Sequence record: NZ_CP106961.1 | Length of the DNA stretch: 64,000 nucleotides | Strand: one strand, 5' to 3' | DNA from: a plasmid | Notes under the pieces: generated by a model | Databases searched by the model: none | Seen by the model: the letters and a program-made list of their open reading frames with translations, nothing else | Told to the model about the DNA's origin: nothing | Translations under genes and position numbers: made by a program | Part shown: positions 1-64,000 of the stretch, piece after piece | Layout of the letters: every line of letters begins with the position of its first letter | How positions within the stretch are numbered: the first letter of the stretch is position 1

Positions 1-1708
1 GGGGTGGATTGCGCTCAAGAACCGTAATCTCAACATGAACGCCCTCATGTCGATTGCGGTCACGGGTGCCATGTTGATCGGCCACTGGCCCGAAGCGGCA
101 ATGGTGATGGTACTGTTCGCGCTGGCCGAGGTAATCGAAGCCAAATCGCTGGATCGCGCTCGTAACGCTATCCGTGGCCTGCTCGACCTGACCCCGGAAC
201 AGGCCACGGTACAGCAGGCTGACGGCACATGGCGCGAGGTGGGCGCCAAGCAAATCACCATCGGCGCCCGCGTCCGGGTCAAACCAGGTGAGCGCATCGC
301 CCTTGATGGTGAGGTGCTGGAAGGCCGCTCTGCCGTCAACCAAGCCCCGATCACGGGTGAAAGCCTCCCGGTCGAAAAATCCCCCGGTGATTCGGTGTTC
401 GCTGGCACGATCAACGAATCCGGCTCGTTCGAGTACCGCGTCACCGCCTTGGCCAACAACTCCACTTTGGCCCGGATCATTCACGCGGTAGAGGCTGCGC
501 AAGGTAGTCGTGCGCCGACTCAGCGTTTTGTCGATCAGTTCGCCCGCTGGTACACCCCCGTTGTATTCGGCGTTGCCATCGCCGTCGCGTTGTTGCCGCC
601 GCTGTTCATGGGTGCGGCATGGCTCGACTGGATCTACCGTGCATTGGTTCTGCTGGTGGTCGCCTGCCCGTGCGCACTGGTGATCTCTACACCGGTCAGC
701 ATCGTCAGCGGCCTGGCCGCCGCCGCCCGCCACGGCATTCTCATCAAAGGTGGCGTCTATCTGGAAGAAGGCCGCAAGCTGCGCTGGCTGGCTCTGGACA
801 AGACCGGCACGATCACGCACGGCAAGCCCGCACAGACCGACTTTGTCACATGGGGCAATGCACTCGCCTCGGACAGCCGCAGCATCGCTGCCAGTCTGGC
901 GGCCCGCTCGGACCATCCTGTATCCAAGGCGGTGGCACAGGCCGCGCAGACGGACGGGGTTGCCTTGCTCGACGTGGCCGAATTCAACGCGCTGCCCGGT
1001 CGGGGTGTGCAAGGCCAAATCAACGGTGCGACCTACCATCTGGGCAACCACCGGATGCTCGAAGAGCTGGGGCAGTGCACACCAGAGCTGGAGCAGCGCA
1101 TCGCTGCGCTGGAAACCGCTGGCAAGACCGTCGTGATGTTGGTAGGCGCAAAGGCGGTACATGCCTTATTCGCCGTAGCGGACACCATCAAGGACAGCAG
1201 CAGGACCGCCATCGCCGAGCTGCACGCACTGGGCATCAACACCATGATGCTGACCGGCGACAACCCCCATACGGCACAGGCCATTGCCGCACAAGCCGGA
1301 ATCGACCGTGCGCAAGGCAACCTACTCCCAGATGACAAATTGCGCGAAGTGGAGCAACTGGCCCGAAGCGGCAAGGTTGGCATGGTCGGTGATGGCATCA
1401 ACGATGCCCCGGCCTTGGCGCGTGCGGACATCGGCTTTGCAATGGGAGCGGCTGGCACAGATACCGCAATCGAGACCGCCGACGTGGCCCTGATGGACGA
1501 CAACCTGCGCAAGATTCCGACCTTCGTGCGCCTGTCGCGTGCGACGGCGCAGGTGCTGATGCAAAACATTGTGCTGGCCCTTGGCATCAAGGCAGTATTT
1601 CTGGTGCTGACCTTCACGGGTCAAGCGACCATGTGGATGGCGGTGTTTGCTGATATGGGGGCCAGCTTGCTCGTCGTTGGCAATGGCTTGAGGCTGTTGC
1701 GCAAATGA
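1..1708 (+). CDS. cadA: Heavy-metal translocating P1B-type ATPase (Cd/Zn/Pb type), 5'-partial at window edge
   Basis: The translation carries a CPC motif (VVACPCALVISTP), the DKTGTIT phosphorylation site and the GDGINDAPAL hinge. The frame is open from position 2, so the gene continues upstream of the window. The segment is GC-rich. Confidence 0.85.
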   Translation, partial: GWIALKNRNLNMNALMSIAVTGAMLIGHWPEAAMVMVLFALAEVIEAKSLDRARNAIRGLLDLTPEQATVQQADGTWREVGAKQITIGARVRVKPGERIALDGEVLEGRSAVNQAPITGESLPVEKSPGDSVFAGTINESGSFEYRVTALANNSTLARIIHAVEAAQGSRAPTQRFVDQFARWYTPVVFGVAIAVALLPPLFMGAAWLDWIYRALVLLVVACPCALVISTPVSIVSGLAAAARHGILIKGGVYLEEGRKLRWLALDKTGTITHGKPAQTDFVTWGNALASDSRSIAASLAARSDHPVSKAVAQAAQTDGVALLDVAEFNALPGRGVQGQINGATYHLGNHRMLEELGQCTPELEQRIAALETAGKTVVMLVGAKAVHALFAVADTIKDSSRTAIAELHALGINTMMLTGDNPHTAQAIAAQAGIDRAQGNLLPDDKLREVEQLARSGKVGMVGDGINDAPALARADIGFAMGAAGTDTAIETADVALMDDNLRKIPTFVRLSRATAQVLMQNIVLALGIKAVFLVLTFTGQATMWMAVFADMGASLLVVGNGLRLLRK

Positions 1709-1909
1709 GCTGGAAATTCTTTCTCTACGACTGGGGTGGTCTGAACATCGCGTTGTTCCAAGCCATCAACATGAGCACACCTGCAGCGCTGGAACCGCTG
1801 GCATCGTTCTTCAACCTTGTGATAGGCAACTACTGGACTGCACCACTGATGCTCTTGGCGATGTGGGGATGGTCAAAGTCGGCACCTGACCCAACGCGGG
1901 CCGATGCCA
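1705..1909 (+). CDS. Hypothetical membrane protein, 3'-truncated by IS26
   Basis: The ORF overlaps the cadA stop (atgA) and begins with a hydrophobic stretch, MSWKFFLYDWGGLNIALFQAIN... The native sequence ends at the IS26 left inverted repeat at position 1910, so the 3' part is missing. Confidence 0.3.
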
Positions 1910-2845
<936 letters not shown>

Positions 2846-2862
2846 GGAAAAGGAGGTGTTCA

Positions 2863-3228
2863 ATGAGCGCCTACACAGTGTCCCGGCTGGCCCTTGATGC
2901 CGGGGTGAGCGTGCATATCGTGCGCGACTACCTGCTGCGCGGATTGCTACGGCCGGTCGCGTACACCACGGGCGGCTACGGCTTGTTCGATGACACCGCG
3001 TTGCAACGGCTGCGCTTTGTACGGGCTGCCTTCGAAGCGGGTATCGGCCTGGACGCACTGGCGCGGCTGTGCCGGGCGCTGGATGCTGCGGACGGTGACG
3101 GTGCGTCTGCGCAGCTTGCCGTGTTGCGGCAACTCGTCGAGCGTCGGCGCGAGGCCCTGGCCAGCCTCGAAATGCAACTGGCCGCCATGCCAACCGAACC
3201 GGCACAGCACGCGGAGAGTCTGCCATGA
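2863..3228 (+). CDS. merD: MerD co-regulator (MerR family)
   Basis: The product [44 protein letters not shown]... matches the Tn21/Tn501 MerD signature. An AGGAGG ribosome-binding site lies 7 nt upstream. Confidence 0.9.
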
Positions 3229-3461
3229 ACAGCCCAGAGCACTTGCCGTCTGAGACGCACAAACCGATCACCGGCTACTTGTGGGGCGCGCTGGCCGTGC
3301 TCACCTGTCCCTGCCATTTGCCGATTCTCGCCATTGTGCTAGCCGGCACGACGGCCGGCGCGTTCATCGGGGAGCACTGGGGTATTGCAGCCCTCACGCT
3401 GACCGGCTTGTTTGTCCTGTCTGTGACGCGGCTGCTGCGGGCCTTCAAGGGAAGATCATGA
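3225..3461 (+). CDS. merE: MerE mercury transporter
   Basis: The 78-aa product has two transmembrane segments and a CPC motif ([11 protein letters not shown]). It overlaps the merD stop by 4 nt. Confidence 0.9.
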
Positions 3462-3526
3462 CCGCTTCCCAGCCAGCCGAGAGTGGGCAGCTTTGAGCTT
3501 CGCTACCAATCTGGAGGAGTACCACC

Positions 3527-3739
3527 ATGAACGCAAACGCCCCGAACACTGCCAGTTGCACCACCTGCTGCGTATGCTGCAAAGAAATTCCGCTCGATGC
3601 CGCCTTCACCCCGGAAGGCGCGGAATACGTCGAACATTTCTGCGGGCTGGATTGCTATGAACGCTTCCAGGCACGCGCCAAGGCCGCGACAGAATCTGAC
3701 ATTGCGCCTGTCCCTGGCGGTTCGCAGCCGTCAGATTGA
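3527..3739 (+). CDS. Small Cys-rich protein (urf2-like ORF downstream of merE)
   Basis: The 70-aa product carries a CTTCCVCC cluster and an [10 protein letters not shown] motif. A GGAGG ribosome-binding site precedes it, and it sits between merE and res/tnpR as in Tn21-family mer transposons. Confidence 0.5.
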
Positions 3740-3868
3740 GGCATACCCTAACCTGATGTCAGATGCTTGGCGCAAAGCACGTCAGAATAGAGTTGTAGTT
3801 TGTATTTATTGACACAAGCCGCCAAGGGTAATGGATTTCATCCTGACACTTTTACCTTTGGAGGCACC
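3740..3868 (+). promoter_or_regulatory. Probable res (resolution) site region upstream of tnpR
   Basis: This is a positional inference. Tn21-subfamily transposons place res immediately upstream of tnpR. The stretch is an AT-richer non-coding interval between urf2 and tnpR. Confidence 0.4.
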
Positions 3869-4426
3869 TTGCAAGGTCAACGCATTGGCTATATCCGCGT
3901 CAGCAGCTTCGACCAGAACCCTGATCGGCAACTGGAGCAAATCGAAGTCGGTAAGGTATTCACCGATAAGGCTTCCGGCAAGGACACGCAACGTCCCGAA
4001 CTTGAAAGGCTGCTGGCCTTTGTGCGCGAGGGCGACACCGTGGTGGTGCACAGCATGGACAGGTTGGCACGCAATCTCGATGACCTGCGCCGCATCGTTC
4101 AGGGGCTGACACAACGGGGCGTGCGGATGGAGTTTGTCAAAGAAGGGCTGGCGTTCACCGGCGATGACTCACCGATGGCCAATTTGATGCTGTCGGTCAT
4201 GGGGGCTTTTGCGGAGTTCGAGCGCGCACTGATCCGCGAACGCCAGCGCGAGGGAATCGTGCTGGCCAAGCAGCGCGGTGCCTACCGGGGACGAAAGAAA
4301 TCGCTGAACAGCGAACAAATTGCCAAGTTGAAACAGCGAGTCGCGGCAGGCGATCAAAAAACCTTGGTGGCCCGTGACTTCGGCATCAGTCGCGAAACCT
4401 TGTACCAGTACCTGCGGGAAGACTGA
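3869..4426 (+). CDS. tnpR: Serine resolvase TnpR (Tn21/Tn501 subfamily), probable TTG start
   Basis: The sequence QGQRIGYIRVSSFDQNPDRQLE...HSMDRLARNLDDLRRIV has the resolvase catalytic-Ser region and a C-terminal helix-turn-helix. A GGAGG site lies 5 nt upstream of the TTG at 3869. The ORF-track entry 3800.. is a 5' over-extension. Confidence 0.85.
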   Translation: MQGQRIGYIRVSSFDQNPDRQLEQIEVGKVFTDKASGKDTQRPELERLLAFVREGDTVVVHSMDRLARNLDDLRRIVQGLTQRGVRMEFVKEGLAFTGDDSPMANLMLSVMGAFAEFERALIRERQREGIVLAKQRGAYRGRKKSLNSEQIAKLKQRVAAGDQKTLVARDFGISRETLYQYLRED

Positions 4427-4428
4427 TC

Positions 4429-5393
4429 ATGCCGCGCCGCTCAATCCTGTCCGCCACCGAGCGCGAAAGCCTGCTGGCACTACCAGATGCCAAAGACGAA
4501 CTGATACGGCACTACACGTTCAACGAAACCGACCTATCGGTGATCCGCCAGCGTCGCGGCGCTGCGAATCGATTGGGCTTCGCCGTGCAGCTTTGCTACT
4601 TGCGATTCCCTGGCATCTTCTTGGGCATCGATGAGCCTCCGTTTCCGCCCCTGTTGCGCATGGTGGCCGCACAACTCAAGGTGCCGGTGGAAAGTTGGAA
4701 CGATTACGGCCAGCGCGAGCAGACGCGGCGGGAGCACTTGGTCGAGCTGCAAACGGTGTTCGGGTTCAAGCCCTTCACCATGAGTCACTACCGGCAGCCG
4801 TGCATACATTGACCGAGCTGGCCTTGCAGACCGATAAAGGGATTGTGCTGGCCAGCACCCTTGTCGAAAACCTGCGGCGGCAGAGCATCATCCTGCCCGC
4901 CATGAATGCCATCGAGCGCGCGAGCGCCGAGGCCATCACCCGTGCCAACCGGCGTATTTACGCGGCGTTGACCGATTCTTTGTTATCGCTCCACCGTCAG
5001 CGCCTGGACGAACTTCTCAAGCGCAAGGACGGCAGCAAATTGACGTGGCTGGCATGGCTGCGCCAGTCGCCCGTCAAGCCGAACTCTCGGCATATGCTTG
5101 AACACATCGAGCGCCTCAAGGCTTGGCAGGCGCTTGACCTTCCCGCAGGCATCGAGCGACAAGTTCACCAGAACCGCCTGCTCAAGATCGCCCGTGAGGG
5201 TGGGCAGATGACGCCTGCCGATCTGGCAAAGTTCGAGATGCAACGACGCTATGCCACTCTGGTTTCGCTGGCCATTGAAGGTATGGCCACCGTCACCGAC
5301 GAAATCATCGACCTGCACGACCGCATCATTGGCAAACTATTCAACGCCGCCAAGAACAAGCATCAGCAGCAGTTTCAGGCTTCCGGCAAAGCC
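4429..5393 (+). pseudogene. tnpA: Tn21-family transposase tnpA, N-terminal third (frameshifted near 4795)
   Basis: The product MPRRSILSATERESLLALPD...FQASGKA is split across two frames. A 1-nt loss at the QAVQ position (caggcc becomes cagcc) causes the frameshift. Homology to TnpA stops exactly at 5393. Confidence 0.8.
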
Positions 5394-6698
5394 CGCTGTG
5401 TCGGTGTAGTGCTCCTCGATCCGCAAGTCCGACTCGTGGTACAGCAGGCCATCGAGCACATAGGTTGAATCACGCACGCCGACGTTGACTACCTTGGTGC
5501 TGAAGGGCGCGTACTGGTCGGAGATATGGGTATAAAACGTCCGGCCTGGACTGCTTCCATACTTCGGGTTGATATGCCCGGTGCTCTCCGCTTTGCTGCC
5601 GGTTCTGAAATTTTGGCCATCCGACGATGACGTGGTGCCATCGCCCCAGTTTCCGGCAAAGGATTGCCGGAACTGCGCGTTGACCAGTTCGGCCAGCGCC
5701 GTTGAGTACGTTTCATCCCGGATGTGCCAGGCTTGCAGCCACGACAGCTTGGCGTAAGTCGTGCCTGGGCAGGACTCGGCCATCTTGGTTAGCCCGAGAT
5801 TGATGCCATCAGCCAGGATCGTCGTCAGCAGCAAGGTTTTGTCCTTGGCCGTGTCGCCGGTCTTCAGATGCGTGAAATGCCGGGTGAAGCCTGTCCACTC
5901 ATCAACTTCCATCAGCAGTTCGGTAATCTTGACGTGTGGCAGCAGCATCGCCGACTGGTCGATTAGGGCTTGTGCGGTCTCCGGCACCGCCGCGTCCAGC
6001 GGCGTGATCTTCAGGCCGGACTCGGTAATGATGGCATCCGGCAGATCATTGGCCGCCGCCATGCGGTTGACGGTGGCAAGCTGCTGTTCCAGCAATGCCA
6101 GTCGGTCGTGCAAATACTGATCGCAATCGGTGGCCACTGCCAGCGACAATTCGTTGGCCAGCTTCAGAGTAGCGAACTTCTCGGCCGGCACCAGGTACTC
6201 ATCAAAGTCCTTGAACTGGCGCGAACCCTGCACCCAGACATCGCCTGATCGCAGCGCGTTCTTTAGCTCTGACAGGGCGCACAGCTCGTAGTAGCGCCGG
6301 TCAATGCCATCGTCCGTGAGCACCAGTTTCGCCCAGCGTGGCTTGATGAATGCGGTCGGCGCGTCGGCGGGCACCTTGCGGGCGTTGTCGCTGTTCATGC
6401 CGCGAAGCACCTCGATGGCATCGAGTACGCCCTTGGCGGCTGGTGCCGCCCGTAACTTAAGTACGTCCAGGAACTGCGGCGCGTAGCGGCGCAACGTGGC
6501 GTAGCTTTCACCGATGCGATGCAGAAAGTCGAAGCTCTCCGGCTGCGCGAGCTTTTGCGCCTCCGTGACGCTGGCGGCGAAGGTATCCCACGGCATTACG
6601 GCCTCGATGGCGGCGAACGGATCGCCGCCGCTCTGTTTGGCTTCCAGCAAGGCTTGGCCGATGCGGCCATACATCCGCACCTTGTCATTGATCGCCTT
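5394..6698 (-). pseudogene. tnpA: Tn21-family tnpA central segment, present in inverted orientation
   Basis: The minus-strand translation (KA)[20 protein letters not shown]...[10 protein letters not shown] is the contiguous TnpA middle, about residues 325-760. It is bounded by the forward N- and C-terminal pieces. Confidence 0.8.
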
Positions 6699-7397
6699 AC
6701 CGATCATGTCTTCGGCCTGATGCACCTACTGGGCTTCCGATTCGCGCCACGTATCCGAGACCTGGGCGACACCAAGCTATTCATCCCAAAGGGCGATGCC
6801 GCCTATGACGCGCTCAAGCCGATGATTAGCAGCGACCGGCTGAACATCAAGCAGATACGCGCCCATTGGGATGAAATCTTGCGGTTCGCCACTTCGATCA
6901 AGCAGGGTACGGTGACGGCCTCGCTGATGTTGCGCAAGCTCGGCAGCTATCCGCGTCAGAACGGACTGGCCGTTGCACTGCGCGAGCTGGGGCGCATTGA
7001 GCGCACGTTGTTCATACTGGATTGGCTGCAAAGCGTGGAGCTGCGCCGCCGCGTGCAGGCCGGACTCAACAAAGGCGAGGCGCGCAACGCGCTGGCCAGG
7101 GCGGTGTTCTTCAACCGACTGGGCGAAATCCGCGACCGCAGTTTTGAGCAACAACGCTACCGGGCCAGCGGCCTCAATCTGGTAACGGCGGCCATCGTGC
7201 TTTGGAACACGGCCTATCTGGAACGGGCAACCAATGCTTTGAACGGGCACGGCAAACCGGTAGACGAGACGCTGTTTCAATACCTGTCACCGCTGGGGTG
7301 GGAACACATCAATCTGACCGGCGATTACCTCTGGCGCAGCAGCACCAAGGTCGGCGCAGGCAAGTTCAGACCGTTGCGACCACTGCCACCGGCTTAA
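6699..7397 (+). pseudogene. tnpA: Tn21-family tnpA C-terminal segment
   Basis: The product [33 protein letters not shown]...[12 protein letters not shown] is the TnpA C-terminus. Its stop lies inside the terminal inverted repeat. Confidence 0.8.
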
Positions 7398-7430
7398 CGT
7401 GCTTTATTTTCCGTTTTCTGAGACGATCCC
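7393..7430. repeat. 38-bp terminal inverted repeat of a Tn21-subfamily transposon (tnpA end)
   Basis: The sequence CTTAACGTGCTTTATTTTCCGTTTTCTGAGACGATCCC is the reverse complement of the canonical GGGGTCGTCTCAGAAAACGGAAAATAAAGCACGCTAAG, with 2 mismatches. Confidence 0.85.
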
Positions 7431-7693
7431 TTATGAGCCTGCTGTCACCCTTTGACGTGGTGATATGGATGACGGATGGCTGGCCGCTGTATGAATCCCG
7501 CCTGAAGGGAAAGCTGCACGTAATCAGCAAGCGATATACGCAGCGAATTGAGCGGCATAACCTGAATCTGAGGCAGCACCTGGCACGGCTGGGACGGAAG
7601 TCGCTGTCGCTCTCAAAATCGGTGGAGCTGCATGACAAAGTCATCGGGCATTATCTGAACATAAAACACTATCAATAAGTTGGAGTCATTACC
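7431..7693 (+). mobile_element. IS1 3'-terminal fragment (insB' plus right inverted repeat), 263 bp
   Basis: It encodes the InsB C-terminus ...[48 protein letters not shown]...HYQ* and ends with the IS1 inverted repeat ...AAGTTGGAGTCATTACC. It abuts the Tn21-family inverted repeat directly. The ORF-track entry 7202..7678 is a chimeric read-through. Confidence 0.85.
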
Positions 7694-7833
7694 CTTTTTT
7701 CAACTTCTGATGGAAGCGAGTGATTGAACTCATACATTAATGTTTTCCCACGAAGTCTTTTTTCAGGTAAGCCTTCGCACATATCGGTAAATAGCTTGCC
7801 TGCTTTTATTTTTTCTGTCATCGACATGTTCAT
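7694..7833 (-). pseudogene. lacA: lacA 5' fragment (galactoside O-acetyltransferase), truncated by IS1
   Basis: The minus-strand translation MNMSMTEKIKAGKLFTDMCEGLPEKRLRGKTLMYEFNHS... matches the LacA N-terminus. It lies directly downstream of lacY, with a REP-like GCCGGATAAGGCGCTCGCGCC element between them. Coding stops at the IS1 end at 7693. Confidence 0.75.
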
Positions 7834-7898
7834 TTTTAACATTCCGTCCTGATAAGTTGGTCGGATAAGGCGCTCGCGCCGTATCCGACATTAATTTC

Positions 7899-9197
<1,299 letters not shown>

Positions 9198-9203
9198 TTA
9201 TTA

Positions 9204-12399
<3,196 letters not shown>

Positions 12400-13482
12400 T
12401 CACTGCCCGCTTTCAAGTCGGGAAACTTGTCGTGCCAGCTGCATTAAGGAATCTGCCAACGTGCGGGGAGAGGTGGTTTGCGTATTGGGCGGTAGGGTGG
12501 TTTTTCTTTTCACCAGTGAGACGGGCAACAGCTGATTGCTCTTCACCGCCTGGCCCTGAGAGAGTTTCAGCAAGCGGTCCACGCTAGTTTTCCCCAGCAG
12601 GCGAAAATCCTGTTTGATGGTGGTTAACGGCGGGATATAACACGAGCTGTCTTCGGTATCGTCGTATCCCACTACCGAGATATCCGCACCAACGCGCAGC
12701 CCGGACTCGGTAATAGCGCGCATTGCGCCCAGCGCCATCTGATCGTTGGCAACCAGCATCGCAGTGGGAACGATGCCCTCATTCAGCATTTGCATAGTTT
12801 GTTGAAAACCGGACATGGCACTCCAGTCGCCTTCCCGTTCCGCTATCGGATGAATTTGATTGCGTGTGAGATATTTATGCCAGTCCGCCAGACGCAGACG
12901 CGCCGAGACAGAACTTAATGGACCGGCTAACAACGCGATTTGCTGGTGACCCAATGCGATCAGATGCTCCACACCCAGTCGCGTACCGTCTTCATGGGAA
13001 AAAATAATACTGTTGATGGGAGTCTGGTCAGAGACATCAAGAAATAGGGCCGGAACATTAGCGCAGGCAGCTTCCACAGCAATGGCATCCTCGTCATCCA
13101 GCGGATAGTTAATGATCAGACCACTGACGCGTTGCGCGAGAAGGTTATGTACCGCCGCTTTACAGGCTTCGACGCTGCTTCGTTCTACCATCGACACCAC
13201 CACGCTGGCACCCAGTTGATCGGCGCGAGATTTAATCGCCGCGACAATTTGCGACGGCGCGTGCAGGGCCAGACTGGAGGTAGCAACGCCAATCAGCAAC
13301 GACTGTTTGCCCGCCAGTTGTTGTGCCACGCGGTTGGGAATGTAGTTCAGCTGCGCCATCGCCGCTTCCACCTTTTCCCGCGTTTTCGCAGAGACGTGGC
13401 TGGCCTGGTTCATCACGCGGGAAACGGTCTGATAAGAGACACCGGCATACTCTGCGACATCGTATAGCGTTACTGGTTTCAC
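12400..13482 (-). CDS. lacI: Lac repressor LacI (GTG start)
   Basis: The 360-aa product (V)KPVTLYDVAEYAGVSYQTVSRVMNQASHVSAKTREKVEAAM... is LacI-like and the GTG start matches E. coli lacI. The ORF-track entry 12400..13578 is over-extended. Confidence 0.95.
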   Translation of the reverse strand: MKPVTLYDVAEYAGVSYQTVSRVMNQASHVSAKTREKVEAAMAQLNYIPNRVAQQLAGKQSLLIGVATSSLALHAPSQIVAAIKSRADQLGASVVVSMVERSSVEACKAAVHNLLAQRVSGLIINYPLDDEDAIAVEAACANVPALFLDVSDQTPINSIIFSHEDGTRLGVEHLIALGHQQIALLAGPLSSVSARLRLADWHKYLTRNQIHPIAEREGDWSAMSGFQQTMQMLNEGIVPTAMLVANDQMALGAMRAITESGLRVGADISVVGYDDTEDSSCYIPPLTTIKQDFRLLGKTSVDRLLKLSQGQAVKSNQLLPVSLVKRKTTLPPNTQTTSPRTLADSLMQLARQVSRLESGQ

Positions 13483-13978
13483 ATTTACCACCCTGAATTG
13501 ACTCTCTTCGGGTGCTATCATGCCATACCACGAAATGTTTTGCGCCATTCGGAGGGGGCACGCCGAAGTGAGATTCAAAATGCCGACGTCAGTTTACAGG
13601 TGGGTAATGATACCAACGTGTTGATTTCGTATTTTCACTGACACCAGGATCATCCTGATGTTACAAGGATTGAATGACCACTACAAAAGCACTTCGCCGG
13701 GCTCATGAGGACATGGAAAATAAAAATGTGAACGGGAAAATTGTTTTTTCAGGGTTCTGATGAACAGGCCTGTCAGAGTAAAAAAAGATTCGGGTTCAGC
13801 ACAATGCTGAATTCTGTCTGGCTATAGAGTAAGAATCGTACCGGAATTGAGCATTTACCCTCAGTACCTGCGGATGAAAAAGCAGTCTGCCCTGACATAC
13901 TGAACAATCCCTTCTCATAAGATGCCTCTCTTTTGCTGTTTAAAGAGCTGAGCAGTCCGGGCGGAGACTGACCTCGTT

Positions 13979-13998
13979 CCGCTTTCCAAGCGACCCCC
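13979..13998. repeat. Partial (about 20 bp) Tn3-family inverted-repeat terminus remnant
   Basis: The sequence CCGCTTTCCAAGCGACCCCC resembles the outer 20 bp of the complete inverted repeat 120 bp downstream, in the same orientation. Confidence 0.4.
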
Positions 13999-14080
13999 TT
14001 GTTGAAAGTGCGACAAAAGAGATAGGGCGAATGACTATACTTCGCTCATAGCTGCCCGTCATGCCAGCTCAAAAAATAGG

Positions 14081-14118
14081 CTTAACGTAGGATATTTTCC
14101 GTTTTCCAAGCGGCCCCC
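14081..14118. repeat. Orphan 38-bp Tn3-family inverted repeat (same family as the repeats at 50376 and 62305)
   Basis: CTTAACGTAGGATATTTTCCGTTTTCCAAGCGGCCCCC is the reverse complement of GGGGGCCGCTTGGAAAACGGAAAATATCCTACGTTAAG. It has 1 mismatch to the repeat at 50376-50413. The GGGG outer end sits at 14118, so the element interior points toward lacI. Confidence 0.7.
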
Positions 14119-14175
14119 TTTTACCCCCTGCACAGTGCAAACACGACCAAAGGGTTTATTGAAGGAGTTGGGATC

Positions 14176-14721
14176 GTGGCCGTTGCCCGGACGGAGGCCG
14201 AGGCCATTCGCCTAATCCTGCCCCGTCCGGAAAACCATCCCGCCGCAAAAAGAAGTCAAGAGGAGAGCCGTGGAAAGCGATCGCCACCTTCCTGGCGGCT
14301 GGCCAACCGCCAGGAAGCGCACAACCTGATGACAGAATATGACATGGACCGCCGCGGGCGTGAAAAAAGTCTGTGGGAGGAAGCACTGGAAGTTATCAAA
14401 ACCACAACCATGGCAGAACTTACCTTACGCTATATCACGCTCAACAAACCTGAGACTGATGAAACAGCCGCACCGGAAGCGATGATACCTACAGATGCAA
14501 TTCTGCGTAATATTAGCCTTCCGGAGATAGCGGCCAGGACATCGCTCAAACAACAATTATTCGAACCCAGCAGGGCTCCGCCTCAGTTAAGTGGCCGAAT
14601 CTTTCTCGTTGATAAAAAAAGGCCGCTTGCGCGGCCTTTTTTCTTTAATTATCTTATGCCTGCTTCTGCCTTGCCTTCGGTGTTATTCGGTCTGCCTGTT
14701 CTGGCGACCCGGGAAGTGTAA
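14176..14721 (+). CDS. Hypothetical protein (ORF of doubtful extent; possible start at ATG 14329)
   Basis: This is the only long ORF in the interval and I recognise no motif in it. A strong bidirectional hairpin terminator (14614-14642) lies inside the ORF 77 nt before its stop, so the true product may be shorter or the ORF spurious. Confidence 0.25.
   Translation: MAVARTEAEAIRLILPRPENHPAAKRSQEESRGKRSPPSWRLANRQEAHNLMTEYDMDRRGREKSLWEEALEVIKTTTMAELTLRYITLNKPETDETAAPEAMIPTDAILRNISLPEIAARTSLKQQLFEPSRAPPQLSGRIFLVDKKRPLARPFFFNYLMPASALPSVLFGLPVLATREV
14614..14642. terminator. Rho-independent (bidirectional) terminator hairpin
   Basis: The sequence AAAAAAAGGCCGCTTGCGCGGCCTTTTTT has a 6-bp GC stem, a 4-nt loop, and A- and T-tracts on either side. 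Confidence 0.6.
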
Positions 14722-14746
14722 TGATATCCTGCTCATCTGCGTATAA

Positions 14747-15262
14747 ATGGCGGATTTAACAATAAGAATGGCTAAAGCTCTCAATGGATTACCAACCTTT
14801 AAAGATTTGGACCTGAAAGACCTCAGGAACCTTGAAGCTGAAGAACGTCGTGATCAACCAGAAGAGATCGTCGCAGGGAGTACAGCTGAAGAAGCCCTGG
14901 CGTTCCTGGAAGCACATATGGGTTTCAGCTCGCCAGAAATGTCTGCAGTTATTAAGGCAACGCATATAGGAAACATGTGTATTGTACGCGATAAGCTTGC
15001 CCACATTGTGGAGAAGCGCGTAGACGCACGTGAACGTTACGTAAAGCTGGCACTCGACACACTTGAGCATCCCTACGAGATATGGGAAACAATGTATGAC
15101 GATGAAATGGTGCGTTATATCTTTATCGGCACATACAAGCAGAGGCAGCAAATGCTGGTAGTTGTTGCACCCTGGGATGGAAAGGTTCTCTGGAACTTTA
15201 TGCACACAGAAGCAAAGGGGCTGAACAAACACCGCAGAGGGAAGTTGCTGTATTGCAGATAA
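14747..15262 (+). CDS. Hypothetical protein, 171 aa
   Basis: The product MADLTIRMAKALNGLPTFKDLD...WDGKVLWNFMHTEAKGLNKHRRGKLLYCR matches no family I can name. The ORF is clean and is followed immediately by a hairpin at 15268-15292. Confidence 0.5.
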   Translation: MADLTIRMAKALNGLPTFKDLDLKDLRNLEAEERRDQPEEIVAGSTAEEALAFLEAHMGFSSPEMSAVIKATHIGNMCIVRDKLAHIVEKRVDARERYVKLALDTLEHPYEIWETMYDDEMVRYIFIGTYKQRQQMLVVVAPWDGKVLWNFMHTEAKGLNKHRRGKLLYCR

Positions 15263-15267
15263 CAAAA

Positions 15268-15292
15268 AGCCGCAATGATGAACACTGCGGCT
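15268..15292 (+). terminator. Putative terminator hairpin
   Basis: AGCCGCAatgatgaacacTGCGGCT forms a 7-bp stem, followed by a T-rich stretch. Confidence 0.4.
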
Positions 15293-15504
15293 AATAATGT
15301 TGTCTTTTTATATTAAACACCTTCAGACTAAAGGTGCTGAGGTCTCACCCAGGCACAGAAGTTAGGGCTTCTATGGGGTTCATCCACCAACTATTGCACC
15401 CTAATGCAGTTGGCTTCCCGCTCAAAAATAATATTACGCTAATATAAGTTAGTGTCAACCATGATGAATGGCTTGCGTAAAGAGGTTTAGTGCGCCTGCT
15501 CATG

Positions 15505-17184
15505 CTAACGCGGAGAAGGTGGCTTCCAGTCGTTACGTGGCTCATGTGAGATGTATGCCGGTGTATTCTGCTCCGCCTCTGCGTTACGGAAAAACGCTTC
15601 GCACTGCTCACGCATTCTGTCCACATCCGGTCGGCTGATACGGACCTGATCCTCTTCTCCCGCACGGTACACATTATACCAGCCCACCATCTCAGCAAGC
15701 GCCTGGTTAAACTGTATGTCATTCCCTTCCGGAGCAAAGCCCATCTTCGGGTCCCTGGCGAAAAGCACAGGGGATACCCGGTTTAGCTCACGCTGAAGGG
15801 ACGCAAAATCACTGCCGTTTCTGAACACCACCCGATCGCCGTAATCGGTACAGACGTGCTGCCCGGTATCAGTATCGCTGAACCGGATGCTGCCGTTTTT
15901 CTGTAAGGCAGGCTTAAGGCCTGGCATATTGTAGTACAGCGGTGCGCTTCCCGGTTCGCAAAGCACCACGCAACGCTGGTTGGACGTCGACTGCGTATTA
16001 TCATGACGACGATCCCGGTAATCCCATCCCCTCAGCTGCGATATCGCAGCCCTGTCACCTTTCAGCGCTTCCACTTCAACCCACTGCCGGTAAGACGGCG
16101 GATACCATTTCCCCTGCCCGATAAGCTCCAGTCGTTCCGCTTTCACACTCTCTTTCAGCGCAATGAGTGCCTGCATGCGCTGCAGCTCCGCAATGTGATA
16201 ATGCAGCTTCCGCACGAGAGGATCGCGTTGCTGTGCGCGGATACGTGCCTTACGCATCCTGCACTCGTCATGTATCGCCTGCCAGCGTTCCCGGTTGTGT
16301 AAGTCCGGACGCTGCCAGTTCGCGCGCCAGGCTGAATAGCGGGCCTTCAGATCGTCGCGCGCTGCAGCGCGTGCTTCGCGACGCTGACGACGCAGTTCAG
16401 GATCACGTTTCATGCCCGGGATATCGCGGTCGCTGACGGCAAGCTCAGGGTTATAACGGCTCACCGGCGCAACGCGTTCAAAAATATCTGACGGCACACG
16501 AACAAACGCACCGGCATGCGGCTCTGCACGTACAAGCGTCAGATCAGGATGGACATGGCTTGCTTTAACCGGCGTCTGGTCGTGGTTATATGCGTCCATA
16601 ACCACCAGGCCCTGCTTCTCACGCATCAACAGTAATCCCTGACGCGCCAGCAGTTCATGACCGCGCTCCCAGGTGAAATTCCCGCTGCTGATAAGCGCCT
16701 CTAAATCCTGACGGCAGTGTGATACCGCATAGCTCCACAGGCTTTCTTTGTCGGAGAAAATCTCACGTTTAAGCGCGCCCTGCGGACCCGAACCGGTGCG
16801 CAGTTTTGCCCATTCCCGATCGCTGACCGGGCGGGCTTTCAGTCCTCCGCCGGCAAAACGTTCCGCCGGAGGGACCTGGCGGAAAATGTCATGAGGAACA
16901 GGCTGCCACCCACCTTCATAGCTGTTCATGACCGCTTTCGTCAGGGCTGGCCAGACACGTTCAGCGCGTACGGGCGTACGCGTCTGATCGTAACCGTCAC
17001 AGATAACAAGGCAGTCATGCTGCTCTTTCAGGTACAGACCGGAATGTGCCAGAAGCGTATGAACAGCCTGCATGGTGCGTTGCGCCGGGTCCTGATAAAG
17101 TGCGATAAGTGGCGCGCGCAGACGGGAGACAGCGTACTCATTCAGCGTCTCCGTTTCGGTCATGCGTCCAGGGCGGGACAGCAT
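15505..17184 (-). CDS. Hypothetical 559-aa protein with internal tandem-repeat domains; the second repeat carries an HxD...HxH (HUH/relaxase-like) motif
   Basis: The repeats [23 protein letters not shown] (about residue 60) and [23 protein letters not shown] (about residue 200) align with each other. The product has an Arg/Glu-rich coiled-coil-like centre ([19 protein letters not shown]). An alternative start is the Met at 17163. Confidence 0.6.
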
Positions 17185-17192
17185 GGTAACGG

Positions 17193-17842
<650 letters not shown>

Positions 17843-18069
17843 TATGGCACCTGTGTTGTTCTGAGGTGAGCATATCACCTCTGTTCAGGTGGCCAAATTC
17901 AGTAAACCACTTCAACCACAACAATGATTCTCCTCAAGCCATTTATCAAATCGTTCAGCTTCAATATCCAGCAACTGGTCTTTCACGCTTCCCATAACAC
18001 CTGCACCTCTCTGTGTGGTCCTCTAAATGAGAAATCCCGCCTGTTCACAGCTTTCCTTACGGCCTGCTG

Positions 18070-18390
18070 CTATAAAAGATCCATATACCATGCCGCTTCA
18101 TCAGGGCAGCTCAAATCGAGCTCAAACGCTCCTTCAGGAAGCGTACGGGATTTATAACCGCCGTCAGAATACTGAAAGGCCCACTCTTTCATATCCGGAG
18201 CATCGAGGCGGCTGGCCATTTCCTCGTATATCCCATTCTCCTCATCGAGAAGCACAAGAAGAGTTTCCCCCTGCGTATTTATCGTACGGTATAGCCATAC
18301 TTTCTGGCAGCCATAACCTGAAAGCATTTCCAGAATTGAAGAAGGTGAAACGCTGTTGCCCTGATTGATGTATGTCGTTGTGTTACTCAT
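18070..18390 (-). CDS. Hypothetical small acidic protein (106 aa)
   Basis: The product is MSNTTTYINQGNSVSPSSILEMLSGYGCQKVWLYRTINTQGETLLVLLDEENGIYEEMASRLDAPDMKEWAFQYSDGGYKSRTLPEGAFELDLSCPDEAAWYMDLL. The start is ATG 18390 with an AAGGAA site upstream. The gene is AT-rich. Confidence 0.45.
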   Translation of the reverse strand: MSNTTTYINQGNSVSPSSILEMLSGYGCQKVWLYRTINTQGETLLVLLDEENGIYEEMASRLDAPDMKEWAFQYSDGGYKSRTLPEGAFELDLSCPDEAAWYMDLL

Positions 18391-19202
18391 AATTGATTTC
18401 CTTATCGTAAGCTTTCTACTAATTACTGTATTTATCATCATCTGCGTAACATTCCATTGTCCGCCTAAAATGATTAGCAAGATAACAGTACCATCCCGCA
18501 ATTACCGGATGCACCAATCCCGAAATTCCGAAAAATCGATAATAGCAGGGTTTCCGGAAGCGAGAAGGAAAGCTGTATCAGTACAGCCCCGACAGGCGGG
18601 TCAGGAATTGGGAGGGAGGAGTGTTACTAACTTATTATAATATAGCACATATTTAATCTTTTTTTCAAAAATATGCGCAGAAAATCGCCGTGATCCGGGA
18701 CTGCCTTTTTTCGGATCCCGGATGACAAAACGCATGATATTTCCTGTAAATGCAATTATTCATAACATTTATATTCATATATGTTAAAAGTGCGAAATTA
18801 GCATCAGTTGTTGGTTATTATTAAGATTTCAGCAACAAACCGTATCCCACCCGCTTCGTTAAAAAAACCGAAGGTCATCAGAAGCGCTCACTGATCGTTC
18901 CGGGCTGAGACGGTGGCAGCGTCACGGGTAATGTCTCTATTTTATTGGTCGTGAGGAAGGCCGGATAATGGCCAAACTAAGAAGCCATAGCATTGGGGGC
19001 AGCCTGCTGATCTGGTATGATCGAGCAGAGGCTCATCTCAATGAGCAATCCCCGCAACAAATTTTTTCGGGGTGCAACAGACCCTTTAGTGTCCAGGCCT
19101 GAAAAAAAAGAAAGCACGGTCTCTGAGAGACTACGGTCCTTACGCAACCATACCGGTTAGCGAGCTTTATATTTTCATTATGACTATCTGTATAACAGGG
19201 GA

Positions 19203-20117
19203 ATGAATGTGATTAAAAAAATATGCGAAGTGATTGATGGAGAGTATGTCTGTGACATTGATATCAGTGTGGAAGAATGGAAAACTTTATTAACAAATGA
19301 TAAAGTTTTTGACACAAAAAGTATTGCAGCGTTAAAAAAATGGTTTATTGAGCCAAATCATTCCTGCACATGCTTCGATATTGGTAAGAAGTACGACCTG
19401 CACAGCATGAGTGCTAATGGAGTCATAAACGGACTGGGTGGCAGAGTTCAAAAAGAACTTGGTAGATTCGAGGTTAAAGGTGTCGGAAATATCGCATCCG
19501 GTACAAAATTCATTACCGTAATGAAGAGTAAAGAAATCGGCGGAAAACCCAAAAGAAACTTATGGACAATTCGTGAGGAACTTGTTCAGGCAATTAACGA
19601 ACTGGATTTTTTTGGTACAACAGAAATGGCCAGCAGTGAGTATTACTCTGACGATGAGTTGATCAATGCCATAGAGAAAAGTAATATCTTTGACAACGTT
19701 CAGACGTTTGAATATACAGGGGAAGCCAAACCAAAGAAAAATGCAATAGAAGTAAAAAATGGCCTCTCGTATCCCAGGAGTAAAGGCGTATCCCAAAATG
19801 CGCTGAATAAAGCAGGTTACAGATGTGAAGTCGATAGTGACCACCCAACATTCAGAAGGCGAAATTCATCCTTAAATTACACAGAACCTCATCACATTGT
19901 ACCTATGTCCAGGCAAGATGCTTTTGACACATCTCTTGATGTTGAAGAAAATATCATATCTCTGTGTTGCAATTGCCATAAACAAATTCACCTTGGTCAG
20001 GGTTATGAAGATATGCTGAAAGAAATATACACTGCGCGAAAAAGGTTATTAAAAAAAGTTGGTATTGATATATCACTGGAAAACTTGATTCTTTATTACA
20101 AAATGGAAAGTAAGTGA
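19203..20117 (+). CDS. HNH-nuclease-domain protein (McrA-like C-terminal HNH; N-terminal domain unassigned), 304 aa
   Basis: The C-terminus YRCEVDSDHPTFRRRNSSLNYTEPHHIVPMSRQDAFDTSLDVEENIISLCCNCHKQIHLG shares the McrA-like HNH spacing (EPHH, N, LC.NCH..IH). The first 200 residues show no motif I recognise. The gene is very AT-rich compared with its flanks and has an AGGGGA ribosome-binding site. Confidence 0.7.
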   Translation: MNVIKKICEVIDGEYVCDIDISVEEWKTLLTNDKVFDTKSIAALKKWFIEPNHSCTCFDIGKKYDLHSMSANGVINGLGGRVQKELGRFEVKGVGNIASGTKFITVMKSKEIGGKPKRNLWTIREELVQAINELDFFGTTEMASSEYYSDDELINAIEKSNIFDNVQTFEYTGEAKPKKNAIEVKNGLSYPRSKGVSQNALNKAGYRCEVDSDHPTFRRRNSSLNYTEPHHIVPMSRQDAFDTSLDVEENIISLCCNCHKQIHLGQGYEDMLKEIYTARKRLLKKVGIDISLENLILYYKMESK

Positions 20118-20424
20118 GATTCAAACGAGAGTGATACCTTCGTTTTATTGGTCGGGATGAACAGCAGATGATGTTTCCGGCAAGTATCGGGTCCAGAAAC
20201 TTTCTGTTAAAAAAGAGGTAAAAGTAGTCTTGAGCCCTGACTGCGAATTGCCATTGCGCATGACCAGAGAACAGGACGAACCCCTGCCAAACCCAGGCAT
20301 GAGAAACACCTTTAAAACATAGACTTAATTAAAATCAGCAATTCCCATCGAAATAATAAGCAAGCAGAATTGGCTCAGGTGAATTTCACTCGGTGCAGTG
20401 CATGCGTTGGGGGGGGTAAAAGGA

Positions 20425-20448
20425 AAAACCCGAAATGAATCGGGTTTT
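20425..20448. terminator. Bidirectional terminator hairpin between the HNH gene and the DUF305 gene
   Basis: AAAACCCGaaatgaatCGGGTTTT is flanked by A- and T-tracts. A second hairpin, GTTCCCGtgcCCGGGAAC, lies at 20469-20488. Confidence 0.5.
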
Positions 20449-20524
20449 GATTAATTAACGATTAACAGGTTCCCGTGCCCGGGAACACTCTGACTGTACG
20501 CGCAATATATTATTTCCGCAATCA

Positions 20525-20875
20525 TTATTTTTGATTACCAAGCCATTTATTCATCTGCTCAATTTCACCTTTTTGAGCTTTAATGATGTCCTGCGCGAGC
20601 TTTCTCATTTCCGGATCTTTTCCGTATTTTAGCTCGGTCTCAGCCATTGCTATTGCCCCTTCATGGTGTGCTACCATGCCTTTCGCAAAAGCCTTGTCGG
20701 GATCGGACTCTTTTACAGCGGCCATCATTTTGTCATGCATACCTTTCATGCCGGACATATATTCCTGTGACGATGCCGATGAGGATATATCTGACATTTT
20801 CATTTCTGAATGTTCTGCGGAAATCGCTGGCAGGGAAAACATCAGTATAACAAAAAGCGAATTTGTGATTTTCAT
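20525..20875 (-). CDS. DUF305-family periplasmic (metal-binding) protein
   Basis: The 116-aa product has a signal peptide and paired MxxHHxxAIxMA / HHEGAIAMAE motifs typical of DUF305 copper-associated proteins. Confidence 0.75.
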   Translation of the reverse strand: MKITNSLFVILMFSLPAISAEHSEMKMSDISSSASSQEYMSGMKGMHDKMMAAVKESDPDKAFAKGMVAHHEGAIAMAETELKYGKDPEMRKLAQDIIKAQKGEIEQMNKWLGNQK

Positions 20876-21020
20876 ATAATAAACCCTTTCAGATGGTTAC
20901 CGGATAAGTTTAGCTGAGTCAGACAAAAAAGCCCCCTGAAGGGGGCAAAAAATAACAACATATCCGTATAAGGGACAATCTATCAAGGAAAGGGTAACCG
21001 CACGGAAACTTCAGTTGTCA

Positions 21021-21452
21021 TCAGCCCGCATTGATCATGCGGCGGTGTGCATCAGCCATAGCCTGATGGGGGCCGGACTGACCGTTATTCGTAAATTCAT
21101 GGGCAACAGCTGCTCTTTCATGTTCATTCATCGCCGCAAACGAAGTCGCCGGACGGGAAGCGTTAACGGTGCCAGTTCCCATCATCTTCTGATGACTTTC
21201 CGCCATTTTTTTATGTGCATCTGCTGAACCATTGTTCATGGTTTCATGAACAATAATAGCCTGTTCATGCTGATCCATACCGGCCATCCGTGGAGCTGCC
21301 CCCTGGATGGCGGCTGGAGTTGAAGAAGACTGCATCTGATGGGCCGGAGCCTGAGCATTATTGACACGCTCATGGATATTTACAGTTTCAGTGGCCCAGG
21401 CCGTAGAAATTAAGCTCAAACCTAACACTGATGCTAAGACGATATTTTTCAT
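21021..21452 (-). CDS. silE: Periplasmic silver-binding protein SilE
   Basis: The product MKNIVLASVLGLSLISTAWATETVNIHERVNNAQAPAHQMQ...MNEHERAAVAHEF... shows the SilE/PcoE repeat pattern. The ORF-track entry is over-extended at its 5' end. Confidence 0.9.
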   Translation of the reverse strand: MKNIVLASVLGLSLISTAWATETVNIHERVNNAQAPAHQMQSSSTPAAIQGAAPRMAGMDQHEQAIIVHETMNNGSADAHKKMAESHQKMMGTGTVNASRPATSFAAMNEHERAAVAHEFTNNGQSGPHQAMADAHRRMINAG

Positions 21453-21666
21453 GGTAACTCTCCATTTCTGAATTAGTGATGTCCGTGAATTTCGATCTGT
21501 GTCCTCAGTAGTACAACTGACAACTCTACAGACCTTATTCCGCCGGGATGAGGCTTTAATACAACTCCTGGCTTGTGCTGATGCCGTGTATGGATGAAGT
21601 AATAATGCCTTCCTGATAAGTTGCACTAATTATATCGAATGGCTTCTGTTTGCTGCATGACAGGCT

Positions 21667-21684
21667 AATGACATCTTTGTCATT
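21667..21684. promoter_or_regulatory. Putative SilR/CusR-box upstream of silE
   Basis: AATGACATCTTTGTCATT is a palindromic TGACA-N-TGTCA core like the CusR box. It lies between the silS stop and the silE start. Confidence 0.5.
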
Positions 21685-21697
21685 TAAATCTTTATTC

Positions 21698-23173
21698 TCA
21701 GTACTGGGTTTCCGGAATCATTTTCTCCAGTCTGGGCACGGATAGGATAAAACGAGTTGAACGTACGTCCGATTCCACCTGCACTCTTCCGTGATGTGCT
21801 TCCACGATGGACTTCACAATCGCAAGGCCGATGCCGCTGCCTTCTCCTTTTCGTTGTCTGGACGGATCTACCCGATAAAAACGGTCAAACAGCCTTGATA
21901 AATGCTCTTCAGGGATTGGTTTCCCCGGATTTTCAATCACAAGGTCAAAAAAGCTCTCCTGCTCTCTTATTGAGACGGTGATTGCCTGTCCCTCCGGGGT
22001 ATAACGCAGGGCATTGGATAACAGATTATTGATCGCCCTTCTGAACATTTGTGGATCTCCCTCAACCAGGCAGGGCATCCCGTTAAATTTGAGCGTGATA
22101 TTGCGTTCTTCGGCCCAGGCTTCGAAAAACTCGAAGACTTTCATGACTTCCGCTCTGAGGTCAAACATGACCCTGTCAGGTATCAGCTGATTATTATCTG
22201 CCTGTGCCAGGAACAGCATATCGCTGACCATTTTGGTCATCCGGTTATACTCTTCAAGACTGGAATAGAGGACATCCTCAAGTTCCCTCTGGGTTCGATC
22301 CTGACTCAGTGCGATTTCAGTCTGCGTCACCAGATTGGTGATGGGCGTTCTGATCTCATGCGCGATATCGGCAGAGAAATTGGCCTGGCGGGTAAAGACA
22401 TCCTCAATCTTTCCAATCATATGATTGAACGAGATAACCAGTTGCTCCAGCTCAATGGGAACGCGTGTCGGTTCCAGTCGCGCATCAAGATTCTCGGAGG
22501 TGATGTTTTTAATGGCATTGCTGACATTACGAAGGGGCAGGTGCCCCTGACGGACAGCGATTCGAATGATCAGAACAATCAACAGGCTTATCACGACGGC
22601 AATCGCAATCAGGTTCTTTTTCAGCGCATCGAGGTAATGGAGATGGAAATTAATGGATAGGCCAGTCAGCATGACATAGTTCTGCTGTTTGCCCTGAAAT
22701 ATCGCCTGACCAGAGGAGGCGATAATCCTGTATGTTTCCATCTTCATTTCGGACCCGGTATCCATCGGTCCCGCAGGATCCTCCACCGTCCAGAGAAAGA
22801 CATCCCGTGCGCGGCTGTGCTCGCTAAAATCTGCTGAATTCACTGCCGGGCGTAGTGCCGCCCCCTGAGCTGAGCTAAAGAGCACTTCACCCCTGGGATT
22901 GAGGAGCAAAAGGGCAACGTTGCGGTAGCTGGCAATTGATTCCTTTATTTTGCTTATTTTTTTATCATCCGGATCCACCGGGGACTGCAGTATACGGTTC
23001 AGTGTGGTGCTGATTTGTTGAAGATCGCTGACATCCTGCTCGGCAAAATGATTTTCAACAGAATGCAGCATAAACCAGGTGAAGGCGATAAAAGCCAGTA
23101 TCGTGGACAGGCTGATAAAAAAGGTCAGCCGCAGAGCGAGTGAGAAAGGGCGTCTGGAAGGTTTGCTATGCAT
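21698..23173 (-). CDS. silS: Sensor histidine kinase SilS (CusS-like)
   Basis: The product has two transmembrane segments and a periplasmic loop, the HisKA H-box ([10 protein letters not shown]) and an ATPase domain ([11 protein letters not shown]...[13 protein letters not shown]). Confidence 0.9.
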
Positions 23174-23846
23174 CCGGGACCTCCAGCATGTAGCCCACGC
23201 CCCGGACTGTCTGGATCAGCTTTGTCTCGTAATCGTTGTCTATTTTAGCGCGGAGTCGCTTTACTGCGACATCGATCGCATTAGTGTCGCTGTCAAAATT
23301 CATGTCCCAGACCTGAGAGGCAATCAGGGAGCGGGGAAGAACCTCTCCCTGATGGCGAATGAAAAATTCCAGCAGGCTGAACTCTTTACTGGTGAGCACA
23401 ATGCGGTTTCCGGCGCGACTGACTTTTCTGGATACGAGATCAATCGAGAGGTCAGCCACCTTAAACTGGCTTTCCGTGATCATCGTGTTTCCCCGCCTCA
23501 GAAGGGTTCTCACCCGGGCGAGCAGTTCGGCAAACGCAAAGGGTTTAACCAGATAATCGTCCGCACCCAGTTCCAGTCCTTTGACCCTATGTTCGATCGT
23601 GCCGAGGGCTGTCAGCAGTAAGACCGGCATACCCTTTCCGGCAGTGCGCAGCATGCGGATGATATCCCAGCCGTTCACATCAGGTAGCATGATATCCAGA
23701 ATGACTAAATCATACTCGGCTGTCATGGCGAGATGATATCCGGTAAGACCATTATCAGCGTGATCCACTACGAACCCTGCCTCTGTAAGCCCTTTGCTGA
23801 GATATTCACCTGTTTTAATTTCGTCTTCGACGATCAATATTTTCAT
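23166..23846 (-). CDS. silR: Response regulator SilR (OmpR family, CusR-like)
   Basis: The N-terminus [20 protein letters not shown]...[17 protein letters not shown] is a receiver domain, and the C-terminus is a winged helix. The gene overlaps silS by 8 nt. Confidence 0.92.
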
Positions 23847-23913
23847 CTTGCTCCCCGGCTGGCTGCTAATGTCATTCTATTGCGCCCACGATCGTTATCA
23901 ACGGATTACAGCA

Positions 23914-23934
23914 AAAATGACAACATTGTCATTA
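23914..23934. promoter_or_regulatory. CusR/SilR box in the silR-silC divergent intergenic region
   Basis: AAAATGACAACATTGTCATTA fits the canonical copper-box consensus AAAATGACAAnnTTGTCATttt. Confidence 0.6.
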
Positions 23935-24035
23935 TCCTGTCACTCGGCAAACAGAGAGCGTTAGGTAAAGTACCCCTATCAATACTCTGGACTTCATTTG
24001 AACCATTTACCAGGTCTGCCTGGACGAGAAGCGTT

Positions 24036-25421
24036 ATGTTCAAATTAAAATTACTCAGCATTAGCACGATATTCATCCTGGCAGGCTGCGTGTCGCTTGC
24101 GCCTGAATATCAGCGGCCCGCAGCACCGGTACCCCAGCAGTTTTCACTGTCCCATAACAGCCTGACGCCAGCGGTAAATGGCTATCAGGATACGGGCTGG
24201 CGTAACTTTTTTGTCGATCCCCAGGTTACCCGGTTGATCGGTGAAGCTCTGACTAATAACCGTGATTTGAGAATGGCTGCCCTGAAGGTTGAAGAGGCCC
24301 GAGCCCAGTTCAACGTCACGGATGCAGATCGTTATCCCCAGCTGAATGCCTCATCCGGGATAACATACAGCGGTGGTCTGAAAGGTGACAAGCCGACCAC
24401 ACAGGAGTACGACGCGAGACTGGAGCTCAGCTATGAGCTCGATTTTTTCGGCAAACTTAAGAACATGAGTGATGCTGACCGCCAGAACTACTTTGCCAGC
24501 GAAGAAGCCCGTCGGGCCGTACACATCCTGCTGGTCTCCAACGTTTCACAGAGCTATTTCAGCCAGCAACTGGCGTACGAACAACTCCGTATTGCGCGGG
24601 AAACGCTGAAAAATTATGAACAGTCCTATGCTTTCGTTGAGCAACAGCTCGTGACCGGGAGTACGAACGTTCTGGCACTTGAACAGGCGAGAGGACAAAT
24701 CGAAAGTACCCGCGCCGAAATAGCCAAACGAGAAGGCGATCTGGCTCAGGCAAACAATGCCCTGCAACTGGTGCTGGGAACGTACCGCGCACTTCCGTCA
24801 GAAAAAGGGATGAAAGGCGGGGAGATCGCACCAGTAAAATTGCCACCAAATCTATCTTCACAAATTTTGCTGCAGCGACCGGATATTATGGAAGCGGAAT
24901 ATCAGCTGAAAGCGGCTGATGCCAATATTGGCGCAGCGCGAGCGGCCTTTTTCCCCTCCATTACCCTGACCAGTGGTCTTTCCGCAAGCAGTACGGAGCT
25001 GTCCAGCCTGTTTACGTCAGGAAGTGGAATGTGGAATTTTATCCCTAAAATTGAAATTCCTATTTTTAATGCTGGCAGGAATAAAGCCAATCTGAAGCTG
25101 GCTGAAATTCGCCAGCAACAATCGGTGGTTAATTACGAACAAAAAATTCAGTCAGCCTTTAAGGATGTTTCCGACACGCTTGCGCTGCGCGACAGCCTTA
25201 GCCAGCAACTTGAGTCACAGCAGCGTTATCTTGATTCACTTCAGATAACTCTCCAGCGTGCCAGAGGATTATATGCAAGTGGTGCTGTCAGTTACATCGA
25301 AGTGCTGGATGCAGAACGTTCCCTCTTCGCTACGCAGCAAACCATTCTCGATCTTACCTATTCCCGACAGGTTAACGAAATTAATCTGTTTACCGCGCTG
25401 GGTGGCGGTTGGGTAGAGTAA
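24036..25421 (+). CDS. silC: Outer-membrane efflux channel SilC (CusC-like, lipoprotein)
   Basis: MFKLKLLSISTIFILAGC... has a lipobox, and the protein is of the OMF family. The ORF-track start at 23733 is a 5' over-extension. Confidence 0.9.
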   Translation: MFKLKLLSISTIFILAGCVSLAPEYQRPAAPVPQQFSLSHNSLTPAVNGYQDTGWRNFFVDPQVTRLIGEALTNNRDLRMAALKVEEARAQFNVTDADRYPQLNASSGITYSGGLKGDKPTTQEYDARLELSYELDFFGKLKNMSDADRQNYFASEEARRAVHILLVSNVSQSYFSQQLAYEQLRIARETLKNYEQSYAFVEQQLVTGSTNVLALEQARGQIESTRAEIAKREGDLAQANNALQLVLGTYRALPSEKGMKGGEIAPVKLPPNLSSQILLQRPDIMEAEYQLKAADANIGAARAAFFPSITLTSGLSASSTELSSLFTSGSGMWNFIPKIEIPIFNAGRNKANLKLAEIRQQQSVVNYEQKIQSAFKDVSDTLALRDSLSQQLESQQRYLDSLQITLQRARGLYASGAVSYIEVLDAERSLFATQQTILDLTYSRQVNEINLFTALGGGWVE

Positions 25422-25449
25422 ATTTATTTAATTAATCAGGAAATTAAAA

Positions 25450-25803
25450 ATGCGTAATTCACTTAAAGCCGTTTTATTTGGTGCCTTCTCTGTCATGTTT
25501 TCTGCCGGTCTTCATGCTGAAACACATCAGCATGGCGATATGAATGCTGCCAGTGATGCTTCGGTACAGCAGGTTATCAAGGGCACCGGTGTCGTTAAAG
25601 ACATTGATATGAATAGTAAAAAGATTACCATTTCGCACGAAGCAATCCCTGCTGTGGGCTGGCCTGCAATGACCATGCGCTTCACTTTTGTTAATGCAGA
25701 CGACGCTATCAATGCCCTGAAAACCGGCAACCATGTCGATTTCTCGTTTATTCAGCAGGGCAATATCTCCTTACTCAAAAGCATTAACGTTACGCAATCC
25801 TGA
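25450..25803 (+). CDS. silF: Periplasmic metallochaperone SilF (CusF-like)
   Basis: The 117-aa product has a signal peptide and a CusF-like H...M..M..W motif (ISHEAIPAVGWPAMTMRF). Confidence 0.9.
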   Translation: MRNSLKAVLFGAFSVMFSAGLHAETHQHGDMNAASDASVQQVIKGTGVVKDIDMNSKKITISHEAIPAVGWPAMTMRFTFVNADDAINALKTGNHVDFSFIQQGNISLLKSINVTQS

Positions 25804-25916
25804 TTATCAGTCCGGAGCGAATACATCCAGTGCGCCTGAACATTCATTAAGGGATTACTGTGAATGAATGATCGGGCGCATATGCCAGGTGTTTTGATTT
25901 TTCAGCGAGAAATTGT

Positions 25917-27209
25917 ATGGCTTCTTTAAAGATAAAATATGCTGCAATAATTATCAGCAGCCTCATAGCAGGAGGGCTGATATCGGTTACTGCCTGGCAG
26001 TATGTAAACTCATCACAAAAAACAGTACAAACCGAACAAAAGGCACCGGAGCGAAAGGTACTTTTCTGGTATGACCCGATGAAACCGGATACCAAATTTG
26101 ATAAACCCGGAAAATCTCCCTTTATGGATATGGACCTGGTGCCAAAATATGCTGATGAAAGCGGCGATAAAAGCAGTGGCGGGATCCGTATCGATCCAAC
26201 GCAGGTTCAGAATCTGGGATTAAAAACGCAAAAAGTCACGCGAGGAATGCTGAATTATTCTCAGACAATCCCGGCTAATGTCAGTTACAACGAGTATCAG
26301 TTTGTCATTGTGCAGGCGCGCTCTGACGGTTTCGTCGAAAAAGTGTATCCCCTGACGATTGGCGATCATGTGAAGAAAGGCACTCCGCTTATCGATATCA
26401 CCATTCCTGAATGGGTTGAGGCACAAAGTGAGTTCCTGCTGTTATCCGGTACAGGCGGTACGTCAACCCAGATAAAAGGGGTTCTGGAGCGACTTCGTCT
26501 GGCTGGTATGCCGGAAGAGGATATTCAAAGGCTGCGTTCAACCCGCACAATCCAGACCCGTTTTACCATTAAAGCACCTATTGATGGTGTCATTACTGCG
26601 TTTGACCTGCGCACCGGAATGAATATTTCGAAAGATAAAGTAGTGGCTCAGATTCAGGGGATGGACCCGGTCTGGATCAGCGCTGCAGTGCCAGAATCTA
26701 TCGCATATCTGCTGAAAGATACGTCGCAGTTTGAAATTTCGGTACCGGCTTATCCGGATAAAACATTCCATGTCGAAAAATGGAACATTCTTCCCAGCGT
26801 GGATCAGACAACCCGTACGCTTCAGGTCCGTCTCCAGGTTTCTAATAAGGATGAGTTTCTCAAGCCGGGCATGAATGCCTATCTGAAACTGAATACCAGG
26901 AGCCAGGAGATGCTGCTGATACCAAGCCAGGCCGTTATCGATACCGGCAAAGAACAGCGCGTGATTACTGTTGATGATGAAGGCAAGTTTGTGCCGAAAC
27001 AGATCCACGTTCTGCATGAATCACAGCAACAGTCCGGCATTGGCTCCGGCCTGAATGAAGGCGATACCGTGGTGGTCAGTGGCCTGTTCCTCATTGACTC
27101 CGAAGCCAATATTACGGGCGCGCTGGAACGTATGCGCCACCCTGAAAAAACAGAAAACAGTATGCCAGCAATGTCTGAGCAGCCTGTAAATATGCATTCA
27201 GGGCACTGA
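25917..27209 (+). CDS. silB: Membrane fusion protein SilB (CusB-like)
   Basis: The 430-aa product is an HlyD-family RND adaptor with a Met-rich N-terminus. Confidence 0.9.
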
Positions 27210-27219
27210 GGAGACGACG

Positions 27220-30200
27220 ATGATTGAATGGATTATCCGGCGCTCTGTCGCCAACCGTTTCCTGGTCATGATGGGCGCACTGTTTCTCAGCATCTGGGGC
27301 ACATGGACGATAATTAACACGCCGGTCGATGCGCTGCCTGACCTGTCAGATGTGCAGGTCATTATTAAAACCAGCTATCCCGGACAGGCCCCGCAGATTG
27401 TAGAAAACCAGGTCACCTATCCGCTTACCACCACCATGCTGTCCGTACCTGGCGCAAAAACCGTGCGTGGCTTTTCACAGTTCGGTGATTCGTATGTGTA
27501 TGTCATTTTTGAAGACGGCACCGATCTGTACTGGGCCCGTTCGCGCGTGCTGGAATACCTGAATCAGGTTCAGGGCAAACTGCCTGCGGGTGTGAGCTCT
27601 GAAATCGGCCCGGACGCCACGGGAGTGGGCTGGATATTTGAATATGCCCTTGTCGATCGCAACGGAAAACACGACCTTTCAGAACTGCGCTCTCTGCAGG
27701 ACTGGTTCCTGAAATTTGAGCTGAAAACCATCCCGAACGTGGCTGAGGTCGCTTCGGTTGGCGGCGTGGTGAAACAGTACCAGATTCAGGTCAATCCGGT
27801 AAAACTGTCCCAGTACGGTATCAGCCTGCCCGAAGTGAAACAGGCACTTGAATCGTCTAACCAGGAGGCCGGTGGCTCATCCGTTGAAATGGCCGAAGCG
27901 GAGTATATGGTCCGTGCCAGCGGTTATCTTCAGAGCATTGATGATTTTAATAACATCGTCCTGAAAACAGGTGAGAACGGCGTGCCGGTTTATCTGCGGG
28001 ATGTTGCCCGCGTGCAGACCGGGCCCGAAATGAGGCGTGGTATTGCCGAGCTGAACGGCCAGGGAGAAGTCGCTGGCGGCGTGGTGATCCTGCGGTCGGG
28101 TAAAAATGCGCGCGACGTTATCACGGCAGTGAGGGATAAACTGGAGACGCTGAAGGCCAGCCTGCCGGAAGGCGTTGAAATCGTGACCACCTACGATCGC
28201 AGCCAGTTAATCGACCGGGCGATTGATAACCTCAGTTCCAAACTTCTGGAAGAGTTTATCGTGGTGGCCATCGTCTGTGCTCTGTTCCTGTGGCACGTAC
28301 GTTCTGCCCTGGTGGCGATTATCTCTCTGCCGCTTGGCCTGTGTATCGCCTTTATCGTCATGCACTTCCAGGGACTGAACGCCAATATCATGTCGCTGGG
28401 AGGGATAGCGATTGCCGTCGGTGCGATGGTGGATGCCGCCATTGTGATGATTGAAAATGCGCACAAACGGCTTGAGGAGTGGGATCATCAGCATCCGGGT
28501 GAGCAGATTGACAACGCCACCCGCTGGAAGGTGATTACCGACGCCTCCGTGGAAGTGGGACCCGCGTTGTTCATTAGCCTGCTGATCATCACCCTGTCCT
28601 TTATTCCTATCTTTACCCTGGAAGGGCAGGAAGGTCGTCTGTTTGGCCCGCTGGCATTCACGAAAACGTACTCCATGGCGGGAGCGGCCGCACTGGCCAT
28701 CATCGTCATTCCTATTCTGATGGGATTCTGGATCCGGGGGAAAATTCCTGCCGAGACAAGTAACCCCCTGAACCGGGTGCTGATCAAAGCGTATCATCCT
28801 TTGCTGCTGCGGGTCCTCCACTGGCCAAAAACAACCCTGCTGGTTGCGGCCTTGTCCATTTTCACGGTTATCTGGCCACTGAGTCAGGTGGGCGGTGAAT
28901 TTCTGCCGAAGATTAACGAGGGCGATCTGCTGTATATGCCGTCGACCTTGCCTGGCGTCTCTCCGGCAGAAGCTGCAGCGCTCCTGCAGACAACAGACAA
29001 GTTAATCAAAAGCGTTCCTGAAGTGGCTTCTGTATTTGGCAAGACCGGTAAAGCAGAGACCGCAACGGATTCCGCGCCGCTCGAAATGGTGGAAACCACG
29101 ATCCAGCTCAAACCTGAGGATCAGTGGCGTCCCGGCATGACAATTGACAAGATTATTGATGAACTCGACAGGACAGTCCGTTTACCGGGTCTGGCAAACC
29201 TCTGGGTGCCGCCTATCCGTAACCGTATTGATATGCTCTCAACCGGGATCAAAAGCCCGATAGGTATCAAAGTGTCCGGGACTGTTCTGTCCGATATCGA
29301 CGCGACGGCGCAGAGTATCGAGGCGGTAACCAAAACGGTACCGGGTGTGGTGTCTGTCCTGGCTGAGCGACTGGAAGGTGGACGTTACATTGATGTGGAC
29401 ATTAACCGGGAAAAAGCTTCCCGGTACGGGATGACAGTAGGTGATGTCCAGCTGTTCGTCTCATCAGCCATCGGCGGTGCGACGGTAGGGGAAACGGTGG
29501 AAGGCGTGGCCCGGTACCCTATTAACATTCGTTACCCACAGGATTACCGCAACAGTCCGCAGGCGCTGAAACAGATGCCGATCCTGACCCCGATGAAGCA
29601 GCAGATCACACTGGGCGATGTCGCGGATATTAAAGTCGTTTCTGGACCAACCATGCTGAAAACCGAAAATGCCCGGCCAGCCAGCTGGATTTATGTTGAT
29701 GCCCGCGGCAGGGACATGGTGTCGGTGGTTAACGACATTAAGACGGCCATCAGCGAGAAAGTGAAACTGAGACCGGGAACCAGTGTGGCATTCTCCGGAC
29801 AGTTTGAACTGCTTGAGCATGCCAACAAGAAACTGAAGCTGATGGTGCCGATGACGGTGATGATCATTTTCATCCTGTTGTATCTGGCATTCCGCCGGGT
29901 TGACGAAGCCCTGCTGATCCTGATGAGCCTGCCGTTCGCCCTGGTTGGCGGAATATGGTTCCTGTACTGGCAGGGCTTCCATATGTCAGTGGCGACCGGA
30001 ACCGGGTTTATCGCCCTGGCCGGGGTGGCAGCAGAGTTTGGCGTGGTCATGCTGATGTATCTGCGTCATGCCATTGAAGCGCACCCGGAATTGTCCCGTA
30101 AAGAGACGTTCACACCGGAAGGTCTTGATGAAGCCCTCTATCATGGTGCCGTACTGCGTGTCCGGCCGAAAGCCATGACCGTGGCGGTGATCATTGCGGG

Positions 30201-30366
30201 TCTGCTGCCAATACTCTGGGGAACCGGCGCAGGTTCAGAAGTCATGAGCCGTATTGCTGCGCCAATGATTGGTGGGATGATCACGGCTCCGCTGCTGTCC
30301 CTGTTCATTATTCCTGCCGCCTACAAATTAATCTGGCTGCGCAGACATAAAAAAAGCGTGTCATAA
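27220..30366 (+). CDS. silA: RND efflux pump SilA (CusA-like, HME family)
   Basis: The 1048-aa product has 12 transmembrane segments and is colinear with CusA. Confidence 0.95.
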
Positions 30367-30446
30367 CCCTGAAAGGGCGCCCCCAGTGGGCGTCCTTCTG
30401 CACTGATTCACCCTGACGTCAGGGTTTATATCGATAATATACAGAG

Positions 30447-30893
30447 GTGAGTATGAAAAAAGTGGTTCTAATGGCCCTGGCTCTCGGCCTGTCACTGCCT
30501 GCAATGGCGAGTGAAAAAGTCATTGATATGTACAAATCTGAAAACTGTGGCTGTTGTTCCCTGTGGGGCAAAGCGATGGAAAAAGACGGGTTCGAAGTGC
30601 GAACTCACGTCATGAATGATCAGGCGCTGTCAGCCCTGAAAGAAAAGCATGCTGTTCCTGCTGGACTACGAAGTTGTCATACCGCGGTTGTAGGTAATTT
30701 GATCATTGAAGGCCATGTGCCTGCGGCAACGATACATAAGGCCATGCAGTCTGGTTCGGGTATATACGGTCTCGCCACCCCCGGTATGCCAGCAGGAAGT
30801 CCGGGAATGGAGATGGGGGCCCGAAAAGAGGCTTACGATGTTATCGCATTCTCACCGGAGGGCAGTAAAAAAGTCTTCCAGCGAATCGAATAG
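30447..30893 (+). CDS. DUF411-domain periplasmic protein (CopG-like) between silA and silP
   Basis: The product has a signal peptide, a CxCC motif (SENCGCCSLWG) and an MxM-rich C-terminus. Confidence 0.8.
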   Translation: MSMKKVVLMALALGLSLPAMASEKVIDMYKSENCGCCSLWGKAMEKDGFEVRTHVMNDQALSALKEKHAVPAGLRSCHTAVVGNLIIEGHVPAATIHKAMQSGSGIYGLATPGMPAGSPGMEMGARKEAYDVIAFSPEGSKKVFQRIE

Positions 30894-30990
30894 TCAGCGG
30901 AACGGCTGATAACGGGACGCCGGCAGCAGGCACTCTTATGCCGGCGGCATTCGTGGTAATCGCATCCATGACATATCCTGAAGACAGAAA

Positions 30991-33462
30991 ATGCTTCAGA
31001 TATGCATAAGGAGAGTTACTGTGAAAAATGACAATGCAGTGGAACATAACAACCAGACTGCTTCTGAGCAGACATCATCCCCGGACGAGAGTCACGCATT
31101 GCATAAGGTGAGAGATCCCGTGTGCGGGATGGTCATCCTGCCTGACAAGGCGCACAGCAGCATTCGATACCAGGACCATCAGCTTTATTTCTGCTCCGCC
31201 AGCTGTGAGAGCAAATTTAAAGCCCATCCCGATCATTATTTTACCGAAGATGCCAGTGAACATCACCATCACCACGACCACCATGAAGTCAGCCCTGATA
31301 AGATAAAACAGTCTCACCGCCAGGCGGAGAAAGAGATTTCTGAAGGTGTGTGGACATGTCCGATGCATCCGGAGATACGCCGTAGTGGTCCCGGAAGCTG
31401 TCCTGTCTGTGGAATGGCACTGGAGCCGCTCGTAGCTACGGCATCCACGGGGACGAGTGATGAACTTCGCGACATGACAAGACGCTTCTGGCTGGGGTTG
31501 TTGCTGGCGTTTCCGGTTCTGGTACTCGAAATGGGATCTCATCTGTTTCCCGACTTGAGGAATACAGTACCGCCACAGTACAACACATGGCTGCAGCTGC
31601 TTCTGGCCTCCCCTGTCGTGTTGTGGTGTGGCTGGCCATTCTTCGCCCGGGCCGTAATGTCGTTACGTAACCGCTCCCTGAATATGTTTACCCTTGTTGC
31701 AATGGGGACCGGCGTAGCCTGGGTTTACAGCGTCATTGCAACCGTCTTCCCCTCCTGGTTTCCTGCATCGTTCAGAAACATGGATGGCCTGGTGGCCGTT
31801 TATTTTGAAGCCGCAGCAGTTATTACGGTGCTTGTTCTGCTGGGACAGGTTCTTGAGCTGCGGGCACGGGAACAAACCTCAGGCGCCATTACTGCGCTTC
31901 TGAACCTTGCCCCCAAAACCGCCAGACGGCTGGATCATGACGGTCATGAAACGGATATTAATGCGGAAGATGTCCTGCCTGGCGATAAGCTCCGCATCAG
32001 ACCTGGAGAGAGTATTCCGGTCGACGGTATCGTGATCGAAGGCAAAACAACCGTTGATGAATCGATGGTGACCGGGGAGTCTATGCCGGTTACCAAAACG
32101 AAGGGTGACCCTGTCATTGGGGGGACGATTAATCAGACAGGTAGTCTTATCATCCGTGCAGAGAAAGTCGGTGATGAAACGATGCTCTCACGAATTGTTC
32201 AAATGGTCGCTGATGCACAGCGTTCGCGTGCCCCCATCCAGAGAATGGCTGACAGCGTTTCAGGCTGGTTTGTTCCTCTGGTGATACTTATCGCGGTTGT
32301 TGCTTTCGTGATCTGGTCTGTCTGGGGGCCCGAGCCCAGGATGGCGCACGGTCTGATTGCGGCTGTGTCGGTCCTGATTATTGCCTGCCCCTGCGCACTG
32401 GGGCTGGCCACACCGATGTCGATAATGGTGGGGGTAGGCAAAGGAGCCCAGGCCGGGGTGTTAATCAGGAATGCCGAAGCCCTTGAACGTCTTGAAAAAG
32501 TGGACACGCTGGTTGTCGACAAAACAGGCACGCTCACGGAAGGTTCGCCTACGGTGACAGGGATTATCAGTCTCAATCCGGGTGGGGAAACATCTCTTTT
32601 ACGTGTAGCGGCCGCAGTGGAAAAAGGCTCGCAGCATCCGCTGGGTATGGCTGTAGTCCGGGCAGCCCAGCACAGGGGGATCATGATACCCGCAGTCAGT
32701 GATTTCAATGCTCCGTCGGGGAAAGGTGTTTCAGGCGATGTTGAAGGTCAACGGGTTGTTATTGGTAATGAACTGGCTATGCAGGAAAACAGTATCGTTA
32801 TTGATAATCAAAAGGCCGTTGCGGATACGTTGCGGATGGAAGGCGCTACCGTTATCTATGTGGCCACAGATGGGTACCTTGCAGGCCTGATAGCTATCTC
32901 GGATCCCGTGAAAGCAACCACGCCGGATGCGCTTAAAGCTTTGCGTCAGGCGGGGATCCGCATTGTTATGCTCACCGGGGATAACCAGCTTACTGCTGAA
33001 GCAGTCGCACGGAAACTGGGAATAGATGAGGTTGAAGCCGGGGTTCTGCCTGACGGCAAAAAAGCAGTGATAACCCGACTGAAAGCGTCTGGTCATGTGG
33101 TTGCGATGGCGGGGGACGGTGTAAATGATGCCCCGGCGCTGGCAGCGGCTGACGTGGGCATAGCTATGGGAACGGGTACAGATGTGGCAATTGAAAGTGC
33201 CGGAGTCACCCTTCTCAAAGGCGACTTGATGATACTGAACAGGGCCCGTCATCTGTCAGAGATCACCATGAAAAATATCCGACAGAATCTGTTTTTTGCA
33301 TTTATCTACAACGCACTTGGCGTGCCTGTGGCTGCAGGTCTGCTTTATCCTGTGTATGGAATACTGCTGTCGCCAGTTATTGCGGCGGCGGCCATGGCTC
33401 TTTCCTCCGTCAGCGTCATTGTGAATGCGTTGCGTCTGAAAAGTGTCAGGCTCGGGAAATAA
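30991..33462 (+). CDS. silP: P1B-1-type ATPase SilP (Ag+/Cu+ exporter); exact start uncertain (possible GTG at 31021)
   Basis: The product has a His-rich N-terminus, CPC ([12 protein letters not shown]), [17 protein letters not shown] and a TRASH-like CGM..C domain. Confidence 0.9.
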
Positions 33463-33502
33463 CACTGAGTGAAGGGTCAGTTACGAACAGAAGGAGTCCA
33501 GT

Positions 33503-33700
33503 ATGAAAAGTACCACCTATGCGCTTATTGCTGTCGCCGCGATCGCGGCATTTGCCCTCCTGCGCGAACACTGGTCACATGTGGCAGGTTACTGGCCATA
33601 TCTGTTATTGCTGGTCTGCCCGCTAATGCATCTTTTCCACGGCCACGGAGGGCATGGAGATCATCAACATCACGGAAGTGAAAACGATAAAAAAAATTAA
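33503..33700 (+). CDS. Small membrane protein with His-rich C-terminus (DUF2933-like)
   Basis: The 65-aa product has two transmembrane segments and ends HGHGGHGDHQHHGSENDKKN. An AGGAG ribosome-binding site precedes it. Confidence 0.6.
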   Translation: MKSTTYALIAVAAIAAFALLREHWSHVAGYWPYLLLLVCPLMHLFHGHGGHGDHQHHGSENDKKN

Positions 33701-33733
33701 TCCGGCAGACGGGGCCGCGTCGCGGTCCCGTTA

Positions 33734-34458
33734 TCAGTCCAGGTATCGTTCGTAGTCTCTGACATGCGCAAAGGCATGCTGTTCGAGTTTGTTATCAGCG
33801 GGTGCCGCTGCCCGGAACGCCAGAGAGTTAACAGGGTTGTTATTGATGACCAGCTCGTAATGCAGATGAGGACCGGATGAACGTCCGCTGTTACCGGATA
33901 ACGCAATAGCGTCTCCCCGGGTAACCCTGGCCCCTTTAGTAACGAGTATTTTATTGAGGTGGAGATAGCGAGTTTTAACACCGGCTTTTCCCGTTACTTC
34001 AACAAAATATCCCATGGTACTGTTGTATTCGGCCCGGGTGATTTTTCCGTCGATGACGCTGACTATTTTCGTGTTCATGGGCATGGAATAATCAATGCCA
34101 TTATGGGGACTCACTTTTCCCGATACCGGGTTAAGTCTTGCAGGATTGAAAGGCGAACTGAGTCTTGCTGTGGCCGGTAACGGATAATCGAGACTGCCTT
34201 TCCCGGAAGTATCGGAAAGGTTATAGAACTTTTTATCTGATATACGATACGCCGTGTAATTAAATGAACCGGACGTAAATTTATAGGCCACGACACGTGA
34301 TTTTCCCGCTTTCTTTTGCAGTACGAGTTTTAATGATTCATTTTTTTTCAAATGCCGCAGATTAAACCGGGAAGGCAAGGAGCGCTGAAGAGTAGCGATC
34401 TCGTTCGATTCCAGCCCCGAGCGGGTGGCTGAAAGGTAGGCATTTTCTTTTACGACAT
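33734..34458 (-). pseudogene. M23-family (LytM-type) metallopeptidase gene, 3' part; 5' end displaced by the IS1 composite insertion
   Basis: The C-terminus ...RGDAIALSGNSGRSSGPHLHYELVINNNPVN carries the HxH M23 motif. The frame runs open up to the IS1 inverted repeat at 34459 and resumes after the duplicated target site at 42040-42075. Confidence 0.7.
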
Positions 34459-34514
34459 CGGTAATGCTGCCAACTTACTGATTTAGTGTATGATGGTGAT
34501 TTTAAGGTGCTTGC

Positions 34515-34790
34515 GTGGCTTCCATTTCCATCAGATGTCCTTCCTGCTCCGCTACTGAAGGCGTGGTGCGTAACGGCAAAAGCACTGCCGGACATCAGCG
34601 CTATCTCTGCTCTCATTGCCGTAAAACATGGCAACTACAGTTCACTTACACCGCCTCTCAGCCCGGTACGCACCAGAAAATCATTGATATGGCCATGAAT
34701 GGCGTCGGATGTCGCGCCAGTGCACGCATTATGGGCGTTGGCCTCAACACGGTTTTACGTCACTTAAAAAACTCAGGCCGCAGTCGGTAA
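34515..34790 (+). CDS. insA: IS1 InsA
   Basis: The 91-aa product [91 protein letters not shown] is IS1 InsA. Confidence 0.9.
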
Positions 34791-35110
34791 CCTGGCGCAT
34801 ACAACCGGGCAGTGATGTGATTGTCTGCGCTGAAATGGACGAACAGTGGGGCTACGTCGGTGCTAAATCACGTCAGCGCTGGTTATTTTACGCATATGAC
34901 AGGATACGGAGGACGGTTGTGGCGCACGTCTTCGGTGAACGCACTCTGGCCACACTGGAGCGTCTTCTGAGCCTGCTGTCGGCCTTTGAGGTCGTGGTAT
35001 GGATGACGGATGGCTGGCCGCTGTATGAATCACGCCTGAAGGGAAAGCTGCGTCTCCGTAGCACGTTATCAGCAAGCGTTACACTCAGCGCATTGAGCGA
35101 CATAACCTGA
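34709..35110 (+). pseudogene. insB: IS1 insB, frameshifted by a small insertion
   Basis: The sequence matches InsB up to ...[10 protein letters not shown]. It then reads [19 protein letters not shown] instead of [15 protein letters not shown]... Confidence 0.8.
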
Positions 35111-35259
35111 ATCTGAGACAACATCTGGCAAGGCTGGGACGGAAGTCACTGTCGTTCTCAAAATCGGTGGAGCTGCATGACAAGGTCATCGGGCATTATC
35201 TGAACATAAAACACTATCAGTAAGTTGGAGTCATTACCGGTTTAGTCTATGAATAAACA

Positions 35260-36066
35260 TTAAATAATGTCTACTTCCACCAGAACCCCAAAGTGATCCG
35301 ATACAACCGGATAAAAATCGTTATTAAAAATCACCTGATGCTGCTTTACCACCATCGGTTGATTACTAAGAACCAAATCAATGCGTAGCGCTTGGCTATT
35401 TTGTTCCCAACCGTCAATATTTTTAATTACAGTAGTTCCGGAGTCTTTTATTTCTGCTATTTCATAACAATCTATCAAACCGCACTGTAATACATAATCA
35501 TAACCTTCATTGCGTATATGGCTTGGGTTGTTGAAATCGCCTAATAGAAAGCTCAACTCTGTTGATAATGTTGCCTTTATTCTGTTGAACTGGTCCTCAA
35601 ATGAGCTCTCTGAGTCACTCCACCAGCCGCAATGACAATTATAAAGATTGAAATCACCTCGTTGAGAAGTGACCTTAATACGCACTGCTCGCCTATGTTT
35701 CCAAAAGTTCACATCATAGTTATCACTTAGGTCAATGACCTCATGCTCGACAATCGGCAGTCGCGTCAAGAATGCCAGTCCCTCTTGATATACGTCATAA
35801 CTTTGATGAACGAAATCCCATGTAAGTTGGTAGTGATAGCCGTATTCCATGAGTTTTTTCTGTAATAAATATCCATAGTTATCAGCGAGCACGGTGTGAT
35901 TAGTTAATATATTGGCATCAACAGCCGAGCTATTTTGATGTTGATTCACTTCCTGTAATGCAACGACATCGCACCCTTGCTCGATAATGGCTTGCGCTAC
36001 CACATCCAACTTTTCTAGTTGTTTCTCTTCTTGCCAACTATGGGTATTTAGCGTCATTAACTTCAT
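35260..36066 (-). CDS. Endonuclease/exonuclease/phosphatase (EEP) family protein
   Basis: The 268-aa product has an N-terminal LQEVN motif and a C-terminal SDH motif typical of the EEP fold. The gene is low-GC. Confidence 0.7.
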   Translation of the reverse strand: MKLMTLNTHSWQEEKQLEKLDVVAQAIIEQGCDVVALQEVNQHQNSSAVDANILTNHTVLADNYGYLLQKKLMEYGYHYQLTWDFVHQSYDVYQEGLAFLTRLPIVEHEVIDLSDNYDVNFWKHRRAVRIKVTSQRGDFNLYNCHCGWWSDSESSFEDQFNRIKATLSTELSFLLGDFNNPSHIRNEGYDYVLQCGLIDCYEIAEIKDSGTTVIKNIDGWEQNSQALRIDLVLSNQPMVVKQHQVIFNNDFYPVVSDHFGVLVEVDII

Positions 36067-36152
36067 TTATTATTCACTTATTCATTGTAGCGAGTTAAAC
36101 GCAGCTCAAGGCTGCGTTTCTCGAGGTTATTTTATCTAGGGTAGAGAATGAA

Positions 36153-37781
36153 TTACGCAGGTTGTGCTGAAAACTTCTCAACTAATCTAGATTTAATGAC
36201 ATCCACTCCTGGACCATAAATAACTTGTACTCCCTGTTCTTTAATTACAGCACCAAGTGCTCCTGTCGGCTTCCATAATGCATATTCAGCAACCAACTGC
36301 GGGTCATTAACTGTAATGCGCAAGCGAGTCATACAAGCATCAATCTCAACAATATTGGCACGGCCACCTAAATTCTGAATAATAATGTCCATCTTCTCAT
36401 CTTCTGACATGGATTCTGAACTTTCATCGAGGTAGTTACCCATACGGCCCGGTGTTGGCAATTTAAATTTGACAATGAGCACACGGAATAATCCATAGTT
36501 AACACCAAAGAAAACAATAGAAACCAATGCGAAGCGAACCAAATCACCACCGATTCCCGCTGAAACCATCATAGGTATACGAGTGAGTAACTCAATCAAA
36601 CCAAAGGCATGTATACGTAGGTCCATCACATCGACCAACGCAAATGCAATCCCTGTTAATACCGCATGCGCAACATACAAAACAGGAGCAATAAACATAA
36701 ACATGAATTCAATAGGCTCTGTCACACCGGTTAATAACACAGCAAGACACGCAGATAAAAACATTGGCTTGTATTGTGCGCGCTTATCACTATCAACACA
36801 GTGATACATCGCAAGTCCAATACCAATCAATGAAGACGCTGCGATAATAACTTGGCCCGCTTTAAAACGTGCTGGATGCACCGTATCTAATAGATGTTGG
36901 TAAGTTGTCGGATCGCTTAATTTAAGATTATTTAAATCGCTAACCCAAGCAAGCCATAGTGGATCTTGACCATAAACACTTGCCCCCGCATTCACCCCTG
37001 TTAAAAGCTCATAAGTACCACCCAACTCGGTGTAATTCATTGGAATAGTTAAAGTGTGGTGTAAACCAAATGGCAGTAATAAGCGCTCTAACGTACCATA
37101 CAAGAAAGGAGCAGTGATCGGCGCAGTGTCTTTAGAGGTTGCAATCCATTGACCAAAATCATTAAGCGCACCTTGAATTAAAGGCCATACGATTGATAAA
37201 GCAAACGCAATAATCATCGAATAGAAAATAACAACAAAAGGTACAAAACGCTTACCGTTGAAAAATGCTAATGCCTGAGGTAAGCGAGCGAAGTCATGAT
37301 AACGGTTAAATAAGTTGGCACCTAAATAGCCAGACATAATACCGATAAACACACCCATATTTAGAGCAGGAGCACCCAAAATATTAGTGAAGAATTGAGA
37401 GACAGGTAGCTCAGAACCAAATAGGCTCATCACAACCGCCTCGGGATCACTGAGCATAGCGTTATCCACGCCTAATATAACCCCAGTGATACGGTTAATT
37501 AAGATGAAGGCGATCAGCGCGGCAAATGCTCCTCCTGCACGTTCTTTAGCCCATGATCCACCAATAGCGACAGCAAATAATAGGTGAAGATTAACTATGA
37601 TCCCCCAGCCTATGTTTTCCATAATAGCGCCTAGTGTTTCAATGGCACCAATACCACCAGCATACATTGCGACAACTTTACCGAGTGATATCATGATACC
37701 AGCGGCTGGCATCACCGCGATAACAACGATAAGGGATTTCCCAAATCGTTGCCAAAAATCAAAAGATAGTAACTGACTCAT
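36153..37781 (-). CDS. PTS glucose-family EIICB component (alpha-glucoside/trehalose-type specificity likely)
   Basis: The product has an EIIC membrane domain followed by a C-terminal EIIB with the NIVEIDACMTRLRITV phospho-Cys signature. Confidence 0.85.
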   Translation of the reverse strand: MSQLLSFDFWQRFGKSLIVVIAVMPAAGIMISLGKVVAMYAGGIGAIETLGAIMENIGWGIIVNLHLLFAVAIGGSWAKERAGGAFAALIAFILINRITGVILGVDNAMLSDPEAVVMSLFGSELPVSQFFTNILGAPALNMGVFIGIMSGYLGANLFNRYHDFARLPQALAFFNGKRFVPFVVIFYSMIIAFALSIVWPLIQGALNDFGQWIATSKDTAPITAPFLYGTLERLLLPFGLHHTLTIPMNYTELGGTYELLTGVNAGASVYGQDPLWLAWVSDLNNLKLSDPTTYQHLLDTVHPARFKAGQVIIAASSLIGIGLAMYHCVDSDKRAQYKPMFLSACLAVLLTGVTEPIEFMFMFIAPVLYVAHAVLTGIAFALVDVMDLRIHAFGLIELLTRIPMMVSAGIGGDLVRFALVSIVFFGVNYGLFRVLIVKFKLPTPGRMGNYLDESSESMSEDEKMDIIIQNLGGRANIVEIDACMTRLRITVNDPQLVAEYALWKPTGALGAVIKEQGVQVIYGPGVDVIKSRLVEKFSAQPA

Positions 37782-37840
37782 AAATGATTCCTTGGTTTAA
37801 ATGCAGGGTAGCCTTATCAAGGCCCTGCGATAAATATAAT

Positions 37841-39574
37841 TTAGTGCTTTCTTGCAAATATATACGCAGCATAAGGTGGGGCAATTTGCGTCGCTATAAA
37901 ATCTGAGCGAACGTGTTCATTGTTGACATTCTGATTATCAAGCATTAACTCGCCTAATTGCATGCGGTCGATATCAACGATGCTCTCTTGTGGACTTAAA
38001 TTGGTAATAATGGTCCATGTCATATCTTGTGCAACACGTTGATAAGCATAGATATTAGGGTCGTTAGGTAGCAGCAATTGATAGCGGCCAACCACTAAAC
38101 TTACATTTGACTTACGCAGAGCAATCAGCTGCTTATAGAAACTCAAAATCGAATTTGGATCTTTCTGTTGTTGCTCAACATTGATATCTGCGTACTGTTG
38201 ATTGACGGAGAACCAAGGTTGCACCTCAGAAAAACCGGCAAAATCCTGCGCATTCCATTGCATTGGCAAGCGACTGTGGTCGCGAGATACTTGATTTAAC
38301 AAGGCTAAGATGTCTGCATCGCTTTGACCTTGTTGAGATAGCTTTTGAATTAAATTTCTAGCAGACACATCATTAAATTCATCAAGAGAAGTAAACTGAT
38401 GATTTACCATACCAATCTCTTGGCCCTGATAAATAAACGGAGTTCCTTTCATCAAGAAATAACAACTCGCTAACGCGGTAGCACTGGCATACCTAGAGGT
38501 AGGGTCGGCAAAAGTATCAATGCTACGAGCTTGATCGTGGTTTTCTAAATAAAGCGCATTCCAGCCTTTACCTTCTAATGCATCTTGCCAACGCGATAAA
38601 ATGCGTTTGAACTCCACTAGATCTAAAGGCACGTTGCTTTGTTCTTCCGACCATAGCTTCATGTGTTCAAACTGAAAAATCATGTTGAAAACACCGCCTT
38701 GATCGTGCTCGGTCGCTTCGGCAACCCAAAGTAATGCATTGTCGGCAGTCACCCCATTAGCCTCACCAACTGTCACTATGTTAAAGGGATCAAACGCCTG
38801 CTCTTTTAACTCATGCAGATGTTTTTCAATCCCTGCCACATTCATATGATAATCAAACGAAGAGACATACTTTTCACCCTTTGGATTGGGTAAAGAAGGT
38901 AAACCTGGTTGTTTCTGAATATGGCTAATTGCATCCACACGGAAGCCATCAATACCACGCTCCAACCACCAATAAATCATTTTAAATAGTGCTTGTTTAA
39001 CTTCAGGATTTTCCCAATTCAGATCAGGTTGTTTTTTTGAAAATAGGTGCAAGTAGTACTGTGCAGTTTTTTTATCATATTCCCATGCGCTGCCATGAAA
39101 AATACTTTCCCAGTTGTTTGGGTCGCAAGTCGGTTTTTCAGCGGTAGGCTCACAACCATCACGCCAAATATACCAATCGCGCTTAGGGCTATTTTTGTTA
39201 TCTCGAGATTCAATGAACCATGGGTGCTCGTCGCTAGTGTGGTTGATCACTAAATCCATAATAATGCGAATGCCACGTTTATGAGCAGCACTGATTAGTT
39301 CATCCACATCCTCAAGGGTTCCAAAGTCAGGATGAATCGCTTGATAGTCACTAATATCGTACCCGTTATCATCATTAGGTGATGCATAGAATGGGCAAAT
39401 CCATATTAAATCAATGCCCAAATCAGCAAGATAATCGAGCTTAGCAATGATGCCATTGATGTCACCAATACCGTCCTGGTTTGTATCATAAAAACTACGG
39501 GGATAAATTTGGTAGGCGGTTGCTTTCTTCCACCACGCGAGTGGTTTTGAGTGCATATTAGGAGCGAGTGTCAT
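37841..39574 (-). CDS. GH13 alpha-glucosidase (oligo-1,6-glucosidase / phospho-trehalase-like)
   Basis: The product shows GH13 regions I-IV (DLVINHTSDEH, GFRVDAISHI, VGEANG, FLENHDQAR). Confidence 0.85.
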   Translation of the reverse strand: MTLAPNMHSKPLAWWKKATAYQIYPRSFYDTNQDGIGDINGIIAKLDYLADLGIDLIWICPFYASPNDDNGYDISDYQAIHPDFGTLEDVDELISAAHKRGIRIIMDLVINHTSDEHPWFIESRDNKNSPKRDWYIWRDGCEPTAEKPTCDPNNWESIFHGSAWEYDKKTAQYYLHLFSKKQPDLNWENPEVKQALFKMIYWWLERGIDGFRVDAISHIQKQPGLPSLPNPKGEKYVSSFDYHMNVAGIEKHLHELKEQAFDPFNIVTVGEANGVTADNALLWVAEATEHDQGGVFNMIFQFEHMKLWSEEQSNVPLDLVEFKRILSRWQDALEGKGWNALYLENHDQARSIDTFADPTSRYASATALASCYFLMKGTPFIYQGQEIGMVNHQFTSLDEFNDVSARNLIQKLSQQGQSDADILALLNQVSRDHSRLPMQWNAQDFAGFSEVQPWFSVNQQYADINVEQQQKDPNSILSFYKQLIALRKSNVSLVVGRYQLLLPNDPNIYAYQRVAQDMTWTIITNLSPQESIVDIDRMQLGELMLDNQNVNNEHVRSDFIATQIAPPYAAYIFARKH

Positions 39575-39642
39575 CGGTTATACTATATGTGTTATCGTTA
39601 ACATATATAGTTAAGTAGAACCGATTTGGACTCAACACAATT

Positions 39643-40608
39643 TCAGAGGAATTGTGAGCTTTCTCTCATCTTTATGTCGAATGTGCCTTCAACAGAACTG
39701 AAATCGCGCTTGAGCAATTTTTTGACAGCTTGGTAGCCCACTTGATAGTAGTTAAAAGCGACAGTCGTCAGGCTCGGGACTAACAAATCGCTGTAGTCAT
39801 AGTCACCCATGCCTACAATCCATACGTTATGACCGATCTTGAGTTGCTGTTCTTTGGCGCGACGATATAAACGAATGGCAATATTATCGGTGGCACAAAA
39901 GTAGACATGATTAGGCTGTAATTGAACGGCCTGATAGCCAGCTTTGTCCTCCGAGTTGGCTAGGGCTTGTAGTGATAAATTCAACTCAGGGACGGTGTCG
40001 GTAATAGTGGCTTGCATCAACTTAGTGCGGCTAGAAAGCATACGCTCATCATAAATATAATGTACGGCAGCCAGCGGTGCCTGCTGCTGTTTTAACTGAG
40101 TGATGGTGTGGGAGACGAGGGCTTTAATCGCTGCATGATCGGGGTAATATAAACAGCAATGGTGGGGGGTATTTTTGCCAATAAATACCACATTGTCTAA
40201 GGTTCGATAAAAAGTCTCTTCGACACTGTGCTTTGACGCAATAATAATCGTGCCCAATGCATTTAAGCCGTTAAACTCTCTCACAGCTTGGCATTCTGAC
40301 TCATGGTTAAACCCTGTGGCATGAAACAGCATTCGTACTTGTGATTCATTGGCAGCAGCCAGCGCCCCTTTAATCACTAAACTGGTCGTATATGACTCAA
40401 TACGAGGCGCGATGAAACCAATAATATTGGATTGGCTACGAATGGAGCGAGCAAATATATTAGGCGTGTAATGACTCTCTTTGACGATGGCATCAATTTT
40501 AAGGCGGTTCTCTTCCGAGACATAACCGCCATTAAAGTAACGCGACACAGTCATTGTTGAAATTCCAAGCTGCCTTGAAATCTCAGCCATGGTCATTTTT
40601 TTACTCAT
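39643..40608 (-). CDS. LacI-family transcriptional regulator
   Basis: The N-terminal helix-turn-helix MAEISRQLGISTMTVSRYFNG is followed by a periplasmic-binding-fold domain. Confidence 0.85.
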   Translation of the reverse strand: MSKKMTMAEISRQLGISTMTVSRYFNGGYVSEENRLKIDAIVKESHYTPNIFARSIRSQSNIIGFIAPRIESYTTSLVIKGALAAANESQVRMLFHATGFNHESECQAVREFNGLNALGTIIIASKHSVEETFYRTLDNVVFIGKNTPHHCCLYYPDHAAIKALVSHTITQLKQQQAPLAAVHYIYDERMLSSRTKLMQATITDTVPELNLSLQALANSEDKAGYQAVQLQPNHVYFCATDNIAIRLYRRAKEQQLKIGHNVWIVGMGDYDYSDLLVPSLTTVAFNYYQVGYQAVKKLLKRDFSSVEGTFDIKMRESSQFL

Positions 40609-40856
40609 TACCTATTTCCTTCAATAATGCACTATTGCCATATCTCCAAGTGACTTCAAGATACAGAATTCAGAGTTGAGTCACTTGGGCATAGTATCCA
40701 ATATATTGGCTAACAACACAGTAAATAAAACTGGGTGGACGTATGAGTGTTTAATTTTCACTCACAAGATTTAGACCTGAACTCAAGACCAAGGAGCGAG
40801 CGGTAATGCTGCCAACTTACTGATTTAGTGTATGATGGTGATTTTGAGGTGCTCCA

Positions 40857-41132
40857 GTGGCTTCCATTTCCATCAGATGTCCTTCCTGCTCCGCTACTGA
40901 AGGCGTGGTGCGTAACGGCAAAAGCACTGCCGGACATCAGCGCTATCTCTGCTCTCATTGCCGTAAAACATGGCAACTACAGTTCACTTACACCGCCTCT
41001 CAGCCCGGTACGCACCAGAAAATCATTGATATGGCCATGAATGGCGTCGGATGTCGCGCCAGTGCACGCATTATGGGCGTTGGCCTCAACACGGTTTTAC
41101 GTCACTTAAAAAACTCAGGCCGCAGTCGGTAA
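40857..41132 (+). CDS. insA: IS1 InsA
   Basis: The product is identical to the insA of the copy at 34515. Confidence 0.9.
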
Positions 41133-41554
41133 CCTCGCGCATACAACCGGGCAGTGATGTGATTGTCTGCGCTGAAATGGACGAACAGTGGGGCTACGTC
41201 GGTGCTAAATCACGTCAGCGCTGGCTGTTTTACGCGTATGACAGGATACGGAGGACGGTTGTGGCGCACGTCTTCGGTGAACGCACTCTGGCCACACTGG
41301 AGCGTCTTCTGAGCCTGCTGTCGGCCTTTGAGGTCGTGGTATGGATGACGGATGGCTGGCCGCTGTATGAATCACGCCTGAAGGGAAAGCTGCACGTTAT
41401 CAGCAAGCGTTACACTCAGCGCATTGAGCGACATAACCTGAATCTGAGACAACATCTGGCAAGGCTGGGACGGAAGTCACTGTCGTTCTCAAAATCGGTG
41501 GAGCTGCATGACAAGGTCATCGGGCATTATCTGAACATAAAACACTATCAGTAA
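41051..41554 (+). CDS. insB: IS1 InsB (expressed as InsAB' by -1 frameshift)
   Basis: The product ...[73 protein letters not shown] matches IS1 InsB. Confidence 0.9.
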
Positions 41555-41569
41555 GTTGGAGTCATTACC

Positions 41570-42030
41570 AAAAACTCAGGCCGCAGTCGGTAACCTCGCG
41601 CATACAACCGGGCAGTGATGTGATTGTCTGCGCTGAAATGGACGAACAGTGGGGCTACGTCGGTGCTAAATCACGTCAGCGCTGGCTGTTTTACGCGTAT
41701 GACAGGATACGGAGGACGGTTGTGGCGCACGTCTTCGGTGAACGCACTCTGGCCACACTGGAGCGTCTTCTGAGCCTGCTGTCGGCCTTTGAGGTCGTGG
41801 TATGGATGACGGATGGCTGGCCGCTGTATGAATCACGCCTGAAGGGAAAGCTGCACGTTATCAGCAAGCGTTACACTCAGCGCATTGAGCGACATAACCT
41901 GAATCTGAGACAACATCTGGCAAGGCTGGGACGGAAGTCACTGTCGTTCTCAAAATCGGTGGAGCTGCATGACAAGGTCATCGGGCATTATCTGAACATA
42001 AAACACTATCAGTAAGTTGGAGTCATTACC
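41570..42030 (+). mobile_element. 5'-truncated IS1 copy (IS1 positions about 307-768) directly abutting the preceding complete IS1
   Basis: The sequence restarts at AAAAACTCAGGCCGCAGTCGG, which is an internal IS1 position. It runs to a right inverted repeat ending at 42030. The ORF-track entry 41620..42015 is an InsB C-terminal fragment. Confidence 0.85.
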
Positions 42031-42039
42031 TACGACATT

Positions 42040-42075
42040 CGGTAGAATACATTTACTGGAATTCGCCGTTAGCAT
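42040..42075 (-). pseudogene. 5' end (12 codons) of the M23-peptidase gene split by the IS1 composite element
   Basis: Removing the composite element and one copy of the 9-bp duplication joins 42040 to 34458 in frame: MLTANSSKCILP|DVVKENAYLSATR... Confidence 0.5.
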
Positions 42076-42340
42076 GAACACTGCGGCGTATGCTAGGGGT
42101 TTTCAGGAGGCGTGTCATCTGTCAGTTAATCGGGAGCACCGTTGATGGTCGTCATTTTTGTAACATATCTTGTTTCCCGTTTGCTCCTGAAGCTCTGGGA
42201 ACTGTATGACCAGCCCGACGGTGATGATTAACGGGACTGAAACAGGGTACGGCAGAGCAATATGGGGCTCATGTCCTGCTACGTAACCCGTCAGTAAAGC
42301 CCTGCTGCGCACCTGACGCTAAGCACTAACCCGCCTGCAG

Positions 42341-42790
42341 TTACCTGGTCGAATACAGCCCGCGAAGCTTTCTTGCCTGCGTCTGATGTGCTTCCGCACC
42401 GGCATTATTGACCTGCTCATGCACGAGAGCGGCTTTTTCTCCGGCATTCAGTTCGTTAAAAGAAGAAGACGAGGTCTTTGAATTTGCATCACTGCCGGAC
42501 AGCATTTTTTTATGTTCCTCAATCATTTTCTGATGCGCATAGGACGCGCTGTTGTTCATAAATGAATGAGCAACAATGGCCCTTTCATGTTCATTCATTT
42601 CAGAGAATGAGGGCGTGTTGTTTTTATTAACCCTGTCCGGTAAGTTTTCATGCGTCGAGGAGTTCACATGACTGACGGCTGAGGCATTATTAACAAATCG
42701 ATGTGCTTCATGGGCAATATCACTGGACTGAGCAAAAGCTGCCCCACAAAATAAAGCTGTAAACGCAGTGGTCGTGATTAATATATTCAT
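42341..42790 (-). CDS. SilE/PcoE-family periplasmic metal-binding protein (second copy, divergent from pcoA)
   Basis: The product has a signal peptide and repeated M..HE.A/VAH motifs (FSEMNEHERAIVAHSF..., FNELNAGEKAALVHEQ...). Confidence 0.7.
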   Translation of the reverse strand: MNILITTTAFTALFCGAAFAQSSDIAHEAHRFVNNASAVSHVNSSTHENLPDRVNKNNTPSFSEMNEHERAIVAHSFMNNSASYAHQKMIEEHKKMLSGSDANSKTSSSSFNELNAGEKAALVHEQVNNAGAEAHQTQARKLRGLYSTR

Positions 42791-42873
42791 GTGTAATTAC
42801 CTTCTGAGGTACATAAAAGATGTCCTTATGATCATATATAAAAATAATCAACCTGTGGGGAAGATGACGTAAA

Positions 42874-42897
42874 TGTAATACAGCTATGTACATTACA
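42874..42897. promoter_or_regulatory. Candidate pco-box / PcoR-binding palindrome upstream of pcoA
   Basis: TGTAATacagctatgtacATTACA has an inverted TGTAAT/ATTACA pair about 120 bp upstream of the pcoA start. Confidence 0.35.
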
Positions 42898-43018
42898 CGA
42901 TTGTAATGAATTTGTTTCTTAAGGTGTGCTAGATTCATTTCATTGTAAGTGGATGAACCAGTAATTTAATTTAAATCGGTTCTCGAATTCTGTCAGTAAC
43001 CATACTTTAAATAAGGGA

Positions 43019-44842
43019 ATGCGCATGCTGTTGAAAACGTCTCGACGAACTTTCCTGAAGGGGTTAACCCTCTCTGGCGTAGCCGGAAGTCTTGGCGTAT
43101 GGAGTTTCAATGCGCGTTCCAGTCTGAGCCTGCCAGTTGCCGCATCCCTGCAGGGTACTCAGTTTGACCTGACCATTGGTGAAACGGCCGTCAATATCAC
43201 GGGCAGTGAGCGTCAGGCCAAAACAATCAATGGAGGCCTGCCGGGGCCCGTTCTTCGCTGGAAAGAAGGTGACACCATTACCCTGAAGGTCAAAAACCGT
43301 CTTAATGAACAGACGTCCATTCACTGGCACGGCATTATTCTTCCGGCCAATATGGATGGTGTTCCGGGGCTGAGTTTTATGGGCATAGAGCCTGATGATA
43401 CCTACGTTTACACCTTTAAGGTTAAGCAGAACGGGACTTACTGGTACCACAGCCATTCCGGTCTGCAGGAACAGGAGGGGGTATACGGTGCCATTATCAT
43501 CGATGCCAGGGAGCCAGAACCGTTTGCTTACGATCGTGAGCATGTGGTCATGTTGTCTGACTGGACCGATGAAAATCCTCACAGCCTGCTGAAAAAATTA
43601 AAAAAACAGTCGGATTACTACAATTTCAATAAACCAACCGTTGGCTCTTTTTTCCGCGACGTGAATACCAGGGGGCTGTCAGCCACCATTGCCGATCGGA
43701 AAATGTGGGCTGAAATGAAAATGAATCCGACTGACCTCGCGGATGTCAGTGGCTACACCTACACCTATCTCATGAACGGGCAGGCCCCGCTGAAAAACTG
43801 GACCGGACTGTTCCGTCCCGGTGAAAAGATACGCTTACGGTTTATCAACGGCTCGGCAATGACCTATTTCGATATCCGTATCCCCGGGCTGAAAATGATG
43901 GTCGTGGCTGCAGATGGCCAGTATGTAAACCCGGTTACCGTTGACGAATTCAGGATTGCCGTTGCCGAAACCTATGATGTCATTGTGGAGCCTCAGGGTG
44001 AGGCCTATACCATCTTCGCACAATCCATGGACAGGACCGGTTACGCTCGAGGGACACTGGCCACGAGAGAGGGGTTAAGTGCTGCCGTTCCCCCCCTCGA
44101 TCCCCGTCCTCTGTTGACCATGGAAGATATGGGTATGGGGGGAATGGGACATGATATGGCAGGAATGGACCACAGCCAGATGGGAGGCATGGATAACAGC
44201 GGAGAGATGATGTCTATGGACGGTGCTGACCTTCCGGATAGCGGGACATCCTCCGCGCCCATGGATCACAGCAGCATGGCCGGTATGGATCATTCCCGGA
44301 TGGCCGGAATGCCGGGTATGCAAAGTCATCCTGCGTCAGAAACGGATAACCCACTGGTTGATATGCAGGCGATGAGCGTCTCTCCGAAATTAAATGATCC
44401 GGGTATTGGTCTTCGAAATAACGGAAGAAAGGTTCTCACGTACGCGGATTTGAAAAGCCGCTTTGAGGATCCTGACGGACGTGAACCTGGCCGTACCATA
44501 GAACTGCATTTAACCGGCCACATGGAAAAGTTTGCCTGGTCATTTAACGGAATCAAGTTTTCAGATGCCGCACCGGTGCTGCTGAAATACGGTGAGCGGC
44601 TCAGGATCACGCTGATCAACGATACCATGATGACTCACCCCATTCACCTGCATGGTATGTGGAGCGATCTGGAAGATGAAAACGGTAATTTCATGGTTCG
44701 TAAACACACAATAGATGTTCCCCCTGGTACAAAACGCAGTTACAGAGTGACAGCAGATGCGCTTGGCCGCTGGGCGTATCACTGCCATTTGCTCTATCAC
44801 ATGGAAATGGGAATGTTTCGTGAAGTCCGGGTGGAGGAATGA
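43019..44842 (+). CDS. pcoA: Multicopper oxidase PcoA (Tat-secreted)
   Basis: The twin-arginine signal SRRTFLKG, cupredoxin His motifs (HWHG, HSH, HCHLLYH) and a Met/His-rich insert are all present. Confidence 0.95.
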
Positions 44843-45738
44843 TGCGAATGAAGAGAAATTTGAAGGCCATACCTGTTCTGGTCGCCGGTTTGTTTACCTC
44901 ACAGCTTTCTATTGCGGCGGGCTCCGTCTCTGCAGATCCCCACGCCGGGCACGACATGTCTGCCATGCAGATGCCAGCAGATGAGAATTTCACTGAGATG
45001 ACGTCAATGGAGCCCATTGTAACTGAGAGCAGAACGCCAATTCCGCCTGTTACCGATGCCGACCGGAAGGCTGCATTCGGCAATTTACAGGGGCATGCGA
45101 TTCACGACAGTGCGATTAATTATCTGGTTCTGCTGGATCAACTGGAATGGCAACGGTCGGATAACACCAACAATTTCAGCTGGAGTGTTAACAGCTGGAT
45201 TGGAGGCGACACAGATCGGATTTGGCTAAAGAGTGAAGGTGAACGAAGCAATGGGGAAACGGAGGCGGCTGAAGCGCAGTTACTCTGGGGACATGCGGTT
45301 GGCCCATGGTGGGATTTGGTTGCGGGTGTCAGGCAGGATTTCAGACCTGCTTCTGCCCGGACCTGGGCTGCTGTCGGTTTTCAGGGGCTGGCACTCTATA
45401 ATTTTGAGTCTGAAATTACGGGTTTTGTCAGTAATGGCGGAAAAGCAGCCCTTCGTCTGGGAGGAGAATACGACGTTTTACTGACTAACCGGCTCATACT
45501 CCAGCCATCCTATGAGGTGAATTTCTACAGTCAGGATGATGAATCGCGGGGTCGCGGCAGGGGACTGACTGACACAGAGCTGGGGCTCCGGCTGCGCTAT
45601 GAAATACGCCGTGAGTTTGCACCCTATATAGGCGTTTCCTGGAATCAACTTTACGGGAAAACATCCGATATGGCGAAAAGAGAAGGTGAGAAAGACCATC
45701 AGGTAGTATTCCTGGCGGGAGCCAGAATCTGGTTTTAA
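44839..45738 (+). CDS. pcoB: Outer-membrane copper-resistance protein PcoB
   Basis: The product has a signal peptide and a CopB-family C-terminal beta-barrel ending W-F. The gene overlaps the pcoA stop. Confidence 0.9.
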
Positions 45739-45777
45739 CGCACTGATATAAAACACTCAACTAAACAGGTAAATAAA

Positions 45778-46158
45778 ATGTCGATTTTAAATAAAGCCAT
45801 TCTTACAGGTGGCCTCGTTATGGGCGTTGCTTTCTCTGCTATGGCCCATCCGGAATTAAAAAGCTCTGTGCCACAGGCTGATTCAGCCGTAGCGGCCCCG
45901 GAAAAGATTCAGCTTAATTTCTCGGAAAATCTGACCGTGAAATTCTCAGGTGCAAAATTAACGATGACGGGTATGAAAGGCATGTCATCACATTCTCCGA
46001 TGCCGGTCGCGGCAAAAGTGGCGCCAGGCGCTGACCCTAAATCGATGGTCATTATTCCGCGAGAGCCTTTACCCGCTGGCACTTATCGTGTTGACTGGCG
46101 CGCGGTTTCTTCAGATACGCACCCTATTACCGGTAATTACACCTTTACAGTGAAGTAA
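45778..46158 (+). CDS. pcoC: Periplasmic copper-binding protein PcoC
   Basis: The 126-aa product has a signal peptide and a Met-rich loop ([13 protein letters not shown]). Confidence 0.9.
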
Positions 46159-46162
46159 TATT

Positions 46163-47092
46163 ATGAACGACCTGATTATGATTGTTATTCGTTTTCTTCT
46201 TTATCTGGATTTGATGGTAATATTTGGATTGCCATTTTTTCAGATATATGGAATAAGCGGTGTCAGACATGAAACCTATAACCTGACTAATTTCAGGTCG
46301 TTTATAACCTTTGCTGTTGTTACAGGCATCATTCTTACTGGCATTAATATGCTCCTGGTATCTAATGCCATGAGTGGAGTAACTGACCTCAGAGAATTAT
46401 CCATCCATGTTATCGAGATGGTGATAGAAGAAACTGATGTGGGTATTAGCTGGATTGTCAGGCTCTGTGCCCTGTTTACCACACTCGGTGCTTTGTTCCT
46501 TTACACTAATAAGAGAGTATTGTCCTGCCTGCTGATGACGATGAGTGGGGGCGTGGCGCTGGCTACACTTGCCTGGGGAGGACACGCCGTTATGCATGAC
46601 GGTCTGCATTACTATCTCCATTTACTGAGCGATCTGACCCATCTCGGCGCTGCAGGTGCCTGGACAGGTGCTCTGGTTGCATTTGCTATCCTGCTGATGC
46701 GCAGAAACGAGCATAATGCACAGAGCGTCATTGTGATATCTGACTCCCTGGCAAAATTTGCCACGGCAGGAACGGTGATTGTTGTAGCCCTGATCCTGAG
46801 TGCGCTGGTCAACTATCTGTATATTGCTGAGGGTAACTTAACTCCCTTATTCAACAGTTCCTGGGGGAGGATATTGCTTGCCAAGACGGCTCTGTTTGTT
46901 CTGATGCTTCTTCTGGCTGCAGCAAACCGGTTTCACCTGGGTCCCCGGCTTGAAGTTATGGTCAGGGAAGGGAATTATGATCGCAGCGTTGCCCTGATGC
47001 GAAACAGCATCCTGACAGAATTCGTTGTTGCGATTATCATTCTGGGCGCCGTAGCGTGGCTCGGAATGCTTGCTCCGTCTCAGGTCAGCTAG
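46163..47092 (+). CDS. pcoD: Inner-membrane copper transporter PcoD
   Basis: The 309-aa product has 8 transmembrane segments and belongs to the CopD family. Confidence 0.9.
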
Positions 47093-47140
47093 GGGACAGC
47101 CAAAGCTCATGCGTGAGATTTTTACTTTCATATCAGCGAG

Positions 47141-47827
47141 TTGACCATGCAGCGTATTTTAATCGTTGAAGACGAACAAAAAACAGGTCGTTACCTGCAG
47201 CAGGGACTGGTTGAGGAAGGCTATCAGGCCGATCTCTTTAATAATGGCCGCGATGGTCTCGGGGCCGCGTCGAAGGGACAGTATGATTTGATAATACTGG
47301 ACGTGATGCTGCCTTTCCTCGACGGGTGGCAAATCATCAGCGCACTGAGGGAGTCCGGGCACGAAGAACCGGTCCTGTTTTTAACCGCAAAGGACAACGT
47401 GCGGGACAAAGTGAAAGGACTGGAGCTTGGCGCAGATGACTACCTGATTAAGCCCTTTGATTTTACGGAGCTGGTTGCACGTGTAAGAACCCTGCTGCGC
47501 CGGGCACGCTCGCAGGCCGCAACAGTCTGCACCATCGCCGATATGACCGTTGATATGGTGCGCCGGACCGTGATCCGTTCGGGGAAGAAGATCCATCTCA
47601 CCGGTAAAGAATACGTTCTGCTTGAGTTGCTGCTGCAACGCACCGGAGAAGTGTTACCCAGGAGTCTTATCTCGTCCCTGGTCTGGAACATGAATTTTGA
47701 CAGTGATACGAATGTGATTGATGTCGCCGTGAGACGTCTGAGAAGTAAAATTGATGATGACTTTGAGCCAAAACTGATCCATACCGTTCGCGGTGCCGGA
47801 TATGTCCTGGAGATCAGAGAAGAGTGA
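47141..47827 (+). CDS. pcoR: Response regulator PcoR
   Basis: The product is an OmpR-family regulator with receiver and winged-helix domains. Confidence 0.92.
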
Positions 47828-49224
47828 GGTTCAAAATTTCCCTGACCACACGCCTGAGCCTGATTTTTTCTGCGGTGATGCTTACGGTATGGTGGTTATC
47901 AAGTTTTATCCTGATTAGCACCCTTAATGGCTATTTCGATAATCAGGACCGCGATTTTCTGACAGGTAAACTTCAGCTCACCGAAGAGTTTCTTAAAACA
48001 GAGACGTTCCGGAACAAAACGGATATTAAGTCATTATCAGAAAAAATAAACGATGCGATGGTAGGGCACAATGGTTTATTCATTTCTATAAAAAACATGG
48101 AAAATGAAAAAATTGTTGAACTCTATGCCAAAAATTCTGTTGTTCCAGCGGTCCTGCTTAATAAGTCGGGTGATATTCTCGACTATATGATCCAGACGGA
48201 AGAAAATAACACCGTGTACCGCAGTATCTCGCGGCGGGTTGCCATGACGCCGGAACAGGGTAAAAGCAAACATGTCATCATTACGGTTGCCACGGATACT
48301 GGGTATCACACCCTGTTTATGGACAAACTCAGTACCTGGCTGTTCTGGTTCAATATCGGTCTGGTCTTTATTTCTGTTTTTCTGGGCTGGCTGACCACAC
48401 GTATTGGTCTGAAACCGTTACGGGAAATGACCAGTCTGGCTTCCTCCATGACTGTACACAGCCTGGATCAGCGTCTAAATCCCGATCTGGCTCCGCCGGA
48501 AATCTCTGAGACCATGCAGGAGTTCAATAATATGTTTGATCGCCTGGAGGGGGCATTCCGGAAACTGTCAGATTTCTCGTCTGACATCGCGCATGAGCTG
48601 CGCACACCAGTCAGTAATCTGATGATGCAGACGCAGTTTGCACTGGCTAAGGAAAGGGATGTTTCGCAATACCGCGAAATTTTATTCGCTAACCTGGAAG
48701 AACTGAAAAGGTTGTCACGAATGACCAGTGACATGCTTTTTCTGGCACGTTCAGAGCATGGTCTGCTGCGGCTGGATAAACATGATGTGGATCTGGCAGC
48801 CGAACTGAATGAATTACGTGAGTTGTTCGAGCCCCTGGCAGACGAAACAGGAAAGACAATCACGGTTGAAGGAGAGGGCGTTGTTGCCGGAGACAGCGAT
48901 ATGCTCCGACGTGCTTTCAGTAACCTGCTTTCCAATGCAATCAAGTATTCTCCCGATAACACCTGTACAGCGATACACCTTGAGCGTGACAGTGACTGTG
49001 TGAACGTGATGATTACGAATACGATGTCCGGCCAGGTTCCCGCTAATCTGGAACGTTTGTTTGACCGGTTCTATCGCGCAGACTCATCAAGGTTCTACAA
49101 CACGGAAGGCGCGGGGCTGGGATTATCAATTACAAGGTCGATCATTCATGCTCACGGCGGCGAGCTGTCAGCAGAACAGCAGGGGCGGGAAATTGTGTTC
49201 AGTGTGCGTCTGTTAATGGATTAA
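47824..49224 (+). CDS. pcoS: Sensor kinase PcoS
   Basis: The product has two transmembrane segments, the H-box [10 protein letters not shown] and an ATP-binding domain. The gene overlaps pcoR by 4 nt. Confidence 0.92.
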
Positions 49225-49252
49225 TACCGTTATTCAGGAGAAACCCGGAAGG

Positions 49253-49266
49253 TGACAAAAATGTCA
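49253..49266. promoter_or_regulatory. Copper box (PcoR/CusR-type) of the pcoE promoter
   Basis: TGACAAAAATGTCA is a perfect TGACA-N4-TGTCA palindrome immediately after the pcoS stop, in the position expected for PpcoE. Confidence 0.6.
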
Positions 49267-49439
49267 TCGTTCAGTCACGCGATAAACAGAGGCGGTTTTT
49301 TATAATCAGCCATAAATCAGGACAGCGTGATAATTCAATCGCCCGGTTCCTGGCGTGATGATCAACCAGCCCTGAGATCAAATGCTTTCTCTGTTATAAG
49401 CATTGATTGTTCGGGTATGAAAACACCGGAGACCCAACC

Positions 49440-49874
49440 ATGAAAAAGATCCTTGTATCCTTTATTGCCATGATGGCTGTCGCTTCATCTGCCTGGGCTG
49501 CAGAGACAATGAACATGCATGACCAGGTAAATAATGCCCAGGCGCCTGCCCATCAGATGCAATCATCCGCTGAAAAAAGTGCAGTTCAGGGGGAGAGCAT
49601 GAAAATGATGGATATGAGCGGTCACGATCAGGCCGCAATGTCCCATGAAATGATGCAAAACGGCAATTCTGCTGCCCATCAGGACATGGCTGAAATGCAT
49701 AAAAAAATGATGAAATCCAAGCCAGCAGCTTCTAACGAAACAGCAAAATCATTTTCCGAAATGAACGAGCATGAGAAAGCCGCTGTTGTGCATGAGAAGG
49801 CGAATAATGGTCAATCTTCCGTTATTCATCAGCAGCAGGCGGAAAAGCATCGCAGCCAGATCACCCAGAATTAA
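49440..49874 (+). CDS. pcoE: Periplasmic copper-binding protein PcoE
   Basis: The product is MKKILVSFIAMMAVASSAWAAETMNMHDQVNNAQAPAHQMQ... with Met/His-rich repeats. The ORF-track start at 49407 is over-extended. Confidence 0.9.
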   Translation: MKKILVSFIAMMAVASSAWAAETMNMHDQVNNAQAPAHQMQSSAEKSAVQGESMKMMDMSGHDQAAMSHEMMQNGNSAAHQDMAEMHKKMMKSKPAASNETAKSFSEMNEHEKAAVVHEKANNGQSSVIHQQQAEKHRSQITQN

Positions 49875-49926
49875 CCCGCAGCTCCACTTGTCAGACCCTC
49901 ATTTGACGCCGAAGTCACTGGCTTAC

Positions 49927-49950
49927 GCTCCCGTCCGGGAGCGTTTTTTT
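49927..49950 (+). terminator. Rho-independent terminator after pcoE
   Basis: GCTCCCgtccGGGAGC is followed by GTTTTTTT. Confidence 0.6.
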
Positions 49951-50375
49951 CCCATATATCAAACTTTAACTCTGAAGAGGTGGAAGTATCTGACCAACAC
50001 TGTCACGTAACGCCAGATAACTACAAAAACACCTTTTTCCTCCTGTAAATTGCAGTTCCTGCCCGCCAGGATAATTATCCCGAACTCTGTCAATGAACAA
50101 TCAAGGGCAATACAAGGGGGATGCAATACACCCCTGTTTTTCGGGAAATAAGCGAGGATTGACCATTTCTTGTTAATCCCTGAAATGTTCCTTGTTCTTT
50201 ATGCGGTTAGATGCGGATATTGAATTTACTGAGATCCCGCGTAATGGCATACCCAAAGCACTCCTCAAAACGAAACGCAGCCTGCCACGACGAATGTTGA
50301 CGCAAAACATCATCACAGTGAGTAGGTATAGTTCGTGTTCGATATTGGCTTTAGTGAACTGCTATTGATATTCAT

Positions 50376-50413
50376 GGGGTCCGCTTGGAAAACGGAAAAT
50401 ATCCTACGTTAAG
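50376..50413. repeat. Left 38-bp inverted repeat of the ars/chrA Tn3-family transposon
   Basis: The repeat was read directly from the sequence. Confidence 0.85.
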
Positions 50414-50504
50414 CCTGTTTCTTTAGCTGGCATTACAAAAAGCGAGCGTCTGCATGGTACAGACAGACACCCGAATACGATAAAAATGAGACGAAAAAAA
50501 CAGG

Positions 50505-50930
50505 TTACTTAACCCGCTTCCCCGTTTCGTCAATGACCTTTTCGCCGTCCTCTTTGGTAAACGCTCCTTTCTGACCTTCAGGTAGAATATCCAGCACTAT
50601 TTCTGAAGGGCGGCAAAGACGAGTGCCAAGCGGCGTAACGACTACCGGCCGATTAATCAGGATCGGATGTTGAAGCATAAAATCAATCAACTGCTCATCA
50701 CTGAATTTCTCTTCATCAAGGCCCAGGTGTTCATAAGGCTCAACATTCTTACGCAGCAATGCACGCACCGTAATTCCCATATCTGAAATAAGTTTAATCA
50801 GATCATCACGGGTCGGTGGCGTATCGAGATAATAAATAATGGTCGGTTCGTTACCGCTGTTACGGATCATCTCCAGCGTGTTGCGTGAAGTGCCGCAGGC
50901 CGGGTTGTGATAGATGGTAATGTTGCTCAT
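50505..50930 (-). CDS. arsC: Arsenate reductase ArsC (glutaredoxin-coupled)
   Basis: The 141-aa product MSNITIYHNPACGTSRNTLEMIR... has the Cys12 catalytic loop. Confidence 0.92.
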   Translation of the reverse strand: MSNITIYHNPACGTSRNTLEMIRNSGNEPTIIYYLDTPPTRDDLIKLISDMGITVRALLRKNVEPYEHLGLDEEKFSDEQLIDFMLQHPILINRPVVVTPLGTRLCRPSEIVLDILPEGQKGAFTKEDGEKVIDETGKRVK

Positions 50931-50942
50931 ATCTTTATCTCA

Positions 50943-52232
50943 TTACAAAGTGATGGAAAGCCGCAACGCCAGCGCGGCCAGAGTGACAAACAGCACGGGC
51001 AGAGTCATGATAATGCCGGTGCGGAAGTAATAACCCCAGGTGATCGTTATATTTTTCCGGGCAAGCACATGCAGCCAAAGCAGGGTTGCCAGACTGCCAA
51101 TCGGGGTGATTTTCGGGCCTAAATCGCAGCCAATCACGTTGGCATAAATCATTGCCTCTTTGACGACGCCAGTCGCCGTACTCCCGTCAATCGACAGCGC
51201 GCCAATCAGCACCGTCGGCATATTGTTCATCACCGACGACAGGAACGCGGTCAGGAAGCCGGTGCCGAACGTTGCTGCCCATAACCCCTTTTCTGCCAGC
51301 AGGTTCAGTACACCAGACAGATACTCCGTGAGCCCGGCATTGCGCAGGCCATAGACCACCAGGTACATGCCCAGCGAAAAAATCACGATCTGCCATGGCG
51401 CACTGCGCAGGACTTTCCCTGTGTTGATGCCATGACCTCTTTTCGCCACGATAAACAGTACTGCTGCGCCAGCAGCTGCTATCGCGCTGACAGGGATCCC
51501 CAGCGGCTCCAGAACGAAGAAACCGACAAGCAGCAATAACAGGACAATCCAGCCCGCCCTGAACGTTGCCGCATCCTTTATCACACTGGCAGGCGTCTTC
51601 AGCAGCGAAACGTCATACGTTGCCGGAATATCCCTGCGGAAGAAGAGATGCAGCATGATCAGCGTGGCCGCAATCGCTGCCGCATCCACGGGGATCATAA
51701 CGGAGGCGTACTGCGTAAAGCCCAGATCGAAGAAGTCCGCCGAGACGATATTCACCAGGTTAGAAACAATGAGTGGCAGGCTGGCCGTATCTGCAATAAA
51801 TCCTGCAGCCATGACAAAGGCCAGTGTCGTGCCCTGGCTGAACCCCAGTGCGAGCAGCATCGCAATCACAATCGGCGTCAGGATCAGCGCGGCGCCATCA
51901 TTGGCGAACAAAGCAGCAACAGCGGCACCGAGCAAGACTATCCAGGTGAACAGCAGGCGGCCACGTCCGTTACCCCAGCGGGAGACGTGCAGTGCGGCCC
52001 ACTCAAAGAAGCCGGACTCATCGAGCAGCAGGCTGATGATGATGACCGCAATAAATGCCGCTGTCGCGTTCCAGACGATATTCCAGACAACGGGAATATC
52101 AGCGATATGGATGACACCGGTTCCCAGCGCCAGCACAGCCCCGATACTCGCGCTCCAGCCAATACTCAGGCCTCTGGGTTGCCAGATCACCAGTACCAGC
52201 GTCAGTAAAAATATACTCCCTGCCAAAAGCAT
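50943..52232 (-). CDS. arsB: Arsenite efflux pump ArsB
   Basis: The 429-aa product, starting at [19 protein letters not shown], is colinear with R773 ArsB. The ORF-track entry is over-extended by 26 codons. Confidence 0.92.
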
Positions 52233-52276
52233 CTCAGACCCCATCATATATGATTTTGTAAATATGTTTTCCTGCC

Positions 52277-52597
52277 TCAGCAGGAGGTGCAGGCTGATTT
52301 GTCCAGCCATTCACGTACATCCTCGCGCAGACACTGCCAGGTCGTCGTGATTGTCTCTGCTGCCCACGCCGGAATATGGGGTGACAGACGATAGTGGATC
52401 CATTTGCCTTCCCGACGGTCAAGAACCAGATCAGCCTCGCGAAGGATAGCCATATGTCGCGAAATTTTGGGCTGCGATTCGGAGGTGGCAACGCAGATAT
52501 CGCAGACGCACAATTCTCCGGACTCCCGGAGAAGCATGACGATGGCTAGCCGTGTTTCATCCGACAGGATTTTGAAAAGCTGAACAGGTTGTAGCAT
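52277..52597 (-). CDS. arsR: Arsenic-responsive repressor ArsR
   Basis: The product has the ELCVCDL metal-binding motif in an ArsR/SmtB helix-turn-helix. Confidence 0.9.
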
Positions 52598-52682
52598 TTT
52601 TCACTCCGTTCCCTTTAGAATACACATATGTTAGATCATATATATTAACTTTAAAATCACCTGTTCTCTCCGGAGGAGAAAA

Positions 52683-53381
52683 ATGGAACAATTTCCAGCC
52701 CTGAATACTGACTGTTTTGATCAACATATTGCCGAACGTCTGCACCTGCAGGAGCCCCCACGGATTCTGATCCTGTATGGCTCAGTAAGGGAGCGCTCCT
52801 ACAGTCGCTTTGCCGCGGAGGAAGCAGGTCGCCTGCTGACGGCGATGGGCGCGGAGGTGAAATTCTTTAACCCCTCCGGTTTACCCCTGCCGGATGATGC
52901 CCCGGATACGCACCCTAAAGTCTCCGAGCTACGCGGGCTGGTCAGATGGTGTGACGGGATGGTGTGGAGCTCGCCGGAACGGCACGGGGCTATGAGCGCG
53001 GTGATGAAGGCGCAGATCGACTGGATACCGTTGAGTGAAGGCGCGGTTCGTCCTTCGCAGGGCAAGACACTTGCAGTGATGCAGGTTTGCGGCGGTTCGC
53101 AGTCCTTCAATGCCGTGAACCAGATGCGCATTCTGGGCCGCTGGATGCGGATGTTCACAATTCCCAACCAGTCCTCGGTGGCGAAAGCCTGGCAGGAATT
53201 TGATGAGAACGGAAGGATGAAGCCGTCCTCATGGTACGACCGTATCGTAGATGTCGCAGAGGAGTTGTTTAAAATTACGTTGCTGCTCAGGGGACAAACC
53301 AGCTACCTTGCAGATCGCTACAGCGAACGAAAAGAGAGTCATCAGGAACTTTCGTACCGCGTCAATCAGGAAAAAATATAA
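52683..53381 (+). CDS. arsH: NADPH-dependent FMN reductase ArsH
   Basis: The 232-aa product has the flavodoxin-like motif [12 protein letters not shown] and is transcribed divergently from arsR. Confidence 0.88.
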
Positions 53382-53509
53382 CGCCTTCTGATCGTATAAA
53401 TACACACCATGAGCGTTTTCACAAAGTCTCCTTCTGCCAGGCAGCGGATAATCTTACATGTGTCTGTCGTTTTCAGAAGACGGCAGACCGGACTAAAACC
53501 ATAGGCATA

Positions 53510-53815
53510 TCATTTGCCTTCAACAAGTTCACCGAACAGCTCTTTCACCCTGTTTCTGGCGTCCGTTAGCGCTATGTGCCCTTGTCCGGTGATTTCATAT
53601 ACTCGCCGGATTCGTCGACCGGCCTGAACATGTCGTGAAGTGAGATACCCCTTCTTTTCCATACCGTGCAGCATCGGATACAGGGTACCCGGGCTGAGTT
53701 GATAACCGTGGTGTCGCAATTCCTCAATGATGCCCAGACCAAAGACGGGTTCTTTGGCTGCATGATGCAGGATGTGCAAACGGATCATCCCGCCGTAAAG
53801 ATCTTTGTCGGTCAC
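53510..53815 (-). CDS. PadR-family transcriptional regulator
   Basis: The 101-aa product is a winged helix-turn-helix (LSPGTLYPMLHGMEKKGYL). Confidence 0.8.
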   Translation of the reverse strand: MTDKDLYGGMIRLHILHHAAKEPVFGLGIIEELRHHGYQLSPGTLYPMLHGMEKKGYLTSRHVQAGRRIRRVYEITGQGHIALTDARNRVKELFGELVEGK

Positions 53816-53825
53816 GCCCGGAACC

Positions 53826-55031
53826 TCACAGTGCTAAACTCAACAACCAACCCGCAACACCGCAACTCACTACGACCAGCCACGGCGGCAGTTTCCAGAA
53901 CATCAGAGCGACCAGTGCCACAAGGGCAAGGCCGAAATCTTGCGGAGCGAGAACTGCGCTCGTCCATACTGGTTGATAGAGAGCTGCCAGCAGAAGGCCA
54001 ACTACGGCTGCATTAATACCCTGCAACGCTGCTTGTGTACGGATATTGCGGCGCAGACTTTCCCAGAACGGCAATGCTCCCACAATCAGAAGGAAGGACG
54101 GTGCGAAAATTGCCAGCAGACAAACCAGACCACCCAGCCAGCCAGAAGGCACCTGGTTCATCGAAGCCCCGAGAAAGGCTGCAAAAGTGAACAACGGTCC
54201 AGGAACGGCCTGGGCAGCGCCGTAGCCAGCCAGGAATGTATCAGTGCTGACCCAGCCAGAAGGAACGACTTCAGTCTGCAGTAATGGCAGCACGACATGC
54301 CCGCCACCAAAAACCAGTGATCCGGTCCGGTAGAAAGTTTCTACCATTAACAGCGTCGGATTTGGGAATATCGCCGTCAGCAATGGTAACCCTGTCAGTA
54401 GCACAAAGAACAGCGTGAGCCAGAACAATCCGACGCGACGCCGTATTGAAACGGGCAGCGGATCATGTACCGTCGTCTGCTGAGGTTTGAACAGTAACAT
54501 GCCAGTGACAGCCGCAGTGACGATTACTCCCACCTGTCCCCAGGCCGATGGCACAAGAAGCACAAAGCAGGTTGCCACTGCCATGACAGTAATACGCGGT
54601 ATATCCGGGCAAAGATTTCGGGCCATGCCCCATACAGCTTGCGCGACCACCGCAACGGCTACCACTTTCAGCCCATGCAATACACCAGAGGGCATCACAT
54701 CCCCGTAACTGGTCATCCCCAGCGCAAACAGGATCAGTGCAACTGCTGACGGTAGCGTGAAGCCGGCCCATGCTGCCAGCGCCCCGGTATAACCGGCCCG
54801 GGACAGCCCGAGCGCTATACCAACCTGACTGCTTGCTGGTCCCGGAAGGAACTGGCACAGAGCGACCAAATCTGCATAGCTGCGCTCGGTCAACCACTGC
54901 CGTCGCGTCACAAACTCATCGCGGAAGTAACCCAGATGGGCAATTGGGCCGCCGAAGGATGTCAGGCCAAGTCGGAAGAAAATCAGAAAGACAGCCCAGG
55001 GGCTGTGATCATTCCTGGCAGTATCGTTCAT
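53826..55031 (-). CDS. chrA: Chromate ion transporter ChrA (CHR family)
   Basis: The 401-aa product has two homologous halves carrying GGPxAHLGY and FGGG motifs. Confidence 0.85.
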   Translation of the reverse strand: MNDTARNDHSPWAVFLIFFRLGLTSFGGPIAHLGYFRDEFVTRRQWLTERSYADLVALCQFLPGPASSQVGIALGLSRAGYTGALAAWAGFTLPSAVALILFALGMTSYGDVMPSGVLHGLKVVAVAVVAQAVWGMARNLCPDIPRITVMAVATCFVLLVPSAWGQVGVIVTAAVTGMLLFKPQQTTVHDPLPVSIRRRVGLFWLTLFFVLLTGLPLLTAIFPNPTLLMVETFYRTGSLVFGGGHVVLPLLQTEVVPSGWVSTDTFLAGYGAAQAVPGPLFTFAAFLGASMNQVPSGWLGGLVCLLAIFAPSFLLIVGALPFWESLRRNIRTQAALQGINAAVVGLLLAALYQPVWTSAVLAPQDFGLALVALVALMFWKLPPWLVVVSCGVAGWLLSLAL

Positions 55032-55206
55032 GGTCAGATCCTGATTGCTGGTTTTATTGGCTATTATAATCGAATTTCGTTATCGAAATTCGATTATAAT
55101 AGCCACTGCTCCCTGTGGATAGAATGATGTTTCATGCTTTCCAGATGTTTACTTCAAGAACAGTTTCAACTGCCTGGCCAGTTATGGGCTTTATTCACAT
55201 TCAGTA

Positions 55207-55785
55207 TTATTGCTGTCCTGCTTTTACCCGGAGTATGGTTTGCCGGGTGGTATTAAATTCTCTGGCAACCGCACTGATACTGGCCCCGGAATTAAGGCGC
55301 TCTGACACTATTTTTTTTTGCTCCTCGCTCAAGATGGGCGGACGACCGAAGCGTTTCCCGGCTGATCTTGCCCGAGAAATCCCTGAATGTGTGCGTTCAA
55401 TCAGCAGATCCCTCTCAAACTCAGCCACAGCTGAAATCACCTGCATCGTCATTCTCCCGGCAGCGCTGGTCAAATCAACACCTCCGAGCGCCAGGCAGTG
55501 AACACGAATATCTGACGAAGCCAGTTGCTCAACAGTTTTTCTGATATCCATGGCATTACGCCCAAGACGATCCAGCTTGGTGACTATCAGCACATCACCA
55601 TTTTCCATGCGATCAAACAGCCGGATAAATCCGGGACGTTCGCTGGCAGCAACCGAACCACTTATATGTTCCTCAATCAGTCGCTGGGGTCTGATGGCAA
55701 AACCCGCCGCTTCAATTTCCCTTCGCTGATTCTCGGTGGTTTGCTCAAGAGTCGAAACCCGGCAGTAAGCAAAAACTCGTGACAT
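55207..55785 (-). CDS. tnpR: Serine resolvase TnpR of the ars/chrA transposon
   Basis: [25 protein letters not shown]... has the resolvase catalytic Ser and a C-terminal helix-turn-helix. It is divergent from tnpA, with the res region expected at 55786-55944. Confidence 0.85.
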
Positions 55786-55944
55786 AGGAAACTTTCCGTA
55801 CGAAATGGATGTCCGAATTATAACGTATGTACGAAACAAATTTCGCTGACTTTCGGACATATTGTTTGCGAGGCGTACGAAACCGACCGGTTTCGGTCAG
55901 TGTAAAGCGATAACCAAAACGAACTATATGCAGAGGAAGCATTT

Positions 55945-56400
55945 ATGCCACGGAGACAAATACTCAGCAGTGAAGAAAAAGAGCGCTTGCTGGTTGTGCC
56001 GGATGATGACGTTCTTCTGGCGCGCATGTGTTTTTTGAGTGAACATGACCTCGCTCTTATTAATAAACGCCGCAGACCTGCAAATCGCCTGGGCTTTGCT
56101 GTTTTACTCTGTTATTTGCGAGGGTCGGGGTTTCCTCCCGACAAAAATATTTCCCCTCACGACGGGGTTGTTTCCCGGCTTGCGGCTCATTTGAAACTTC
56201 AGCCTGATTTGTGGGCCGAGTATGCATCAAGAGAGGTCACCCGCTGGGAGCATCTGGCTGAACTATACCGCTATCTGGAATTATCCCCTTTCAACCGGGC
56301 GCTGCAAAAAACCTGCATTCGCCACCTTTATCCCCACGCTATGCGGACAGACAAAGGTTTTTTGCTTGCGGAAGAAATGCTCTCCTGGCTTCACAATAAG
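55945..56400 (+). pseudogene. tnpA: Tn3-family transposase tnpA, N-terminal 152 codons (interrupted by the ISPpu12-like insertion)
   Basis: The product MPRRQILSSEEKERLLVVPDDDVLLARMCFLSEHDLALINKRRRPANRLGFAVLLCYLR... ends at the target duplication ACAATAAG. Confidence 0.8.
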
Positions 56401-56487
56401 GGGTAAGCGGATTAAATGGTTGATCTTACCTTTGCATGAGAGTGAGACAGACCGGCATCTCATCGGATTATCTGGTTGATGCTTCAC

Positions 56488-56910
56488 CTACTGCTGGTGC
56501 ATGTTTCCTTCGCTAATTCCAGCAAGAACCCCACACGCCTCAACTTCCCGGTCATCGTTGCAACTCGCTCTCAGTGAAACGAGTTGTTTCTCAAGCGCTT
56601 GCAGAGCGGTTATCTGCGACCGCACATGAGAGATGTGATCATCGAGCAAGGCGTTGACGGCGGTACAAGGCTGATGAGGGTCGTCCTGATAGCTCTGTAG
56701 TTCGTGAATCTCAGCCAGTGACAGGCCCAGGATTCTGCAGCGACGGATGAAGGCCAGCCCCTCACCATGCTTCTCGGTATAGACACGGTAACCGTTGTCC
56801 TGCCGATCAGGCGGCGGCAACAAGCCCTGCTGTTCATAGAAGCGGATCGTCTGTGTTTCGACCCCTACCAACTGCGCCAACTGACCAATGCGCATCAGCC
56901 TCCTCCCCAA
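56488..56910 (-). CDS. MerR-family metal-responsive regulator (CadR/PbrR-like)
   Basis: The product has the helix-turn-helix MRIGQLAQLVGVETQTIRFYEQQGLL and C-terminal Cys residues. Confidence 0.8.
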   Translation of the reverse strand: MGRRLMRIGQLAQLVGVETQTIRFYEQQGLLPPPDRQDNGYRVYTEKHGEGLAFIRRCRILGLSLAEIHELQSYQDDPHQPCTAVNALLDDHISHVRSQITALQALEKQLVSLRASCNDDREVEACGVLAGISEGNMHQQ

Positions 56911-56969
56911 CGGATTCTTTACTCTATTGACCTTATAGTAGCTTTATAGTTTTAAATGGTACCACAACA

Positions 56970-57887
56970 TTGTTCAAGTGGAGTCGTATCATGAGCAAAT
57001 CCTGTGGTGGCGCCTGTGGCGGTGATGCAACGTCCGCAGCGGATACCGATATACAGGCCTCCTCCGAGGCGCCAGGGAGATGGGTCAGTGTTTATGCCGT
57101 GCCGAAGATGGACTGTCCATCAGAAGAACGAATGATTCGCCTAGCCCTGAACGGCTTTGAGGAGATTCGGGCGCTGTCCTTCGACTTGTCGAACCGCCGG
57201 CTGAAGGTCGTGCATGACGGCGAGGTCGAGCCCGTCACCTCGAAACTGAAGACCTTGGGGCTAGGCGCCTCGCTTCAGGAAACCGTCGCTGCAAATCCGG
57301 AGACCATCAAGGCCGCCGAGTTTTCGGCAGCTTCTGCTAAGCAAGAATCCGGGACCCTGCGCTGGTTGCTCGGCATCAATGCACTTCTGTTCGTGGTGGA
57401 AATGACTGCCGGTCTGATCGCCCAGTCCACCGGCCTGATTGGAGAATCCCTGGACAATTTTGCCGATGCGGCGGTGTACGGGCTTGCCCTTTATGCGGTT
57501 GGACATAGCGTGAAAATGCAGGTACGTGCCGCGCATCTTGCTGGTGTACTGCAACTGATCTTGGCTGTGGGCGTGCTCGTAGAGGTGGTGAGACGCTTTG
57601 TATTCGGTAGTGAGCCTGAATCGCTGGTGATGATGGCTATCGCATTCGTCGCATTGATTGCCAATACCAGTTGTCTGCTGCTCATATCCAAACATCGGGA
57701 AGGCGGGGCGCACATGAAGGCAAGCTGGATATTCTCGGCCAACGACGTGGTGATCAACCTGGGGGTCATCACCGCCGGCGCCCTGGTCGCGTGGACCGGT
57801 TCCAATTATCCGGATCTGATTATCGGCACCATCGCGGGGGGCATTGTACTTAACGGTGCCAGACGCATTTTGGCGTTGAAGGGTTAA
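56970..57887 (+). CDS. Cation diffusion facilitator (CzcD/DmeF-like) transporter
   Basis: The product has a His/Cys-rich N-terminus, 6 transmembrane segments and the CDF signature (LDNFADAAVYGLALYA). Confidence 0.8.
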   Translation: MFKWSRIMSKSCGGACGGDATSAADTDIQASSEAPGRWVSVYAVPKMDCPSEERMIRLALNGFEEIRALSFDLSNRRLKVVHDGEVEPVTSKLKTLGLGASLQETVAANPETIKAAEFSAASAKQESGTLRWLLGINALLFVVEMTAGLIAQSTGLIGESLDNFADAAVYGLALYAVGHSVKMQVRAAHLAGVLQLILAVGVLVEVVRRFVFGSEPESLVMMAIAFVALIANTSCLLLISKHREGGAHMKASWIFSANDVVINLGVITAGALVAWTGSNYPDLIIGTIAGGIVLNGARRILALKG

Positions 57888-57890
57888 ATA

Positions 57891-58403
57891 ATGCTCATTA
57901 TTGGCAAAAAGCTCTCGCCGTATGCCCTATTGTCCATATCGGGCCTGCTGGCAGCGTCTGATCAGGCTGTAAAGTGGCTGGTGCAGCAATCAATGGCCTA
58001 TGGCGAGTATGTTTCGGTGACCCCGTTCTTTAACTGGGTGCACCTATGGAACACCGGTGCCGCATTCAGTCTTTTTGCGAATGGTGGAGGCTGGCAGCGC
58101 TACTTTTTTATCGGAATCGCGGTAGTGGTCTCGATTTTTCTGATCAAGCTGATCCTTGAAAATCGTCATAAAGGAGAAGCCATCGCTTACAGTCTTATCC
58201 TCGGTGGCGCCATGGGCAACCTGATTGACCGGGTCTTTCGCGGCTATGTTGTGGATTCCTTTGATTTCTATTGGCGAGACTGGCATTGGCCGGCCTTCAA
58301 CCTGGCTGATATTGCAATTGTCCTCGGTGCCTTACTTTTCGTTTCCAGCAGCTTGTTGGGTAAAAAAGCAAACACCAATGCCGAGCCGGATGGATCTGAC
58401 TGA
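57891..58403 (+). CDS. lspA: Lipoprotein signal peptidase II
   Basis: The product has the LspA motifs NTGAAFS and the catalytic Asp region (FNLADIAIV). Confidence 0.85.
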   Translation: MLIIGKKLSPYALLSISGLLAASDQAVKWLVQQSMAYGEYVSVTPFFNWVHLWNTGAAFSLFANGGGWQRYFFIGIAVVVSIFLIKLILENRHKGEAIAYSLILGGAMGNLIDRVFRGYVVDSFDFYWRDWHWPAFNLADIAIVLGALLFVSSSLLGKKANTNAEPDGSD

Positions 58404-58424
58404 CACCTACGCCTATACAACACC

Positions 58425-59714
58425 ATGACCGAACTTCCCGACAACATCCTTCACCTGCCGCAATACCAAGTACTGGGCTGCAAATCAACCGACGACGAAA
58501 TGCACTTCCAGGTGGACGTGCCCGATCCCATCGCCTGCGAGGAATGCGGCGTGCAGGGTGAGTTCGTACGGTTCGGCAAGCGTGACGTTCCCTATCGTGA
58601 TCTGCCCATCCACGGCAAGCGGGTCACTCTCTGGGTGGTCCGCCGCCGATACACCTGCCGGGCCTGCAAGACAACATTCAGGCCCCAGCTACCGGAGATG
58701 GTGGACGGATTCCGTATGACACTGCGGCTGCATGAGTACGTGGAGAAGGAATCCTTCAACCACCCCTACACCTTTGTGGCGGCACAGACCGGCCTGGACG
58801 AGAAGACGGTGCGCGACATCTTCAACGCCCGCGCCGAGTTCCTGGGGCGCTGGCACCGCTTCGAGACGCCCCGCATCCTGGGCATTGACGAGCTATACCT
58901 GAACAAGCGCTACCGCTGCATTCTGACCAACATTGAGGAGCGAACCCTGCTCGACCTGCTGGCCACCCGCCGCCAGGACGTGGTGACCAACTACCTGATG
59001 AAGCTGAAAGACCGGCAGAAGGTCGAGATCGTCAGCATGGACATGTGGAACCCCTACCGGGCAGCGGTCAAGGCTGTGCTGCCCCAGGCCCGTATCGTGG
59101 TCGATAAGTTCCATGTGGTGCGCATGGCCAACGATGCCCTAGAGAGAGTGCGCAAGGGCCTCAGAAAGGAGCTGAAACCGTCCCAGAGCCGGACTCTCAA
59201 GGGAGACCGGAAAATCCTGCTGAAACGCGCTCACGAAGTCTCAGACCGGGAGCGCCTCATCATGGAGACCTGGACAGGCGCGTTCCCGCAACTGCTGGCC
59301 GCCTACGAGCACAAGGAGCGCTTCTACGGCATCTGGGACGCCACCACACGGCTCCAGGCAGAAGCCGCCCTGGACGAGTGGATAGCCACCATCCCGAAGG
59401 GCCAAAAGGAAGTCTGGAGCGATCTGGTCAGGGCAGTGGGAAACTGGCGCGAAGAGACCATGACCTACTTCGAGACGGACATGCCCGTCACCAACGCTTA
59501 CACGGAGTCCATCAACCGACTGGCCAAGGACAAGAACCGTGAAGGGCGCGGTTACTCCTTCGAGGTGATGCGGGCACGAATGCTCTACACCACGAAGCAC
59601 AAGAAGAAGGCACCGACTGCGAAGGTCTCTCCTTTCTACAAGAAAACCATCGGTTACGGACTGCCGGACTTCGCAGAGGAACTCAACTACGGAGTCGATC
59701 TATCAACCATCTGA
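58425..59714 (+). CDS. tnpA: ISL3-family transposase
   Basis: The 429-aa product has an N-terminal zinc ribbon (CEECG...CRAC) and a DDE domain. Confidence 0.88.
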   Translation: MTELPDNILHLPQYQVLGCKSTDDEMHFQVDVPDPIACEECGVQGEFVRFGKRDVPYRDLPIHGKRVTLWVVRRRYTCRACKTTFRPQLPEMVDGFRMTLRLHEYVEKESFNHPYTFVAAQTGLDEKTVRDIFNARAEFLGRWHRFETPRILGIDELYLNKRYRCILTNIEERTLLDLLATRRQDVVTNYLMKLKDRQKVEIVSMDMWNPYRAAVKAVLPQARIVVDKFHVVRMANDALERVRKGLRKELKPSQSRTLKGDRKILLKRAHEVSDRERLIMETWTGAFPQLLAAYEHKERFYGIWDATTRLQAEAALDEWIATIPKGQKEVWSDLVRAVGNWREETMTYFETDMPVTNAYTESINRLAKDKNREGRGYSFEVMRARMLYTTKHKKKAPTAKVSPFYKKTIGYGLPDFAEELNYGVDLSTI

Positions 59715-59780
59715 GGGTGGTATCAGATTGATGGGGTGAAGGTGCCCCATCAACCATTAAATCCGTATACCCACAATAAG

Positions 59781-62309
59781 AATGTCATTTTCCCCTCAGT
59801 TGATGTCATTGAGCGGACCCTGGCTGAAGCAGCAACGCTTGCAGACAGGGCGGTTTTTTCTGCGCTTACCGCGCAGCTTGAACCAGGGCACAAAGCGGCA
59901 CTGGACCGTCTGCTGAGATCTGAGGGTGAGCAACCCTCACGGCTGGCCTGGCTGCTCCAGCCTCCGGGAAAAATTAATGGCAAAAATGTCCTGCAACATA
60001 TCGACCGGTTAAATGCGATTGAGGCGCTGGCACTGCCTGACGGTATTGCGCTTTCCGTTCACCAGAACCGGCTCCTGAAACTGGCACGCGAAGGCAGGAA
60101 AATGAGTAGCCGGGACCTGGCAAAATTCACGGATGTTCGCCGTTATGCCTCGCTGGTTTGTGTTATATCGGAAGCCAGGGCCACCCTGACTGACGAAGTT
60201 ATTGATCTGCACGAGCGTATTCTGGGCAGTCTGTTCAGCAGGGCAAAACGCACGCAAGCCGAACGGCTTCAGCAAACGGGAAAGCTGATTCAGAGTAAGC
60301 TGAAGCAATACGTTACCATCGGGCAGGCATTGCTTAACGCCAGAGAGTCTGGTGAAGATCCCTGGGCCGCAATAGAAGACGTCCTTCCCTGGCAGGAATT
60401 TATCAACAGCGTGGAAGAGACGCGCTTCCTGTCACGTAAGGACAACTTTGACCCGTTGCATCTGATCACAGAAAAATACAGTACGCTGCGTAAATACGCC
60501 CCCCGGATGCTGTCTGCGTTGCAGTTCAGGGCTGCACCCGCCGCATTGCAGCTCAGTGACGCGCTGGACACCGTCAGAGAGATGTATCGAAAACAACTCC
60601 GAAAAGTACCGCCTTCCGCGCCAACCGGGTTCATCCCGCAAAGCTGGAGAAAGGCTGTGATCACTCCCACCGGCATTGATCGAAAATATTACGAATTTTG
60701 CGTGCTGAATGAGCTGAAGGGAGCCTTACGTTCTGGTGACATCTGGGTAAAGGGATCACGCCGCTACCGGAATTTCGATGATTATCTGATCCCGTCTGAC
60801 GATTTTGAAAAATCACTCCGTGATAATCAGCTATCCCTTGCCATTCCGACCGATTGCCATGAGTACATCAAGAACCGTATGACACTTCTGGCATCGCGCC
60901 TGGAGGAAGTGAATGCGATGGCGCTGGTCGGTGATTTACCTGATGTTGATATATCGGATAAAGGCGTGAAAATAACCCCGCTGGATAATAGTGTCCCTTC
61001 AGCAGCATCCCCTTTTGCCGATTTGGTTTATGGCATGCTGCCTCACCCTAAAATTACTGAAATTCTGGATGAAGTGGACGGCTGGACCGGTTTTACCCGC
61101 CATTTCACGCATCTTAAAAATAAACACGTCAGACCAAAAGACAGAAAGTTGTTACTGACCACCATCCTGGCCGATGGCATCAATCTGGGGCTGACGAAAA
61201 TGGCCGAATCCTGTCCGGGAGTGACAAAATCGTCACTGGAGGGCATTCAGGCCTGGTACATCAGGGATGAAACATATTCAGCCGCGCTGGCTGAGCTGGT
61301 TAATACTCAGAAACAGCGGCATCTGGCTGCATTTTGGGGCGATGGTACAACGTCTTCGTCTGACGGGCAGAACTTTCGGGTGGGGAGTCACGGGCGTTAT
61401 GCGGGTCAGGTCAATCTGAAATACGGGCAGGAACCAGGCGTGCAGATTTACACGCATATCTCGGATCAATACAGCCCATTTTACACCAAAGTGATCAGTC
61501 GCGTGCGCGACTCCACCCACGTACTTGACGGTCTGCTATACCACGAAAGTGATCTGGAAATTACAGAGCATTACACTGATACCGCTGGTTTTACGGAGCA
61601 TGTTTTCGCGCTGATGCATCTGCTCGGATTCGCTTTTGCCCCAAGGATCCGGGATCTTCACGACAAGCGGCTTTTTATTAAGGGAAAGGCTGAGCGTTAT
61701 CCGGGACTTCAATCTGTGATAGCCACAACACCACTGAATCTTAAAGACATTGAGACGCACTGGAATGAGGTACTTCGCCTCGCAAGCTCGATAAAACAGG
61801 GGACTGTTACCGCATCGCTCATGATGAAAAAACTGGCCAGTTATCCTAAACAAAATGGCCTTGCAAAGGCATTGAGGGAAATCGGACGCATCGAACGGGC
61901 ACTGTTTATGCTGGACTGGTTTCGCGATCCATCACTGCGCCGACGCGTACAGGCTGGGCTGAATAAAGGTGAGGCCCGCAATGCGCTTGCACGAGCGGTC
62001 TTTATGCACCGGTTGGGTGAGATCAGAGATCGGGGGCTGGAGAATCAGAGCTACCGGGCCAGTGGTCTGACATTGCTGACTGCGGCGATCTCCCTGTGGA
62101 ATACGGTATATATAGAAAGAGCCATAGATTCCCTGAGACGAAAAGGGATCCCAATTAATGAGCAACTGATTTCTCATTTGTCCCCTCTGGGATGGGAGCA
62201 CATCAATCTGAGTGGGGATTACGTCTGGCGGACAAACCTTAAGCTGGGGCAGGGTAAATACAGTTCATTACGCTCAGTGGATAGTGGTCTGTACAAAAAA
62301 CAGGCTTAG
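59781..62309 (+). pseudogene. tnpA: Tn3-family tnpA, C-terminal 842 codons (continuation after the ISPpu12-like insertion)
   Basis: The product NVIFPSVDVIERTLAEAATLADR...[35 protein letters not shown]...KYSSLRSVDSGLYKKQA* is in frame with the N-terminal part once the insertion and one target copy are removed. That reconstruction gives 994 aa. Confidence 0.85.
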
Positions 62310-62342
62310 CGTAGGATATTTTCCGTTTTCCAAGCGGACCCC
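62305..62342. repeat. Right 38-bp inverted repeat of the ars/chrA Tn3-family transposon
   Basis: CTTAGCGTAGGATATTTTCCGTTTTCCAAGCGGACCCC is the right-end repeat. Confidence 0.85.
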
Positions 62343-63475
62343 TATCTCTACGTTGCCGGTTTCATGTCTGGCGTGAGAAGCTTGCATAGCAAGCTTCTCT
62401 GATCCGCGTCCTCATTTATAGACTGCTGCCTATAAAACTGCGCTAGTGTTTTTCGTCATAGTAACAAACGAATTAATACAACCAGATTCGCACTTCCTTT
62501 ACGTTTTTTAGCTCAATGAAGCCCACCGCGAGCACTTCCAATGGTCAATAAAAATTGGTCACTCCTTGAGGCTTTTTCGTAAAATAGCTCTGATTGCTTC
62601 GGCGGCAACCTGTTCGACGTCTGATTCGGACGCACAGAATGAAATGCCGAGCCGGATTTTCTTACCCAGCACGAAAAAATTGTCAGCAAAGAAGTACTAT
62701 GTGGCCTGGGAACATAAGACATGTGCTGTACATCAACAACTTATCATTCATCATGTCAGAGCAGTCGGCAGTCGTGATCAGATGCTTGGTGCAAGTGGTG
62801 ATTTATAACAGCCAAATTGTCGTCTCGGATATTACCTACGCTGAGATGCGCTTTAGGACAGGCCTCAGTATGTCAGGATCAGCTCGCGTGCTTCGATGCC
62901 GTCATTTACAAAAATCACCCTTATACTAGCGAAATGAAGGCAGTGCTGGCCGCAGCCAGGATGTCGATTGGATCGAACGACTCTGCCCTATCGGACGTAC
63001 CGCATGCAAATTCTGTAGTTTTTGTTGACTAAGGATTATGAGTTTAACTTGCAAGTTAGACGGACACTTTTCTTTTTGGTTAAAGCCATCCTCAGGGTGA
63101 GCAATGTCCTTTTAGTCCTAATGCATTGATATTTATTATTAATTTACCCTTACATCCAAGTCGGATAGACATATTTTTTGTCTGATCTGCAGGCATCTGT
63201 AAAAAAACTCTTAACTTGGACGGACAAATTACTTATAGAGCAATTCAAAACCGCCGCAGAAAGTGCCCCCTAGCATTTATTACGTAATTGATTCTAAATC
63301 TAAATGAGTCTGCGGGTTTATCACCAGAAGTTTGACCATTACAATAGAATAAATGTCAAACTGAGGTAACTTATGAACAAACATACCACAACAGAACTAG
63401 AGCTGAGCGCAAAAGTGACGCTGGCAGATTTTCAACTAAGTCTTCTGAAAAGGATTAATAACATCGCGGTCTCAC

Positions 63476-64000
63476 TGAATCGCCACGGGTTTAACAGACA
63501 CCTCAGAGTCATTTAAGATGGCTTAAAGAGAGGTGCCCATGAGCGGTAAGCGTTATCCCGAAGAGTTTAAAACTGAAGCAGTCAAACAGGTTGTTGATCG
63601 CGGTTATTCTGTTTCCAGCGTTGCAACACGTCTCGATATCACCACCCACAGCCTTTATGCCTGGATAAAGAAGTACGGTCCGGATTCTTCCACTAATAAA
63701 GAACAGTCAGATGCTCAGGCCGAGATCCGCCGTCTCCAGAAAGAGCTGAAACGGGTTACCGACGAACGGGACATATTAAAAAAAGCCGCGGCGTACTTCG
63801 CAAAGCTGTCCGACTGAGGTACGTCTTTATCCGTGACAACTCCTGTTGCTGGCCTGTTCGCCTGCTCTGTCGGGTGCTGGATGTTCATCCCAGTGGTTTT
63901 TACGCCTGGCTTCAGCAGCCGCATTCACAACGCCATCAGGCAGACCTGAGACTGACAGGACAGATTAAACAGTTCTGGCTGGAATCGGGATGCGTCTATG
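63476..64000 (+). mobile_element. IS3-family insertion sequence, 5' part (runs off window)
   Basis: A candidate left inverted repeat begins TGAATCGCCACGGG. The orfA ends with the IS3-type motif AAYFAK, followed by a -1-frame orfB start (…RDNSCCWPVRLLCRVLDVHPSGFYAWLQQ…). Confidence 0.7.
63539..63817 (+). CDS. IS3-family OrfA (HTH transposase subunit)
   Basis: The product is MSGKRYPEEFKTEAVKQVVDRGYSVSSVATRLDITTHSLYAWIKKYGPDSS...ILKKAAAYFAKLSD. An AAAGAGAGG ribosome-binding site lies 6 nt upstream. Confidence 0.8.
   Translation: MSGKRYPEEFKTEAVKQVVDRGYSVSSVATRLDITTHSLYAWIKKYGPDSSTNKEQSDAQAEIRRLQKELKRVTDERDILKKAAAYFAKLSD

Follow-up and report, generated by a model that had tools for sequence, protein, structure and literature searches.

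Is the transposase gene of this plasmid element a mosaic of related genes, a reversible switch, an artefact of assembly, or a single gene broken in place? The question is raised by a tnpA gene which, in the 64,000-nucleotide stretch of plasmid sequence NZ_CP106961.1 analysed here (the window), is read in three pieces, the middle one on the opposite strand. The original prediction, made from the letters alone, described a Tn21-family tnpA that carries a 1-nt frameshift and whose interior is exactly inverted, and attributed the pieces to two related alleles and not to an in-situ flip. The features on which the analysis bears are the following.

1910-2729, minus strand: IS26, 820 bp, with both 14-bp terminal repeats; the only IS26 in the window.
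3730-3868, plus strand: res region upstream of tnpR; imperfect palindrome read from the sequence.
3869-4426, plus strand: tnpR, intact serine resolvase of 185 aa with a TTG start; Pfam Resolvase (1.7e-38) and HTH_7.
4429-5389, plus strand: N-terminal piece of tnpA, codons 1-320 and the first two bases of codon 321; Pfam DUF4158.
5384-5392: left junction, CGGCAAAGC; left arm CGGCAA followed by the reverse-complemented right arm AGC, with the crossover in AA 5388-5389.
5390-6696, minus strand: middle piece of tnpA, inverted; 1307 nt, from the third base of codon 321 to the first base of codon 757.
6694-6702: right junction, GCCTTACCG, reverse complement CGGTAAGGC; the reciprocal chimera, with the crossover in TT 6697-6698.
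6697-7397, plus strand: C-terminal piece of tnpA, from bases 2-3 of codon 757 to the stop.
7393-7430, minus strand: right 38-bp terminal inverted repeat, GGGATCGTCTCAGAAAACGGAAAATAAAGCACGTTAAG; overlaps the tnpA stop codon.
7431-7700, plus strand: IS1 3' fragment adjoining the right inverted repeat; repeat family D1, with the window's other IS1 copies.

The organization is that of a Tn3-family element: res lies upstream of tnpR, the serine resolvase gene is upstream of and co-directional with tnpA, and the large DDE transposase (~990 aa) combines DUF4158 and DDE_Tnp_Tn3, tnpA being present as a pseudogene only. Its assignment to the Tn21 subgroup is well founded, as the reconstructed protein is 87.7% identical to TnpA of R100 Tn21 and the inverted repeat matches at 36 of 38 positions. 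Site I of res reads GTCAGATTGAGGC-AT-ACCCTAACCTGAT (3730-3757), with the crossover dinucleotide AT at 3743-3744. The resolvase gene is intact, as had been proposed; at the DNA level it shows 100% identity with the gene annotated as WP_004213590.1 in the copies L001-L005. The window starts inside cadA and the left end of the element is off-window. Its present left side consists of a truncated cad module (cadA 35-1708, lspA' from 1705) joined by IS26 to the 3' end of merA, which is followed by merD, merE and urf2 (2730-3739); this side has matches in both the cad and the mer contexts of relatives.

The right inverted repeat is intact and is the only 38-bp repeat of the element within the window. 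That the element has a single inverted repeat, as first described, is however most likely an effect of the window edge: two relatives carrying the same inversion (L003 and L004) are complete 7.7-kb transposons with both inverted repeats, the left one being GGGGTCGCCTCAGAAAACGGAAAATAAAGCACGCTAAG. Their flanks (…caagata / ttatgag…) show no 5-bp duplication, and the original insertion site was therefore rearranged. Within the window, a truncated IS1 forms the right flank; its junction with the inverted repeat, which marks the outer boundary of the element, recurs in L003 and L004. IS5075 interrupts the right inverted repeat in the Enterobacter mori copy (L005), and IS4321 does so in an intact copy from Klebsiella sp. 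(L007), as is known for the Tn21 subgroup; the target preference of IS5075 is given in PMC6848029.

The breakpoints were determined by comparison with the intact copy of K. pneumoniae plasmid pKCTC2242 (L001). BLASTN aligned window positions 3743-5389 with L001 3001-4648 on the plus strand, 5384-6702 with L001 5961-4643 in reverse, and 6694-7430 with L001 5953-6689 again on the plus strand. Read base by base against the intact gene, the sequence runs forward to 5387, has AA 5388-5389 in common with both arrangements and is inverted from 5390; it stays inverted until 6696, has TT 6697-6698 in common with both and runs forward from 6699. Both comparisons confirm the exact internal inversion and the frameshift, and they identify the three pieces as parts of one Tn21-subgroup gene. 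The exchange is exactly reciprocal, with no base gained or lost at either junction. The right junction had been placed correctly at 6698/6699; the left one lies 4-6 nt to the left of the position first given, 5393/5394. Contrary to the initial reading, the endpoints do not fall between codons: they lie within codon 321 (AAG) and codon 757 (TTT).

Uninterrupted identity at the junctions is limited to 2 bp (AA/TT). In the intact gene these lie within an imperfect inverted homology of 9 bp, CGGCAAGGC versus the reverse complement CGGTAAAGC, with 7 of 9 matches. By our estimate, about one random reciprocal join in six would show a 2-bp identity by chance, and this identity thus discriminates nothing. 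Over 14 positions, the left site matches the right site (L versus R') at 7, an ordinary score, and about 21% of the AA/TT site pairs in the gene (3746 of 18172) match as well as or better than the actual pair. The homology at the junctions is at chance level, and the inverted homologies initially seen at the breakpoints carry no weight.

The frameshift is due to the loss of one A in codon 123 (CAA): the intact CGGCAAGCC has become CGGCAGCC in the window, the surviving A being 4795. This 1-nt deletion at 4795/4796 leads to a stop at 4810-4812. Flipping the middle piece back and restoring one A after 4795 yields a 989-aa protein without any difference from WP_004213592.1, the intact transposase found on hundreds of Klebsiella and betaproteobacterial replicons. 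After this correction only two synonymous substitutions, at 5282 and 7008, distinguish the region from res through tnpR and tnpA to the inverted repeat from that of pKCTC2242.

Profile searches gave a consistent picture. DUF4158 was found on the forward N-terminal open reading frames 4429-4812 and 4695-5468, DDE_Tnp_Tn3 profile positions 1-181 on the minus-strand frame 5337-6725, and profile positions 181-389 on the forward frame 6519-7397. The inversion thus splits the DDE catalytic domain at profile position 181, leaving its first half in the middle piece and its second half in the C-terminal piece. Owing to the exact internal inversion and the 1-nt frameshift, tnpA should be unable to encode a transposase, and either lesion alone is predicted to abolish it. 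The functional tnpA needed for autonomous transposition would thus be missing, with the reading frame lost at codon 123 and the DDE domain split. The element had been called immobile; 'non-autonomous' fits better, since it could still be resolved or recombined at res and might be mobilised in trans.

The distribution of the rearrangement is informative. Identical inversion, frameshift and private SNP are present in seven separately deposited plasmids, six from Leclercia and one from E. mori. These represent all occurrences of the inverted structure, at 100% identity, among 72,556 PLSDB plasmids, and they come from at least five sources: environmental Leclercia from Bethesda (two), shower isolates (two), a rabbit, maize rhizosphere and the KPC plasmid of E. 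mori. The inverted structure is absent from 5,426 E. coli genomes. Junction 40-mers had no exact match in species-representative genomes or in JGI metagenomes; a colinear control 40-mer, scanned on the species-representative collection only, gave 20 matches. Copies with at least 99% identity occur on more than 450 plasmids; the name 'TnAs2', attached to a near-identical colinear copy in one GenBank record, is that record's own. In the literature on internal tnpA inversions in Tn21-type elements, on Leclercia plasmids and on TnAs2, we did not find this rearrangement described. The SNP 7008T, found in inverted copies only, points to a single origin. The private markers occur in eight copies (the seven from the database and the window), each of them inverted, and every colinear copy lacks 7008T; nothing therefore suggests a switch.

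Two kinds of left-hand module, cadR-cadA-lspA and mer-urf2, precede the inverted copies. Homology to the relatives in the cad context begins exactly at 3743, whereas relatives in the mer context match further upstream, so that the switch coincides with the AT centre of res site I. This fits the proposal that the remnant is a substrate for resolvase or homologous recombination. The exchange of left modules among inverted copies could have occurred by homologous recombination in their common 1.6 kb, and not by resolvase.

Taken together, these data indicate that the gene is very probably a transposase pseudogene from a metal-resistance transposon of the Tn21 subgroup (Tn3 family), produced by a single reciprocal inversion in place that was accidental and has no function. 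In one ancestral copy of the widespread intact allele (WP_004213592.1), about 1.31 kb was inverted between AA in codon 321 and TT in codon 757, and the same copy dropped one A in codon 123; res, tnpR and the right inverted repeat are unchanged. Both lesions have become fixed in a small lineage of Leclercia/Enterobacter plasmids, which inherits them as a pair. The inversion itself was probably a one-off event of illegitimate, homology-independent breakage and rejoining, and it probably serves no function. Its endpoints share no more than a few bases, bear no signature of a recombination site and occur in one lineage with a private SNP. A conservative exchange fits best, because no base was lost at either junction although only 2 bp of uninterrupted identity were available; subunit exchange by topoisomerase or gyrase, or a recombinase acting on fortuitous sites, are candidate agents.

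Alternatively, replication could have switched template at one arm and back at the other, inverting the spacer. The position of both junctions in the 7/9 imperfect inverted repeat is consistent with such an event, which we regard as possible but rather unlikely: the spacer between the arms is 1.3 kb long, thousands of other pairs in the gene match at least as well as this repeat, and both switches must have hit the same 2-bp register for the product to be perfectly reciprocal.

A serine recombinase, whether TnpR, the second resolvase encoded in the window (55207-55860) or a host invertase, could also have cut at the central AA, either once or as a reversible switch of tnpA. The conservative reciprocal exchange without loss of bases and the identical AA central dinucleotides in inverted orientation, a requirement of serine recombinases, agree with this explanation, as does the presence of two resolvase genes in the window. 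Resolvases normally require full res sites in direct repeat. For likeness to site I of res, the left site is in the top 3.7% of gene positions and the right site is unremarkable, in the top 19%; neither is convincingly res-like, and as a pair these ranks give no support to res-site-I-like inversion sites. Since the flanking homology is also at chance level, we consider the action of such a recombinase improbable. A programmed switch is further contradicted by the occurrence of a single orientation in the lineage, by the lack of specific inverted sites beyond the imperfect 9-mer, and by the frameshift, which means that flipping back would not restore function.

A related proposal is that TnpR or the second resolvase acted at cryptic AA-centred pseudo-sites in tnpA and thereby made the inversion, and perhaps also the deletion at CCGGCAAG. 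The deletion site (CCGGCAAGcCG) matches the left inversion site (CCGGCAAGgCG) at 10 of 14 positions in register. Among mock AA/TT sites only 2.6% reach this score, which hints weakly at a common sequence-specific cause; when the choice of sites and orientations is allowed for, the link is unconvincing, and we would give this proposal slightly less credit still. If true, it would mean that a resolvase had naturally inactivated the transposase it is partnered with, while the plasmid retained the res/tnpR module.

The idea of a mosaic, with a middle piece imported in reverse from another Tn21-family member, rested on the tripeptide GKA, whose codons at the two junctions differ in their wobble bases (GGC AAA GCC and GGT AAG GCG). 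A single reciprocal crossover in the gene's own imperfect inverted repeat reproduces this difference: the parents in the intact gene are GGC AA|G GCG and, on the complement, GGT AA|A GCC, and one crossover inside AA makes the two reciprocal chimeras. Across its 1307 nt the middle piece shows 100% identity with L001 4649-5955 read as the reverse complement, the same allele that the flanking pieces match at 99.8-99.9%. All pieces thus match one allele at 99.8-100%, which refutes the two-allele idea. Compared with Tn21 piece by piece, they are similarly diverged (80.5, 83.1 and 84.5% identity). A mosaic origin is very improbable. Elsewhere in the window there is no reciprocal tnpA fragment; a different tnpA of the Tn3 family, 74-76% similar, is all that resembles the gene there. 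An inversion mediated by IS26 or IS1 was rejected, both junctions being direct tnpA-to-tnpA joins with no IS at either. An assembly mis-join hiding a colinear gene can practically be dismissed, since seven separately deposited complete plasmids carry both junctions at 100% identity together with the same frameshift and SNP, and since repeat collapse cannot create junctions that share only 2 bp.

The in-place inversion is a real but ordinary gene wreck that reveals no new mechanism or function. It is nevertheless of practical use, as the pair of junctions provides a clean lineage marker for the cad/mer-lac module in Leclercia/Enterobacter plasmids, including a KPC plasmid. It is also an annotation hazard: gene callers will make a minus-strand 'Tn3 transposase' of 462 aa out of 5337-6725 and add two fragments on the plus strand, as if the single flipped pseudogene were three genes or a mosaic. 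Finally, it shows that a transposon remnant without transposase still swapped its cargo side at or near res.

Among known elements, the closest comparison is with the intact cadR-cadA-lspA-res-tnpR-tnpA transposon of large Klebsiella plasmids (pKCTC2242, NC_017541; pK2044, NC_006625; pLVPK, NC_005249), of which a mer-carrying version exists on Klebsiella sp. plasmid pRHBSTW-00464_3. The res, tnpR and right inverted repeat are identical in DNA sequence to those of the pKCTC2242 copy, and the cadA-lspA cargo is found at the start of the window. Unlike the Klebsiella copies, the window has 1307 nt in the middle of tnpA inverted, codon 123 one base short, and the cargo side rebuilt with IS26 and a mer fragment. 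As in Tn21 of R100, mer/urf2, res, tnpR, tnpA and the 38-bp inverted repeat follow each other co-directionally, with the inverted repeat and TnpA similarities given above, and relatives share the Tn21-subgroup trait of IS4321 or IS5075 in the inverted repeat. In contrast to Tn21, tnpA is 80-85% and res-tnpR 74% identical in DNA sequence, the element lacks an integron and its transposase is dead. The inversion resembles those of Hin/hix and Gin/gix in being conservative, with exchange limited to a central dinucleotide, AA here as in hix, and with a serine recombinase gene adjacent; unlike them, it has no recognisable sites and no sign of both orientations, and neither orientation gives a functional gene. 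Inversions between short inverted repeats are known from experiments with repeats of 12-23 bp, whereas the present one has no more than 2 bp of uninterrupted identity and a perfectly conservative product. Like illegitimate inversions, it is a one-off event, with few bases in common between its endpoints and no mobile element at its junctions.

The transposition module and its neighbours in the window are arranged as follows:

35-1708, cadA, a P-type ATPase gene
from 1705, truncated lspA (lspA')
1910-2729, IS26, connecting the mer part to truncated lspA and cadA
2730-3739, 3' end of merA, then merD, merE and urf2, upstream of res
3730-7430, Tn3-family, Tn21-subgroup transposition module
3730-3868, res region, with site I (GTCAGATTGAGGC-AT-ACCCTAACCTGAT) at 3730-3757
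3869-4426, tnpR (Pfam Resolvase and HTH_7 domains), with the disrupted tnpA downstream
7393-7430, 38-bp terminal inverted repeat
7431-7700, truncated IS1 adjoining the right inverted repeat, followed by a lacA remnant, lacY, lacZ and lacI

The block 7431-14119 ends close to a solo inverted repeat that belongs to another Tn3-family element (14070-14119). Its lac genes are missing from plasmid pLA-109, where the IS1 fragment is present.

A megablast search of 72,556 plasmids with 3700-7700 returned a full-length 100% match in seven records and a colinear copy, 99.8% identical, in hundreds. The copy of K. pneumoniae pKCTC2242 (L001), annotated with recombinase WP_004213590.1 and the 989-aa Tn3-family transposase WP_004213592.1, was taken as the intact reference. 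BLASTN aligned the window to it in three segments:

3743-5389, forward, L001 3001-4648
5384-6702, reversed, L001 5961-4643
6694-7430, forward, L001 5953-6689

The Pfam placement agrees: DUF4158 is found on the forward N-terminal ORFs, positions 1-181 of the DDE_Tnp_Tn3 profile on the minus-strand ORF 5337-6725, and positions 181-389 on the forward ORF 6519-7397. The predicted inversion within tnpA is therefore real, with corrected coordinates, and it splits the catalytic domain.

At the future junctions the intact gene carries an imperfect 9-bp inverted repeat, with 7/9 bases matching. Its left arm is CGGCAAGGC (L001 4643-4651, codons G320-K321-A322) and its right arm GCTTTACCG (L001 5953-5961; reverse complement CGGTAAAGC). 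The window reads CGGCAAAGC at the left junction (5384-5392) and CGGTAAGGC on the other strand of the right junction (6694-6702); a crossover inside the central AA gives this reciprocal pair of chimeras. The gene thus runs forward to 5387, shares AA at 5388-5389, is inverted over 5390-6696, shares TT at 6697-6698 and is forward again from 6699. Neither junction gained or lost a base. The crossovers fall within codons 321 (AAG) and 757 (TTT), and not between codons as had been proposed.

We returned 5390-6696 to its forward orientation and compared the restored sequence with L001. Over res-tnpR-tnpA-IR the two differ only by one missing A and two substitutions, at 5282 and 7008, and the inverted piece of 1307 nt shows no difference. 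The missing A, after 4795 in codon 123 (CGGCAAGCC to CGGCAGCC), is the single-nucleotide deletion expected near that position. Once it is restored, the 989-aa translation is identical to WP_004213592.1, so both substitutions are synonymous.

The original prediction had also derived the pieces from two tnpA alleles, which does not hold, as all three match one allele at 99.8-100%. The differing spelling of the G-K-A codons, which had argued for two alleles, is exactly what one crossover produces: exchange inside AA of GGC AA/G GCG and, on the complementary strand, GGT AA/A GCC yields GGC AAA GCC and GGT AAG GCG. When aligned separately to true Tn21 (R100), the three pieces are evenly divergent (80.5, 83.1 and 84.5% nucleotide identity; 85, 88 and 90% amino-acid identity). 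What took place was a simple in-situ flip.

A query spanning the left junction (5310-5470) matched over its full length in exactly seven plasmids, carried by Leclercia sp. LSNIH1 and LSNIH3, by L. adecarboxylata from two showers, a rabbit and maize rhizosphere, and by Enterobacter mori (a KPC plasmid). It had no match in 5,426 complete E. coli genomes. Neither one-genome-per-species representatives nor JGI metagenomes contained the exact junction 40-mers; the colinear 40-mer, a control run on the genome collection only, occurred in 20 species representatives, mostly Betaproteobacteria. Several independent assemblies agree on the junctions, which rejects an assembly artefact; as the other collections gave none, only one small lineage of plasmids has the rearrangement. 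The base 5282T is common to colinear copies in Burkholderia, Paraburkholderia, Pandoraea and E. roggenkampii, while 7008T is found only in the inverted copies and in none of the colinear ones. Inversion, frameshift and this private SNP together define one origin. There is no sign that the inversion acts as a switch, and the frameshift keeps tnpA dead whichever way the middle piece points.

How the inversion arose was approached through its junctions. Every AA and every TT of the intact gene served as mock sites (18,172 pairs, scored over 14 positions with 6-nt flanks). The real pair scores 7/14, and 3,746 mock pairs do as well or better, some reaching 12-13/14; junction homology is thus not what picked the sites. 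Neither inversion site resembles res site I significantly; they rank in the top 3.7% and 19% of positions. No IS lies at either junction, and a search for a reciprocal tnpA fragment elsewhere in the 64-kb window found none. The exchange is reciprocal and conservative, with 2 bp of uninterrupted identity, and we infer that it was probably a one-off illegitimate event. As nothing was lost at either junction, the best fit is a concerted break-and-rejoin reaction with covalent enzyme-DNA intermediates. Candidate agents would be subunit exchange by topoisomerase/gyrase, or a serine recombinase acting on fortuitous AA-centred sites; the window holds two resolvase genes (3869-4426 and 55207-55860). 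Around the same AA, the deletion site (4786-4800; CCGGCAAGcCG, intact CCGGCAAGCCG) and the left inversion site (5380-5395; CCGGCAAGgCG, CCGGCAAGGCG) match in register at 10/14 positions, a score reached by only 2.6% of mock sites. This likeness is suggestive at most and may be coincidence.

The plasmids pLA-109 and QDSM01 p5 of L. adecarboxylata carry the inverted tnpA inside a complete 7.7-kb element, in the order left IR-cadR-cadA-lspA-res-tnpR-tnpA*-right IR. In LSNIH1, the E. mori plasmid and the window, it is mer-urf2 that precedes the same right-hand portion. With one origin and two left modules, replacement of the left module must postdate the inversion; it went either by resolvase at res or by homologous recombination in the shared 1.6 kb. 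Between cad (...GTCCGGTTAAGCT/AT...) and mer (...GTCAGATTGAGGC/AT...) relatives, the change in homology falls precisely on the AT centre of res site I (boundary 3742/3743, AT at 3743-3744). A boundary at this centre is the classical footprint of resolvase-mediated module exchange. These comparisons fit the prediction that the remnant is a substrate for resolvase or homologous recombination, but the boundary itself may predate the inversion; both cargos are also known with the intact allele. Because cadA-lspA' is still present in the window, upstream of IS26, this backbone originally had the cad context and gained the mer fragment later. The apparent single inverted repeat is a window-edge effect, since the left one would lie upstream of position 1. 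The stretch 1-3739 (cadA-lspA'-IS26-merA 3' end-merD-merE-urf2) is absent as a single piece from PLSDB, each of its two halves being a 100% match to Leclercia plasmids. The arrangement points to a cad transposon in which a mer transposon was nested, or with which it recombined, before an IS26 deletion.

Other damaged elements were observed. A second Tn3-family metal-resistance transposon (50376-62343; inverted repeats 50376-50436 and 62294-62343) carries arsB, chrA, an FMN reductase gene and the resolvase gene at 55207-55860 (minus strand). Its tnpA is also dead, an ISL3-family element of about 3.3 kb with cation-efflux and lspA passenger genes separating an N fragment (55945-56406, residues 1-146) from a C fragment (59736-62309, residues 152-984). 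At 40801-42030, an IS1 copy runs straight into a 461-bp partial tandem repeat of its own 3' part, with 100% identity between 41109-41408 and 41570-41869. Salmonella p33836-1 holds, at 3730-7403 of the retrieved locus, another decayed Tn21-like tnpA with internal deletions, placed inverted repeat to inverted repeat with a second, oppositely oriented copy; this is a type of wreck unlike the window's.

Literature searches returned no description of this tnpA inversion, and nothing indicates a function for it. The lesion is private, occurs in a known transposon type and belongs to a known general kind (illegitimate inversion); it is useful as a lineage marker and to be kept in mind as an annotation caveat. 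In the retrieved E. mori locus (11777-12781 and 19792-20796) and in an intact Klebsiella sp. copy (9778-10782), this element's inverted repeat is occupied by IS5075 or IS4321; the second E. mori insertion apparently lies in the solo repeat on the far side of lacI. Both repeats are thus shown to be still recognised as targets of the Tn21 type, and insertion of IS4321 or IS5075 in the inverted repeat of relatives is a likeness to the Tn21 subgroup (PMC6848029). The element also shares with Tn21 its gene organisation, 36/38 matches in the inverted repeat and 87.7% identity between the TnpA proteins. These features bear out the proposed subgroup membership and, at the sequence level, place the element as a member of the Tn21 subgroup and not as Tn21 itself.

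Follow-up and report, generated by a model that had tools for sequence, protein, structure and literature searches.

Among described systems, the closest to the locus analysed here are Tn9 and the Tn2670 backbone (IS1-catA1-IS1), Tn2670 being described in a passage of PMC5034289. As in these transposons, direct IS1 repeats flank a short cargo, the outer ends are used, the target duplication is 9 bp long and the element is prone to IS1-adjacent deletions. It differs from them in that its cargo is a Vibrio catabolic operon and not a resistance gene, that its IS1 is another isoform, that one IS1 carries a frameshift and a further, partial copy occurs in the window (the whole stretch analysed, 64,000 nucleotides of plasmid NZ_CP106961.1), and that its transposition is read from the DNA sequence. 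An IS1-family-bounded sugar-utilisation cargo, the galactan region, is also known from the Leclercia plasmid pP10164-3, so that, going by the passage of PMC5034289 on this region, IS1-captured sugar loci in Leclercia have a precedent. That region has other genes and another location, and the passage describes no target duplication.

In gene content, the cargo is comparable to the malT-mapP maltose route of Enterococcus faecalis, for which the role of MapP is taken from the account of Mokhtari et al. 2013 given in part of PMC3737437. In both, a gene for a MalT-type permease of the Glc family is followed by an EEP phosphatase gene, with a LacI-family regulator nearby. In contrast to the E. faecalis route, the cargo permease has no fused EIIA, the hosts are Gram-negative, a GH13 hydrolase replaces the GH65 maltose phosphorylase, beta-phosphoglucomutase and epimerase, and the function is a prediction from sequence. 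The chromosomal LacI-GH13-EIICB-EEP cluster of Vibrio fluvialis has the same four genes in the same order, but it has no flanking IS, lies at a conserved chromosomal position and differs in the 21 bp past the EEP stop. A GH13-EIICB-EEP trio in the same order is also found in Bacillus (e.g. B. thuringiensis pLUSID2), but with protein identities of only about 48-59% and with no LacI gene adjoining the trio in the stretch examined.

Target site in pcoG

The unit in the window is an IS1 composite transposon, real but fairly ordinary, hosted by a Leclercia-type plasmid with a sil/pco island, and the same unit is already present in many public genomes without a name. An earlier note had read the locus as an IS1-bounded composite unit that had entered an M23 peptidase gene of the sil/pco island and left a 9-bp duplication, and this was borne out by the element ends, the empty site and the junctions. 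The features of the insertion are as follows.

33734-34459, minus strand: body of pcoG (M23 metallopeptidase), codons 5-245 and stop, translation DVVKENAYLS...DYERYLD and stop
34451-34459: left target duplication, TACGACATC, 9 bp
34460-35238, plus strand: left IS1, 779 bp, outer inverted repeat intact (left inverted repeat at 34460-34482)
35239-40801, minus strand: whole cargo, 5563 bp, 41.4% GC
40802-41569, plus strand: right IS1, 768 bp, apparently intact (right inverted repeat at 41547-41569)
41570-42030, plus strand: partial IS1 (IS1 positions 308-768), in tandem with the complete right copy (right inverted repeat at 42008-42030)
42031-42040: right target duplication, TACGACATTC, the 9-mer plus one inserted T
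42041-42052, minus strand: displaced pcoG codons 1-4, ATG TAT TCT ACC (MYST), by comparison with the empty site
42341-42790, minus strand: pcoF, PcoE-family periplasmic protein, 149 aa, first gene of the interrupted pcoFG operon

The gene order silP, DUF2933, pcoG (minus strand), pcoF (minus strand) and pcoA is found in the window and its relatives, and the M23 metallopeptidase gene adjoins pcoF downstream, between silP and pcoA, which is the pcoFG arrangement of the CHASRI. The pcoG name, the description of pcoF and the co-transcription of both genes follow PMC4824010. The pcoF product is WP_001023257.1, annotated as 'copper resistance protein' (PF27346). The pcoG body matches the intact 245-aa protein WP_004118669.1 in Pluralibacter plasmid pFB2.3 (L002), with Csd3_N2 and Peptidase_M23 domains (Pfam), and the insertion separates this body from its start codon and the PpcoF promoter. 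Comparison with islands without the insertion, as proposed earlier, revealed intact pcoG in three other plasmids (L001, L002, L091).

The empty site in pFB2.3 reads TTTTACGACATCGGTAGAATACAT and the right flank of the element reads TACGACATTCGGTAG, so the right copy is the same 9-mer with an inserted T and not a 9-mer with one mismatch. The extra T was seen only in the window and in none of the related loci examined: TACGACATC is perfect on both sides in three related plasmids read directly (L003, L006, L007), and all seven plasmids with a junction match at 200 of 201 positions lack the T and have a perfect 9/9 duplication. The chance probability of a 9/9 match at two fixed positions is about 4e-6. 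The repeats are a true target site duplication, confirmed by the empty site; of the 9-bp direct repeats reported earlier, the duplication itself stands, but the left copy had been placed one base off and the right copy, at 42031-42040, carries the extra T. The intact product starts MYSTDVVKEN (junction MYST/DVVKEN), with a TAA stop directly upstream, and the N-terminus 'MLTANSSKCILP' that the earlier note had restored is wrong, being an artefact of the +1 shift caused by the extra T of the window.

In Klebsiella pneumoniae pCARKWA, one lone IS1 occupies the identical nucleotide, alike in duplication and orientation; in Escherichia coli and Shigella plasmids, the occupant is IS1B in the opposite orientation. 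This nucleotide at the pcoG 5' end is an IS1 hotspot, which matters for anyone typing sil/pco islands.

IS1 copies and arrival of the unit

All three IS1 copies are on the plus strand, and the cargo is enclosed by two of them whose outer terminal inverted repeats are intact. The left IS1 ends where it had been said to end but starts at 34460, one base further in, and it differs from the right IS1 by 8 substitutions and an 11-bp insertion near 35050-35060 (IS1 position 590), as seen in the alignment of the IS1 copies. Because this insertion frameshifts insB (133 aa ORF vs 167 aa in the right copy), the left IS1 is probably non-autonomous. The insertion is common to L003, L004 and L006 but is missing from L007, whose left IS1 is a chimera of left and right types in the same alignment, and, as implied by alignment lengths, from L096. 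In the right IS1, for which the earlier coordinates and its 768-bp length were confirmed, insA (91 aa), the A6C frameshift motif at 41106 and insB (167 aa) are present, so that at least one copy apparently carries an intact transposase. The truncated IS1 is likewise present as first described; in the window, the outer right inverted repeat comes from this copy, which is 100% identical to the right IS1, including the private base 335C of the right IS1, and which was not seen in any of the related loci examined. The ancestral unit is 7099 bp (768 + 5563 + 768); the transposed unit had been given as 7.6 kb, and of this claim the composite nature was retained and the size was not.

The most parsimonious account is that the whole unit transposed in one step. 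The site being an IS1 hotspot, an IS1 may already have been resident there before the cargo came: a lone IS1 would have inserted into pcoG at TACGACATC and made the duplication, and the cargo with the second IS1 would have joined later via homologous recombination between IS1 copies, such as the integration of an IS1-cargo circle, in which case the duplication would be silent on movement of the whole unit. Such a two-step origin agrees with the single IS1 copies at the identical nucleotide (pCARKWA, and IS1B in the E. coli and Shigella plasmids) and with the exchange of sequence between the IS1 copies of the element recorded in the chimeric left IS1 of L007, but it is rather unlikely, as the lone copies at the site are other isoforms (89% and 91% identity to the IS1 of the element) and none of the seven PLSDB records with the junction of this IS1 lacks the cargo. 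Far less probable still is a cointegrate followed by deletion, in which the IS1 adjoining the cargo would have transposed replicatively into pcoG, fusing the replicons, before an IS1 deletion cleared away the donor. IS1 forms cointegrates and IS1-adjacent deletions are frequent around this element; however, two identical IS1 copies would be expected at the start, whereas in the lineages compared the two copies differ by 8 substitutions, so that left and right copies were not made by one replicative duplication. The interval between the IS1 copies shows no remnant of a donor backbone, and no more than 21 bp separate the last Vibrio-matching gene from the cargo end.

No further, independent insertion of the unit flanked by a duplication of its own turned up in the contexts examined, which were either the same insertion reshaped by IS1 or IS26 or were missing the end at which a new duplication would be read. 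Ten places carry the exact GH13 gene, mostly in the same insertion. Two PLSDB plasmids with other flanks (L004, L005) are adjacent-deletion derivatives of it, and the chromosomal copies in L097 and E. coli ET220 have new flanks with one IS1 end missing; it is thus from one event that the unit as a whole is taken to be mobile. In pL21-1NR, a third IS1 lies between the EEP and GH13 genes at the place expected for the permease, for which no CDS is listed, so the trait appears not always to be maintained.

Origin and genes of the cargo

The four cargo genes named earlier were all recovered, all on the minus strand.

35260-36066, minus strand: EEP-family protein, 268 aa, PF03372, predicted MapP-like maltose-6'-phosphate phosphatase
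36153-37781, minus strand: MalT-like PTS EIICB permease, 542 aa, EIIC and EIIB domains
37841-39574, minus strand: GH13 alpha-glucosidase, 577 aa, PF00128, predicted alpha-1,4-specific
39573-39625: candidate operator or terminator, imperfect palindrome of about 53 nt in the gap between the regulator and GH13 genes
39643-40608, minus strand: LacI-family regulator, 321 aa, PF00356 and PF13377

The suggestion of a lower GC content and a Vibrio-like origin proved correct. The cargo has 41.4% GC against 51.7% and 49.2% in the 10-kb flanks, and positions 35260-40801 are 99.77% identical, ungapped over 5542 bp, to V. fluvialis chromosomal DNA, where the cluster has no IS and lies between conserved chromosomal genes. 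The remaining 21 bp (35239-35259), beyond the EEP stop codon, have no match to V. fluvialis. In Vibrio splendidus, the same gene order is found at 92% identity, and proteins 98-99.7% identical occur in V. diazotrophicus, V. cincinnatiensis, V. metschnikovii, V. quintilis, V. rumoiensis, V. litoralis and V. gangliei. The inverted repeats of the candidate operator or terminator occur in the window and, at the corresponding position, in ET220.

Predicted sugar and pathway

The permease passed TIGR02003 (828.9 bits vs a cut-off of 649.85) and is 58% identical to E. faecalis MalT over its full length of 542 aa, including the DACMTRLR EIIB site. It ends after EIIB, and the MalT C-terminal stretch of about 180 aa beyond EIIB is absent. 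No EIIA domain is found in the permease or encoded elsewhere in the unit, so EIIA would have to come from the host. Its scores against the MalX and PtsG models were far below the cut-offs. The EEP gene lies directly downstream of the permease gene, and its product is 34% identical to E. faecalis MapP over the full length (E = 1e-51), with the motifs NTHSW, QEV, GD-NN and SDHFG conserved; its relatives carry the name maltose 6'-phosphate phosphatase (JGI, UniRef), and the best solved structure is 3TEB. The GH13 protein has the catalytic regions DLVINH, GFRVDAISH and ENHDQ, and its best solved relatives are the alpha-glucosidases 2ZE0 and 5ZCB-5ZCE (about 700 bits), compared with 562 bits for the oligo-1,6-glucosidase 1UOK and 470 bits for 5BRQ, a trehalose-6-phosphate hydrolase. 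In region II (GFRVDAISH), the nucleophile is followed by Ala, the signature of alpha-1,4 enzymes, while Val marks alpha-1,6 enzymes and TreC. The regulator is 96% identical to its V. splendidus orthologue and reached no NCBIfam equivalog.

From these matches, the trait is likely to be PTS uptake of maltose or short maltodextrins via a MalT/MapP-type route. The MalT-like EIICB would import these sugars and phosphorylate them at the 6' position, with the phosphoryl group drawn from a host EIIA, probably Crr; the MapP-like phosphatase would remove the 6' phosphate, the GH13 alpha-1,4-glucosidase would split the free sugar into glucose, and the LacI-family protein would repress the operon until an inducer is present. 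Such a phosphatase makes sense only if the substrate of the hydrolase is the free disaccharide.

It is less plausible, and in our judgement unlikely, that the substrate is another sugar, namely trehalose (TreB/TreC-like), a sucrose isomer (Agl-like) or isomaltose. The GH13 protein just reaches the cut-off of the broad NF008183 'phosphotrehalase' subfamily (535.1 vs 535), oligo-1,6-glucosidases are also among its strong matches, and one Vibrio orthologue of the regulator is named TreR by UniRef and sucrose operon repressor by another source. Against a trehalose PTS stand the TreB, TreC and TreR models, none of which reached its cut-off: the permease scored 27.1 vs 592 and 25.3 vs 409 against TreB models, the GH13 protein 575.8 vs 799 against the TreC model TIGR02403, and the regulator 67.6 vs 357 against TreR. 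An alpha-glucoside PTS of the AglA/AglB type finds no support either, with the permease at 168.3 vs 607.3 for TIGR02005 and no GH4 phospho-alpha-glucosidase gene in the unit. The nearest solved structures (about 700 bits, vs 470 for 5BRQ), the Ala after the nucleophile in GFRVDAISH and the MapP-like phosphatase also stand against another sugar. The cluster had earlier been described as an alpha-glucoside-type PTS cluster, perhaps for trehalose, isomaltulose or alpha-glucosides; the type was right, but trehalose and isomaltulose are unlikely, since the TreB, TreC, TreR and Agl models fail.

Discussion

Taken jointly, a Tn9-type compound transposon, one insertion into pcoG, a Vibrio operon as cargo and a PTS maltose route form the account that we regard as probable. 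The transposon would consist of 5.56 kb of foreign DNA between two IS1 copies in direct orientation. It would have entered in a single insertion event, most likely as one 7.1-kb unit, and the outer ends used would have been the left inverted repeat of its left copy and the right inverted repeat of its right copy. It would have landed in codons 5-7 of pcoG, within pcoFG, a copper-inducible operon of the sil/pco island (CHASRI) of an enterobacterial plasmid, and duplicated TACGACATC, and the four-gene operon would have been copied very recently from a Vibrio chromosome, its allele matching that of V. fluvialis. Later, in the lineage of the window, the left insB would have gained the 11-bp frameshift, the right IS1 its tandem partial copy and the right repeat its T, while in other genomes IS1-adjacent deletions and insertions of IS26 or mer transposons have eroded the element and nearby sil and pco genes.

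The understanding of how IS1 compound transposons work is unchanged by this case. What the case documents, cleanly and datably, is very recent gene flow with IS1 as the carrier, at 99.8% DNA identity, out of Vibrio chromosomes and into Leclercia, Enterobacter, Citrobacter and E. coli, where both plasmids and chromosomes have received the genes. To our knowledge, the MapP-type maltose pathway has been characterised so far only in Firmicutes, and the predicted functions of the cargo point to a MapP-type 'phosphorylate on entry, then dephosphorylate' maltose route in Gram-negative bacteria. The four cargo genes lie on the pcoF/pcoG strand inside a copper-inducible operon, so PpcoF read-through could put sugar uptake partly under copper. 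That the unit gives Enterobacteriaceae a PTS-dependent, Mal-regulon-independent MapP-type route for maltose and maltodextrins, together with partial copper control and metal co-selection through this read-through, is a speculative and quite improbable extension; if true, metal selection would co-select the sugar-uptake trait. As the cargo lies inside a metal-resistance island, the use of copper or silver can co-select a metabolic trait.

Structure of the IS1-bounded element

The M23 metallopeptidase gene located between silP and pcoA of the sil/pco island is interrupted in the window by an IS1-bounded segment. In the CHASRI literature (PMC4824010) this gene is named pcoG and is reported to share a transcript with pcoF, driven by the copper-inducible promoter PpcoF. 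The left-hand coordinates below are one base higher than those in an earlier note on this DNA, in which the remaining ones were correct.

Features of the element and of the interrupted gene (window coordinates)
33734-34459, rest of pcoG
34460-35238, + strand, left IS1, 779 bp
35239-40801, cargo segment between the IS1 copies, 5563 bp, four ORFs all on the - strand
35260-36066, - strand, EEP-family protein
36153-37781, - strand, PTS EIIC-EIIB protein
37841-39574, - strand, GH13 enzyme
39643-40608, - strand, LacI-family regulator
40802-41569, + strand, complete right IS1, 768 bp
41570-42030, + strand, partial IS1 (IS1 positions 308-768), abutting the complete right IS1 directly
42041-42052, displaced pcoG start, ATG TAT TCT ACC

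The GC content of the cargo is 41.4%, compared to 51.7% and 49.2% in the flanks, in agreement with the lower GC content already noticed from the sequence. An imperfect palindrome of ~53 nt, conserved in Escherichia coli ET220, lies between the LacI-family and GH13 genes (39573-39625) and is a candidate operator or terminator. Neither promoter-like sites (21 versus 15.8 ± 3.7 expected) nor terminator-like sites (5 versus 4.5 ± 2.4 expected) exceeded background, and no promoter was assigned.

Target duplication and restoration of pcoG

The left flank ends with TACGACATC (34451-34459) and the right flank starts with TACGACATTCGGTAG. An uninterrupted site, with which the earlier note had proposed a comparison, is present in Pluralibacter gergoviae plasmid pFB2.3 and reads TTTTACGACATCGGTAGAATACAT, so the right repeat (42031-42040) is the 9-mer of the left flank plus an inserted T. 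Pattern searches found perfect TACGACATC on both sides of the element in pLEC-5e18, the Enterobacter mori plasmid and pL21-1NR, and the right junction was matched at 200 of 201 positions, always without the extra T, in all seven plasmids of the plasmid database PLSDB that have it. The 9-bp direct duplication claimed earlier therefore stands and is perfect in these three relatives, but the right copy in the window carries an additional base.

Intact PcoG is 245 amino acids long with the N-terminus MYSTDVVKEN, its coding sequence is directly preceded by a TAA stop, and the insertion point falls in pcoG codons 5-7. Removal of the unit restores the M23 gene, in substance as the earlier note had proposed; the 'MLTANSSKCILP' extension it had placed at the restored N-terminus arises because the extra base shifts the frame by +1, and the real start is MYSTDVVKEN.

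An assembly artefact was rejected for the whole element because the same structure recurs in many independent assemblies. The partial IS1 is absent from all related loci examined, and among the related plasmids compared the extra T occurs only in the window. Since the window apart from them matches pLEC-5e18 at 99.99% identity along stretches of 31.5 kb and 21.4 kb, these two features are local peculiarities and not general assembly noise; the stretch concerned (41570-42040) could be a true local rearrangement or an assembly error. The partial IS1, which begins in the A-run at the frameshift site, also has the private base 335C of the right IS1. When PLSDB was searched with the junction between the complete and the partial IS1, all top matches were two fragments of one IS1 joined by the tool.

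The left and right IS1 copies differ by 8 substitutions, and insB of the left one is truncated by 11 bp inserted at IS1 position 590 (window ~35050-35060). This insertion is common to pLEC-5e18, QDSM01 p2 and the E. mori plasmid, and is a later mutation of one sublineage that followed the insertion of the element, since it is absent from pL21-1NR and, as alignment lengths imply, from locus L096. The right IS1 has kept insA and insB together with the A6C frameshift site. In its ancestral form the unit measured 768 + 5563 + 768 = 7099 bp.

Origin of the cargo

The best loci among GTDB species representatives were those of Vibrio splendidus 12E03, Psychromonas and Photobacterium, followed by Bacillus at ~55%. 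V. splendidus has the same four genes in identical order at 92% DNA identity and was rejected as the donor in favor of Vibrio fluvialis, which aligns to window 35260-40801 along 5542 bp without gaps and with 13 mismatches (99.77%), bearing out the Vibrio-like character suggested for the cargo. The match ends exactly at the stop codon of the EEP gene; the 21 bp that complete the cargo are of other origin.

In V. fluvialis (loci L108-L111, 8774-14315), no IS accompanies the cluster, which is flanked by a gene for a pseudouridine synthase, close to the trp operon, and by an ABC-transporter gene pair. Its GC content there is 41% versus 48-53% in the flanks, so it is compositionally foreign in this host too, and V. 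fluvialis carries the donor allele without necessarily being the ultimate source. Proteins with 98-99.7% identity are cluster members in V. fluvialis, V. diazotrophicus, V. cincinnatiensis, V. metschnikovii, V. quintilis, V. rumoiensis, V. litoralis and V. gangliei. Given this identity across species, the foreign GC content and the lack of any IS nearby in V. fluvialis, its spread among vibrios seems to follow a route other than IS.

Predicted function of the cargo

From its homologies, the cargo is fairly likely to encode a maltose/maltodextrin PTS pathway. The permease passes the TIGR02003 model (828.9 versus a cut-off of 649.85), fails the PtsG, NagE, MalX, Agl and TreB models, and is 58% identical to Enterococcus faecalis MalT along its whole length, including the EIIB cysteine motif; unlike MalT, it has no EIIA domain. 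Along its full length, the EEP protein shares 34% identity with E. faecalis MapP (E = 1e-51) as well as the conserved EEP catalytic motifs, and its gene lies directly downstream of the permease gene as in Enterococcus. PMC3737437 describes MapP as the maltose-6'-phosphate phosphatase that converts the PTS product to free maltose.

The solved structures nearest to the GH13 protein are the alpha-glucosidases 2ZE0 and 5ZCB-5ZCE (~700 bits), compared to ~500-560 bits for oligo-1,6-glucosidases and 470 bits for 5BRQ, a trehalose-6-phosphate hydrolase. The protein scores below the TreC equivalog cut-off (575.8 versus 799) and barely reaches that of the broad NF008183 subfamily (535.1 versus 535). 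Its region II reads GFRVDAISH; the residue after the GH13 nucleophile is Ala in alpha-1,4 enzymes and Val in alpha-1,6 enzymes and TreC. The same GH13-EIICB-EEP trio is present in Bacillus. Trehalose and sucrose-isomer PTS systems were rejected, as they failed the NCBIfam cut-offs and the nearest solved structures disagreed, and the trehalose and isomaltulose options of the earlier note are unlikely.

In the predicted pathway, maltose or short maltodextrins would be taken up by the PTS with a host EIIA, the MapP-like EEP enzyme would strip the phosphate from the imported sugar, and the GH13 enzyme would hydrolyse the dephosphorylated sugar to glucose. The LacI-family protein would repress the operon.

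Distribution and deletion derivatives

The cargo was found at ~100% identity in nine PLSDB plasmids (eight from Leclercia and one from E. mori), and in seven of these it sits at the pcoG site. The left IS1 abuts window position 21325 in QDSM01 p2, and the right IS1 abuts position 50943 in pLEC-000f; both are IS1-adjacent deletions of the same insertion and not independent transpositions.

The exact GH13 protein is present in 381 indexed blocks of a large assembly collection, chromosomes among them, with cluster members from Citrobacter, Enterobacter and Leclercia, and further ones from E. coli and Cronobacter in the EEP cluster. Of ten places examined with the exact GH13 protein, most keep the pcoG-side junction; most were rejected as independent transpositions, being IS1-adjacent deletions of the same insertion. 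Right-hand deletion endpoints among them are window positions 42468, 45830, 48893 and 50943, and such nesting is the pattern expected of IS1-adjacent deletions. Starting from the right IS1 end (41569), the deletions in loci L099, L103, L100 and L101 progressively remove pcoF, pcoA-D and more. Left ends are cut at 34995, with IS26 adjoining in one locus and a mer operon close in three others. In the window itself, IS26 lies at 1910-2729 with a mer operon adjoining, and ars, chrA and cadR genes lie downstream of pco. A plasmid-borne lacI-lacZ-lacY operon (~7899-13482, placed by collinearity with pLEC-5e18) has beside it a 264-bp IS1 remnant of 92% identity (7430-7693).

Two chromosomal contexts have different flanks, namely locus L097 and E. 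coli ET220 with its deletion derivative ABWA45; neither can show a second duplication because each is without one IS1 end. No second independent insertion of the unit with its own duplication was found in the nine PLSDB plasmids or the ten places with the exact GH13 protein. The flank variants are either the same insertion or one-ended, and so do not show repeated transposition of the unit.

In ET220 (L094, 5043-12772), the cargo lies in a chromosomal island beside a type I restriction-modification system, with a glucokinase gene nearby. There, 190 extra bp separate IS1 from the cargo and 8 further bp matching V. fluvialis precede ISKpn26; this extra sequence suggests that a longer Vibrio fragment was formerly present in Enterobacteriaceae. 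In ABWA45, 368 bp of the cargo remain. In pL21-1NR (~6850-9400), a third IS1 stands at the expected place of the permease gene, with the EEP and GH13 genes on either side, and no permease CDS is listed, from which it appears that the sugar trait is not always maintained.

IS1 hotspot and mode of insertion

A hotspot for IS1 comprises the pcoG 5' end and the spacer next to it, and the site used by the element is a genuine IS1 target. The same phosphodiester bond is used by other IS1 isoforms: in Klebsiella pneumoniae pCARKWA it carries one IS1 (89% identical) that has the element's orientation and its TACGACATC duplication, and in IncF/IncR plasmids of E. coli and Shigella it carries IS1B (91% identical), which points the other way. 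In loci L088 (3092-3100 and 3869-3877), L089 and L090 (both ~3092-3100), the occupied site equals window 34451-34459. An IS1A insertion is located 25 bp from the site, between the pcoG start and pcoF (locus L091), and another close to the pcoF stop codon (locus L001).

The architecture of the element is that of an IS1 compound transposon of the Tn9 type. It has a pair of IS1 copies whose outer ends are intact, one of them with an intact transposase, and a 9-bp duplication for which a matching empty site is known, in line with the composite unit in the sil/pco M23 gene that the earlier note had described; neither demonstrated nor repeated movement was found. One-step compound transposition of the unit into pcoG is the likely mode of insertion. 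The presence of other isoforms at the same bond keeps under consideration a two-step origin, in which a resident IS1 came first and the cargo was added later by IS1-IS1 recombination, and the site is indeed occupied by single IS1 copies in other plasmids. Such an origin is nevertheless unlikely, since these resident copies are other isoforms, the cargo is present in all seven PLSDB records having the element's IS1 junction, and the element's own pair of IS1 copies differ in sequence, an observation that speaks against a simple cointegrate as well.

With the corrections made here, the earlier observation is confirmed and its interpretation as a transposed composite unit is supported. The sequences of the element are already public and automatically annotated; a literature search of incomplete coverage found no paper describing it, and PMC5034289 provides a precedent for IS1-bounded sugar-utilisation cargo on Leclercia plasmids. 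The interest of the element lies in the near-identical Vibrio source of its cargo, the precise IS1 hotspot within pcoG, the position of the cargo inside a copper-inducible operon and on that operon's strand, and what is predicted to be a MapP-type route in Gram-negative bacteria.
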